A stretch of DNA of 64,000 nucleotides from Marsupella aquatica (Eukaryota > Plantae > Marchantiophyta). Location of the stretch: assembly GCA_973895155.1 (NCBI GenBank), contig OZ316894.1, forward strand, positions 26,836,240 to 26,900,239. Reading direction: 5' to 3'. The translations under genes were made by a program, and so were the position numbers. The notes under the pieces are model-generated. The model did not search any database, was not told the DNA's origin, and was given only the letters and a program-made list of their open reading frames with translations. How positions within the stretch are numbered: the stretch's first letter is position 1; every line of letters starts with the position of its first letter. Positions 1 to 64,000 of this stretch are shown one piece after another.

Positions 1-636
1 GTTTCGACGTCGCTTCACCCTACTCCCACTTGGTTGAGAGTCTGTCAACTCTGCATCAACTACAATTCAGTGTCATGTCCAACATAAGTCAATCACTCAT
101 CACATGTGCTAAATGTACATGTCACCAACCACAAAGTTGTCACTATCTCCTTACCATTATGAACAACCTTCTTCCCCTTCTTTGCCATTGCCATATGCTC
201 CATGTCTGCTTCTGTTGATCAATAAACACACCACAATATTCAGGTTGAATCTATTAACCACTGAATTGTTGCTCAACATTCATATAGAGGAATTTAAAGC
301 ATCAGCTTACCTGATACCTCCTTGGCTATGGTCACTGAGGCACTGGGCACATCTTTTTCATTATTGCTCTTTGAATCACCTGATACATCAATCATGATGT
401 CACTTCAGATCCCCGTTGATCCAACCAGTTCCGAGACCAGTTCTTACATAAAAGATTACCTCCAACTTGCTTAAGCTTCACAAACTCCATGCACTTTTCA
501 AATGATTCATACTGGATTATAGCAGGTTACCTGTCTCATCAACCTTCTTGCCCTTCTGCTTACTGATTACAGGGTCCTTCTCTACCTCCACTCTTCCTGC
601 ATTCAAACCATTCACTCAATTCATGAAAACTTACTT

Positions 637-2601
637 CTAACATTTGAACATAGGACACAATGAACAATGGGCCGGTGTCATTTCCATACCTGTGTCAGAT
701 TTGCCAATTCCCTTTTTTGTTAACAAGGGCACACTTTGTACAATGTTGCCCTCATTGTTTGGTTGGGAACCACCCAATTTTTCAATCACAAGCTTGAAAT
801 TAGATTCCACTGATGCAAGAAGGTTCGCTACAGATGCCTCCACAATATCCAAACGATCAGCCAATTTACTTTCCACTCGAGGGAGTCCACACTCTAATGA
901 CTTCAACCGTTCACACATCTCTGTGAGAGTTGTAATAGTTCCCTGTCATAACACAGCTTACATATCTCAGATAACTGTCCCCAAGAACTGGTTGCTTACT
1001 TCCTACTACATTTCTTTCTGATGCTCAAGGCCAAATAGTCACAGAACATACAGAATTACAACATAATCACCTGTTTGGAAGTTACACTTGTCACCTCACT
1101 CCTTTGTTTCATGAACTCCTCTCTCACTTCTTGTGCTGATGGTTCTTCACCTGTCAATTTCTTCTGCAGTCCACATCAACATACATATGAATGAAACCAA
1201 GTGTTGATTGTCAATGAAAATGTAATAATGGTAGCAAGATGATAAGTTTGAGGCTTACTATCAGGCATGTCACTGCCTTACCAATTGTTCTTTCACTGGA
1301 GCATAACTTCCTCTCCCAGCCTGTGAAAGGTGTTTCACTTTGCCTCGAGCATTTGACATCAGTTCACTCTTGCTCTCTCCAGCCTCCGACATGAACCTTT
1401 TGATTAACCGTGTCCATTGATCCAGTTCCAATGATGGGGGTGGTGGCATTCTCCTGTTAGAACCATTGTCTATCCACATCCTTTTCAACCTATGCCTCTC
1501 TTGTTTCAAAATCCTCATTGCATAATCTGATATGCAATCTTCAACTGGGCCCTTACCATCATTACCAACATACTCCCACCGTTCAAGAATGTCCTTGCAG
1601 ATAGCAGCCCAATCAGCTTTGTTCTGACTCCTAAACTCTGTAATGCTCAAATCTAACCAACGCAATACTTCTCCTCTTAGGTCAGAATGCCAACGGTTCT
1701 TACCATCACATGTGGGAGTTATCCAACCTTCGGAATTCACTTCTACTTTACCAAATTTGTTACTGTCTCCTGCCTTGGTACTCCCTGAAGCGCTACTAGG
1801 TGTCCCTCCACGGCCTGATCTCCCCCCACGGCCTGGATTGCATTGTCCAAACCTCCCTGGAGTCCCTGCACATTTACAGGATCCATTTATAGTCACGTAC
1901 ATTAGGTAAGTATGAATCATAAATCCCGCTGCCAAATATACAGTGGACTTCAGAGCAATTCTGCAATGACCAAGTTACCTCTCCCTTGGCGCATAGATGG
2001 TTCTGGACCACCTGTCCTATTGCTTTGTCTTGATGAATTAGGGGCGTTTCTCCCGCCTGTGAATGATTGCCTCCTATCTGAACGTGGATGGCCTTTGTTG
2101 TTTTCGTGATTGTCCCAATCAGAGTCTGCATACCAACAGGTACATGCCACACTCATGGACCTGTAAGATAAACTCTTTGCCCTAGCTACACATCAGATAA
2201 GTGCATATTGAGCTAAATCTCTACTACCATCACAAAATCACTAGCACAAGGCACTTACTTGTCCAATCATCCTCCTCACCTTTCCATTGCCCTCTGTACC
2301 CGTCTCTACCACGCTCTGGGTGTTCATATTCATCCCATCCATCTTCTGCTCCATCATAGTCATCATCATAATCATCAGGCGTCCCTTGCCAATAACTCTG
2401 GCTCCTTCTAGGGTATGGATTATGTGATTTCTCTCTAGCTGCCCACCTACCTGGGACTTGATGAGGGCCCTGTGCATCTTGCACAGGTGCATTTTTCTGT
2501 GAGCCCCCTGCATCTGGGTCTCCATCCATATCCAATCTTTCCTCTTCACCCCACTCTCCAAGCCCCATGTCTGTCTCCATGTCATCACCCTCTTCCCCCA
2601 T
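637..2601 (-). CDS. CACTA TnpA-like second gene, multi-exon, probably continues beyond the left edge
   Basis: ORF pieces 2230-2601, 1950-2156, 1270-1935 and 637-918 lie directly downstream of TnpD. An acidic/RG-rich N-terminus is followed by 'ILKQERHRLKRMW...PPPPSLELDQWTRLIKRF...KSELMSNARGKV', the pattern of TnpA/Ptta proteins. Exon boundaries are approximate. Confidence 0.6.
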
Positions 2602-2778
2602 AGCTTCTGCACAGCACCCACAACCAAACAGGGAGAATCAGCACACTAAATTCAAAGTATCAATCAATTTCATGCATATCCAACTATCCTAAACATCATT
2701 CCAGGCAGCAATTCCCGTTATGTGACTCTGTGCAGGTAGTCATCCTCAACCTCATACTTGCCAATCGCCAGCTGTTGC

Positions 2779-5700
2779 CTATTGCAAATCATCAACCTCA
2801 TCATATTCCATTTGCCCAGGTTCATCATATGTCTCTCTCAATGTTAAGGGGATGTAGTCAGTCCCTGCCCGAGTTGGAAGTACAGTCTCATGACTAGGAT
2901 GCTCGAATGCAGCATGGTCATCCAAACTGAACTCTACTTTACTTCCATCCATCCGCCTGTTCCGTGCTTGGCTATGGCATACCACCCTCCAGCCATGTGA
3001 CTCCTCCACATCTGCAAAGAAAGCCTGTTCAACTTGGCTAGGGAAAACAAAAGGCTCAGACCATTCTGGTACTCTGGACCTAAAATTGGCCAACAAGAAC
3101 CCATCATGATCACGCTTCATGGTGGCCCTTGGTCTCTGCCACTCTGATTTCACCCATGATCCCTTCATCAATATCACTGGGACACTTGTGTTACCATAAT
3201 TCAACACCCAAATGTCGGTCAACTCCCCCACGTAACCCATCTTCATCCACCCCCTCTGTTCTTAAGAGGTTCTCTGCTCAAACACAGAAATCAAACCACA
3301 ATCATATGATACACAATGGTCACCCTGCTCATCCCTCACTCGATAATGATTTCCATAAGCTCTCATCCGTTTGTAGGTCAGAATAGACAATCGTGGTGGC
3401 ACAGATAGAAGATACAAATCCTTCTCCATATCTGGGTGATGTCTACTATGCTCTCGAATTGTCACCCGAATCCACTGCTCGAACTGTGGGAAGGGATCCT
3501 GCTGCCCAGAGTGTGCAGCTTTTTGCATATCATATTCCCTGCATTATGAGGTACAGGCATAGTTAGGTCTAAACAACACATGACAACCTAAGATCACCCT
3601 TGGAACAGACAAGAAGCATCACAACAAAGGCAAGTCAATTCAATCACTCACCTCCACCATGGTTGCATAGGCTCTGTGTTTGCCAGCACATATGAATGAG
3701 CCTTGTCTCGAATCGCAACAGGCAGCTGAACAGCACGTCCCACACCTTCAACAACCTCGCCACTCACTCCATCATCTTCACCAGATTTCCAAACTCTTGT
3801 CATAGCTTCACCAGACCCAGCCATGTACTCTGTTAGGAATCCCAACGTCTCATCCTTAATGTACCCCAATGCCATGGAAGCCTCTGGCCTGTAGTATGTT
3901 CTCACATGACCTTTCAACAACTTCATGTATCGCTCCATAGGGTACATCCATCTGGTACTGACTGGCCCATACTGCCCTAGCTCTTCTACCACATGGATTA
4001 GGAGATGAGTCATAACATCAAAGAAAGCAGGGGGGAAGTATATCTCCAAGTCACAGAGGACATAAGCAGCATCCTGCTTCAACTGCTCCAATCCTTGGGG
4101 ATCCCACACTTTCACACATATACGGCGAAATACATTGCACAGTCGAAGAATGACATTACGGACTGGTTTCTGCATGAGACCTCTGAGGCATAGGGGCAGA
4201 ATGTGCTGCATCAACACATGGTAGTCATGTGTTTTCATACTGCCAAGTTTATTCTTTGTAATATGCTTCTTGAAGGCACCAGCATAGCCAGAGGGCACTT
4301 TCAGACAGCTCAATCTATACAAGAATGTCTTCCATTCATCCTGTGTGCACACATAGGGAGCTTGGAACTTGAGAAGTACATTGGGATTGCTTGCATGGGG
4401 CTTCAACCAAAGGTGAGGGCGAATCCCCTTCTGTTGCATATCAGCTCGAACTGCTCCTGTATCTTTCTCACCCGACAAGAACTTCAGCAAGCTCTCACAA
4501 ATATTTTTCTCAATGTGCATGACGTCCACATTGTGTTTGCTGGGCTCGAATTCCTGCACTCCACAAAGCAAAGAATTCAACAACAGAAACACTAATTAAC
4601 CACATAGGAGGATTGTAACCAACATCAATCCACCATTGCTCCAATCTAAAATTGCAATCATACAGGGGCTGGAGGCTAAGTACATTACCCTCCAGTACTC
4701 CAACTCCAAGTCCATCAAGGTCTGTCTTTTCACACTGTGTTTCACCACTGGATCCTCAGGTTCTCGATCAGTGGCACTTCTCTTGTCCCAATCAGCCTTC
4801 CTGGCTGCCCACCTCAGGACTTGCTCTCTGGTGACCCTCTGTGGTGGGCCACGAAGCTCTGTTTTGTTGTTGAAGTGTGCAATTTGAGACCGTGTGTGCC
4901 TGTAAGGATGATCAACAGGCAGATACCTTCTATGCCCCTGAAATTTCATACTGTGCAGGGCATGCGACCACTCACTTGTCACATTTTTCCCACATGGTGT
5001 GCACCCCACATAGCCCTTTGTCACTCGTCCAGATATGATGCCATGGCCTGGGTAATCTGCTATATCCAGCAAACAAATTGCATGCAGTCTAAAGGGGCTG
5101 GGTCGAAGAAGCCCCTTCAGAACATCATGGGTTAACACCCCTTCTATCCACAAAGTCTTCCACTCTTCCACTGCTGGAGCCAACATGATATCTATGAATT
5201 GCTCGGTCACAGAAGTTGGTCCAGGGATTAACAGCACCATCATGACAAAAAACCTCTTTGTAGTCATCCATGGGGGAAGGTTGTAATTTAGCAGCGTAAC
5301 CGGCCAACATGAATAACGGTTGTTTTTGTCTCCAAATGGGTTTACTCCATCCAGTGATAGACCAAATCGAAAGTTCCGCTTCTCTGCAGCAAACTGTGGC
5401 CACCTCTCATCAACAAATTTCCAATGGTTGGAATCTCCAATGTGACGCTGCAGGCCATCACTGCTCTTGTTATCAGGAGTCCATGTCATCAGCTTGGAAA
5501 TGGCAGGGCATCTAAACAGACGTTGTAGTCTAGGAATGAGAGGAAAATGACGAAGAACCTTGGCAGGGTGTGTACATTTCCCTACATTCTTGTACCTGTG
5601 CTTACCACAATGAGGGCATGTCAATTTATCTGCATGCTCTTTGCGAAAGAGAACACACCCATCAGGGCATGCGTCAATAGACACATAGTTCAGCCCAAGG

Positions 5701-6479
5701 TTAGACATCAATTTCCTAGCCTCGTACATATTTTTTGGAATTGAATTACCATCTGGTAACACATTTCGGCGCAGGAAGGTCAACAACTCTGTCACAAATA
5801 TATTGGGAACATTGTGATTGCCACAGATGTTCAACAACAACACGACAAAACCCAGCTTGGAGCAGTTTGACCCCTCGTAGATAGGAATGCAAGCTTCTTT
5901 GATGTGTTTTGGGCCCCCAAACACCCACTCCCTCTCTGCTGCACCTTCCCCAATGTCAAAGTCAGGTTGAGCTTGGCCGTCGCCAATGTGTGGCTGCGGT
6001 TCATTGTCCTCTTCTGATTCCACTGTGTCATAAAAAGCATCAAGGTCTTCAAAAATCTCTTGAACCATTCTTGGGACATCCATGCCACCGTCCTCAGTGA
6101 CTGCCTCTGCATCTCCATCTTGGTCATCCACGTTCTCATGTTGGACCCCAGGACCATCCTCTGCACAGTCTATGTCCTGCTCTACGTAGTCTCTACGCCT
6201 AGCTGTATTAGAATCCACAAAGTCAGCTCTCCACTCTTCATCAGAGGAGTCTTCTTCTGCTGGTACATTCCAAACCCTCCACCGAGGGTGCCTTTCATGC
6301 CGCAGCAGGTGAAGGTGCACAGTGTTCAAACTCAACGACTTGAATCCTTGGCACTGTGTGCATGGGCATCTCATCCTCCTACTCCTACCTTGGGCGGCCC
6401 GGGCTTGTTCACGCATCCACAATTTAGAATCATGATGCCTAATCCTAAATGGGTTGTGAAGAGGCAACCTTGGAGCCAT
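2779..6479 (-). CDS. CACTA TnpD transposase (Tnp-associated Zn motif, Transposase_21, DUF4218, DUF4216-like); one in-frame stop
   Basis: Motifs CPCTQC, IDACPDGCVLF, LSLDGVNPF, YNLPPW, DVMHIEKN, KTHDYHVLMQ, WMYPMERYM, EPFVFPSQVEQAFF. Predicted GT-AG introns at 4554-4688 and 3539-3651. In-frame TAA at 3262-3264 between ORFs 3262-3528 and 2779-3246. Confidence 0.92.
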
Positions 6480-6805
6480 CACTATACACACGCACTCAGC
6501 ACCCTGTCATTTTATTATGCAAGTGAAAAATACACTTCCTGTTAAGGATTTCACCCCCGACTGTACTTGCCAAAATACGTAACGTTCCAAAAAATCAAAA
6601 AAACAAAAAATATAGGTGCCTGAGTCATGTACCTATTCTCAAGTGAATGAGACAAAATTCCTAAATGTTTGAGGGTGTCAACTCCTCCGCTGTCCTCACA
6701 TGTACTGCCTCTGCACGTACATCCATGACCATATCAGAGTCCAATCATGTATAGTCATAGACACAGGTGCCAGGTGCGAGACCGGTGTGAGATGTCCTCA
6801 TCTTA

Positions 6806-7339
6806 CTACCACATCAAATACGGATACCAATCCTGTTGTCGATGCCACTCAGCCCTGAGGTACTCAGGCATGTACATTAAGTCATCAAGGTCTAAACCCT
6901 GCTCATGCCATGGTGGTCTTCGATCCGTGCCTACAAGCAGTGGCAGCAGTGCCCTCCATGGTGCACATGTTGCTACCAAGTCCCTCCACTGGGTACTAAT
7001 TAGTCTATATTTGCAGATATCTTGTGCGCCAGACACCACAAGAACCCTCGGCCAGACATGTGTAAGAACTATATCATCTGCCAAATCAGGCAACAAGGAA
7101 CCACCTACAGCATCGTGCTTGTCTAACTCATCTGCTGAAAAGTAAATGTCCTCTTCCGACTGTGCATCCTCATTCACCACAGCATTCACAACACATCCAA
7201 GGTCTGCAGGCATTATCTCGGATGGAGCTACACTCTGTCTGGTTACCAATCCACACAAGTAAGCCCAAGCAGTAGCCATGCACGATGCAACCCGTAGGAG
7301 GACCCTACATAGGGCCTGACGGTCTGGAAGAGGCAGCAT
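6806..7339 (-). CDS. CACTA accessory protein: hydrophobic helix + acidic FFAT-like motif + F-box-like domain
   Basis: F-box pattern SLLPDLADDIVLTHVWPRV...YRLISTQWRDLV. Clear homologue at 22878-23402 in the same position relative to TnpD. The ATG at 7339 aligns with the homologue's start. Confidence 0.75.
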   Translation of the reverse strand: MLPLPDRQALCRVLLRVASCMATAWAYLCGLVTRQSVAPSEIMPADLGCVVNAVVNEDAQSEEDIYFSADELDKHDAVGGSLLPDLADDIVLTHVWPRVLVVSGAQDICKYRLISTQWRDLVATCAPWRALLPLLVGTDRRPPWHEQGLDLDDLMYMPEYLRAEWHRQQDWYPYLMW

Positions 7340-7515
7340 ACCCACCAAAGTCTTCAGCCAAACAGAGCCCAGCAAGTAGATTCACAGTCACACCCCACGC
7401 AGCAGGAAACAACAATCACTTCAACTGCGACCAACCATGACAAGATGAGTTAGTTCAAGGATCACATTTATTACAAAATTGTGTTTTATACAAAAATATG
7501 AGGGACTCCTACTCC

Positions 7516-8364
7516 TCACTCTCTCCCACCTTTGCTAAGCATACATCTCCGCTGAATCTTGGAGGGCCAGGCCTCAAAAATATCAAAGTCCCAAGCATTC
7601 TGTCGCTTCCCTCTAGCTGCTGATTCCAGAAGCCAATCAGGGGAAAGCACCCAAAGATTGTTGTTCATGACAAAATCACGCACTGTTGTCTTAAAGAATT
7701 TTCTGCATATTTTCATGTATGACAGACCTACAACATGAGTGGAGGTTTCTGTTAGACTCTCCTCCACTGTCCCACCTAGCTCAACAACTATAGACTTGTA
7801 CAGTCTGCACTTAGTCTCCCCAATTCCTTCTTCTGCAAATACCACACTGAACCCCTTCATAATGGTATTTCTCTCCTTGCCATGCTCATTCAATATAGCA
7901 TCTGCACGCATAGGATGGTGTCCTATGTTGACAACAGGTCCATATTGGACAGAAGCAAAGTTGGGTTTCTCTGCCGCTGCTTCATAGGCTTCCTTTTCAG
8001 CCAAAGCCTCTGTAGTGGCCTCCTCACTCTCCCACAACTCATATTGCTCAGTACTCTGTACACACCTATGTTTAACAGAATCGGTCAGCCAAGAGACTTC
8101 AACTACTTTTAGACCTTGGTTGGTAATGGCAGAATCAATGAAGGACCATGACCACTTGTTCATCACATCCAGCCATGTCCCCGCAACAACATGTGTAGTC
8201 TGTGGAGTGATGTCCTTGACTTCAGTCCCATGGAACTCTGAGAATCGTTTTTGTACGATTGGCCAACTCACTTGGGTGAACCCATAGTGGCCAAGAATCA
8301 AAATGGCTTTGATTCCAGCCAACAGAGGCGGGTGGTCAACCTTTGTACGTTTCCTAGAGGCCAT
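7516..8364 (-). CDS. Tandem BRCT-domain protein carried by CACTA A
   Basis: Two BRCT-like repeats: 'TTHVVAG...VVEVSWLTDSVK' and 'ELGGTV...STHVVG...VLSPDWLLES'. Basic NLS-like N-terminus SRKRTK. First ATG at 8364; the ORF track starts at an upstream GTG. Confidence 0.8.
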   Translation of the reverse strand: MASRKRTKVDHPPLLAGIKAILILGHYGFTQVSWPIVQKRFSEFHGTEVKDITPQTTHVVAGTWLDVMNKWSWSFIDSAITNQGLKVVEVSWLTDSVKHRCVQSTEQYELWESEEATTEALAEKEAYEAAAEKPNFASVQYGPVVNIGHHPMRADAILNEHGKERNTIMKGFSVVFAEEGIGETKCRLYKSIVVELGGTVEESLTETSTHVVGLSYMKICRKFFKTTVRDFVMNNNLWVLSPDWLLESAARGKRQNAWDFDIFEAWPSKIQRRCMLSKGGRE

Positions 8365-8962
8365 GTACACACGGGCCACCTAATCACTGCAGACCGGAAG
8401 ATAATGCGTTCACCTGATAATCGGAGGGCCCTTAAAATGCTGCGTTTATAACTTGGTCCAGTCCAGTCGTCTGGTGAGTCTCTGCTCCGATTCCAAACGG
8501 GAGAAATATTGGGACAAACGTACTAGACACCTGCAAGCATGCACCTCATAGTTTGAATATGTGCCTTCACAATATTGAAGGTGACAAGTGCAATTGTTTT
8601 GTGATGCCACATACAGATGTTGTAAATGGGCAGACATTCAATGAGAATACAAAATGTTGGTACACTTTAAGGGAATTCTCGCAAATTAAATAGCCTTGTA
8701 ACTTATATGCTCATAATGAGAAGTCCTGATTTAATTTAAGCAGTGTCATGTAAGTCGTGATCAAAATGATTGCAGAGTTAAAAAAGTTCCTAGAAGGCTT
8801 AAGGGCAGTTTTTGAAGGCATGTACCCAGGAACAAGTAATGAACTTAGGGTACTTGTTGCCTAAGCATCCTCTCCTACAGAGGTCCTTCTTCTCAAAATT
8901 GGAATGTCTGCAATCTCCAAGGTATCCACATCAGGTGCACTATGCATGTATATTATTCAGGT

Positions 8963-9643
8963 TCAAAGCCAAGAAATGTGATCTCTCATGGGAGTGTGCA
9001 AAGTAGGATCTATGGCATGGCGATGACAATAGAAGATCCATCGATCAACACCATGTGTAGAGTGATCATAGATGTGTCTGTCACAAGCATAGCCTTCTGC
9101 TTGACGCTCCTTCAAACAATGAAAGTGCCACATGGTGGGACACCTAACACAGTGGACTATGTCCACCCAGAAATCTTCATCGTGCTGACCACATGCCTTG
9201 CACTTATGAAGTGGGCAAGCTGTGGCAAGATCGGGCAAACATGAAAAACAAAAGAACCTCACACAATATCTGTCAGGGCATTTCCTAACAAGTGGTGGAG
9301 CATCAACAGAGCCCTCATAAGACCCCAACTTCCCACACTGTGCACACTTAGCCTGCTTCTCCAAACAATCAGTGCACATCCAGCCTCTCTGGTGTGCTGA
9401 CGGGAGGCCCACCCCTGGACAGTTGTTTTCTGCAGCAAGGTCAGACTCCGGGTTGAGGTGGAAATGCCTCATGCAAGGGCCCTCACATATGGCTAAGCCA
9501 CCACCATCGTCACAAATGGCACAACAATGAGCTGCCTTCTGGAAAATCTGACTTGCGGAGAAGTTACTACCATCTGGCCCAACTACACCTGTGTTGCTCA
9601 CCTCTGTCCCCCGCTTCTTGGCTCGGATTTTAGGGCGTGCCAT
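8963..9643 (-). CDS. EDM2/NSD-type multi-PHD finger protein with H3-tail-like N-terminus (CACTA A)
   Basis: CAICDDGGGLAICEGPCMRHFH...CPLHKC...CVRCPTMWHFHCL...IFYCHRHAIDPTLHTPMRDH follows the PHD region of plant EDM2 as I recall it. N-terminus MARPKIRAKK. Confidence 0.85.
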   Translation of the reverse strand: MARPKIRAKKRGTEVSNTGVVGPDGSNFSASQIFQKAAHCCAICDDGGGLAICEGPCMRHFHLNPESDLAAENNCPGVGLPSAHQRGWMCTDCLEKQAKCAQCGKLGSYEGSVDAPPLVRKCPDRYCVRFFCFSCLPDLATACPLHKCKACGQHDEDFWVDIVHCVRCPTMWHFHCLKERQAEGYACDRHIYDHSTHGVDRWIFYCHRHAIDPTLHTPMRDHISWL

Positions 9644-10471
9644 GCCTACGCATGAGACAGATAGTACAATTTAGCAGAGTGCACGGACAATACAATTTAG
9701 TGCAGTGTACAAAAAGTACAGTGTAGCATATAGACTAGAGTGGCAATTGCTACTGCAATGAAATGTTCACACACATGTGCAGAGTAGACATACTTTTTGG
9801 TTTGTTGAGCCCACACTAAAAACTGATCCCCTCGTACAATAGCTCCACCTACACCTCAATTTTGTGGCTATGATTCACCAAAGGAGATCTGCAACAAGAT
9901 TTAATGCATTTGAATCATATATAACAGTCGTGACATGTAAAACAGGCATTTTTTGAACAGGATTGGTATCAAGCACTGTGATCAGGGTTGTAATTTATAC
10001 ATCCTAAATAGGCTATGATAGTGAATGAGACAAATAAGTTAGGCAGAAATCACTTTTTCCAGGTTATCACATGGCCCATTAATTCCAGTCTTTGAAAGGA
10101 GACTTTTAAGTGAGCTTGCTAGCCTCTTAAATTAGGATATTGTACTTAGTGCAGCCATAATAGGATAAGTTATGTACTGTTGACCCTAAACCCTGGACCC
10201 AAAATTGGTCATAATTCAAAATCTTAAGTAAATATCCTCTCTGTTCAAGTCAAAGTGTTAAGTTATAGGTCAATGGTCTCTGGTTTGTGCATGCGGTGTG
10301 ACAAGTGGTCCTCTAGAGCGTGTGATCCAAACATGTGTAGACACCAAAGTGACCGGTGGTGGGGTCTGGGAGGGCAGGACAAGTGACATCGCCAGGCACA
10401 CTGCAGGATGGCGAGTGGTTCCAGATGATACATTGTGCTCTGTGAAAAAACCGACATCCAAGAGAACGGTC

Positions 10472-13400
10472 TGTGATGCCTAGACAGGAATCACTCGGCC
10501 GGTTAAGTGGGTAAAGCAGGAAGGCACCCTAGAAACACCTTAGTATAGTGACAAAACAAGGAAAATATAAACAATTAGGGGCAACCATGGAACCCGGGCC
10601 GAGGCCGGAGGTAAGGCTAAGGGTGAAAACCCGATTAGGGTTAGGGCGCGTTAAGCGTCGGCGGCTAGGAAGGATCAACGGGAAGAAGGACCGGCAAAGG
10701 AGAGGGGTAAGGAGCGCTTGCAGGAGATAGTGGCTCATTTGCGAGCACGAACTAGGCAGACGACTACGGGAGGCCAACTACTGTCAGCTGCTTAGGCAAG
10801 CACTCGGGGAGAGAGTAGATACCGACGATCAACCTAAGGAGGGTATGAGCAACGTCAATCAAGCGGCACATTTCTGGGGATGCCTGTTCGAACGGGCAAC
10901 TGAGTACATCAAGACTTACGAGGACGAGGAATCAGAAAGGGCAGCTCGAGAACGGCAGGAGCTCGCTCGATTGTGGGAGCTACAGAAGACGGCTTTCTTA
11001 GGAGGCGAACTCATCAAGGACGAGTTCCTGTGGACGCCTACTTCCAATCAACTCGACGATCTTCTGTTTTGCAAAGACAGCGTCGTCGGCATCCGAGAGG
11101 CCATCAAGAACTGCAACGACATACACTGGGAATTAAAGGGTAGCACGGAAAGGTGGACCCAGGCAACGGTGCTAGGAGAAACCTCCACGGCAGCAGAGAT
11201 GAAGAGGAAGGGAGCCGTCAACGATGAAGCCACCCCGGCAAAAAGAACGAGGTCGGCGGCACCAAAGAAGCCAGCCGAGCAGCAGAGCAGGAGGCAGGGA
11301 GAAGCCGAAGAGGAGGAGGTCGATCCCATCAAGGCCATTCCAACCAGGGATGACACCTGGAAGGGCTGGGCGGCAACCCTACCGGTGGAGGTGCAACTAC
11401 ATTTTGCACGGGAGGAGGATGCATGCTTTACGGCCATGCAGACCAAGAAGTACCAAGGCTTCATGGCCGGACCCGGCTTGGAGGCCTTTGTAAGATTACC
11501 ATGGCTGAAGCCGGAGGTACCGGAGTCAGACCTATTAGAATTCGTGGGGTCATGGGAACCCGAGACCAATTGCACGAGGATATATGGGAAGGATTTCTAT
11601 CTTACTCCCAAGGTAATTGCCGAAGTGTTTGGCCTGCCGATAGGCAATAAGACCAAAGTTGATACCAGGAAGACCTTGCCTGACAAGGAGTTCCGGTCGT
11701 TCCCCGGGCCATCAACGAAGAATGGCTTCTTCCGGAACACCTGCACCAACCCGCACATAGGAGAGATGATCGACTTCTTGCGGGTGACCATGCATTGTAA
11801 CTTGCCGAGGGCAGAGATCGGCAAGGCACAGGTCTATCTGGCAGAAAGGCCAGACCCAAGCCGGGACTACAATGGGTACCTCCTCAACCAATTGAAGAAG
11901 ATCTTAAAGGAGGAGCAGCAGGTAATCGGCATGGGGAGCGTGTCGCGGCTTGGCTATCACATGCCGCTGTTGTGCCGGTATGCCAGAGGTCAGACTTTTG
12001 CCCCAGTACTTCCCCTGCAGGTAAGGGCACCCGAGGAAGCTCCAACGCCGAGGCCATTGGCTGAGAAGCCTCAACCACCTGTTAGTCCTACGATCGAGCA
12101 GGTGTTTAGGCCCAGGAAGGAAGACTTGCCGATGCAGCAACCAGGCATGCAGAGTCTGCTGAAACTACTGGAGAAAGAAAAGAAATCGGCATCGGCAACA
12201 ACAACGGCAATGGCAACAATGCAGGACACTACTACAGAGGTAGGCCTACACCGGCTCACAAGAGAAAACCCCTTTGCTGGAGACAAGGAGAGAATCAGGC
12301 CGGAATCCAAGCCAGGTGTTCGAATGTACGTGGGAACCTCAAGCTCCGAATCTGAGGCAGAATTGCCTCAAGCTCCTACCGACGAAGAGGAGAGGGAGAA
12401 GCCGGACGTCCAAGAGGTAGAGGAGGCAGTGGAGGACTGCAGCCATGATAATTCCGGCTATGGGTCGGACCATCACGTTCCAGGAGTAAGGACCTGTGGC
12501 CGGTTTGTCCCCACACTTCCAAGGGTAGTGCGAGGGGACCCCAACCAGCAGAGTAGCCCTGAGTCTCCCCCACCAGATGTTGCTCCCCCGAGCTTCGACG
12601 GCATAAAACAGACGGTGCAGGAATTTCAGGAGCGAATCAAGCAGGAGGAGGAGGCCGCCCTGGCTAAGGAAAAGGATTTACCAGGAGGAGATTGGCCGGA
12701 GGACATTAGGCGGCTAGCCGAAAAAGGAAGCAAACCTCTAGCCACGATTGAAGAGATCCGCATGACGGCTTGGGAGCAGAGGCCACGATGGGCGATGCCG
12801 ATCACTTCTACTTACTCCACCTACGCTAAGAATAGAGCCATGGAGTATGGTGAGATGTGTGGGGAACTTGCGCTCGGCATCTTTGGAGAGGAGTTGGAGG
12901 TAGGACCCTTTTTCCATAGGGAGCAGTTGGAGAAGCACCAATTAGAAGAAGCGGTGGCTTTAGAGAGAAGCAAGAAGGACGAGGTCATTCGGCGGCTTAG
13001 GAGGATGGAAGCCGAGATTGAAGATCTAAGGGCGGCCAAGAAAGCCCAAGATGAACTGCGGATTAAACGACATGAGCTGAACATCATGCAGGGGCAGTTG
13101 GACACCGCGCAGGCTGATAATCAGAATATCAAGGATAAACTGACGCAGACGCAGGAAGAGTTGGCCGACACGATCAAAGAGAGGGAGAAGTGGAAGCAAG
13201 AGCTGAAGAATACAGAGGAGGCCCACATAACAGCCAACAGTCGGGCCATGGCGGAGACCCAAAGAAAGGAATGGGCGTTGAAAGGGGAGCTCGAGAAAAT
13301 CCGCGGAGCCCTTGAGCAGAAGGAGGCCGAGTTAGGGAAATCCTATCAAGGGATTATGGCGCTGCAGCAGGAGCTTGCGTCCCTGACGGCCAGCTTCAAG

Positions 13401-15131
13401 GCCGACCTAAGGGAGAAGGACGAGATGCTCGAACAGACTTACGCCAAGATGAACCAGATGGAGTCTATCATCATTGCAGAGCTCGACAAGGAGCTAAGAG
13501 CAACCCGGGAGGAGAGGGCTACCTTGAAGAAGGAATTGGAGGAAGCCCACAGGGAGCAAGAGGAGGCCAAAAACGAGCTGGAGGGGGCACGTAAGGACCT
13601 GGATGAAACCCAAGAGGAGTTGGAGGAAATCACGAGGAAGATGGAGAACCTACAGCGGCGGGCCGACAACCAAACAGAGCGGCTGAAGAAACAAGCCGCA
13701 GTATTTAAATGCTTAGCTGCAGCAGGTCCATCTCCCGTTGGGACAAACCAGTTACCAGGGGTGGTAATTGCCGAAGGACAAGCCGCGCCACCTGCACCAG
13801 TGCCGGAAGTAAGTGGGAAGGGGAAGGGACCAGCTGCCGAGCCACCAATGAAGAAGAAGCGGAAACCTTCAGGGTCAAGGAGTAATACGACTTCACAGGC
13901 CGTGGTGATCAAGGAGGTAGACCCAGCACCGACCCCAGACAGGGTCACGGCTAAGGATCCAACTACCCTAGGGGAAGGGGAGGCCGAAGCCGAGGGAGTG
14001 GCTGAAGCCGAAGTCGTGGGAGTGGCTGAGGCCGAAGCCGTGGGTATTGCCGAGGCCGGTGTCGAGGCTGAAGCCGAAGGTGGACCCAGTCAGGCCGAGG
14101 GAGAGTTGACTCGGTCAAGGGCAGGTAATCTGTCAGTAGGCGGGCCAACGGCAGTGGCTGAGGAGGAAGTGTTGGGGGCGTCCATTGAGGATCCACCACC
14201 GGTGTCGTGACGGTGCAAGGGCGCCGTTCCTTTTAGGGAGGGCGGACGTGGAGGGAGGAGGCGTGAGTGGGCAGGGCGGGCGCGGATCTCCATGTTTAGG
14301 ATTAGGATTAGAACCAGGAGCGGCCCTGACACTTAGCTTAGTGGGATTGCGGTTCCACTGGTAGGAGCAACACTTGTGCTCCTGCCTTACTGTACATAGG
14401 TAGATTCGGGCAAGTAGATTACTGTCAGGTAGATTAGGCTTACGATGCAAAGAATGGCGGATCCACTACCAGGATAAGTACCTGGGCAGCGGGGAGCTCA
14501 GGGCCTCTTCTTTAGCAAGTTTTTAGTTTGCACCAGCCGGGCTGGGATCAAGTAGTACGAGAAGCTCTCGGTTAGTCATACAGTGACCCTTGTGTATATT
14601 CATGTTTCCTCATGCCTAAGAGCTGAATAGAGTTGGCCTCACGGCTTAGTTCGCAGAACTTGTGTATGAGATGTACTGTTTGTATGGCAAGTGCATGGTA
14701 TGACTCAGTCAGAATGAGTCATTTTGCTATTTGTGTGTCGCATTAACTTGTGTGAAGAGTGCCCACATCAACAGAAGGAAGGAAAGTAAGCAGGGGAGTG
14801 AGAGTTGGATGTGTCGAGCTGAGAGAGGTCTTAGCGGCTTAACCAAGCCTATTGGGGATCATTCCGGCGGCGGAATCCAAACATACCTAACAAGACGGAG
14901 GGGAAGACAGGGGAAGACGGGGGAAGGCCTATATTAGGCCGGCTACGTATCTCATGACCCGATGAAGGATCTGTCCAGTATATGTGTGTAAAATGTTAAT
15001 AGTAGTAGTAGAAGGTTAGCAGCGTCCCATGCCGCTAAGCCGCGGAAACGGCCTCGCCAAGCACGAAACCTGCGGGAATCGGCTTGAGCTGGGGGGTTTC
15101 TTGGGTTTAGGGAGCCATGGGACGCACCACA
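10472..15131 (+). mobile_element. Giant (4660 bp) Ty3/gypsy solo LTR containing a long ORF
   Basis: Termini TGTGATGC...GCACCACA. Perfect 5-bp TSD CGGTC at 10467-10471 and 15132-15136. No gag/pol motifs recognised inside. The 3' part is repeated at 33559-34316. A related sequence starts with TGTGACGC right after the PPT at 60548. Confidence 0.85.
10845..14210 (+). CDS. LTR-encoded 1121-aa protein: PMD (plant mobile domain)-like region, Pro/Glu-rich linker, long coiled coil
   Basis: LLEFVGSWEPETNCTRIYGKDFYLTPKVIAEVFGLPIG resembles the PMD/MAIN motif W.PET...TL.DV..LLGLP. Heptad-rich stretch in the C-terminal half. KKKRK NLS-like motif. Open for 3366 nt. Confidence 0.75.
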   Translation: MSNVNQAAHFWGCLFERATEYIKTYEDEESERAARERQELARLWELQKTAFLGGELIKDEFLWTPTSNQLDDLLFCKDSVVGIREAIKNCNDIHWELKGSTERWTQATVLGETSTAAEMKRKGAVNDEATPAKRTRSAAPKKPAEQQSRRQGEAEEEEVDPIKAIPTRDDTWKGWAATLPVEVQLHFAREEDACFTAMQTKKYQGFMAGPGLEAFVRLPWLKPEVPESDLLEFVGSWEPETNCTRIYGKDFYLTPKVIAEVFGLPIGNKTKVDTRKTLPDKEFRSFPGPSTKNGFFRNTCTNPHIGEMIDFLRVTMHCNLPRAEIGKAQVYLAERPDPSRDYNGYLLNQLKKILKEEQQVIGMGSVSRLGYHMPLLCRYARGQTFAPVLPLQVRAPEEAPTPRPLAEKPQPPVSPTIEQVFRPRKEDLPMQQPGMQSLLKLLEKEKKSASATTTAMATMQDTTTEVGLHRLTRENPFAGDKERIRPESKPGVRMYVGTSSSESEAELPQAPTDEEEREKPDVQEVEEAVEDCSHDNSGYGSDHHVPGVRTCGRFVPTLPRVVRGDPNQQSSPESPPPDVAPPSFDGIKQTVQEFQERIKQEEEAALAKEKDLPGGDWPEDIRRLAEKGSKPLATIEEIRMTAWEQRPRWAMPITSTYSTYAKNRAMEYGEMCGELALGIFGEELEVGPFFHREQLEKHQLEEAVALERSKKDEVIRRLRRMEAEIEDLRAAKKAQDELRIKRHELNIMQGQLDTAQADNQNIKDKLTQTQEELADTIKEREKWKQELKNTEEAHITANSRAMAETQRKEWALKGELEKIRGALEQKEAELGKSYQGIMALQQELASLTASFKADLREKDEMLEQTYAKMNQMESIIIAELDKELRATREERATLKKELEEAHREQEEAKNELEGARKDLDETQEELEEITRKMENLQRRADNQTERLKKQAAVFKCLAAAGPSPVGTNQLPGVVIAEGQAAPPAPVPEVSGKGKGPAAEPPMKKKRKPSGSRSNTTSQAVVIKEVDPAPTPDRVTAKDPTTLGEGEAEAEGVAEAEVVGVAEAEAVGIAEAGVEAEAEGGPSQAEGELTRSRAGNLSVGGPTAVAEEEVLGASIEDPPPVS

Positions 15132-18100
15132 CGGTCATCCAACTCTAGGCCAGAAGCCCTACAGGCAGGACAGTCATATTGGCAACTGTGCACACACCCT
15201 TGGGCCCTAATTTGTGGCGGGTCATGTATGAGAGACAGAAATACCAAGGATGTTGGGAAGGGTGGAGAAGCAGGTACAGGCCGGCTGTAGTTGTTCCTGG
15301 CAACAACTGGGTACTCAAAGTACCATGCAGACTGGGCTGGAAGGATCCCAAGTCTGACATACTCAAGGCGCAACATCTCTGCCTTGCGTGCAAGCCGCAC
15401 ATGTTCATCGTTGCGGGTCCTCACCATAAGTGTTGCTTTTGTGGAGATGTCGTGTGTTCACGTCCTCTGATAAGCACCTTCGATCAGCAAGGTGAGCAGG
15501 AGCTGTACTTGCCTCACCAACAGCAACCAACCTTAAATTATCAGTTCCCACTCACTGTGTCATTCCATTGGTTCCAGCTAGGGGTCACAGTGTAAACATA
15601 GCATGAAACACTCCTAATCAACTTGCTTACAAACTGCAATATCCAGAAAGAGTGAAAGTCTCACCCTCCAGTGAGCAGCAGAGAGGTAGTTCACTAGATG
15701 TGTTGATGTGCAGTTAAACCTCCACTATTGCTTACTTCTGGTGTATGCTGCTCAGAAGAAGACATATTAGTAGCAGCAAATTGCAAATAATGGCCATAAG
15801 CAAACCGTGAGAGTTTGCAGAATGCTACGACAAATCCATCACAGCAGTGCTCCATAGGAATGAAACCAAGCAAAATTTGGTGACCTCGGCCAATGACAAG
15901 GCCAATGTAGTGAACAATCCTTGACCGATCAGGATATGGATTGGAATTACAATTAGTCAGCTCTTCTTCTTTGTTTTCTAACTCTGGGGGAAATGAGCAT
16001 GACCAGGGAATTCTTTGAGAAATAGAAGTGCACAGGGAAAATGAAATTGGCTCATTCAGCTGCGCAAGACCGGCCATTGCAGCAAACTTGGACAGTTGTT
16101 CCGCAATACATAAAATACCCTGACTTACATGCAATCGATACAATCTGCTTCTGTTGGCTGTCCTATAGCTCACGGTAGTGCCGTTGGGATAGGGTAAGTG
16201 AATATTGCCATAGCTGAAGCACATTGAGCTTGCAGCAAGAAGTGAAGGAGCATGGCCAAAAGCAGAAAAGACAGACAGGTTTTACAAGAAGAAACTAACA
16301 ACCGCCAATCTGCTCAAATCCGCTGCATAGATCAAACCCTCCAAACTACACAGCCCTCCTTTGAAAACAATCCAATGTGCTTTGGCTGGTGGATGACAAG
16401 GACTAGGAGAAGAGGAAACGTCTACACAATCAATCCCAATGACGGGACACAGAGACCAGGCACAGAGAGGATTTGTGCTTAGACAAAAACCACAAATTGT
16501 AGCATGGGCGCCATAGCATTGGGCGGCAATGGGAAGAATTACATCAAATGAGTGGACAGAGAATGAACAGTCCGGTTATAGGCAAACAGCGACTGATGCC
16601 CTGATGCAATGAAACACGCATTGACATAGCGGAGGGACATAAAAACTACATAAGCCAACTTACTGACCTTTTAAGGCCCACAATTTCAAGGGGAGGGACA
16701 AAGACAGCAATAATAGACGCAGAGACAAAGCTGTACTCTGTCAATTGAGTAGGCAAGTGGGTGGGTGAAGATCAACAACCAATGTAGCAGCGCAACCAGA
16801 GTAGCAACAAAGAAGCAGGTTGCCCTCAGTCTCCTATTTTTCAAGCAGCTCGTGCTCGCGGTCAATCTCCTATTCTGCAAGCAGCTCACGCTCGTCCCTC
16901 TTGTTCTGCAAGCAGGTCATTCTTGTCGGCGATGGTGCAAGCTGTCCTCCTAAACTCTGACACTCAAAATGAAAAGACCAAGCACCTCCAATCTGTTTGA
17001 TCCCTTCCGCAAGTAGCCGAGCGGCAGACGATAATGTAGGGATCAAGAACCAAGTGCCAGGCGGACATTGCACAAAATGAGGACCGGGGGCAGAGACAAA
17101 ATCTACCGAAATCTACCGAAATCTACTTCTTGGGGTCCAGCCCACGGATGGACATCATGCAAGGTGGTCAAAAATGGTAAGTGCAATTGTTGGAGAGCTG
17201 TACTCGCGATTACTAACGGTGCATCCACAAAACGCGTCATCAAGTTGTCAGTGCGGCCACAACAATTTTGACAGTCTCAGGATCACAGGTCCACAAACAA
17301 GTTGCAAATGAAGACACACAACGTCCAGGAGGGAAAGTCCGCAACACTAACCCTTTGTAAAGCCCCCGAGCTTACCTTCTAGCTGCCGACGCAAAGAGAA
17401 AACCTACTCGGACACTGAAGCAACCCTAAACTCAAAGTCTCACCTTAGCGCAACAACTCCTGGATTGGATTCAGCTAGCTCAGGCTCAATGAAGCATGTC
17501 GCCTCGGGCTCTCCGGATCCTCCCAAGGCAGCAAACAAGTTAGGGTCCACGGTCCTTGTACCTTCACCGCACCGTTGTGTCCTTCCCAATGCCTCCTCTG
17601 TAGTTGCGTCTTGTCTGCAACTCTACAGCTCCCCGTGTTGCTCTGCCGCACTTAGTTATATTCCAACGCCCGATCGTGACCAAAAAGAGTTTTCTCCTGC
17701 TGGACAGCACTAGGCATTTGTTCAATCTCTTGATCACGCGTAAGCAGCTACAGGTATGAATCACTCAGTTGGCAGCTCAATACGCTTACAGCAAGAGGGC
17801 GCAATAGGTAGAAGCTCGCGCTACCTAGACCAGCACAAGGACAAAGCATTAACATTGAAACTGTACCATGGAGCTGGAGAAAACCACAGAGTAATTGAAG
17901 CCTAACAATACCCTTCTTAGCTCCCGACTCCAAACTCTCGGCTCCCAGTTTGCAAGAACAAGCACTATGAAAATATGGATTCCCACATTGACTGTGTCCG
18001 CAGAACAGATGCAACCCGCATGCAACTTCACCAGCTCAACGGCAGCTTGACAACTGAAGGACCTCCCAATGAGCCTCACGGCCTCCCGATGCTCGTTATG

Positions 18101-19841
18101 GGTGCAGCAAAAGGGTCTATACCACAACTGTGACCGAGATTGTCACCCAAAACCTTGAAGAAACCCCAACCTCCGACTCCTCAAACTCCGACAAGCTCCT
18201 CACGAACGTTGCAGCAGCCACAACCTTCTTCGCCCTACCAGCCAAAAACTAAATGTCCCTAAAGGAGATCGAGCAGGAATGCAGGTCTATGAGTAGACTG
18301 CAAGCGCAAGGTTAGATCACTGCAACTGCCTGAACACTGCTCCTCGAGAGCATAAACAAGCACATAACGCGCGGGAAGTTCACTCCGCAATGGTCGCAAA
18401 AAGTGGGCAACACTGAAAGGAAAACCCTACGTAAAACCCCGAACACTCCACCCCTCACGTTCTAAGTTCAATGACAATGGCGAAAACTCCAAAGAGACTC
18501 CCAAAGTGAAGTTTAGTGCCTGAAACCGAATTAGGGGAAGCCACTCAGCCTTACCGTTTGAGTGAGCCGTTGAGTGTCACCCAAAGTGGGACAAAGCTAC
18601 AAAGTGTTACTGCATGGCCAACTTAGGCAATGAATGGTCATATTTGCACATACATGGTCGGTAGTGACATTTTATTGCACGCCGTAATCAGGATTAAGGT
18701 TGCCCAACATTATATCCGGTCCTAAAATGCAATATTCCCGGTGCAAGAATGTGACCTAGCTCTAATGTATGAAAAAGGACCGGTACAAATCTACCTTTGT
18801 GCATCTTGACCTTTTATAGATGGATTTAGTAATGGCCAAGAATATCTTGACCATCCCTCCATGGTCCAACCTCCATGAACCCCACTTCATTAAACCCAAA
18901 ACCATTTTGGTCACAAATAAGGAAATTTAATGAGTTATGCCCCTTGCTATCACCCTCTTTATAGATTTATTTTTTTGTTTGAAATTTTACATTTATTCCG
19001 CGTGAACCCCACGGATGGGGGAACCAGTAGGCCAAATGGCATCATAAAACCTCAACACCCAAAGGAGGCAATAACAAAGAGTTACTCAACCAGGGTCATC
19101 AGATCAGGCAAAGATTGCGAAGCCGTTCTTCTAGTGGTCCATGCAACAAGTAACAACTAGGGAATAAGCACTAGAAGGCGCAGTAGGTCAGCATAGTGTA
19201 AGTGTAAAGTGTCAAAGCATTGTCTAGTACTAAATTAATCCACCTGATTAGTAAGAAGGGGGTGTATACTGTAATGGGAAAAAGAAAAAAAAACCAAGGC
19301 ATGAGCAAGGGCCACCAAGAGTGGTGCAGCTATAAGCTATAGGGATTGAACACAATGCGGGGGGGGGCAGTGGCACTATGTATGAGGAAATCACGGGAGT
19401 ATCGGTGTCAAATGAGTCGACAAAACTCCCAGATAGCCACACAGTATAAATCAATCTCACAGAAGGCTGCCATCAATGGAGGAAACAATTTGACACGACC
19501 CACATCTGAGAGTGTGAATTCGCTCGATCTCCAGCAGTTCTTTGGCACTCGATAGACGTCGGTGCTTTCGGCTCAAAGATGAAGGAGAATTACCCCTCCT
19601 CAACATAGAGTGAACATTACCCATGATGTGCTAGACTATATATTCACCCTTCACAAAGTAGCAAGGTTACTTCTCATAGTCTTTTAGTGAACCATAAAAC
19701 TCTCATAGTCTTTTCTAGTCTTCAACAAAACCGGTGCAATGGGTGCGAGTCGTTTTAAGTATGGAAAAAGGACTTAGTGGGCATAGTCCTATAAGGTATG
19801 GTCTAAATTGCCCCGGTTTCTACTAGTGAGTTATCATGTAC

Positions 19842-22625
19842 CTGAGCCATGGTGCAACCTGTACATGGTTCTGTAGGTAATAGGTGTGGGCAGCATCTCG
19901 ATCAGCAACAGTTAGAGACAGTTTACTTGAGGCCCCTTCCAAGACCACACCTTTAACCCCTGCCTCTTCTTCAGAGTCCCAGACCCGCTGCCGAGTTACT
20001 TGGCACTGAACCATATACTCTGCGAGAAATCCCAATGCCTCCTCTAGGATATAACCCTCAGCCATAGATGCCTCTGGTCGTGCCCTATTTCTTACAAAAC
20101 CCTTTAGGTTTTTCAGGTATCTCTCGATTGGAGACATCCACCGTTGTGATACAGGTCCACATATATCTAGCTCTTCCACTATATGCACCATCAAATGTGT
20201 CATGACATCAAAAAATGAAGCTGGGAAATGCATTTCCAGAGCACACAAAGTATGTGCCACATCTGTCATCAGTTCATCCTTAGTGCTAGGGTCCCAGACC
20301 TTACAGCAAATTTTACGCCACACACGACACACACTAATGATAGCCATTCGAGGTCCTGTTGCCATCAAGTCCTTCAATGCCAAGGGAAGTATCTGCTGCA
20401 TTAGGCAATGGTAGTCATGAGACTTGAGACCAGCCAACTTATTGCTGGCTCTCACACACTTTGCCAATGAGCTACCAAAATCTGTGGGAACTTTTCAAGT
20501 TCTTCAAAGTGCCCAGAAACTTCTCCAGCTCTGGTTTGCTCATCACATAAGGCGCCTTGGGCTTCACAAAGTGATCCTTCTTATTGTTTGGATGAGGCTT
20601 CATCCATAGCTGCTCGTGAATGCCTTCAGCCTCCATATCATTCCGCACAGCAGTGGTATCCTTCTTCCCAGAAGTAGTGTGAATCAAATTCTGAGCAATG
20701 TTCTTCTCTGTGTGCATGGGATCCAGCACATGGTTGATCAGAAGTTTCTGTATGCAAACAACAAAAAGCAAATCAGTCCAACTGCAAATTGACATGTGTG
20801 TACAATGCTGGTTGCAATATCTTCAAGTAAAAACCGTGAATGCAAGTGTGATTTTACTCACCGACCAGTATGGCAGCTTTGCAAGCCCTTGTGTCCTCTT
20901 CACCCCATGAAGCTTCGAAGGACAGTTCTTGCTTCCTTGTTTGGCCCCAGGTGTTTTCAAGTACTCTTCCACCTCAGCAGCAAAGGCTAATTTTTGCTCA
21001 CAAGTCATCCTTGGGGGAGGCCCCCGTGGCTCGCACTCCCCATCAAATTTTGCTGCATAACTTTGGGAGCGGTACTTATGGTTCTCCTCCAACCACCTTC
21101 TACTCCCCAGAAATACATTCTTGGATAGAGCAGCAGACCTTCTGCAGCTCACATTGGGACCACACACAATGCATCCATTATCCTTTTGTGACTTGACCCG
21201 ATATGAGACCCAAAGCTGGATAGTGATTCACTGTCCACAATAGAATGGCCCGCAGATTGAACCACTTATTCAGGCCAGGCCTATCAAGTGAATCAAAGCA
21301 TGGAACTCCCTCCCAGAGCTCCAAAAGCTCCTCCAACAATGGAGCCATGTAAATGTCAATGTTGCGGTCAGTCACTGAATCAGGCCCAGGGATCAGCAAA
21401 GATAACATAATGAAGAACTTCTTGGTGGACAACCAAGGGGGCAAATTGTAATTCAACAATACCACAGGCCACGTAGAATGCTTGAGGTTGTTTTCCCCAA
21501 GGGATTCACACCATCCAGAGCCAATCCAAGGTGTACATTGCGAGGCTTTGCTTCAAATGTTGGATCAATTGTTGTATCAATCTCCTTCCATGCCCTAGAA
21601 TCTGCAACATGCCGGACCTTTCCATCTGTGCTTTTACTGTCCTTATGCCATGTCATCAACTCCGAAATAGCCTTGCACCTATACATTCGTTTCAACCTGG
21701 GTATGAGGGGGAAATGTCGAAGGACTTTCACAGGTTGCTTTGATTGCCCAACCTGCTTATACCTAGGCTTTTTGCACAGTGGACACTCATCGCAATCAGC
21801 ATGCTCCTTTCTAAATAGGACACATCCATCCTCACAAGCATGAATTTTGACATAATCCAAGCCAGCATGACTGATCAGCTTCTTGCATGCATACAGGTTT
21901 TTAGGCAGCAGATTCTTAGCAGGCATCAACTGTTTCCCCATCAACAAAAGCAGTTCATCAACTCCAGAGTTGGTGAAACCATGATTATGGCATGTGTTTA
22001 GAAATGTCAACACAAATGACAATTGGGAAGTAGTGGACCCCTCATACAAAGGGGCACACGCCTCTTCAAATGCTTGCATCATCTTCTCCTCTGCCTGTTG
22101 GTCCCAAATCTGAGGTGTTGCTTCTCCAGATGTACTGTCCGCCTCCAGAAGATCATCCATGTTGAAGAGACCCTCTTCACTTTCCTGCAGAGTGGGCTCC
22201 TCTGCAGTGGTTTCTTGGACGGGTTCACTGGCACTAGCAGTTTCACTTGGTATTGCCAGGTCCTCTAGTATCCCAGGGATATCTATGCCACAATCCATAT
22301 CATTGGCAAGTTCCTCTGCACATCTTGCATTGTCCACAAGGCCCTCAAATGCACCATCCCCCTCCATGCATCATGCATTCCACTCATCATCAGAAGAGTC
22401 ACAGTCCTCGCCCCACCAATACCTTTGCGATGGGTGGCGAGAATTCTGAATGAGGTGCTTTTTGACAGTCCCTAGACTAACACGATTACCCCTACAGTTG
22501 CAAATGTAGCAAGGACATTTTATCTTTGTCATCCCAGCAGCTCTATAGGCTGCAGTCTGTCGACGCCACAACTTGTCATCCCTCCTATTCAAGTCATCTT
22601 GACTACCACGAAAGTTCCTCAACAT
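19842..22625 (-). pseudogene. Degenerate CACTA TnpD transposase of element B
   Basis: Fragments 22371-22637, 21453-22367, 21178-21465, 20823-21167, 20472-20795 and 19823-20467 carry the same motifs as the element A TnpD (IHACEDGCVLF, LALDGVNP, YNLPPW, DPMHTEKN, KSHDYH), with stops and frameshifts. Interrupted by element A 13 bp into the intron after PWLR. Confidence 0.9.
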
Positions 22626-22877
22626 TGTTTCAGGCACTTCAAGTCAATCCAATCAATGTCTTCCACTCAATTTGCCAAAATGTAGAGGACCCACGTGCCT
22701 TGCAACCTCTACAAGCTCTCTAGATACTGCAATCCTCCACTCTAATGGTACCAGCACTAGACTCCACACCTCTAGGCTACTCTGCATGTACATCCATGAC
22801 CATATCAGAATACAATGGTGTGTAGTCATAGAAACCCACTCCACTAGAGTGATATCAGATCTGTGAATCTTATCAGA

Positions 22878-23402
22878 TCAGTACAAATACCACTCCTGTG
22901 CTCGATGATAGTCAACCCTCAGGTACTCAGGCAAGTACATTAAGTCATCTAAGTCTAACCCAAGATCATGCCATGGTGGTCTACGATCAGTGCCTACAAG
23001 TAGTAGTTTCAATACCTTCCATTGTGGGGACATGGCTACCAAGTCCCTCCATTGGGTACTAATGAGTCGATATTGGCAAATGTCCTGCGCTGATGACATG
23101 GGAAGAACCCTAGGCCATACATTTGTGACTACTAAATCATATGGCAAAACATGTAGCAAACTACTACATTCCTCATCATCCTCTTCACACCCGGCTTCAC
23201 ACTCATCTGCCGAAAAGTAAACCTCCTCCTCATCTACCTTACAATACTGTACAACAGATTCAAGGTTGACAATGGTTCTGCCAGGTGGGGGTACAAATTG
23301 TCGGATTACCAAACCAACCAGCCAAACCACCACAAAATACATCCATGTAGCCACCCGTATGAGGAGTCTACATATGGTGTGGCGGTCTGGAATAAATGAC
23401 AT
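22878..23402 (-). CDS. CACTA B accessory hydrophobic-helix/FFAT-like/F-box-like protein
   Basis: Homologue of 6806-7339. Shares YFSADE, VWPRVL, SAQDIC/GAQDIC.YRLISTQWRDLVA, LLVGTDRRPPWH and GLDLDDLMY.PEYLR. Confidence 0.78.
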   Translation of the reverse strand: MSFIPDRHTICRLLIRVATWMYFVVVWLVGLVIRQFVPPPGRTIVNLESVVQYCKVDEEEVYFSADECEAGCEEDDEECSSLLHVLPYDLVVTNVWPRVLPMSSAQDICQYRLISTQWRDLVAMSPQWKVLKLLLVGTDRRPPWHDLGLDLDDLMYLPEYLRVDYHRAQEWYLY

Positions 23403-24028
23403 ACCGAGTGTAGTGTTTCACCTCCAGCATTCACTGGTGAGAACCTACAACATGGACATGACAATAAGCTCAGCTCCCTCATAATTTGTACTTGCCACTC
23501 CATAGTTGTCTCTTTTGAGTTCATACTGTGAATTTTTATTTGCAGAAAAGTTTTACGTTTTATGTCTTTGTTTCATGTGTTTAGGATGCTTCTTTCAAAC
23601 CTGAAACTCTATTGCTACCCACAGACAGCAGGTTGAAGAAAATACCCCATTGGCAATGCCCCATCCATGACACCCAACAAACAAGACAACCAGATAAACA
23701 CTGGGTCCAAACAATTCAATCACATCCACAGTATTGACATCCATAAACATCAACTAGGATGGACCTCATATTGGTATACAAAATAATTACCAAATAAATA
23801 AGTAGAGTTTGAGTACTTTGATTTTCTAGACAGCTGGCCTTAGTCAATTAAACCCAGAGCATTGTCTCCATGCTCGTGCTAACCATTCACACAGTGAATA
23901 AAATGTGTGAACAAAATGTGTAAACAAAATGTGTGATGCGGACAAAACATCATTGTTCCATTAACTAACTAAGTGTATCGATGTCTACAGTAGTATTGAT
24001 GTATTTGAACCAAAATGGACCACGTCAA

Positions 24029-24682
24029 TCAAAGCCAGGAGATGTGATCATGAGCTGCTGTGCCTAGAGCAGGGTCAATAGGATGGTCAGGACAGTAAAT
24101 CATCCAACGTCCCTGGTCATGTGCAGTATGATGCCAGGGCACTCTGTCCGATGCAAAACCTTGACGCTGGCTCTCGGCTAGGCAAGTACGATGCCAAGTT
24201 TTGGGACATCTCAAACACTGCACGGCCTCTGCCAGATGAGGGTCACGATGGTCTTGCTGGCATGCAACACATGTATGGATGGGGCAAGACTCCACATCAA
24301 GTGGCAAGCATCCATGACAATAAAAACGAACACAATATGGCTGGGGGCACTGCCTGGCTACAACAGAGACAATGCCACACTGAAAACACCTGTATGTCTT
24401 ATCCTTACACTCTGGACAATACCAAGGATCGTCATCCTTGCCTGGTGCAATAAATACGGCAGGGCATGTGCCGACAGCTTCACCAACTTTGGAAACATGG
24501 TGGAAGTGCCGATGGCAAGCCCCATCACACATGGCCAGATCTCCATGCCAGTCACAAATGCCACAAAGCTGGGGACTACACTGACGTTTCTCAATGTCTG
24601 ACCACAATTCAATCATCAACACATCTTCCTCCTTTCTCATTCGAGTATCATTCTTTCTGGCTTTATGCTTGGTCCTAGCCAT
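24029..24682 (-). CDS. EDM2-type multi-PHD protein with H3-tail-like N-terminus (CACTA B)
   Basis: The ATG at 24682 gives MARTKHKARK. CGICDWHGDLAMCDGACHRHFH...YCVRFYCHGCLP...CPIHTC...CLRCPKTWH...IYCPDHPIDPALGTAAHDHISWL is colinear with 8963-9643. Confidence 0.85.
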   Translation of the reverse strand: MARTKHKARKNDTRMRKEEDVLMIELWSDIEKRQCSPQLCGICDWHGDLAMCDGACHRHFHHVSKVGEAVGTCPAVFIAPGKDDDPWYCPECKDKTYRCFQCGIVSVVARQCPQPYCVRFYCHGCLPLDVESCPIHTCVACQQDHRDPHLAEAVQCLRCPKTWHRTCLAESQRQGFASDRVPWHHTAHDQGRWMIYCPDHPIDPALGTAAHDHISWL

Positions 24683-25510
24683 TAAGACCACTGGACATTC
24701 ATGAACAAGAAAACTTGAAGAGTTATTACACTGTTAAATTGGCTGTCATAAAACACGTACTACCACTTGCATATTGCAATCCAATATGGGGCCAGGATGC
24801 AGAGGACTCACCAACTGTACTCAACCAAGAGGAAGGCACTGAAATTTGGAGATTGTCTTGATCGGTTTCAGATGTAGTTCTCAATCCCCTCTCACGTCAC
24901 AAGATGTAAAACAAGGATTCATAATCTGCAACAGCACAAATGTGACACAAAATAGTCATTGGACTACATACATGCATCTGATGTTTTGTTTCAAACTCCT
25001 TCTGTAACTAAAGGTTGCCTCAGACTCATTCAATACTATTCCAATTATGCAAAGGACAATAGGCTTGCCATCGAACTCAGAAAAATAATTGCATGGACAC
25101 TCTTCAACTTTCTTCATTCACTATACCCGATCTAGAGCCATAAGGCATATGTGCGAGGGGGGAGTGGGAGTCATTGACAGAGACTTTTACTATTGGATTC
25201 AACTTTCAGTTAACAGTAGATTGTGGGCCTTCTGGAACAGAGTCTTGAACATAGATGTTGAGTGGACTGGTGACATCTTAGATTAAAATGTTGTGCTTAG
25301 TAGATAGGATTTTTGCAATATACTTCAAAACTTTAATTCCACTGAGGTGTTCAAACCCTCAATCCAAAATTGTACGAATATAGAAAAAGTCAGAGCAGTT
25401 CAAGTTATTTCTCAGTGTTTAAGTTACTATTTCATCCAAAAATATGCCTTATCTCATTGCATCCTGGTACGTGCATATTGTGTTAGAATTCCTGCAGCTG
25501 TAAACTAACT

Positions 25511-25963
25511 TCAAATCAAACATGATGTGTCCGAGAAACCCCCAATAGCGGGGTTGGGCAGGGCTGGACACCCGAGATCACTATCCACACCATTCAACAA
25601 TGCAAAGTGATTCCAAAGGATGCATATCCTCCTACTTTGTTTAGCAGCTTTGTCAGCACCGACCAGGGTTTTTGGGTTGACCACCCTACAAGCAACGCAG
25701 TCATACTGGCAAGAATGGATACATCCATGCGCTAGGATGGCCTTGACGTGTGGCACTTCGCCAATAAGTGACACATACACCACGGATGTGGGAAAGGGTA
25801 ATGCCACAGGTGGAGGCTGGCTGTAGTCATTCTGGACTACAACTGGATAACAAAAATACCATGTAGAGTGGGCTGGCCATGTGCCACGTCTGACAAACTC
25901 CAGACGCAATCTCTCTGCGGTGCCTGCAAGACTCTGAGAATGAGCGCTGCGAGTCCTCACCAT
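25511..25963 (-). CDS. Small Cys-containing CACTA accessory protein of unknown function
   Basis: 150 aa: MVRTR...LRLEFVRRG..PA.S.WYF.YPVV..N.YS.P.P...PFPTS...GCIHSCQYDCVAC. Homologue in element A. Confidence 0.75.
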   Translation of the reverse strand: MVRTRSAHSQSLAGTAERLRLEFVRRGTWPAHSTWYFCYPVVVQNDYSQPPPVALPFPTSVVYVSLIGEVPHVKAILAHGCIHSCQYDCVACRVVNPKTLVGADKAAKQSRRICILWNHFALLNGVDSDLGCPALPNPAIGGFSDTSCLI

Positions 25964-27949
25964 AGCTTTTCTCGATCACGTCCTGTGCTGCTTTGCTCAC
26001 GTCCACAGCAGGTCCACTCGCTCCTGAAACTATAAGACCATGGTTAAAAAACTGGAGATTTCATCACTGACCCAGAATTTCAGTTTATATACAGGGATGA
26101 ATCCCTGAACGTTTTAAAGGACAAGCTCAGACAGGCTCAAGACTTTCCCAATGCCAACAGTTGGTCATTCTATGTACCCCAAACACAAACAAGACTCCAT
26201 TAACCATAATAGAGTACCAAATAGGATTCCAAGATTCATAAAAGAGAAGCAACAGCAGGAGACAAGATGAAGAAACTCAAAACATACCATTGACCATACC
26301 AGAGTTTTCAATCGGACGGCAAGACCGACAGTAGGCCTAGCATTGATCAAGACAAACAAAAATCTGATACTAGTATAGCAAGTAAAGAGCTTCTTCTCTG
26401 CAACAAAACCAGTTTGTCTCTATTTCAACTGTGAACCATTAGTCTCTATTTAAACAGTTAACCCGGGACGTGGAGAGGACAAGACTATTAAATGACAAGA
26501 CTAAAGAGTATTTCATTCTTCCATTCTGTACTCATCTATAGCAAACAGCAAGCAATATGTGACCAGTATGCTTCTGTAAGCCTTACAGACCAGCAATATG
26601 TGACCTTAAAGAGAGGCTTTTGACAGGAATTCTGGCGAACACGGCCATCCACCAACGAGGGATAGGGGTAGTCCATACAATGAGCAAAACTGCAGAGAAG
26701 AAGGCAATGACACGGATGATGGGAATCCAAAATAGCCAATAGGTACAGAGGATGAGATTCTGAAGCCCAAGCAACAAAGCGGAGTAGCTAGCAACCTAAA
26801 CCTTGCTCTCGACCGCCACTCAAACTTGCAGCTGATCGAATCCCGGCTCTCAAAGTTGTAGCTGAGTCTTGCCTCTCAAACTTGCAGTGGCCCTCAAACT
26901 CGTACCTCAATCCCAGCTCTCAAACCTAGCAAGTCGATCGCTGATCACTCAAACACCTATATAACAAATTTTAATGAAGTTCTAGCTAATAAAACTCACA
27001 GCAACTTGCAGCGCAAGTGAACTCACCGTTGTAGCAGTTGGCAGGCGTCAATTGAGTTCACCTCAAATCTTGCAGCATTACAAGTGTAGCCCAACTCAAA
27101 GGTTGCAACAGAATTTTAACTCACTGTTACTCAAACTTGATCAGCAGTAGCAAGTCACATCTCAAGTCACTTCTTGAAACTGATCTTGCTACACCTCCTA
27201 AAACTGCAAGTCGCATGTCAAGTCGTCTGAGCCTCAAACTGATGTTGCTGCGCCTCCTACAACTAATGTTGTTGCGGCTCCTCAAACTGCAAGTCGCATC
27301 TCAGATGCCCAAAGCAGCAATGTCAGCGCAGCCCAAACAGTCAAACTTAATTGGAGACAGCAACTTACCAGCTCAATCGGAGACAACAACTTACCAGCTC
27401 AATCAGATGCAACAACAGCATGCGCACATCCCAGGCTCAGTTGCAATTGATAACCCTTGCACAACCTCCTCAGTGAGAGAATATGCAAGAAGCTCCCTAA
27501 TATAGCTAAGGATCGAAGGTTTTTGCAATCAACGGAAGTGAGAGGAGTTACCGTAAGTCTTCACAAAATGAACCCAAGTTGGGGCTGGCTGCCGCTCGCT
27601 CAATGATATCAAGTACAGTTGGGCAGCGATTGGAGGAGCCAAAGCCCGATGGATCCCGCAGCCGTGACCTCGTGCAGCTAGGGCAGCGATTGGAGAGGCG
27701 AAGCCCGATGAGTTCATCAGCAAAAGAAAGAATTCCGCGGCGGTGAGCTCACAGTCTCACATTCTCACAAGGCAACAGACCACATTCAGACCTAGACTGC
27801 CTGCAGATCCAACTCCCGTTTGGAAAAAGTGTTACCCAGGTTGAAGCTCAACTCAATGAAGTACCAGCTCAAAGTTGGCAGACCCTAAATCGCAGCTTGC
27901 AATGATTGAGAACTCTATCAAAGCCTGTAGCTCGCTCCAACAGCTTGTA

Positions 27950-28200
27950 GCTCCGCACAACACAACACTCCTGCGCAGCCCTCCCGCAGCGCTCCGCAAA
28001 GCACTCCCGCAGCACACTGCACAACACAACACTCCTGCGCAAATCTCCGTGACCCACTGCCGAGAAGAATGATAACGGACCCCAGCTCAATCGGATAACA
28101 GTGAGCTAGCTTGGACGCGCAGCTCCGCACAGCACAACACTCCTGCACAGCCCTCCCGCAGCGCTCCGCAAAGCACTCCCGCAGCACATTGCACAACACC
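27950..28200. repeat. Two copies of a CA/GC-rich ~80-bp unit, 172 bp apart
   Basis: ctccgcaca.cacaacactcctgc.cagccctcccgcagcgctccgcaaagcactcccgcagcaca starts at 27951 and at 28123. Confidence 0.8.
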
Positions 28201-29599
28201 CCTGCAGCTCCACGAGCCCTGATCTGATTGCAAACTCTTTGGGCACAACAGAAGCGCAACTTTGCTAAACCCGGGGCTAAACCCCTCGACTCCCTCGCCC
28301 TAAACGCTTTGTGGCAGCCACACAAACACAACATTCAACGTTGAGTCTCGATAGTTTGTGGGAAAAATAAAACTTGACTCACAGGCCCGCGGGTGCAAAG
28401 AGCCATTTGGCGCGAACCTAACTGACATGTCAGCCGGCCCCTAGAGTGATCTCAGCCGTCCGGATGAAATGAGACTACCTTGAGTGATCTCAACCATCAA
28501 TGAGGCTGAATTTGATGTTAAGCCAAGGCCCCCAATCCCTCTACTTCAAGTGTCTAAATTACACTCCAAGCATTGTCTAACCCCACAAAATAAGTCCTAA
28601 GTCATGACAACTCTGCCCTCTCAATGTATAGCAAAAAACCAATAATTTCCAATATGCCACCAACAATATTAGGTGGTATAATTAGGTACTAGTAAGTATT
28701 GTCGCATGCACTAGACTTTCTTTGTGTGAAAAATGACATCATCCATATGGACTTTTTTGTGTCATTAATGAAATGATCTAATACGAGTCTGACTAATATA
28801 ATGCCAATTCAAACATTTGTCCTAAACCCACATTTTATTTTATAGAGTACCCAATGAGCTATCACTTTTTGCCTATTACCAATTTTAATACCCTAGTACT
28901 CCTTTCAAGTGTGTTACAAATCACACAAAGCTTGAGAAGAAATGTAGGTGGTGCCAGGCCACCAAACAATACTTTTTCTATGACACTCAGTTGAGAGTTA
29001 CATAAACCATCCGGAAACCCCTCGCTTCTACGTGCCCTAAACCCTGTACTTCATTTAAATTGCTATCATATTCTCTGGATATATTATTATCCCTTGGCAC
29101 CATTCACTTAACTTCTCTGGTAATTTAATTATCCACTCCGACCTTCAATCACTATGTTTTTTGTCAATGTTAAGTGGTATATATGTAGTCTTGCAGGTAT
29201 AATCCTTGGGAACCACCACATCCAAAGTGGTTTTGGCCAATCCTAAAAAACACCCCACTACTTACTTGATTGCAAGTTGTTAAAAAGAAACTATAATTGT
29301 TGTATCACAAAAATGGGGAACCAAACCACCACATTCAAAGTGCTTTTGCCAGCCCTCAAAAACCCACTACCTCTTTGCCAGTGGTTTCAGCAGTCTATCA
29401 CTAAAATGTTGGTGACATTGTTACTGCACTGTGGTGACAATCCAGTATGACATGATCTGTAGTGGTATTTACAAGATCTCTGTCCCTTACTTGATTGTCA
29501 GTTATTTGTAAATTACAACATTTATGTCATTTATCACTCAAGACTAGGTGATGGTACTAGCACTAGAATACATGTGAGAGTTTGGAACCACATTGTTAT

Positions 29600-32530
29600 T
29601 GAAAGTGTTTACACACAATTTACCCCATTCCACTTACTTCTCCACTAAAATAACGGTGATATTCTAAGTGGAATTTCCCTACACCCTCAAACTACCTCTT
29701 TTGCAGTGGTTTGGGAATTATGGCCACCCTACGACTACCACTACATCAGAAGTTCTTTGGAGGACTGCGTCATGTACCACATAAGTTTGAGTGAAAGTTT
29801 TAGTCACAAGAAATGAGGGCTTTGAAGCACATTATTTTGAGTGGTTTGGGGGGTGACAACCTTACAAAGAGAATATGTAGGCCATCTAGCTTTAGGCAAG
29901 TCTCGGAGGGCCATCATTAAAGGAGGAGGGTTGGGCCCGCCGCCATAACAATTCCTCCGTGTTAGCCCCCCCATGGTGAAGCCGTGGGACACCCCCATCA
30001 TGTGCGCCAACCAGTTATAGCAACGACAATGAGATTGTGACGCATAAATTGCCAAGGTGGAGAGATTTGAGGCACCCAAGTGATGCAAAATCATGAACTC
30101 CACACAAATCACTCCAAGACTCTACGGAATTACAAATATGGGGCTTATGTGATGCATCCACACAATTCACTCCTTTTAGCACTAGTTCATGGCAAGTGGT
30201 CACACTAAAGTGTGCTGCATCACTCAAATACAGGTGCAATTTGTAGTCGCCAAAAGGCAAGGGCCTGAAACTACCTTATGTCAAGTGGTTTGGGTTGGTA
30301 CTTACAAATGCAATTCATTGCAAGCGTTCATACCCAATTTACTTCTCAACTCAAATAACAGTGGTATCTTAAGTCGCATTTCCCCTAAACCCTAAAACCA
30401 CATCATTTGTAGTGGTTTGGGAACAACAATCACCCTCAAACTACCACTTCATGAGAAGTTGTTTTGAGAATGGATGATGTACCACCCCAACCTGAGTAAC
30501 AATGTTAGTCGCTAGAAATGTGGGCTTTGAAGAACAGAGTTTTTAGTGATTTGGGGAGTGACAAACTTACAAGGGATAATGAGAAGTGGATCCACCTCGC
30601 GGAAATTGTCATAGGGCCGCGATTAAAGGAGGAGGGTTGGGCCCGCTGCCATAACAATTCCTCCATGTTAGCCCCCCAATGGTGAGGCCATGTGACATCC
30701 CCATCACGTGTGCCAACTAGTTATAGCAACGACAATGAGGTTGTGACGCATAAAATGCAAAGTGGAGAGATTTGAGGTACACAAGTGATGGAACATCATG
30801 AACTCCACACAAATCACTCCAAGACTCTACGGAATTACAAATATGGAGCTTATGTGATGCGTCGACACAATTCACTCATTTTAGCACTAGTTCATGGCAA
30901 GTGGTGGCACCAATGTGTGTTGCATGACTCAAATATGGGTGCAATTTGAAGTTGCCAGAAGGCGAGGACCCGAAACTACCTTATGTCAAGTGGTTTGGGC
31001 TGGTACTTACAAATGCACTTCATTGCAAGTGTTCATACCCAATTTATTTCTCAACTCAAATAACGGTGGTATCTTGAGTCGCATTTCCCCTAAACACTAA
31101 AACCACCTCATTTGTAGTGGTTTGGGAACAACAATCACTCTCGGACTACCACTTCATGAGAAGTTGTTTTGAGGGATACATGATGTACCACCCCAACCTG
31201 AGTGACATTGTTAGTCGCTAGAAATGCGGGCTTTGAAGAACAGAGTTTTTAGTGATTTGGGAGTGACAAACTTACAATGGATAATGAGAAGTGGATCCAC
31301 CTTGCCGCAATTCTCGGAGGTCCAGGATTAAAGGAGGAGGGTTGGGCCCGCCGCCATAACAATTTCTCCATGTTAGCCCCCTCATGGTGAAGCCATGGGA
31401 CACCCCCATCACGTGTGCCAACTAGTTATAGCAACGACAATGAGGTTGTGACGCATAAATTGCCAAGGTGGAGAGATTTGAGGCACCCAAGTGATGCAAC
31501 ATCATGAACTCCACACAAATCACTCCAAGACTACGTAATTACAAATATGGGGCTTGTGTGATGCATCCACACAATTCACTCCTTTTAGCACTAGTTCATG
31601 GCAAGTGGTCAAACTAAAGTGTGCTGCATCACTCAAATACAGGTGCAATTTGTAGTCGCCAAAAGGCGAGGGCCTGAAAGGACCTTTTTCGGAGTCAATT
31701 GGCCGTGTACATATAAATATACTTCATTGCAAGTGTTCACCCCCAACTTCTCAACTCAAATAAAGGTGGTATCTTAAGTTGCATTTTCCCTAAACCCTAA
31801 AACCACATCATTTGTAATGGTTTTCCCCCCAATCACTCTAGGACTACCACTTCATGAGAAGTGGTTTAGAGGGATGCGTTATGTACCACCCCAGCTTGAG
31901 TGATATTGTTAGTCGCGCTAGAAATGAGGGCTTTGAAGAACATGGTTTTTAGTGATTTGGGGAGTAACAAACTTACAATGGATAATGAGAAGTGGATCCA
32001 CCTTGCGGCAATTCTCGGAGGGCCACGATTAAAGGAGGAGGGTTGGGCCCGCCGCCACCACAATTCCTCCGTGTTAGCCCCCCCATGGTGAAGCCATGGG
32101 ACACCCCCATCACGTGTGTCAACTAGTTATAGCAACAACAATGAAGTTGTGACGCATAAATTGCCAAGGTGGAGAGATTTGAGGCACCCAAGTGTTGCAA
32201 CATCATGAACTCCACACAAATCACTCCAAGACTCTACGGAATTACAAATATGGGGCTTATGTGATGCATCCACACAATTCACTCCTTTTAGCACTAGTTC
32301 ATGGCAAGTGATCACACCAATGTGTGCCTCATCACTCAAATATGGGTGCAATTTGTAGTGGCAAGAAGATGAAAGTCCAAAAGGACCTTATGTTAAGTGG
32401 TTTGGGCTCGTATTTACCAATGCACTTGATTGGAAGTTCAAACACATAACTTTCCTAAGTCAAAACATGGTGGTATTTCAAGTGACAGGTGCCCAAAACC
32501 CTCAAAGCACCTGTTGTGTAGTGGTTTGGG
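29600..32530. repeat. Tandem array of about 4 x ~705-bp units in the subterminal region of CACTA B
   Basis: The anchor aggaggagggttgggccc recurs at 29921, 30627, 31332 and 32033. Confidence 0.92.
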
Positions 32531-33558
32531 TACAATTTGTAATAAAAATAATTGTTTGTCGCTATAATTCCGGAGGCATGCATATTGTGACTGAAAATGT
32601 GTGTTGATAATGACATCATGGGGAGAGGTTTTGGACATCACAAAATAATCTGTTTAATTTTCAGTCATTTATCAAAACTGTTTTGACACTCTAATGTTGG
32701 TGGCATTTGCAGTGGCAAAATGTATTTAAAGAATGACATTACTCATAGTGATTTCTAAGAATGGAAAATGATCTACTTTATTTCAAGTCATTTGCAAGGT
32801 CCTGCATTGACACTCTACTCTTAGTGGTATTTGGAGTCACTAAAATGTGCGAAGAGAATGACCTTCTTTAGAGTGATTTTGGACTAAGGAGGATGTGGCA
32901 CTTGGTTTGAAGTTGCATCAAATAATATTTATTGGACTCTAATATTAGTGGTATTTGTAGTCAGACAATTTGTGATAATAATGACTTTATATGTAAAGAA
33001 GTTTTGTACATTGACAATTAATTCACTCAATCTTAAGTTGTTTGTAAGAATTTCCTTGTCACTAAAATATTTTAAGTAATTTTGCCAAAATTCATTTGTG
33101 ACTCCACTGTTGGTGATATTTACAGTAACAAAAGGTGTGCTCACAAATGACATTATTTCAAGTAATTAAGATCACTTGGAAAAGCTTCACTTGATTGGAA
33201 GTTGATTGAAAAAACACCTTTACCATTCAAATATTGGTGGTATTTGTATTTGTAGTGGTTTTGGTTAGTAGTAAAATCTTAGTTGAAAATAGAGTTGTAA
33301 ACATCGACGGTAGAGTGGACGGTGGATTGTAGTGATTTGTAAATTTGTGTAATATACAACTCTAATTCAAGTGATCTAATTTTTAGTGGCAAAAAAAAGA
33401 GTTGTAATCAGTGATTAAGGTAACATAGTTCTAAGTAGAGTAATAAAATGCAGATTATTACAACCCATTAAAAAAATAGTGGTTGGCACCACGTATGAGT
33501 GATTTAGGCAAAGTAGTTGCAGGGCCTGTAGTAGTAAAACACAGGTTTTCTTCTAGTG

Positions 33559-34316
33559 AGGGCGACACTTGTGCTCCTGCCTCATTGTACATAGGTAGAT
33601 TACAGTTAGGTAGATTACAGTAGATAGATTAGGCTTACGCTGCAAGGAATCAGGTGGATCCACGACCAGGATAAGTACCTGGGCTGCGGGGAGTTCAGGG
33701 CCTCTTCTTTAGCAAGTTTTTAGTTGCACCAATAGGGTTGGGATCAAGTAGTAAGAGAAGCTCTCGGTTAGTTATACAGTGACCTTGTGTATATCCATGT
33801 TTCCTCATACCTAAGAACTGAATAGAGTTGGCCTCACGACTTAGTTTGTAGAGCTTGTGTATGAGATGTACTATTTGTATTGCAAGTGCAGGGTATAACT
33901 CAGTCAGAAGGAGTCATTTTGCTATTTGTGTGTCGCATTAACTTGTGTGAAGAGTGCCCACATCAACAAGAAGAAGGGAAGTAAGCAAGGGAGTGAGAGT
34001 TGGATGTGTCGAGCTGAGAGAGGTCTTAGCGGCTTAACCAAACCAATTGGGGATCATTCCGATGGCGGAATCCAAATATACCTAACCAACAGAAGGGAAA
34101 GACAAGAGAAGGCATAGATTGGGCCAACTGCGTATCTCATGACCCGATGAAGGATCTGTCCAGTATATGTGTGTAAAATGTTAATAGTAGTAGTAGGAGG
34201 TTAGCAGCGTCCCATGCCGCTAAGCCGCGAAAACGGCCTCGCCAAGCACAAAACCTGCGGGAATCGGCTTGGGCGGGGGGGTTTCTTGGGTTTGGGGAGC
34301 CATGGGATGCACCACA
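33559..34316 (+). mobile_element. 3' portion of an LTR of the same family as 10472-15131, interrupted by CACTA B
   Basis: Colinear with about 14363-15131 (cacttgtgctcctgcc...ggagccatggga.gcaccaca). Similarity stops exactly at the terminal CA. Confidence 0.9.
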
Positions 34317-35879
34317 TTCGCACCTGCTCGGGTGCCTTGGGGCTTGATGCCCCCTTGGAGGCTTCTAAATGGTTTAGGTAAAAAAAGGGCCCAAAAAGAC
34401 AAAGGGCACGAAGAGGTAACAAGAGGGAGAGGGCATACAAATTAAAAAAACACACCTAACAGACCACAATTCCAAACAAGTAAATGGCATCAAAGGAATA
34501 TTAGAGGGAATATCACCAGGTCACACTAGGGAGGAAGGTAACAATAGGGGTAACAAAAGGAGGATCAACCAAGACAAAAAGAAAAGTAAACCAAGATGGA
34601 GGTTGGTGTGCACACCTTGAGCCACTAAACACCTAAAACATAAAATGTTTTTAAACCCCACTAAAGTAGATTTGGTTCCCTAAGTGAGCCACCCACTTAA
34701 CTTTGGGATGCATGTGTCTCACAAGCTAGGTTGGCGGCCTCTAAACATTTTTGGTTTGTAGTCTCATATTTACCTCCAAACTAGACACAAAATGTATGAA
34801 TAATGTAAGTCCACAAAATAGCCAATTGCACCACAATTTGAGTTGAAATTCCGTCACAAATTCCGTCAGAAATTGTCAACACAAACCAGAATTCCAGTGA
34901 ACATTAGAAGCTCATAACGTCCACCTCTCAAGCCATTTTTCACTCAAACTTCACCAATGCAACCGCATCGGCATACTCCATCCAAAATTGCAATAAAGCA
35001 TCCAGTTGTTATCCATCCAACAGAGGTTCTATCAAAATTTCAGCATAGCTTTTGCACGACCTTTGTTCATCACAAACAATCTGTAGCAAGCCTTCTCTAA
35101 CCAGCAACAAATAGAGCTTTTGCACGACCATTACAGTGAGCATAGCCACTGCCATAAGCTCTCAATGCAATCAGATTTAATCACTCCGCATCCAACCAAT
35201 TAGTTTCAAAAATCAGAGCTTGATCAGAGTATGCTCACAAGATTTTGACAACACTTCCAAACTCAGTCAATTATCACCAACCAACAACTCGCATCAACGA
35301 TCAGCAAACCATCCACCAACAATCGGCACCAACAAACAATGAACGAACGAACAAATCACCAAGCTCCACCAAGCACCTCCACTGGTTTGCACAGTTCAGA
35401 AACTGAGAGCATTCGCTCTTCTCTTATTCTTCCAAGTAATCTCTTTCAAAACTGAACTCCGCCGCAAGGTATCACTAAGTCGAGCCAAACTCACGTGCTA
35501 GCCATGCGGGACTCCAAGTCTATACACATAGCAAAACCCTGCTAATGTTGCTCTACATGCCAACCGGTATACACTCTCTCTCTCTCACCATAGCCACACT
35601 CACACGAGCTCTACTAGTGCCGGAAGGCTTAACTTGGAAGAATGAGGAGCTAATCCTCATTCTCCAAGGTATACCCCCATGGCACAAAGGGCATGGTAAC
35701 CTGGGTGAACAGGTCATCCCTACCAGGTGACCTGCTATACCAGGTCACCTTCCCAAACTCACAACACAACATGTGCAACCAACGAAGTTGCAACCCAAAT
35801 GCAACATGAAGTTACATATACATGGTATTCCAAGACTTTTTGTTTCTTAAGAACAGCTCGAGTAAAGCTGCAAGGGCTT

Positions 35880-36915
35880 ATGCAAGAACAGATTGCGGTG
35901 TTTTGAAGAAAGGCTGCCCAATATCAGGTAATCAAGGGAGTGTTGCATCGCTTTGGAATGGACGGAAGAAGTCAAAGGTGTCTAGAAGAACATGAAGTAA
36001 GGAGGGTGTTGCGAGCTATGCACAGGGAGGAAGCAGGAGGTTATTTTGCACTGATCACTACAGCCAAAAAGATACTTGATGCTAGCTACTGGTGGCCAAC
36101 TTTGCATAAGGATGTACATCAATTCATTAAGGAATGTGATCCTTGTCAGAGAGCAGGAGGACCAAGAGCATCTACTCGGCATCCACTATATCCAATTTTA
36201 CCACTTGCACGTTTTGAAAAATGGGGTATTGACTACATTGGGCCGTTGAAACCTGTAACATCTCCCAGGAAAAATAAGTATATTATCTTAGCAACGGACT
36301 ATGCATTGAAATGGGTAGAGGCTAGGCTGACTACTAAAGATGACGCTATCACAACAACCCAATTTCTGTATGAGCATATATTTACTAGGTATGGGGCGCC
36401 TCTGAAATTAGTAAGCAATAGAGGGACCCATTTTCTTAATAATGTCATTGGCCAACTGAATGAGAGGTACTTAGTACGTCATTGACCAACTACTCCATAC
36501 CATCCGAAGGCTAATGGATTAACAGAACGAGCGAATGGCATTATCGGGACGATTCTTAACAAGACAGTTGCATTGCACAAGACAGATTGGGATGACAAGT
36601 TGTTTGCTGCGGTGTTTGCTAACAATTTAGCACACAAGACGACCATGGGTCACACACCTTCTTTTTGACATTTGGGCAAGAGGCATTGGTACCAATTGAA
36701 CTAGAAGTACCTACTTATTGGGTTACCATTGAGAACCTACTATGGGAGGAAGGAAGTACTCTTCTCAAATGGATCCGCACAGTTAGCCAACATCGCTGGT
36801 GAGATCTATCCTGTCCGAGTACATCATGATCGTTTAAAAAGATACTACATGAGTGAAGATGAAGTAGTTCTCCAGGACTCTTCACAATTAAGTGGGGAGC
36901 TACGTGATACCCTTA
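35880..36915 (+). pseudogene. Ty3/gypsy integrase fragment with PPT and a stub of LTR
   Basis: YWWPTLHKDV...CDPCQR, FEKWGIDYIGP, ATDYALKWVEA; stops downstream. PPT aagtggggag-cta at about 36890-36902 followed by cgtgatacc. Confidence 0.88.
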
Positions 36916-39900
36916 TGGGGATTCTCAAGTTTGAATCTCAAGTTTGAATTGCAATGTTTGGATAATCACAAACACAAAGCTCTTTCACTATGCCGGCTGG
37001 ATGGTCTTAGGTGACTCAAATACCAACTCCTCAACCATGAAACTCTCAGCCTTTAACCCTCTACTCTAAACCGTGAAATTATCAATTCTCAACCCTCCAC
37101 CCTGGGTGACCCAAACCCTCACACCTTCACCCTCCATCACCTGAACCCAAACTGTCCACGCACAACCCTCAGTACCCAAACCATCAGGGCATTTCATGTG
37201 GACACTAACCCCAACATTTATACTTAGTAGGGCTTTCCTCATTAAATTTTTGAATGGGTTGCCATGGGGAATATGTCCTATCCGATCAATCTGGTCTTGA
37301 GATATAGCATACTCATCCTGGAACATGAAAAGTTATTTTGTCCTCTAGCAAAAAGTTTAAGTTTTTTAGTGAAATACAGGTGATCTATTTTTTTGTGGCA
37401 AATATAAATAGGACATTGATTAGGAAGCGTGACATTGAAAATTTGTGCACATACGGTACAAGAATAAAAGTACACATGTAAAGAAAAATAATAATGAACA
37501 GAAAAAATTTAAGTCTATGGTATTGGGTTCTTCACATACTATACACCAGTAAAGATACTCATGTACTTATCTTTAGGTAATGACACTCAAATGAATTAAA
37601 ACCATAAATTTAGGACACAAAACCATGAGTAGAACTTAAAGACATGAGGAGTGCACTTTAATTAGATCATTTCTTCTTCACTAAGGGCTAGAACTTCTGT
37701 GAGCTTTGTTAAAGGGTGGATGATCAAAAGTATATCAAAGATTAAAAAATTTAGAGGGGTGCCAGATTAAATTCAAAATCTAAAGTATACAAGGGATGCA
37801 CCTTGGCCAAGACACATTGAATTAAAATACACAAAAAAAGAAATTTGAATAAGACAAAATACTGGAAGATGGATTCACCATATAGCACTTGAGACAATTG
37901 AAGAGCGAAATATAGTTTGATTGTGGCCATTGAGAATCCTGAGGACATCACAATCTGGTCGTCAGACAATTGAAGAGTCGTGAAGCGTAGATGTATTCTC
38001 TCAAACCACCACAGAATCTTGGTCTAAGTTTTCTCTGAGTGATACAGATATTGTGGCTATTGAGAATCCTCAGGACATCATAGTGCAGTCAGATCTCTTC
38101 TTTTACCTCACCTCAATTGGATCAGCGGCACAACTGCTTTGAGGAAACTGTTGGCAATCAATCCCCAGTCGAATTGCAGTTCGAATTTGGAATGCGCAGT
38201 TCGGCCCACTTAGCTGGGCTCAGTTCGGCTCAGTTAGCTGGGCTCAATTCAGCTGAATTCCAAATGAAGACAAAGGTTTGTGCGAGAAAATTCGAGTGAC
38301 AGCTCAGGTTTAACACTGCCGCTTCTCAGTGCTCCTCCTCCTCCTCGTCACCAAGATCTCTACATGAATCGAAGGAGAACCGCGCTGGCTATCCCGAATC
38401 CCGGACTGTCGCAAGGTAACAATGCTTGTAGAATTCACAATCTTCTAAGAAATTACTCGTCGTAGCTCATTACGTAAGGTCGCTTTAGTTGCTTGTCGGG
38501 GACCTGGTACCGAGCTGTGTGTAGCTGCATGCTGACGAATCCAGTGATTCCTGTTTGATTCGCGTTACCACTTTTACACCGCCTCTCGCGATGTCCTTTG
38601 GGCAGAGAATTCCTAGGAAGGCCCTAGCTATACTCGATGTTCTTTTGCGTTTTAACCCTAAACTGGGGGTTAACAATACTTCTCAACTCTTAGTGGAGCG
38701 GGACAGAATCGCTTTTTCAGCCTCGTAAACTTTTCCGTCTCCCCATCCTGATTCAAGTCCTGCTCAATTCTGGGATGACGTTTCCTGCTGCCTCCAATTA
38801 TGTGCATGTGTCTTTTTTTCAGACATGTCACACTTCAAAGGATGTCTCCGTTTATGAGCTTCTTCAATTGCCCACCATAACCTAGATCAATTTTGTGCCC
38901 ACTTGCTTCAACTTCTTGTTCTGAAAGAATTGTAGAGACTGCCCAATTTGCTACTTACACGCTCTGCATATCAATATCACTTGTTCACAAGTTCTTCTTT
39001 GAAGAAATGTCGCCAATTTTTCGTTTGTATGCAGGACAATTTGGTTGGAAAGAATTCTTTCTTGGAGGGTGATAAACAAGAGTACTTGCGCCAAACGTTC
39101 TCAGAGGGCAATGTGCAGGTGTGGTGGTGGTTGCTTTGGGATTTGAAATTCTCATACTTTTTCCTCTCAATATCAATAGTTTTGATTCTCAAGTTTGAAT
39201 TGCAATGCTGGGATAATTCTTAGAAGAGTACAGCAATTCTTAATTTATTATTGTTAATGATGGACGTCATCCTGGAGAAGATACTGCTACTTTGATGCTT
39301 CTAGGGGTTCCTCCAACTGTTACGTTGAGCTGAGATTCCTCTGCCTGGGCAAGGTTTCCCCAACAGAGCCTTCACGTAGTGAATTTGTTTTCCTCAGTCC
39401 AAGGGGAAGGAAAGGTGAGAGTTGAGATTTGAGGGCTCTGCAAGATTGCACTACTTAGACTGTTTGAACGTTTGTCAAACAGATAAGATCATATTCCTCA
39501 CAACTGTACCATTAAGCTCTCTAGTCCCGGCACGGGAACGAATCTGACTCGATGGAAATTTTGGATATGGACCGCTTTAGACAACACGCCACAGCCAGGT
39601 ATGATTAATTTTGTATGCATGTCATTTGTTGGATTATGATGTGATCAAACGACCTCGAATGCATTCTCAGCAAAGACGTTTGGTTTGCAGAGTTCGTCCT
39701 TCATCTTCCGGTTCGATTGGTATGGGCATCAGCCATTGTTCTTGTACAAGGGCTTCAGGTAATGAGACTGAAGAGCGATTTCAACGTTACGTGTAGCTAC
39801 TTTTAAATAGAAACTTTTGTTTAGCACCACGGTGTGAGATTTCTGGTTGCGTGAATTTCCTGCCATGAGGCTTATGCGATGAAGACTTGACTTGAACTTC

Positions 39901-40759
39901 AAGTATGATTATTTTGTCATCTCCAAGGAAGCACAGGGAGAGAGTGTGAGGGGTGCTGTCACATTCATGTGACATGTGTCTCTCGACGGATTCTATAACA
40001 ACCAATTTAAAGAATGCTGGATAGGCTTTAACTCTGAATTGTAAAGAGAGGAAGGGGTAGCGCTTTCACATTCATGTCATCTGTGTCTAATCACAATGGA
40101 TTCCCTAGAGCCAGTCGAGAGATGCTGGCCAGGCTTTATTTGTGAATTATAGCCTCTTAAGAAAAAACTGAGATTCTGGTTTGTGTATAACATAGAAAGG
40201 ACAGTGTATGAAACGCTTGTAAAGGTGCCCTAAGAATCTATCGTATGCAAAACCCAAGGATAACATGTGACTGCTGGCTGAAGTTCTTTAGCGCCAATTC
40301 GATAGCCACTTGACTGTGTCCTTTCTATGGTTACAGTGAAATACGGGAGTATGAACGAGCTTGTGGATATTGAACTATCTGGATATGCCTTTCACAATTA
40401 ATTCAGAATTCTATTCTAAGATCATTGCATTCTTGACAGATAGCCGTTACTCTCAGTTGAAAAGGAGTGATACAACGTTTGCAAGTTATCTGTACCAAAG
40501 CTCACAGCATAGCAAGGGAGACGAGAAAAGACATGTTTGGACGGAGGTAGGAATGAACCCTAGAACTCCAGCAACTTACCGGTCTGCTATCTATTTCTGA
40601 ACATTCATTGTAGAAAGATCGTTGGGAAACATAGTCCTCAAGGATTCACTTCAAATTCATTGCACCTCGTGGAATCTCCTGGATTATCCTGGTACCAGAT
40701 CTGATCGTGGGTTGTGGTGCTGACAGAGGAAGCCCAAAGCACTTCATTTCAATCATAAG

Positions 40760-43003
40760 ATGACAAGGAAAGCACTTGGGGTGGATGAATGGTCAACTCC
40801 AGCATGGGTTAAGCCAAGGGCGAATTTGATTACTCACTGCGGATTTGAGTCTCATGTTAGATATGGCGCGAGAGATCGGTCTCAAGTCCCTGCAAAAGGG
40901 AATGGCAGTAGGCATATGCACGAAACAATTGCTGTTTTGAAAGATCGTCTACAGCGAAGCATTACTATAGACTCGTACACATATGTTAAAGTCCTGCAAA
41001 TGTGCTCGCAACGGAAAGACCTTGCAGCAGTCGAGCAAATTCATGATTGCATCATCGAGAGTGGAATTCATAAACATCCATATGTGGCAGTCACGCTCTT
41101 GAATGTGTATATCAAATGCGGAGGATTGTTAGATGCTCGTCGAGTTTTTGATCAACTTGAGACGAAGAGTGTTATTACTTGGAACGCGATGATAGCAGGA
41201 TTTGCTAATAGTAATCATGCTGAATCTGTATCGGACCTTTTTAATCAAATGCGCCAAGAAGGCGTCCAGCCTAATGAGATGACGTATCTGAGCATCCTGA
41301 AAGGATGTGCCAGCCCGTTAGCTCTAACACGCGGAAAAGAAATTCATGCGCGTATTCGACATGCTGGCTTTGAATCAGACGTGCGTGTAGGGACTGCTCT
41401 CCTACGGATGTACGCAAATTGTGGGTGCATCACCGAGGCAAGGATTGTTTTCGAAAAGTTGACAAATCGAGATGTCATGACATGGAATGTTATGATTGGA
41501 GCATATGCAGTAGGTGGTGATGGTGTGGAAGCATATCGACTGTTTCTCCAAATGAGACGTGAAGGCTTCGAACCAAATACATTCACTTATGTGAGCATCC
41601 TGAATGCATCTGCAAGTGAGGGGGCTTTGGAATGGGTGAAGGAAGTCCATGGCCATGCTAGCAAAGCGGGACTGGAGTCAGATTTGCGTGTGGGCAGTGC
41701 ACTGGTTCACATGTATGCAGAGAGTGGCGGTATAGATGATGCCCGGCTTGTCTTTGACAGAATGGGGAAACGCGATGTAGTCACATGGACTGTAATGATC
41801 GGTGGACTTGCACAGCATGGATGTGGGCATGAAGCCTATCGACTGTTTCTCGAAATGAGACGTGAAGGCTTCGAACCAAATGCATTCACTTATGTGAGCA
41901 TCCTGAATGCATCTGCAAGTGAGGGGGCTTTGGAATGGGTGAAGGAAGTTCATGGCCATGCTAGCAAAGCGGGACTGGAGTCAGATTTGCGTGTAGGCAG
42001 TGCACTGGTTCACATGTATGCAGAGAGTGGCAGTATAGCTGACGCCCGACTTGTTTTCAACAGAATGGAGAAACGTGATGTAGTCACTTGGAACATAATG
42101 ATCGGTGGACTTGCACAACACGGCTATGGGCATGAAGCCCTTGAACTTTTCAGAAAAATGAATGCAGACCATGTGAAGCCCATCGAGACGTCATTTATAG
42201 CTGTGTTGTCAGCCTGTTCTCATGGAGGCCTTGTCGATGATGGCCGTAGAATCTTTTCTGCCATGACGCAAGATTATGGTATCGAGCGTACTGCTGTTCA
42301 CTATGCCCTTATGGTGGATATTCTTGGGAGGGCGGGACACGTGGAGGAAGCAAAGCAGTTGATCAGTGAGATGCCGATCGAACCAAATGTTGTGACTTGG
42401 ACAGCCTTGCTTGGAGCTTGTAGAACTTACGGTAACGTGGAGCTGGGCGAAGTGGCCGCTAACGAGCTTTTCAAGTTGGAACCCGGTAGGGCCTCTACAT
42501 ATGTGCTGCTCTCCAATATCTATGCTGCAGCTGGGAAGTGGGAGAAGGTGTCATCTGTGCGCACTATGATGCAAGCGAGAGGGGTTCGCAAGGAGCCAGG
42601 GCGTAGCTGGATTGAAGTTGATAACAAGATCCATGAATTTGTTGTGGGGGATACATCTCACCCAGAAGCGAAAGCTATATATACTGAGCTGAATAAGTTG
42701 AGTGTAGAACTGAAGGCTGAAGGGTACATTCCGGATACCCGGCTTGTGTTGCATGATATGAATGAGGAGGATAAAGAGCTAGCTCTTTGCTCTCATAGTG
42801 AGAAGTTAGCGATTGTTTACGGACTTATGCACCTACCTCGGGGAGAAGCAATTCGTGTAAGTAAGAACCTTCGGGTGTGTTTAGATTGCCACTCAGCATC
42901 CAAGTATATCTCTAAGGTGACCGGACGCGAGATTATTGCGAGGGATGCAAATCGGTTCCACCATTTTAAAGATGGATTGTGTTCTTGCGGTGATTACTGG
43001 TGA
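40760..43003 (+). CDS. PLS-class PPR protein with E and DYW deaminase domains (organellar C-to-U RNA editing factor)
   Basis: P-L-S triplets, PG box KEPGRSWIEV, HSEKLA, KNLRVCLDCH, C-terminal CSCGDYW. The 5' end is uncertain: a possible acceptor ctgacag lies just upstream. Confidence 0.96.
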   Translation: MTRKALGVDEWSTPAWVKPRANLITHCGFESHVRYGARDRSQVPAKGNGSRHMHETIAVLKDRLQRSITIDSYTYVKVLQMCSQRKDLAAVEQIHDCIIESGIHKHPYVAVTLLNVYIKCGGLLDARRVFDQLETKSVITWNAMIAGFANSNHAESVSDLFNQMRQEGVQPNEMTYLSILKGCASPLALTRGKEIHARIRHAGFESDVRVGTALLRMYANCGCITEARIVFEKLTNRDVMTWNVMIGAYAVGGDGVEAYRLFLQMRREGFEPNTFTYVSILNASASEGALEWVKEVHGHASKAGLESDLRVGSALVHMYAESGGIDDARLVFDRMGKRDVVTWTVMIGGLAQHGCGHEAYRLFLEMRREGFEPNAFTYVSILNASASEGALEWVKEVHGHASKAGLESDLRVGSALVHMYAESGSIADARLVFNRMEKRDVVTWNIMIGGLAQHGYGHEALELFRKMNADHVKPIETSFIAVLSACSHGGLVDDGRRIFSAMTQDYGIERTAVHYALMVDILGRAGHVEEAKQLISEMPIEPNVVTWTALLGACRTYGNVELGEVAANELFKLEPGRASTYVLLSNIYAAAGKWEKVSSVRTMMQARGVRKEPGRSWIEVDNKIHEFVVGDTSHPEAKAIYTELNKLSVELKAEGYIPDTRLVLHDMNEEDKELALCSHSEKLAIVYGLMHLPRGEAIRVSKNLRVCLDCHSASKYISKVTGREIIARDANRFHHFKDGLCSCGDYW

Positions 43004-44396
43004 ACCCGATTGAAAGCTGTGTTGGGCGGGCTGGAAAGAGACTATAAAGCAGTACCCACTGGCAGCGCACATACAATCAGGTCTTCGTTGCTGCAATTCT
43101 GTAACATTAATTTTTGAGATTCTGCAATTTGGGGTTGTAACTAGCCCTCTTCTGGCTGAAAGACCATATCATCTAAGAGAAATGTTACGCCAGTTTAGTT
43201 TTGAGAGTAGAAGTCATGAATGCATTAAATCAAGCTCTTGGCGTGCTATGTAGAAAGTTCTTTGATATCTTTGTCAAATTTTGTCTTTAGATTAGAAGGG
43301 TTTGCATACAGCAGCTGCCTTGCCGTGAACATGGTACTGGAAGGGAACTCGCTTTGCTGCCAGGAGACGTGAAAATCAAGGGCATAAAGATAGAATTCGC
43401 CGATGGCAACCGCCACCAGCATAGAAACTTTAAGCAATCAGTTTCATAGTTTACGGACTTGCAGAGGAAGCCTTTCGGTCCCAGACTCCAGATCTTATAC
43501 AGCTTGATGATGTAGATTGAAGATTAGACATTTTAATTCTAGTAAGGGGTCATGTTCTTCTGCTTCAAAGCGAGTTGACAGTCTGAATTCAACCAAAAAG
43601 GATATGAAGTTCCATCTGCAACTCAAGTATTCTGAGCTCGCAGATTCGCAAGACAAGGTCGTGAAACGTGCTCAAAAGCTTGCTAACTACTCCGGGGTTA
43701 AGGAAGGCGTAAGTTCTCATTTTAGTGGCAGTGATGCTCTGTGCATTGGTATCCTCAAGTGATATAGGACAAGGCAGGAAAGTGGACTGTATTTGCAGGA
43801 GAAATTTTCTACGTTGATGGTATGATTGAAATCCTAAAGCTGATAGACAGTGGACGTGAACGTAGAAGGGAGCATAGTTCTGCAAGGATAGTGGATTAGC
43901 ATGTTCTGTTGCTTCTACTGCGCCCTTGCCTATTTCAAGAAAATAGATTCATCTCCAGAAGGTCTTAAACCGTTAATCTGTTCCCTGGGCTGAATTTTGC
44001 CAATCTTATAGCTGTTGTCCTCAATCCTCGGCAGTCGAAACTCAACCGGCGAGGTATTGTACAATGTGAGCAAACAGGAAATCTTGCTAGCGAGACTGGA
44101 AATTTCTATGGAGGCAGACCCTCATAAACAACCGCTTCCGCACAAAGCTGCATAATCAAAGTCAAACACAAATCATGAGTCACAGGCAACGAATCATTCT
44201 CAATCGCGGAGTCACCACCTGTCACCCATGCTGGATTGACATTCATTTTGCAACCGTTGGACCACTCCCATGCACCGTACCAAATCAATGGAGGTTGACT
44301 AGTCAATCAAATTCAAAGAGGAGAATGCTATCTCATTGGTACTATCATCACAAGAAACACCATTGTTCCGCAGAGCCGTTTCCTCTTTGCATCACC

Positions 44397-44690
44397 ACGC
44401 GTTAAATCTACACTTTGTTAATGCTCCCCGATCGTCTTGGGGCCCCCGTACACTGCCCGTCCCAGTTCCCAATGTTGCTGCCCGCTCCGGCCCGAGTTTG
44501 CCAAAACATAAACTCAAAGTTGACGGCACAAAGTTGATCGAGCCGGGGCATGTGACAATATGGTAGAGTTTCGGTTTATGTTCCGGCAAACTCGGTCTGG
44601 AGCGGGCAGCAACATCGGGGACTGGGACGGGCAGTGTACGGGGTCCCAACAAGATCGAGGAGCATTAACGCGGTGTAGATTTAATGCGCG
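44397..44690. repeat. Fold-back/MITE-like element with ~120-bp inverted arms
   Basis: gcgttaaatctacac...gagtttgccaaaacataaac pairs with gtttatgttccggcaaactc...gtgtagatttaatgc. Confidence 0.85.
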
Positions 44691-45203
44691 GTTTTGCATC
44701 GTATGAGTGGAACGTGTGAAGAGTACATTACGTTCCCCCACGCTTCATACTCTCTCACTCAGGCGGGCCCAGTTCTCTCTCAACCATTTTGTGGGCAGTC
44801 CATAGGATGTTCATAGTTTGGTTCCTTTTTAGTCAGGAAAATTGAAATCTGCTCCCTATTGTTGAATGCTCTTCCATTTGTGAGTTAGAGGCCACCAGAC
44901 AGCAAATCTGTTACCCTTTTGTTACTCTCTTGTAGGATTGCATTTATGGGCATACACGGCACGCACAAACTCAAAGGCGGAACTGAAGAAGCGGAAATGG
45001 AATCTGGAAGTGCGTCCATGCAATCCAGTAACTAATCACCAATGTACCTCTGAATGGCTCTCCCAATTTTTCAGAAGGCCTTGAATCAAGGCAAAGTTTG
45101 TTTCATTTCCCAAGTCCTCGAACTTCTTGAATCCTGCAGGGGTCAAGTGCAAGATTGAGGGGTACCGAAGGAGGCACCAAGGATTACTGCGCTTTAAATC
45201 TAC

Positions 45204-45342
45204 GTTAAATCTACATCAGTCGTACTACAAGACCATAAACCAAGACACATGTAGTTCAAATTACTTGGTTAGTACATCATACATATAGTGTATTCGTTTA
45301 TGTTGTGGTGTATGGAGTGCATTAACTTGACGTAGATTTAAC
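45204..45342. repeat. Short related MITE-like element
   Basis: Perfect inverted termini GTTAAATCTAC (45204) and GTAGATTTAAC (45342), the same motif as in 44397-44690. Confidence 0.5.
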
Positions 45343-46009
45343 AAAAAGTCAAGGATTAGCTCAAACAAGGAGAGGGAAAAGACTGGAATGTCAGACCGGC
45401 ATCCGTTAGAATGGTGTCTTGCAGATCTTTAGAGGCAAGGTGTGTTTCGATATCTAGAGACCAAGATAGATAGTTGGATCCGTTTATATTCAATGCTTGG
45501 AAGTAGAGTTTTTCGATAGTATTTGTGGTCATTGTGGGTGTCCAAAGATTGAGGGGAATTTGTGATTCTCAATTAAATGATCACTCAATGAGATACGGTA
45601 AAATGGGAAAGTCACTTATCTTTTGTAATTTGCGCCTGCACCTTTCTCGTTCCCTTGTCCCGGAGTTATTATTGGGTAGACATTTCTCGCTCAGCTGTTT
45701 GTAGTAGCATTCAACGCTGTCCGGATTTGAGGATTGGCTGCCTTGGATGTGCTCGGGAGATTGGTAAGGCAAGATGTTTGATTGTATCCTTGAATAAAGT
45801 TATGGAGATTGGTGAAATTGGTTGGCAATATCATTAGGGGGTGAATGTTTGGCGGGATGGTATCGCCTATGTGGGAAATGGACTAATAATTTGCAATCCA
45901 AATCCCATGCCAATTTTCGACAGAAATTTACAGAGATCTGTGTATACTTTCATAAGGACACCCCTCCACATCTAATTCTCACTTCTAAAGGAAAAAGTTG
46001 AATGTAGAG

Positions 46010-46177
46010 CCTACTCGTGCTGATAGCATGTTGAGTACTACATAGAATAGTCTTCTCATTCATGTAGGGAAACATATATACATAGAGGTAGTTACTCAGG
46101 TGGTTGTAATAACTACCTTAGGTAAGTGGTTACACCTTGATTTTGATTTGGAGTAGACTTAACCTTAGGTTACAACA
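46010..46177 (-). mobile_element. Short copia-like LTR remnant with PBS-like site
   Basis: 149-bp TGTTG...CAACA (46029-46177), followed on the minus strand by TGCTATCAGCACG, which resembles a tRNA-Met PBS. Confidence 0.45.
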
Positions 46178-47588
46178 GCTTTTAAATATGTGGAGGAGGT
46201 CCACATTTGCAATGAGAATTATTCAGACGGAGGTCAAAGATTAATCGGATATTGGTCATCGTGAGTTATTTCCCGACCAATCAGGTCCGCCTCGCTAGCA
46301 AAATTTCCTGTTTTCTCGTTGAATTGACAGCCGAGGATTGAGGGAAACAACTGCCAGATTGGCATTCCAGTGTCAAGAACATTAAATTTAGTGGTTGATT
46401 GCTCCGTGACTGTTCTTGGATTAATTCAAAGGAAGAATGGTGTCTTTCCACCAGACGTCTTCAACATATCACCCAAGCAAATTCAAGCCAAAAAGTAGAG
46501 ATAACAGATTAAGCGCAGCTACTATGGTAACAGCAGGAGTTTATGATAGCAAGGTGTTCTCCTTCATTTGAATACTTACCTAATGCTCTGATTGTTATTA
46601 GTTCTCTCTCAAGACCTTCTACACATGAATCTATTTTCTTGAAGTAGGCATGGGCCCAGCAGAAGCAACAGACGCATGCTACTCCACTATTCCTTGCAGA
46701 ACCATGCTCCCTTCTACGTTCACGCGCACGGTCTATGAGCTTTCGGATTCAATCATGCCGTCAACGTAGCAAAGTTTCTACTGCAAATACAGTCCACTTT
46801 CCTGCCTTGTCCGATAATCCTTCACGATAGTACTGTACAGTGCATCATTCCATTCTCGCGTCATTTGAGAATTATTCCCTTGCGCCTTCCCTAACCCCAG
46901 AGTAGCTAACAAGCCTTCGAGCACGTTTCACGACCGTATCTTGCGAATCTGAGAAGCTCAGACAGTTGAGATGCAGATGGAACTTCATATCGTTTTGGTC
47001 GAATCCAGACTGTCAACTCCCTTTGAAGCAGAAGAACATGGCCACTTTACTCGAATTGAATTATCTAATCTTCGACATGGATATATTCGAAGATCTGAAT
47101 ACATCCATCAGTCTCGACCAAAGACTTCCTGCAAGTCGATGAACTCCAAGACTCATTGCTTGAAGTTTTCTGCTGGTGGAGGTCGCCATCCACGTATTTG
47201 ATCTTTATGCCCTTGATTTTCGTCTCCTGTCACCAATGTGAGTTCCCTTGCAGTACCATGGTCACAGGAAGGCAGCTACTGTACGCAAACTCTTCTTTTG
47301 ATCTAAGGACAATACTCAACTAAGATGTCAAAAGAGGTTTCTACATATCAAGCCAACAGCTTGATTTCACGCACCTATAATTTCGACACTCAAAACGAAA
47401 CTTGCGTGACAATTCTCTTACATGAAATGGTCGTTCAGCCAGAAGAGGGCTAGGTACAACCCCCAATTGCAGAATCTCAATTACTGTTACAGAATTGCGA
47501 CACCCAAAACCTGATTGTATCTGCGCTGCCAGTGACTACTGATTTGAAGTCACTTTCCAGCCAGCCCAACACAGCTTTCAATCTGGGT

Positions 47589-50150
47589 TCACCAGAAATC
47601 ACCACAAGAACACATTCCATCTTTAAAATGGTGGAACCGATTTGCATCCCTTGCAATAATCTCGCGTCCGGTCACCTTAGAGATATACTTGGTTGCTGAG
47701 TGGCAATCTGAACACACCCGAAGGTTCTTACTTACACGAATAGGTTCTCCCAAAGGTAGGTGCATAAGTCCGTAAGCAATAGCCAACTTCTCACTATGAG
47801 AGCAAAGGGCTAGCTCTTTATCCTCTTCATTGATATCATGCAATACAAGCTGGGTATCCGGAATGTAGCCTTCCGCCTTCAGTTTTTCACTCAATTTATT
47901 CAGCTCAGTATAGATCGCCTCCGCTTCTGGGTGAGATGTATCCCCCACCACAAATTCATGGATCTTGTTATGAACTTCGATCCAGCTACGTCCTGGCTCC
48001 TTCCGAACACCTCTCTCTCGCATCATAGTGCGCACAGATGACACCTTCTCCCACTTCCCAGCTGCAGCATAGATATTGGAGAGCAGCACATATGTAGAGG
48101 CCCTACCGGGTTCCAACTTGAAAAGCTCGTTAGCGGCCAGTTCACCCAGCTCCACGTTACCGTAAGTTCTACAAGCCCCAAGCAAGGCTGTCCAAGTTAC
48201 ATCATCTGGTTCGATCGGCATCTCACTGATCAACTGCTTTGCTTCTTCCACGTGTCCCGCCCGCCCAAGAATATCCACCATGAGGGTATAGTGAAAAACA
48301 GTACGCTCGATACCATAATCTTGCGTCATAGCAGAAAAGATTCTACGGCCATCATCAACAAGGCCTCCATGAGAACAGGCTGACAACACAGCTGTGAATG
48401 ACGTCTCGATGGGCTTCACATGGTCTGCATTCATTTGTCTGAAAAGTTCCAGGGCTTCCTGCCCATATCCGTGTTGTGCAAGTCCACCGATCATTATGTT
48501 CCAAGTGACTACATCGCGTTTCTCCATTCTGTTAAAAACAAGTCGGGCGTCAGCTATACTGCCAGTCTCTGCATACATGTGAACCAGTGCACTGCCCACA
48601 CGCAAATCCGACTCCAGTCCGGCTTTGCTAGCGTGGCCATGAACCTCCTTCACCCACTCCAAAGCCCCCGCACTTGCAGATGCATTCAGGATGGTCACAT
48701 AAGTGATTTCATTTGGTTCGAAGCCTTGCCGTCTCATTTCAAGAAACATTCGATATGCTTCATGCCCAGATCCATGTTGTGCAAGCCCTCCTATCATTAC
48801 AGTCCATGTGATTACATCGCGTTTCTCCATTCTGTCAAAGACCAGTCGGGCATCATCTATACTGCCAATCTTCGCATACATGTGAACGAGTGCATTGCCC
48901 ACACGCAAATCCGACTCCAGTCCGGCTTTGCTAGCGTGGCCATGAACCTCCTTCACCCACTCCGAAGCCCCCGCACTTGCAGATGCATTCAGGATGCTCG
49001 CATAAGTGATTTCATTTGGTTCGAAGCCTTCACGTCTCATTTCAAGAAACATTCGATATGCTTCATGCCCAGATCCATGTTGTGCAAGCCCTCCTATCAT
49101 TACAGTCCATGTGATTACATCGCGTTTCTCCATTCTGTCAAAGACCAGTCGGGCATCATCAATACTGCCAGTCTTCGCATACATGTGAACGAGTGCATTG
49201 CCCACACGCAAATCCGACTCCAGTCCGGCTTTGCTAGCGTGGCCATGAACCTCCTTCACCCACTCCAAAGCCCCCGCACTTGCAGATGCATTCAGGATGC
49301 TCAGATAAGTGATTGCATCTGGTTTGAAGCCTTCCCGTCTCATTTGGAGGAATAGTCGATATGCTTCCACACCATCACCACGTTCTGCACATGCTCCAAT
49401 CATAACATTCCATGTAATGACATTTCGATTAGTCAACTTTTCAAAAACTTTCCTTGCCTCGGTGATGCACCCACATTTAGCGTACATCAGTACGAGAGCA
49501 GACCCTACACGCACGTCCGATTCAAAGCCGGCATGTCGAATACCCTGATGAATTTCTTTTCCCCAATTGAGAGCTAATGGGCTTGAACATGCATTCAGGA
49601 TGCTCAGATACGTGATCTCATTCGGCTTCACGCCTTCTTGGCGCATTTGATTGAAAATTTCGAGTGCAGATTCAACATGATCACTCTTAGCGTATCCCGC
49701 AATCATGCTGGTCCAAGTAATAACACTCTTCTTCTGAATTTGATCAAAAACTCTACGTGCATCCGATAAACCTCCGCATTTGATATACACATTCAAAAGC
49801 GTGATTGCCACATATGGATTTTCGTGAATTCCACTCTCGATGATGCAATCATGAATTTGCTTGGCTCCTGAAAGGTCTTTCTGTTGCAAGCACATTTGCA
49901 GAACTTTAACATATGTGTACGAGTCTATAGCAATGCCTCGCTGTAGACGATCTTTCAACATAGCAATTGTTTGACCCGTGGTACCAGGATGCATATGCCT
50001 ACTGCCAATCCGTTTTGCAGTGACTTGAGACCGATCTCTCGTGCAATAACTAACATTAGATGGAAATCTGCAGTGAGTAGCCAAATTCGCCCTTGCCGTA
50101 ACCCACGCTGGGGTTGACCATCCATCCACCCAAAGTGCTAGTCTTGTCAA
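47589..50150 (-). CDS. PLS-class PPR-DYW protein, paralogue of 40760-43003 with one extra PLS triplet; ends in DFW
   Basis: Same architecture: KEPGRSWIEV, HSEKLA, KNLRVCSDCH, CSCGDFW. The first codon is TTG where the paralogue has ATG. Confidence 0.95.
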   Translation of the reverse strand: MTRLALWVDGWSTPAWVTARANLATHCRFPSNVSYCTRDRSQVTAKRIGSRHMHPGTTGQTIAMLKDRLQRGIAIDSYTYVKVLQMCLQQKDLSGAKQIHDCIIESGIHENPYVAITLLNVYIKCGGLSDARRVFDQIQKKSVITWTSMIAGYAKSDHVESALEIFNQMRQEGVKPNEITYLSILNACSSPLALNWGKEIHQGIRHAGFESDVRVGSALVLMYAKCGCITEARKVFEKLTNRNVITWNVMIGACAERGDGVEAYRLFLQMRREGFKPDAITYLSILNASASAGALEWVKEVHGHASKAGLESDLRVGNALVHMYAKTGSIDDARLVFDRMEKRDVITWTVMIGGLAQHGSGHEAYRMFLEMRREGFEPNEITYASILNASASAGASEWVKEVHGHASKAGLESDLRVGNALVHMYAKIGSIDDARLVFDRMEKRDVITWTVMIGGLAQHGSGHEAYRMFLEMRRQGFEPNEITYVTILNASASAGALEWVKEVHGHASKAGLESDLRVGSALVHMYAETGSIADARLVFNRMEKRDVVTWNIMIGGLAQHGYGQEALELFRQMNADHVKPIETSFTAVLSACSHGGLVDDGRRIFSAMTQDYGIERTVFHYTLMVDILGRAGHVEEAKQLISEMPIEPDDVTWTALLGACRTYGNVELGELAANELFKLEPGRASTYVLLSNIYAAAGKWEKVSSVRTMMRERGVRKEPGRSWIEVHNKIHEFVVGDTSHPEAEAIYTELNKLSEKLKAEGYIPDTQLVLHDINEEDKELALCSHSEKLAIAYGLMHLPLGEPIRVSKNLRVCSDCHSATKYISKVTGREIIARDANRFHHFKDGMCSCGDFW
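48550..49330. repeat. 303-bp tandem PLS-triplet repeats, near-identical
   Basis: cgcaaatccgactccagtccggc recurs at 48601, 48904 and 49207. Confidence 0.92.
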
Positions 50151-52431
50151 CTTCTGATTGAACTCAGGTGCTCTGGGCTTCCTCTGTCAGCACCACAACC
50201 CACGATCAGATGTGCTACCAGGATAAAATCCAGGAGATTCCACGAGGTGCAATGAATTTGTAGTTATTTCTTGACGACTATGTTTCCAGTGATCTTTCTA
50301 CAATGAGTGTTCAGACATGGTTAGCAGACCGGTAAGCCTCTCGAGTTCTAGGGTGCATTCCTACCTCCGTCCAAAGATGTATTTTCTTGTCTCCCTTGCT
50401 CTGCTGTGATCTTTGGTACAGATAACTTGCAAAAGTTAAATGACTCCTTTCCAACTGAGAGTAACGGCTATCTGTCAAGAATGCAATGATCTTAGAATAG
50501 AATATTGAAATAATTGTGAAAGGCATATCCAGGTATCAACAAGCTCGTTCCTTCTCCCGTATTTCACTGTACCCACAGAAAGGACAGAGTCAAGAGCCTA
50601 TCGAATTGGTACTAAAATACTTCAGCCAGAAGTCACATGTTATCCTTGGGTTGTGTACAGGACAGACTCTTAGGGCATCTTGACAGGCGTTCAATTGTAA
50701 GTTGCCTACACTGTCCTTTCTGCGCTAGACACAAACCAGAATCTCAGGTTTCTGAAAAGAGACTAGTTAGAAATAAAGCCTAGCCATCATCTGTAGAATC
50801 CATCGTGATTAGACACAGATGACATGAACGTGAAAGCGCTTCCCTCCCTCTCCTACAATTCAGAAAATAAAGGCTATCCATCATTCTTTAACTTGGCTCT
50901 TATACAATCCGTGAAGAGACATATACGACATGAATGTAACAGCCTCCCCTCCCCTCCCCTCCGCCCCCCCCTCCACCCCCCCCCACCCCCCCCACCCACC
51001 CTGTGCTTCTTAACACGAAAAAAGAATCAAACTTGAAGTTCAACTCAAGTCTTCATCACATAAGCCTCATAGCAGGAAATTCCCGCAACTACAAATGTCA
51101 CACCGTGGTGCTGGAACAAGAGTTTCTGTTTAAAAGTAGGTACGCATAACGTTGAAATCGCTCTTCAGTCTCATTACCTGAAGGCCGTGTACAAGAACAA
51201 TGGCGGATGCCAATACCAATCAAACCGGAAGACGAAGGATAAACTCTGCGAATCAAACGTCGTTGTTGAGAATGTATTCAAGGTCGTTTGGTCACATCAA
51301 ATCCAACAAAATGACATTCATACAAAATTAATCATACCTGGCTGAGGACTGTTGCCTAAAGCGGTCCATATCCAAAAGTTCCATCGAGTCAGCTCCGTTC
51401 CCGTGCCGGGAATACGGAGCTCAATGGTACAGTTTTGAGAAATACGATCTTACCTGTTTGACAAAGGTTCAAATCAGTCTAAGTAGTGCAATCTTGCAGA
51501 GCCCTCAAATTTCAAGTCTCATCTTTCCTTCCCATGGACTAAGGAAAGAATATTCATTACGCGAAGGCTCTGTTGGGGAAACCTTGCCCGGGCAGAGGAA
51601 TCTCAGCTCAGCGTAACAGTTGGAGGTAGCCCTAGACGCTTAGCAGTAGCGGTATCTTCTCCAGGATCAATTCCTCCTGCTGGACTCTTTTACGAATCAT
51701 CCCAGCTTTGCCATCAAAACTTGAGAATCAAAACTACAAGTTTTGAGAAGAAAAAGTGAGAGAAGATCTTCCATCCAAACCCCAAGCAACCCACCGTCAT
51801 ACCTGCATATTGCCCTCTGAAATACTATTGCGCGAGTGCTCTTGTTTATCGCCCTCCAAGAAAGCACCCTTTCCAACTGAAGTGTCCTGCATACCAAACG
51901 AAGAATTGACGACATTTCTTCAAAGAAGAACTTGTGAACAAGTGTTATGCAGACCGTGTAAGTAGCAAATTGGGCAGGCTCGACAATTCGTTCAGAACAA
52001 CAAGTTGAAGCAAGTGGCAACAAAATTGATCTAGATTGTGACGGGAAATCAGGAGACGGGCAGCAGGAGACGTCATGCAAGAAATGAGCAGGACTTGAAC
52101 CAGGATGGACAGTATCCCGGGCTGAAAAAGAGATTCTGTCCCGCTTCCTTGGGCGCTCAGAGGTGAGAAGTATAGTTGCCCAGCAATCTAAGGTCGAAAC
52201 GTAAAAGAACATCCAGTACAGCTAGGGCCTTACTAGGAATTCTCTGCCCAAAGGGACGAGAGGCCGTGTAAAAGTGGTAACGCGAACCTAACAGGGATCA
52301 CTGGATTCGTCAGCATGTATCTACGCACAGCTCGATACCAACTCCCCGAGAAGCAACTATAGCAATTCAGCAATCCGAAGCCACTACGACACGTAATTCT
52401 TAGCAGATTGTGAATTCTACAAGGATTGTTA

Positions 52432-53460
52432 GCTCATTAAATGAACTGCTGAACCACCATCCAATAATACATTCTTAATCTTGGTTCATTTTATATTTAA
52501 GTCTACCATTGCTCCCTTATCAGCTAATATTGTCTTCTCCAACTTAGAAGTCGGTGTTGCTGGTAATTCCTGCTGCTTACCTTCTTCATTTCTTGTTGTA
52601 GTTGTCCTTTCCCTTACCTCACTGGTATTTGGTACTGCTGTCCCTTGTGCTCCCTCACTCATTTTCTTGAACACTGCTTCGAGCTGCATTGTGGAGTTAT
52701 ACATAACAATTCTTCAACAGTTAATGTCACTTTAGCCTTTGAAATAACCTCTCCCAATTTCTTTATTATCTCTTGCTCACTTTTTGCTCTGATTTGTTCC
52801 GTTCTCAATGGTTTTTCCCTTAACGATTCATCACTTATTGGGTCTTCCTCATGTGTAAAGGACTCTCTGATTTCTTCTTTAAAACTCTCATCAGACTCTA
52901 AAATTTCAGCTCCATCTTCTATTCTATCATCCAAACCCATTAATCTTTCTGGTCTTGGCAACAATTCACTTTGTTGATGTTGTAAGATTTGTTCTGTTGT
53001 GTCTCGTGTTGTAGCGTCCAATTGTTCCCAACTGGTACTCGGTACTCCACTCGTGGACGGTAGAGTTAACACGATTGGTGGCTCTACCTGTTGTGACCTA
53101 GTCACTATATTCACATCCATTGTCTGAATTCTTACATGATTAACTGGTGCTTTAGTTTGTGCTTCGGTTCTTTCTTTATTATGTTGCACCCATAATTCAC
53201 ACTTAGCCCCTCTTATATGTCCGGGCTTCCCACAATAATAGCAAGAAAGGGGAGGTCTTTCTACCTCTTCCCTGAAGTTCCTCTTATTTAAATATTGTCT
53301 TGCAGGATTATAATAACTTTGATTTTTTTCTATTCTTTCAATCTCTCGTGACCCTTGTTCAACTGCATTTACTGTCATATTACCCCCTTTCTTATATGGA
53401 TTCTGAAAACATTCTTGGGTAATATGTCCTGCTCTCATGTGAATCTCACAGAATTTCCTT
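52432..53460 (-). pseudogene. Ty3/gypsy gag (zinc knuckles) to protease N-half fragment
   Basis: CEIHMRAGHITQEC and CYYCGKPGHIRGAKC. IKNVLLDGGSAVHLMS is encoded at about 52432-52479. Confidence 0.8.
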
Positions 53461-53494
53461 CCTTTATACTCCTTTCACCAGTAAAACCCTCTCC

Positions 53495-53850
53495 TCTCCT
53501 AAACCTCCACTACACCACTCCCCAACCCAAACTCCCTAAACCCTAAACCTTAAACTTCCTCAACCCCCAACCAAACCCCCTAAACTTAAACTCCCTCAAC
53601 TCCTCCCCAACCAAACTACCAAACTCCCTCCACCCCCAACACACAACTCCCCAACTCCCTCAACCCAACCCAACCCACAACCAAACCCGCCAAACCCAAA
53701 ATCCTTAAACCCCCACTACACCACTCCCCAACCCTCTCAACCCAAACTCCCTAAACCCTAAACCCTAAACTCCATAAACTCCCTAAACTCCCTAAACTCC
53801 AACTCCCTCAACCCCCAACCAAACCCCCTAAACTCAAACTCACTCAACTT
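53495..53850. repeat. Degenerate telomere-like C/A-rich tract (CCCTAAA variants)
   Basis: ccctaaaccctaaacc and ccctaaaccctaaaccctaaac mixed with ctccc/caacc variants; almost no G on the + strand. Confidence 0.8.
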
Positions 53851-54199
53851 GAACCATTTTGCCATCAAGCTTTCCAACTTGCTGGAAAAATTTAGGGGGG
53901 GTGGTGGTGTTCCCCATTGTCTTTTCATACACTACTCTTATTATTGTATTGAGTCTTTTTTGTCTTCGGCACTTTTTTGTCCTCACCTCTATAAATGTTC
54001 AAAGAACGGGTAATTCTTATTATTTCATCAAATATATTGTGTCTCAAGTACGTTCAAAGTATGGGTAGTCGGAGCTAGTTACAATATAAGAGACGCACTG
54101 CTCACATCAGAGTGACCCAAACCTCGACCCTTGGTTACCTCAATCCAAATTGTCCACTCACAACCCTCCTCCACCTTGAACCCTGGATTAGGCGACCAA

Positions 54200-54600
54200 A
54201 AATACTAAAATCTCCACCCTCAACCTTCACCCTTCGTCACCTGAACCCGAACTGTCCACGCACAACCCTCACAACCCAAATCATCATGGCATTCCATGTG
54301 GAGTGACTCCCGAATAATTCAGACTTTCCTCATAAAACATTTTGAATGGGTTGTCATGGCAATCGGGTCTTGAGACAATTGAAGAGTCGTGAAGTGTGGA
54401 TGTATTCTCTGAGTGATGCAGATAGTTGTGGCTTTTGAGAATCCTCAGGTTATCATAGTGCAGTCAGATCTCTTCGTTTACCTCAACTCTATTGGAGTAG
54501 CCGCACTACTGCTTTGAGGAAACTGTTTGGCATTCAATCCCCAGTCAAATTGCAGTTTGAATTTGCAATAGCGCAGTCCGGCTCAGTTAGCTGGGCTCAG
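54200..54600 (+). repeat. Direct-orientation copy of ~37110-37300 plus ~37960-38245 (PPR upstream region)
   Basis: Shared ctgaaccc.aactgtccacgcacaaccctc, gacaattgaagagtcgtgaag, catagtgcagtcagatctcttc and ggctcagttagctgggctca. Confidence 0.85.
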
Positions 54601-57263
54601 TTTAGGGTTTAGGGTTGAGGAAACATCTGTAAAATTGGGGCATCTCACATATCAACCTACAGCCCGAGCTATTCGATTAGCAAATGGTGCAAGAGTACTT
54701 CCCCTGGGCACGCTCACCAAAGTTCTCACCCACGTAGACGGTGTAGAGTTTTATCTAAACTTTTTGGTCATGAGGCCGGTCCGACCATCTTCTTACCCAG
54801 TCCTCTTGGGATGGCCGTGGCTGTATGGTGGCCGTGTAGTCACGGACTGGGGCAAGAAGGAGCTACGATTCGGGACACCCACGGTCCAAGTATCATGGGC
54901 GGTGGACGATTATCAGGGCGAGACTCCACAGGGACCCGAGGAGTATGATTTGGAAACCTCAGAGGAAGAAGAGCTCAACATGATTGAGCTCATTTCGTCC
55001 CTGTCCGAGGAGGATGTCTTTGGGATAGAGGCAACCCGGGAGTCGCATCTCCTGAATTACCCGAAGGTTGCTATAGATGAAGCCCCCCGGAGCCTCTCTA
55101 GCACCCTGGCAGATGAACAGCAGGAACGGGCCATCAATACGGAGGATACGGCTCCAGGTAAGCAGGGAGCCGCGCGCTGCTGCCTCCACCAATGCGGAAT
55201 CTATTGACCAGGAGTCGGCCAAACAACTGCCCAAAGCCAAAATCCCAAGGCCAAAGCATAAAAAATGAGTCTCCTGGGATCCGTCCATCCCGCAATTAGA
55301 GGAAGCAACTCCAAATCCGAAACCGATTCTGGTTCCACCCATGTACGGAGGAGTTTGGTTAGCCGAGCTGGATGCGAGCCTGGACCCGAGCTTGCGGAAC
55401 CAGGTGGAGGTCATAAGGAAGGAACACTACCGGAAGTACACCATTGGGATGGATAAGTCTTTCAATTTAGGCCATGCGCTGAAGGGGGAGGCGGAAAAAT
55501 CTATCCAAGCACTGCTCAAGGAGTATGAAGATGTGTTCACATGGAGCCATCACGATTTGACAGGAGTCTCCCCCGAGTTGGGAGAACACACGATCGATTT
55601 AAACTTGGGAGCTCACACCGTATGACAGCGCCAACGTTGTATGAACCCAAGGTACTCCATCTTGGTGAAGGAGGAGATTGATCGTCTCCTGGCCGCGGAT
55701 ATCATCTACCCAATAATGGCCAGTGATTGGGTTTCTCCCATCGTCATCATTCCAACTTAGAAGGGAGGTACGGACGGAAAGCCCAAAATCCGCATCTGCC
55801 AGGACTACCATAAACTAAATGACGCCACCCGGAAGGATCACTACCCGTTACCATTCACGGATATGGTCCTGGATATGGTAGCCCGCAATGAAATATATAC
55901 ATTCCTTGACGGATATTCGGGCTACAATCAAATCTGGATCTGACTCGCGGATCATCTTAAAACAACCTTCACCACGGAGTGGGGGACGTTTGCATTTTAC
56001 AGGATGCCATTTGTGCTGTGTAACGCCCCGACCATGTTCCAGAGACTCATGATGAATATCTTCCATGACTTTCTACGAGAATTCCTGGAAATATTTATAG
56101 ACGACTTTGCCATCTTTGGAACCATCGCCATGCACCCCGAACATTTACGCCGTACGCTCCAACGATGCAGAGAAGTAAATTTAAAGTTGCATCCGGCGAA
56201 ATGTTTTTTTGGAGTAAAGGAAGGAGTGTTATTCGGGCATCGTGTGTCTAAACGGGGTATCGAGGTAGACCAAGAGAAGGTTGCAGCGTGGATGGCTGTA
56301 GTGTTCCCCGTGGACCAAAAAGCCGTACGGTCATTCCTGGGCTGCGTAAGGTACTATCGCCAATTCATCAAAGATTTTGCTAAAATTGCGTTACCCCTAA
56401 CGGAGATGATGAAGAAGGATGCAGTGATAGAAGAGACACCCCGGAGACGTCTGGCCTTTGAAGAACTCCGGCATCGACTCATCACGGCACCCATCATGGT
56501 AACCCCGGATTGGAATAAGGAGTTCCATGTGTACGTCGACGTTTCGGGGTTTTGCATTGGGTCCGTACTAAGCCAGCTGGACGAGGACGGTCGTGACCAC
56601 CCCATCTATTTTGCTAGTTGTTAGCTATTTACGGCCGAGAGAAATTATTCCCCCACCGATCGAGAAGCTCTAGGCATTATCTACTCGTGTAAGAAGTTCT
56701 GGCACTACCTGCTTGGATATAAAGTCATCTTTCATATGGATCATGATAGTTTAAAGTACATGGTGAACAAAGCAAATGTCACGGGGCGGATAGCCAGGTG
56801 GGTATTGCTCTTACAGGAGTTTAATTACGAGGTGCAGGTTCGGCCGGGTAAGGCACACCTCAATGCTGATTTATTTTCAAGACTAGACGGAGTACCCATA
56901 GATCAGCCTATTAGCAATACTTTTCCAGATGAGGAATTATTCCACGTGGGGGCAGGAACGCCCACATGGTACGGACCGCTTATTACCTTCCTCCTTACAG
57001 GCCGCATCCCCGATGACATCAATCAGGAGGCCGCCGCCATATTCTTACGTAAGGCCGGCCCGTATGTGATGATAAAAGGCCACTTACACAAAGAGGGGGT
57101 TAATGGGAAGCTAAGGCGCTGCCTTGAATACAAGGAAACGCTCATCGTTATGAGGGCCCTACACAAAGAGGAAGCTGGAGGCCATTTTGCGGCCATCACT
57201 ACTGCGCGTAAGATCTTGGATTTGGGGTATTGGTGGCCTATGTTACATCGGGATGTGCAACGC

Positions 57264-59532
57264 AGTCGCGAATACAACTTTCACCTACTTGTAATTGCTT
57301 CGGCGTTGCCTAACTCCAGCGTTGAGCCCCTCTTAGATTTTCTACCATCATGGCCATTAGGGATGCGACTAACAAAGAGGACGCTAGTAAGAGCAAGGAC
57401 AAGACTTGAGAAAAGCGCGCTCCAATTTAACTCTATTGGGCCCATTGCCGATCACGGAAAAATGAACTATTTTTCTGATCGATCACCATAGCGGCCCGAG
57501 AAGCCCCACATGAGCCCAATCATGGGGTCGCATATTTCTTGGCCAACGGACCTAGGGGCCAAAAGTTATGGCCGATTCAAGTTGCATGCTTGTAGTTTGG
57601 GCCCATTGCCGATCACGGAAAAATGAACTATTTTTCCGACGGATCACCATAGGGGCACGAGAAGCCCCACATGAGCCCAATCATGGGGCCGCATATTTCT
57701 TGGCCAACGGACCCAGGGGCCAAAAGTTATGGCCGACTCAAGCCACATACTTGTAGTTTGGGCTCGTTGCCGATCACGGAAAAATGAACTATTTTTCCGA
57801 CAGATCACCATAGGGGCCCAAGAAGCCCCACATGATTCCAATCATGGGGCCGCATATTTCTTGGCCAACGGACCCAGGGGCCAAAAGTTATGGCCGACTC
57901 AAGCCGCATACTTGTAGTTTGGGCCCGTTGTCGATCATGGAAAAATGAACTATTTTTCCGACAGATCACCATAGGGGCCCAAGAAGCCCCACATGAGCCC
58001 AATCATGGGACCGCGTATTTCTTGGCCAACAGACCCAGGGGCCAAAAGTTGTGGCCAACTCAAGCCACATACTTGTAGCTTGGGCCCGTTGCCGATCACG
58101 GAAAAATGAACTATTTTTCCGATGGATCACCATAGGGGCCCAAGAAGCCCCACATGAGCCCAATCATGAGGCCGCATATTCTTGGCCAACGGACCCAGGG
58201 GCCAAGAGTTATGGCTGACTCAAGCCGCATACTTGTAGTTTGGGCCCGTTGCCGATCACGGAAAATGAACTATTTTTCCGACTGATCACCATAGGGGCCC
58301 AAGAATCCCCACATGAGCCCGATCATGGGGCCGCATATTTTTTGGCCAACAGACCCAGGGGCCAAAAGTTATGGCCGATTTAGACTCGATTAGAGTCGCC
58401 GCGCATCGATGGACCAAGAGGGGGTTGCCTGGACCAGGGGGTTGCCTGGACCAGAGCGGGGTTAGGGCCGTAACTTTTAGCCCCCTATGCCACAATTTGT
58501 GCTCGAGGCCAAGTTACGGAAGGTTTTCAATTATCTTCGTTTTGAGCTAAGTGGCGGGACCCACGGACCCTCGGGTAGGCGGCCAAAGATAGGGGACCAA
58601 AGCTGGTCCGGGGGTGGCAGGTCCCCAGAAGCATATATGAGGGGAGTGGTCCTCTCAAGTTTGAGCTCGAGCTGATCGCGATCGACGAAGATACGTTGTT
58701 TCGAGTTTTGAAGCGAAAACAAACATAACTCGATGACCGGATCTCCGTTGGGGGAGTTCTTGGGCTCGTTGGAAATCTAATGAGTAAAGCTACCTCATGG
58801 TGCTCTCTGATTGTGCATTGGATGGTTTTGGTTTTGAGACTTGCAATGGGGGGAGTCCCTCTTGCCGATCCAAAGTCGAACAATGACCAAACCGCATTTG
58901 GTTCCTACGAGGACCTGATGTTGGAGAGGTAGAACCAAGTAGACTCTGGGGGCTGCCGTTGAGATCTGGTCCCGATGCATGGTGAGAGGATGAGCGAAAC
59001 CCGGTTTCGCCGAGAGGTGGCTAAGATCTAGAAACTGAATGGTCCCGCGCGTGTTACTACTAGTTTGTGACAAATTGAGATTGCGCCATGGGCATGTCCT
59101 GGAGGTAGGGCGGTCAGCCATTGACCGGTAGAAAGTGGGGAAGCTTGGGCAACATCCGATAAATAGACTGTTCTGGACGAACAGTGATGCCGACCTTAGT
59201 TTCAGCTTATGGCAAGGCCATGTGGGCCTGGGAGGCTCTATCCGCTGACCTACTTACTAACGACTATTGAGCTTGATGCAAGACAATGGTCTTGGGAGTT
59301 CCAAGATCAAGACGGGTTCTTACCGGTTGGTTGGTTGCTTGTGCAGATATTAAAAACCGTTGAGTGACGGTTGTGCTGACGAGGGCAAGTGCGGCTTTGT
59401 ATGGGAGGGTCGCTAACGACAAGGAGTATAGTCGGAGAGAACTTGCCCCAACATTTTGTGTTGGTGCAAGGTTCGACTTGTTTCAAGGCTGAGAGATGAG
59501 TTTGGACGGGCACGGGTGGGAGGGCCACCACT
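57264..59532. mobile_element. 2269-bp insertion with AGT...ACT ends and 5-bp TSD (solo-LTR-like)
   Basis: TSD AACGC at 57259-57263 and 59533-59537. Removing it restores integrase LHRDVQR|FIKGCNLCQR. Confidence 0.85.
57435..58380. repeat. Tandem repeat of about 6 x 161 bp
   Basis: ttgggccc.ttgccgatcacggaaaaatgaactattttt recurs about every 161 bp; the ORF track repeats at 57568, 57729 and 57890. Confidence 0.95.
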
Positions 59533-60534
59533 AACGCTTTATTAAAGGGTGCAATTTATGTCAACGGGCTGGCACCCCGAGAAAAGCCCACAATCACCCA
59601 CTCACCTCCGTACTTCCACTCGCACCATTTGAGAAGTGGGGCATTGATTATATCGGGCCCTTCACTCCGGTTACTCGCAAACGCAGGTGCAGGTATATCC
59701 TACTAGCCATAGACTACTCCACCAAATGGGTGGAAGCGCGGGCAACAGTGAAGGATGATGCCGCTACCATCGCCAAATTCTTGTATGAGCAGATCTTCAC
59801 TCGCTTCGGACCCCCCTTGGAGTTAGTCAATGATCGGGGAACGCATTTCATCAATGAAATTGTAGAGCGCCTTACAAAACGGTACCTGGTCAAGCACCGC
59901 AAGACCACCCGTACCATCCGAAGGCCAACGGACTAATAGAGAGGGCGAATGGCATCATTGGAAAGATCCTCAACAAAACGGTTGTTGCGCACAAAACAGA
60001 TTGGGATGACAAATTATACGCAATTGTGTACTCATACAACTTGGCCTACAAGACTACTACCAGTCATAGTTCGTACTTTCTCGTGTTCGGGCAACACTCA
60101 TTAGTGCCGGTCGAGTTTGAAATTCACACACCACGGGCAAGTATTCGGGATCGCTTACCCGAGCCCGAAAGTTCTTCGGACAGAGGTTACCAGATTGAAG
60201 CATTAGAGAAAGCCCGGACACTAGCTACCTGACATGCATTGAAGCAATAGGCAGTTTCCAAGAAGCAGCACGACAAAGGACTATGGAAGGTCAACGTCGT
60301 AACAGGCGACCTTGTCCTTTTGTACGATAGCAGGTACATGCGATTTCCCTGAAAGCTGCATACTTGCTGGTTGGGACCTTTCCTTTTCAGCCAAATTTAC
60401 CCGAACGGCTCCATTGAGCTCTCAACGTACGTCGGCGATTTACTTCCCACACGAGTTAGTTACGATCGTGTGAAGAAGTACCATCATCGAGATGATACCA
60501 CCGATGATGATATTCGCGAGGACGCTTCACAATT

Positions 60535-60547
60535 AAGTAGGGAGCTA
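60535..60547 (+). promoter_or_regulatory. Polypurine tract of the gypsy element
   Basis: aagtagggag-cta immediately before TGTGACGCC; the same motif occurs at about 36890. Confidence 0.75.
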
Positions 60548-63500
60548 TGTGACGCCGCCAATACGGCGGTTAATGAGTGATCCGGCCTAATCCGTGCTTA
60601 GCACGCACTCTATGGACATAGTAGTCCATAATAATTAGCATAATGACACTAAAGTAGGTAGTAATCACGACTAGGACATCATTAGTCAATAAGGAGCATT
60701 TACGCTCAGGCTGGCGGTGGAGCGTCATTCATACCCTTGGGTTTCAGGCGTGTAGGGATGTCCCCTTGGGTCCGTATAAAGACTCAAAGGGGGAGCTCGC
60801 TGACACGCTCTGGCACGGACCTGCGGAGTGGCCGGTACACTGCAAGCATGAAAGGATCGGCCTATCAAAAGGAGGAAGGGGCCGTTCGGCCGAAAGCTCT
60901 CAGGGTAAAAAGGCGGGCCATTCTCTTGTGAAGCACCAGCACTTCACCCGTCGCGCCAACTCCGATCCCAGCTTGCTCATCTATTCCTTAGTCATCCACC
61001 TTTCCCTATATGTCTGTTACTATTATGTCCAGTTTTGCCCTTCGGTTTTGGCTTCAATTTTTATCCATTGGAAATCATTTAGCGAAGTCACTGGCTGAGG
61101 TTTAGGGTTTAGGGTTTAGGGTTTAGGATTTGGCGCTCTCACTATAACGGAGATTTCAGCCTCCCATTCTAGAGCAAGCTTTGTTGTCCCGATGAGATCT
61201 CCGAATACTTCTTCGACGGCCTAAAGTATGTCGGTTTCCAGGAAGCACTCCTTCGGCTTTCGGATAAGGTCTTCACACTCCCGGGCATGATCGACTTACA
61301 ACGACACCACTTTGATCACATCCTCGCCAAAGTCCAGGCTTTCATAGACTATCAGTTTGGTACCGCAACTACGGGGGAGACATCTATCCTGAACCCACTC
61401 GGCTTCCCCGCAGACTTCCTGAATCTTATAGCGCCTCCTCCAGCTACAACCGGCGCCAACTCATCGGTGCCCTGCCAACACCACCTCGGCCTCAGCCAAG
61501 CAGATCTCCACCACCGGTCGCACCACCCCTCCGGGTGCGATCCATGATAAACGCGGTGAACATCAGTTCCGAAGACGAGGAGGCTCACCCTCCCCTGAAC
61601 CGGCGACCACGAGGTGCAAATCAGCATGCGTCGGGCAACCCAGCACCACTCCCGCAAGCCCGGGGGGATAACACGATGACTGTAGCGGCCCCAGCACCAA
61701 CACTTACGGTGGTAGCGTTGCCGCCGCCCGATAGAGAGGATGGGGAAATGTCCCCCTCTTCAAGGCACCCCGGGAACCAGTCCCGGGGTAGGAAGAGAAA
61801 GGAACCCGCAACTGTATCCGGGCTGCCTTTGGCCACAGTTGCGGTGGCCAAGCTGACCATGCATCGCATGGGGGAGAATGTCCACAAGAACATCCTCCAC
61901 CCCAAGCATGCATGCTACCTAAAGACCCAAGGGTTTGAGCACCTCGCCTCTCTCCCTTGGAATGGAAGCAGGTACTACGGGCAGGACATGACGGACTTCA
62001 TCCAGAACTTTGACGAGGCCCGCCAACAAACCCGAGCGCACGGGAGAGTGATGTCTCTCAATGAGGCATGTCTTAAGATGATCTTCGGCCTACCCGAAGG
62101 AATAAATTGGGTGGAATCATGGGCTCCCGGGGGCAAAGGAGCCAAGTATCAGTCCTCTAGCTTCCCGGCCGAGGGAGCAATGGACAACGGATTCTTGATG
62201 AGGACATGCCTCATCCCGAAGGTAGCAGAACGGCTGGAGTTCCAGCGGTACGCCCTCCACATGATGGAACCAAGGGGAAAAATATCCGCCGCCTAGGTCA
62301 TCCAGGTCGAGAACTACCGGCCTAGGAAGTGGGCATCCTTCTTCACCAAGAAGTTCCACGAGGAGATGGAGCAGAGAAGGAAAACTTTGTACCTCAGCGG
62401 GAAGGCATACTTTGCTAGCCATATCAAAATCATCATCGAGTGGTATGCCCGTTTTGACCGCCGAAGCCTCCCTCGTATCAACAAACCCAAGCTGACCCCA
62501 TCGCGGTGGGTACTCCCGGCCCAGGAGAGGCAACCTCAGCCCAAGGCCCAAACTCTGGCGGCCGTGAGACCTACCCTGGCCCCGCAACCAGCCGTTGCCG
62601 CCCCTCTGAATGTACCGGACAATGTGGTTCGTGACCCTAGACGCGATCAACCAGGTCAGCGCGATTGAAGCCGGGCTGGTAGAGGCCGGACCCGAGCCCG
62701 AGACTACAGTGGCGGAGGACGGCCCGCTACCTTCCACGACTGACCAGGAGAGCCGCCCAGCCCCTCTCCCGCCATACTTCAAGGGCTGGACGTCACCACT
62801 CCAACTCCCGCGCGAGTTGAGGTCTGTCCTTGCCCAAACCCGGAGGGGCATAGTCTGGAAAGCCCGAAACTCTTTGCACCGGGCATGTTTTTGAATGGGT
62901 TGTTGGGGGACTTCTCTCAACAAATTGCACGGGATATCGGGGAGTACATTGCAAGGAAGGTGGCCTACTTTTTCAACCAGGAATTGGTTGCAGCCTGCAA
63001 ACAGGGCATGCACAGGCTGAGACTGCGCAGAGAATAGAGCGATATCGGGTTGATTCTGCCTACCTGAAAGACAAAGTGGTAACCCTGGAGACCGAGCTAC
63101 AATATATTGTTGCGACCTCAGGTAACGGCCACTGAGGATCAGGTGGCGAAGCTAGGGCCCGGACATCCTTGGCAGACCAGGCCGAAGCTGGGAAGGACGC
63201 CGAGATTGTACGGCTCCAAACCCAGATTGACGGTTTGAAGGGACAAGCCGTCATCTGGCAAAAGGATGTAGAGGAGGCCGACGCTCGGGCCCAGCGAGAC
63301 ACAGCCGAGATAGACGCCCTGAAGGCGGAAGTGGCACGGCTTCAAGGGGAAGCCACAAAGCAGGCCCAGTTGGTGGATAAGCTGACAAGCGACGCCCAGC
63401 AACTGGAGGAGGCATGCCAGGAAGCCGCGGAGGAGATGGACGCGGCAAAGCGAGAGAACAAATCTCTACTGGACCAGGTCCAGCTCCTCAAAAAGGATGT

Positions 63501-64000
63501 CGATCCGCTCAAAAGACAGCGGGATGGCCGCTCTAAGTCCAACTCTGGCGGATCTAGCAAGTGTGCCAGACATTAGCGGCGGGATAGGTGTAGGATAGAG
63601 TTAGGAATAGGATAGTCAGGCAATAAGGATAAGCGCCAAAACTAGTTAGCGGCGTTGTCCTATCCAACCAACCTTTGTAGTTAGGATCTTAGAATAAGAT
63701 ACGTCATTTTACGGCCTGACAGTTAGCAGAGTTTAGAATTTGGGATAGCTTAGATTCGAGCACGTGGTCGGTCCGGACCCCAACTCTTAGTATTTAGTGC
63801 ACCCCTCGGTAGAGGCAGGGGGATTTTAGTTTCAGAACCAGGTCTCCGCAAGGTGTGCGGGGAGTCTCGACCTTTGTGAGTAAAAGGATGCGAAGGAGGG
63901 AGGGTACGACTAAGCTCGCTGGGTGAGTACGGAGCCGGGCTCCGTTGTAGTGTATGCCGCTCTGCCGTTGGGCCTGTTTACTCAAGAGATGTCGAGTCAA
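60548..64000 (+). mobile_element. 3' LTR (over 3.4 kb, probably runs off the window) with a disrupted PMD-like/coiled-coil ORF
   Basis: Begins TGTGACGCC after the PPT. ORF pieces 61287-61547, 61535-62296, 62366-62668 and 63169-63576. FEHLASLPW...FIQNFDE...LKMIFGLPEG...NGF aligns with LEAFVRLPW...FVGSWEP...IAEVFGLPIG...NGF of the 1121-aa ORF. Confidence 0.8.
61099..61128 (+). repeat. Interstitial telomeric repeat, about 4 x TTTAGGG, inside the LTR
   Basis: ggtttagggtttagggtttagggtttagga. Confidence 0.9.

Follow-up and report, generated by a model that had tools for sequence, protein, structure and literature searches.

Two nested giant CACTA transposons carry an accessory gene set with an EDM2-type PHD protein, a candidate chromatin module

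Why do two diverged giant CACTA transposons carry, ahead of their transposases, several separate genes in a shared order, and what could such genes do for the elements? A preliminary description took the genes to be maintained by the elements. In the 64-kb window, by which we mean the whole stretch of DNA analyzed, element A (5′ end 19828) is nested within the TnpD gene of element B (5′ end 33558). The window covers only the 5′ end of each element, and the 3′ TIRs and target duplications lie beyond it.

19814..19828, minus strand: 5′ terminus of A, beginning CACTAG, directly past an exon end of B TnpD, where the B TnpD homology ends
33544..33558, minus strand: 5′ terminus of B, beginning CACTAG, adjoining a partial copy of the retroelement-like insertion sequence of A
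29634..32535, no strand: tandem repeats in the 5′ region of B, about four 705-bp units
2779..6479, minus strand: A TnpD, 1150 codons in three exons (splice model); this copy has one stop, at 3262-3264
19841..22625, minus strand: visible part of B TnpD, broken by one stop and three frameshifts, then cut by A
50..2601, minus strand: multi-exon TnpA-like gene of A, heading towards the left window edge

Both 5′ ends start with CACTA, as in CACTA/EnSpm elements, one end being present per element. The TIRs of A and B had been described as different, and this did not hold, as the two 5′ ends are related to each other (CACTAGTAGAAA vs CACTAGAAGAAA). TnpD of A matches the Pfam families Transposase_21, DUF4218, and DUF4216 (E 9e-60, 2e-27, and 7e-06), and TnpD of B gives domain matches at E 2e-11 and 2e-33. 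With this domain set, TnpD is a CACTA/EnSpm transposase. The stop in A TnpD is a sense codon in all four other runs. The divergence of the transposases and the death of that of B were both described correctly: the TnpD proteins are 54-55% identical over two segments, with silent sites saturated (dS > 5). The Transposase_24 match of the TnpA-like gene (E 0.014) is below the Pfam cut-off, and its splice model strayed out of frame.

All cassette ORFs are on the minus strand. Both elements have a small-Cys gene, a PHD gene, and an F-box-like gene upstream of TnpD, and a two-BRCT gene lies between the latter two in A only, with none in B by tblastn. The ORF coordinates thus agree with the co-oriented order described before.

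15132..15427, minus strand: A small-Cys gene, 5′ part (149 aa if the insertion is skipped)
10472..15131, plus strand: TG..CA insertion of 4.66 kb, LTR-retroelement-like, flanked by a 5-bp target duplication and containing an ORF of 1159 aa
10313..10471, minus strand: A small-Cys gene, 3′ part, continuing past the insertion
8963..9643, minus strand: A stand-alone EDM2-type PHD cluster, 226 aa, intronless, basic N-terminus
7516..8364, minus strand: A two-BRCT gene, 282 aa
6806..7339, minus strand: A F-box-like gene, 177 aa, hydrophobic N-terminal helix
25511..25963, minus strand: B small-Cys gene, 150 aa, open
24029..24682, minus strand: B stand-alone EDM2-type PHD cluster, 217 aa, open
22878..23402, minus strand: B F-box-like gene, 174 aa, open
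6709..6764, minus strand: conserved 56-bp non-coding block, A copy, between the F-box-like gene and TnpD
22780..22835, minus strand: conserved 56-bp non-coding block, B copy

The proteins of the three shared genes are 50%, 42%, and 57% identical between A and B. All three ORFs of B are intact beside its dead transposase, as had been noted; taken alone, this gives no significant signal (p 0.09-0.15). The intergenic DNA had been described as lacking similarity. Five of six comparisons are indeed at or near the shuffled level, but the 56-bp block is conserved, with 49 of 56 positions identical and none of 100 shuffles scoring as high. It is possibly a splice acceptor or another cis element. A conserved hairpin in this block was rejected, since it appears in A only (z −2.3, against −1.2 in B), and shared-leader splicing with an acceptor ahead of each ORF was dropped after a null test (p 0.17-0.63).

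The small-Cys gene of A is interrupted by the 4.66-kb insertion in this copy, and a joint skipping it was found in two of four runs (X2 and X5). Other copies carry a deletion that spans the 3′ part of the small-Cys gene (X2 and X3) or a 43-nt skip within the F-box-like gene (X2 and X5). In an X1 contig at family depth, an unexplained joint lies inside the BRCT gene (7827-7919), and 7 of 10 changed codons in a short BRCT segment of an X8 contig are non-synonymous. Four small-share runs gave short pieces, many of 151 bp and near-identical, which may be carry-over, and none spanned two genes. No exact-sequence match to any of eight window proteins was found in the protein collection.

If the genes were host fragments captured passively, as in Pack-CACTA elements, they should evolve neutrally. 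The maximum-likelihood codon test between A and B rejected neutrality (omega 1) for all three shared genes: omega was 0.096 for PHD (p 1e-15, with dS saturated), 0.45 for F-box-like (p 4e-4), and 0.56 for small-Cys (p 0.01), the last two being only moderate. Third codon positions are the most divergent in each shared gene. The preliminary description had named a dN/dS near 1 as evidence against maintenance, and no such value was seen. CpG observed/expected ratios are 0.25-0.48 in seven accessory ORFs, similar to TnpD (0.26-0.34) and not to two host PPR genes (0.77-0.78), indicating long residence of the accessory genes in the elements. Full-length diverged relatives also exist: five for PHD (37-81% identity), three for F-box-like (51-55%), and one for BRCT (61%). 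Taken together with the grouping of the stand-alone PHD proteins described below, these data agree with the earlier claim of maintained element genes, and we consider it very probable that the elements maintain them rather than letting them decay as captures.

Capture and camouflage by transposons have been described (PMC13317346), and passive capture would make the genes host fragments, recently swapped between families, with camouflage from small-RNA silencing as their only possible use. Broken copies exist, and the low dS of the F-box-like and small-Cys genes (0.76-0.84, against > 5 for PHD and TnpD) suggests recent exchange. Passive capture is nevertheless highly improbable given omega below 1 in all three genes, intronless ORFs with their own start and stop, and CpG depletion. 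For the PHD gene, whose stand-alone homologs keep their zinc ligands and group away from cellular EDM2, it is largely refuted.

The unequal dS values suggest module swapping. As dS differs about seven-fold between neighbors and BRCT is missing from B, the cassette is perhaps no fixed unit. The genes could even be unrelated maintained tools gained singly, some of them with non-chromatin roles; the F-box-like protein, for example, may be membrane-anchored and no SCF adaptor. This explanation would fit the dS difference, the confinement of BRCT to A, the sub-threshold F-box match, a hydrophobic helix as the sole confidently modeled part of that protein, and a small-Cys protein that matches nothing. 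Against it, order and orientation are conserved across families with saturated silent sites in TnpD, and we judge it decidedly unlikely.

At E ≤ 0.001, a profile search for the PHD protein returned 584 proteins. The best long matches include a protein named EDM2 (P0021, E 9e-32) and liverwort EDM2-like proteins (down to E 5e-38), supporting the EDM2-type assignment made earlier. The element proteins contain a composite NSD-type PHD cluster homologous to that of EDM2, aligned over nearly the whole profile. EDM2 and EDM2-like proteins have 690-1630 aa, whereas the element proteins have about 220 aa and lack the DNMT1-RFD and the long C-terminal region. Since they are PHD-only at 217-226 aa, they derive from EDM2-like genes and are not EDM2 itself. 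In a quick tree, one branch (SH-aLRT 100) splits 12 stand-alone PHDs from 36 cellular proteins, and zinc ligands are kept in stand-alone proteins as low as 37% identical. The residues before the first cysteine are altered. Asp or Glu occurs three positions ahead of the first PHD cysteine in 77 of 91 cellular homologs, whereas none of the 17 stand-alone proteins with a recognizable motif has this acidic residue. The mark that they read may therefore differ from that of EDM2. PHD loci were absent from 257 candidate stretches of metagenome contigs and from 72 of viral contigs. One appeared in a set of 373 metagenome stretches (L001), a short weak PHD match among unrelated-looking ORFs. Linkage of the database relatives to TnpD was not demonstrable from the contigs scanned.

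A BRCT-type module in A had been proposed, and the Pfam BRCT match (E 6e-14) covers two stretches, repeats that can be aligned gap-free to one another. The second BRCT may resemble that of Pol-lambda, a putative origin. The best PDB matches are weak and mixed, favoring neither a Pol-lambda/Pol-X subtype nor a phosphopeptide-binding tandem type, and all are to DNA-repair proteins (ligase IV, E 0.006; BRCA1, E 0.03; TdT, E 0.29). An Atlas search with this protein returned generic BRCT clusters only, all below 0.9, and the structure model (pLDDT 32) was too poor for a fold search. These repair-type matches, together with the insertion of A in B and the position of B beside retroelement-like sequence, could mean that the cassette steers transposition. 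Heterochromatin would then be a safe landing site to which the PHD protein anchors the transpososome, and the BRCT pair would favor sister-chromatid copying when the excision break is repaired, raising copy number. Nesting is, however, expected by chance where repeats abound, the PHD protein is encoded separately and shows no obvious region for binding a transposase, B has no BRCT gene, and the PDB matches point to no single BRCT donor. We regard steering as unlikely.

A ubiquitin-ligase adaptor had been proposed earlier. The best PDB profile match of the F-box-like protein is an F-box protein (E 0.43), but the Pfam scores in A and B are 13.3 and 13.2 bits against a cut-off of 20.5 (E 0.08 in A), and the protein has no recognizable substrate domain. 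Its model (pLDDT 46, too poor for a fold search) is confident only over the hydrophobic helix, residues 7-36. The case for an adaptor is weak. The small-Cys protein has no Pfam match and no usable Atlas match.

Our preferred explanation is that, in the silenced chromatin of its own element, the EDM2-derived PHD-only protein would bind histone tails and shield the element from host silencing. Without the flanking domains of EDM2, we infer, it would compete with or minimally mimic host EDM2-like readers. Its action would weaken repression or premature termination along the long transcription unit, which would still allow production of the distal TnpD and TnpA. The plant silencing regulator EDM2 is reported to bind H3K9me2 chromatin and suppress proximal polyadenylation (PMC7529245), and to repress the DNA transposon Mu1 while promoting COPIA4 (PMC3632883). 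The BRCT protein may work at the break left by excision, and the small-Cys and F-box-like proteins may be maintained helpers. The accessory genes are likely swappable modules common to several transposon families. H3K9me is reported to stay on TnpA-activated Spm elements (bioRxiv 2026.08.24.746577), so elements do need to be transcribed across marked chromatin. On the other side, TnpA is already anti-silencing in Spm, and a second system may be superfluous; H3K27me3 is reported on 40% of Marchantia transposons (PMC10952607), which makes the relevant mark uncertain. A pro-element chromatin role of the PHD protein seems to us evenly balanced between right and wrong, and we would place the whole account, an accessory set under purifying selection with PHD shielding the element, at the same midpoint. 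We rather doubt that all four accessory proteins act in one pathway.

Comparison with known systems limits what is new. Plant CACTA/En-Spm elements, which encode TnpD and TnpA and in some cases Peptidase_C48, share the TnpD set (TAD, Transposase_21, DUF4218, and DUF4216), a putative Transposase_24-like gene downstream, and the CACTA terminus (PMC8978399), whereas A and B additionally carry separate conserved genes ahead of TnpD, four in A and three in B. The accessible text of that survey gives four architectures whose extras are only Transposase_24 or Peptidase_C48, and "PHD" is absent from its main text. Giant red-algal Plavaka elements of the EnSpm superfamily likewise have, beside an EnSpm-type transposase, an old multi-gene accessory cassette (PAG1-3) that is common to other transposon superfamilies too (bioRxiv 10.1101/2025.02.11.637652). 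As described in the available part of that source, PAG genes encode predicted enzymes (adenine methylase/SET and 2OG oxygenase), whereas A and B encode binding modules (PHD, BRCT, and F-box-like), and the terms PHD, F-box, and BRCT do not occur in its main text. Conversely, up to E 0.5 the accessory ORFs gave no Pfam match to SET/adenine-methylase or 2OG-oxygenase genes. Fungal TET/JBP DNA transposons, including EnSpm, carry a chromatin-related accessory gene exchanged between superfamilies; it is one demethylase-type enzyme, and no reader or multi-gene binding cassette figures in the accessible text (PMC12730594). The preliminary description knew of no CACTA family with this cassette. Accessory cassettes on EnSpm-superfamily elements are already known (Plavaka and TET), but the gene content of A and B is without precedent in the literature found.

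VANC and KIU of VANDAL MULEs and TnpA of Spm are also element-encoded plant factors against host silencing (PMC13317346, PMC6446971, bioRxiv 2026.08.24.746577). In the accessible accounts, they bind cognate DNA motifs and their function was tested, whereas the PHD protein of A and B is host-derived and a predicted histone reader. The plant anti-silencing factors tested so far (VANC and TnpA) recognize cognate DNA; a histone reader taken from the host and maintained on transposons would work in another way. A broader possibility, which we hold to be somewhat unlikely, is that bryophyte DNA transposons share a virus-like swappable region built from reduced host domains, with an EDM2 decoy, a BRCT pair redirecting break repair, and an F-box protein directing a silencing factor to degradation. 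If true, it would be a plant counter-defence acting via histone marks and host proteins, not via sequence-specific DNA binding. Being small and intronless, the accessory genes lend themselves one by one to cloning and direct testing in a model liverwort. The targets of their proteins could reveal unfamiliar silencing or repair components, and a histone reader maintained on transposons would suggest that host and transposon contend over the EDM2 pathway.

In the window, elements A and B, two giant CACTA transposons, carry all of their genes on the minus strand, and A is nested within the TnpD gene of B. The two 5' ends are as follows.

33558, minus strand: CACTAG, 5' end of element B, adjoining a partial copy of retroelement-like sequence
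19828, minus strand: second CACTAG, 5' end of element A, where the TnpD homology of B stops

The TnpD homology of B runs about 10 bases into an intron, up to the CACTAG of A. From its 5' end, B contains about four tandem 705-bp repeats, the small-Cys, PHD and F-box-like ORFs, and TnpD. In A, the small-Cys, PHD, BRCT and F-box-like ORFs are followed by a three-exon TnpD (1150 codons) and a TnpA-like gene. The shared order and co-orientation upstream of TnpD in the preliminary description were confirmed for small-Cys, PHD and F-box-like, as was the restriction of BRCT to A, since B has no BRCT partner. The 3' ends lie outside the window, so each element is known from one terminus only; 19.8 kb of A is visible, of which an insertion makes up 4.7 kb, and 13.7 kb of B. 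The 705-bp repeats (29634-32535) hold shorter sub-repeats of about 124 bp and are possibly a satellite source or a TnpA-binding array. One more ORF has no counterpart in B and is possibly a fifth cargo, or chance.

15694-16281, minus strand: 176-aa ATG ORF upstream of the small-Cys gene of A, whose sole Pfam match is weak (E 0.03)

The three accessory proteins shared by A and B are under constraint. In the pairwise codon model between A and B, omega was 0.096 for PHD (215 codons; dS about 5.8, saturated), 0.45 for F-box-like (167 codons; dS 0.76) and 0.56 for small-Cys (145 codons; dS 0.84), and omega = 1 was rejected (p 1e-15, 4e-4 and 0.01, respectively). TnpD segments gave omega of 0.07 or less, and a counting method agreed (pN/pS intervals below 1). 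Passive capture of these genes is very improbable in our judgement. The seven-fold spread in dS points either to a swap of F-box-like and small-Cys between the families that postdates the divergence of PHD and TnpD, or to constraint on the silent sites of these two genes. BRCT has a full-length relative at 61% identity, and 7 of 10 altered codons in one short contig segment are non-synonymous. The reported lack of intergenic similarity held in five of six comparisons, at or near the shuffled level, but the sixth contains a conserved block (49/56 identical) immediately upstream of TnpD.

A 6709-6764; B 22780-22835: non-coding block of 56 bp whose conservation exceeds that of the neighbouring coding genes

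The block ends in a branch-point-like and an acceptor-like motif. CpG observed/expected was 0.25-0.48 in the seven accessory ORFs, similar to the 0.26-0.34 of TnpD and unlike the 0.77-0.78 of two host PPR genes, as would fit a long stay of the ORFs in methylated DNA.

Both elements carry lesions. The accessory ORFs of B are open, as first described, despite a stop and three frameshifts in its TnpD, but taken by itself this difference does not reach significance (p 0.09-0.15). A has a single stop in TnpD and the following insertion.

10472-15131: TG..CA insertion with a 5-bp duplication, splitting the small-Cys gene of A

Read across the insertion, this gene encodes 149 aa and aligns end to end with the 150 aa of B. 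In five of 13 sequencing runs, with three organism codes, at least half of the words sampled from the accessory region are present; the run with the highest share may come from the source of the window itself, and four of the five were compared with the window copy. A sense codon replaces the TnpD stop in 4/4 runs and a joint skips the insertion in 2/4, so neither lesion is general to the family. Some copies have a 43-nt skip within F-box-like, a deletion across the small-Cys 3' part, or an unexplained joint within BRCT. Linkage of accessory genes to TnpD beyond the window was not recovered in metagenome contigs, viral contigs or run pieces. The 4.66-kb insertion shows a 5-bp target duplication without a terminal direct repeat, contains a 1159-aa coiled-coil-rich ORF, and is possibly a solo LTR of great length that carries a gene. 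Positions 61904-62452 contain a distant homologue of this ORF (E 2e-11), and the stretches 14367-15131 and 33562-34316 match each other at 90%. The rest of the window includes the following.

40724-43003, plus strand: host PPR gene ending in DYW/DFW
47589-50186, minus strand: host PPR gene ending in DYW/DFW
52659-63576: degraded Gypsy-like gag/pol remnants and an extra downstream ORF

The PPR genes are inverted to each other inside a 3.3-kb inverted duplication (84% identity).

The PHD protein gave sub-threshold NSD-type PHD matches in Pfam and matched NSD2/3 in PDB (E 1e-10). At E<=0.001, a profile built from 7 sequences matched 584 proteins. Among the best 150 of these, short stand-alone PHD proteins dominate the top and long proteins lie below; many of the long ones combine DNMT1-RFD with the PHD cluster (38 scanned). 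The EDM2-type assignment was supported by one long homologue named EDM2 among 10 looked up. The highest-ranking named cellular homologues of the PHD among those looked up belong to three liverworts (Calypogeia, Riccia and Marchantia), which makes a bryophyte host likely. In a quick unrooted tree of 48 rows (12 stand-alone and 36 cellular proteins, the latter with a minimum of 500 aa; a near-duplicate with a frameshift, short fragments and most other matches were set aside), the stand-alone PHDs form one side of a branch (SH-aLRT 100). The tree is unrooted and samples bryophytes thinly. Liverwort EDM2-like proteins with PHD close to the C-terminus are plausible donors; the candidates P0017, P0019 and P0022 (about 700-770 aa) have the cluster at or near the C-terminus. 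An acidic residue stands ahead of the first cysteine in 77/91 cellular proteins, whereas the stand-alone PHDs lack it.

EDM2 is described as binding H3K9me2-marked chromatin and suppressing premature polyadenylation there (PMC7529245), and as repressing the DNA transposon Mu1 (PMC3632883). In the elements described here, several short ORFs precede TnpD and the TnpA-like gene, which occupy the distal end of a long unit depleted in CpG. A PHD-only derivative might compete with host EDM2-like readers, or might instead mimic them and keep transcription going. Such a shielding role for the element, whose functional steps we infer throughout, is in our view evenly poised between right and wrong. The BRCT protein of A has two BRCT domains. 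The main rival to shielding is that the cassette steers insertion site and break repair, which we consider rather unlikely. The F-box-like protein has an F-box motif scoring below threshold, a predicted hydrophobic N-terminal helix and three relatives (51-55%) with a conserved C-terminal half, and small-Cys had no match in Pfam or Atlas; that the genes are a set of unrelated tools seems slightly less probable again.

Among the matches listed in open-licence full texts, no account of CACTA elements with accessory genes of PHD, BRCT or F-box type came up, and 'EDM2-like' did not occur. PHD, F-box and BRCT do not occur in the main text of the Arabidopsis TE atlas, and the supplement of a survey of 962 Spm protein structures may contain such domains. 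Published CACTA domain architectures (PMC8978399) were compared, and precedents include Plavaka PAG1-3 accessory genes (bioRxiv 10.1101/2025.02.11.637652), TET-bearing EnSpm (PMC12730594), VANC/KIU (PMC13317346, PMC6446971) and TnpA (bioRxiv 2026.08.24.746577). The cassette, a candidate chromatin or anti-silencing module in the preliminary description, is real; accessory cassettes of this kind are already known, and its gene content appears to be new.
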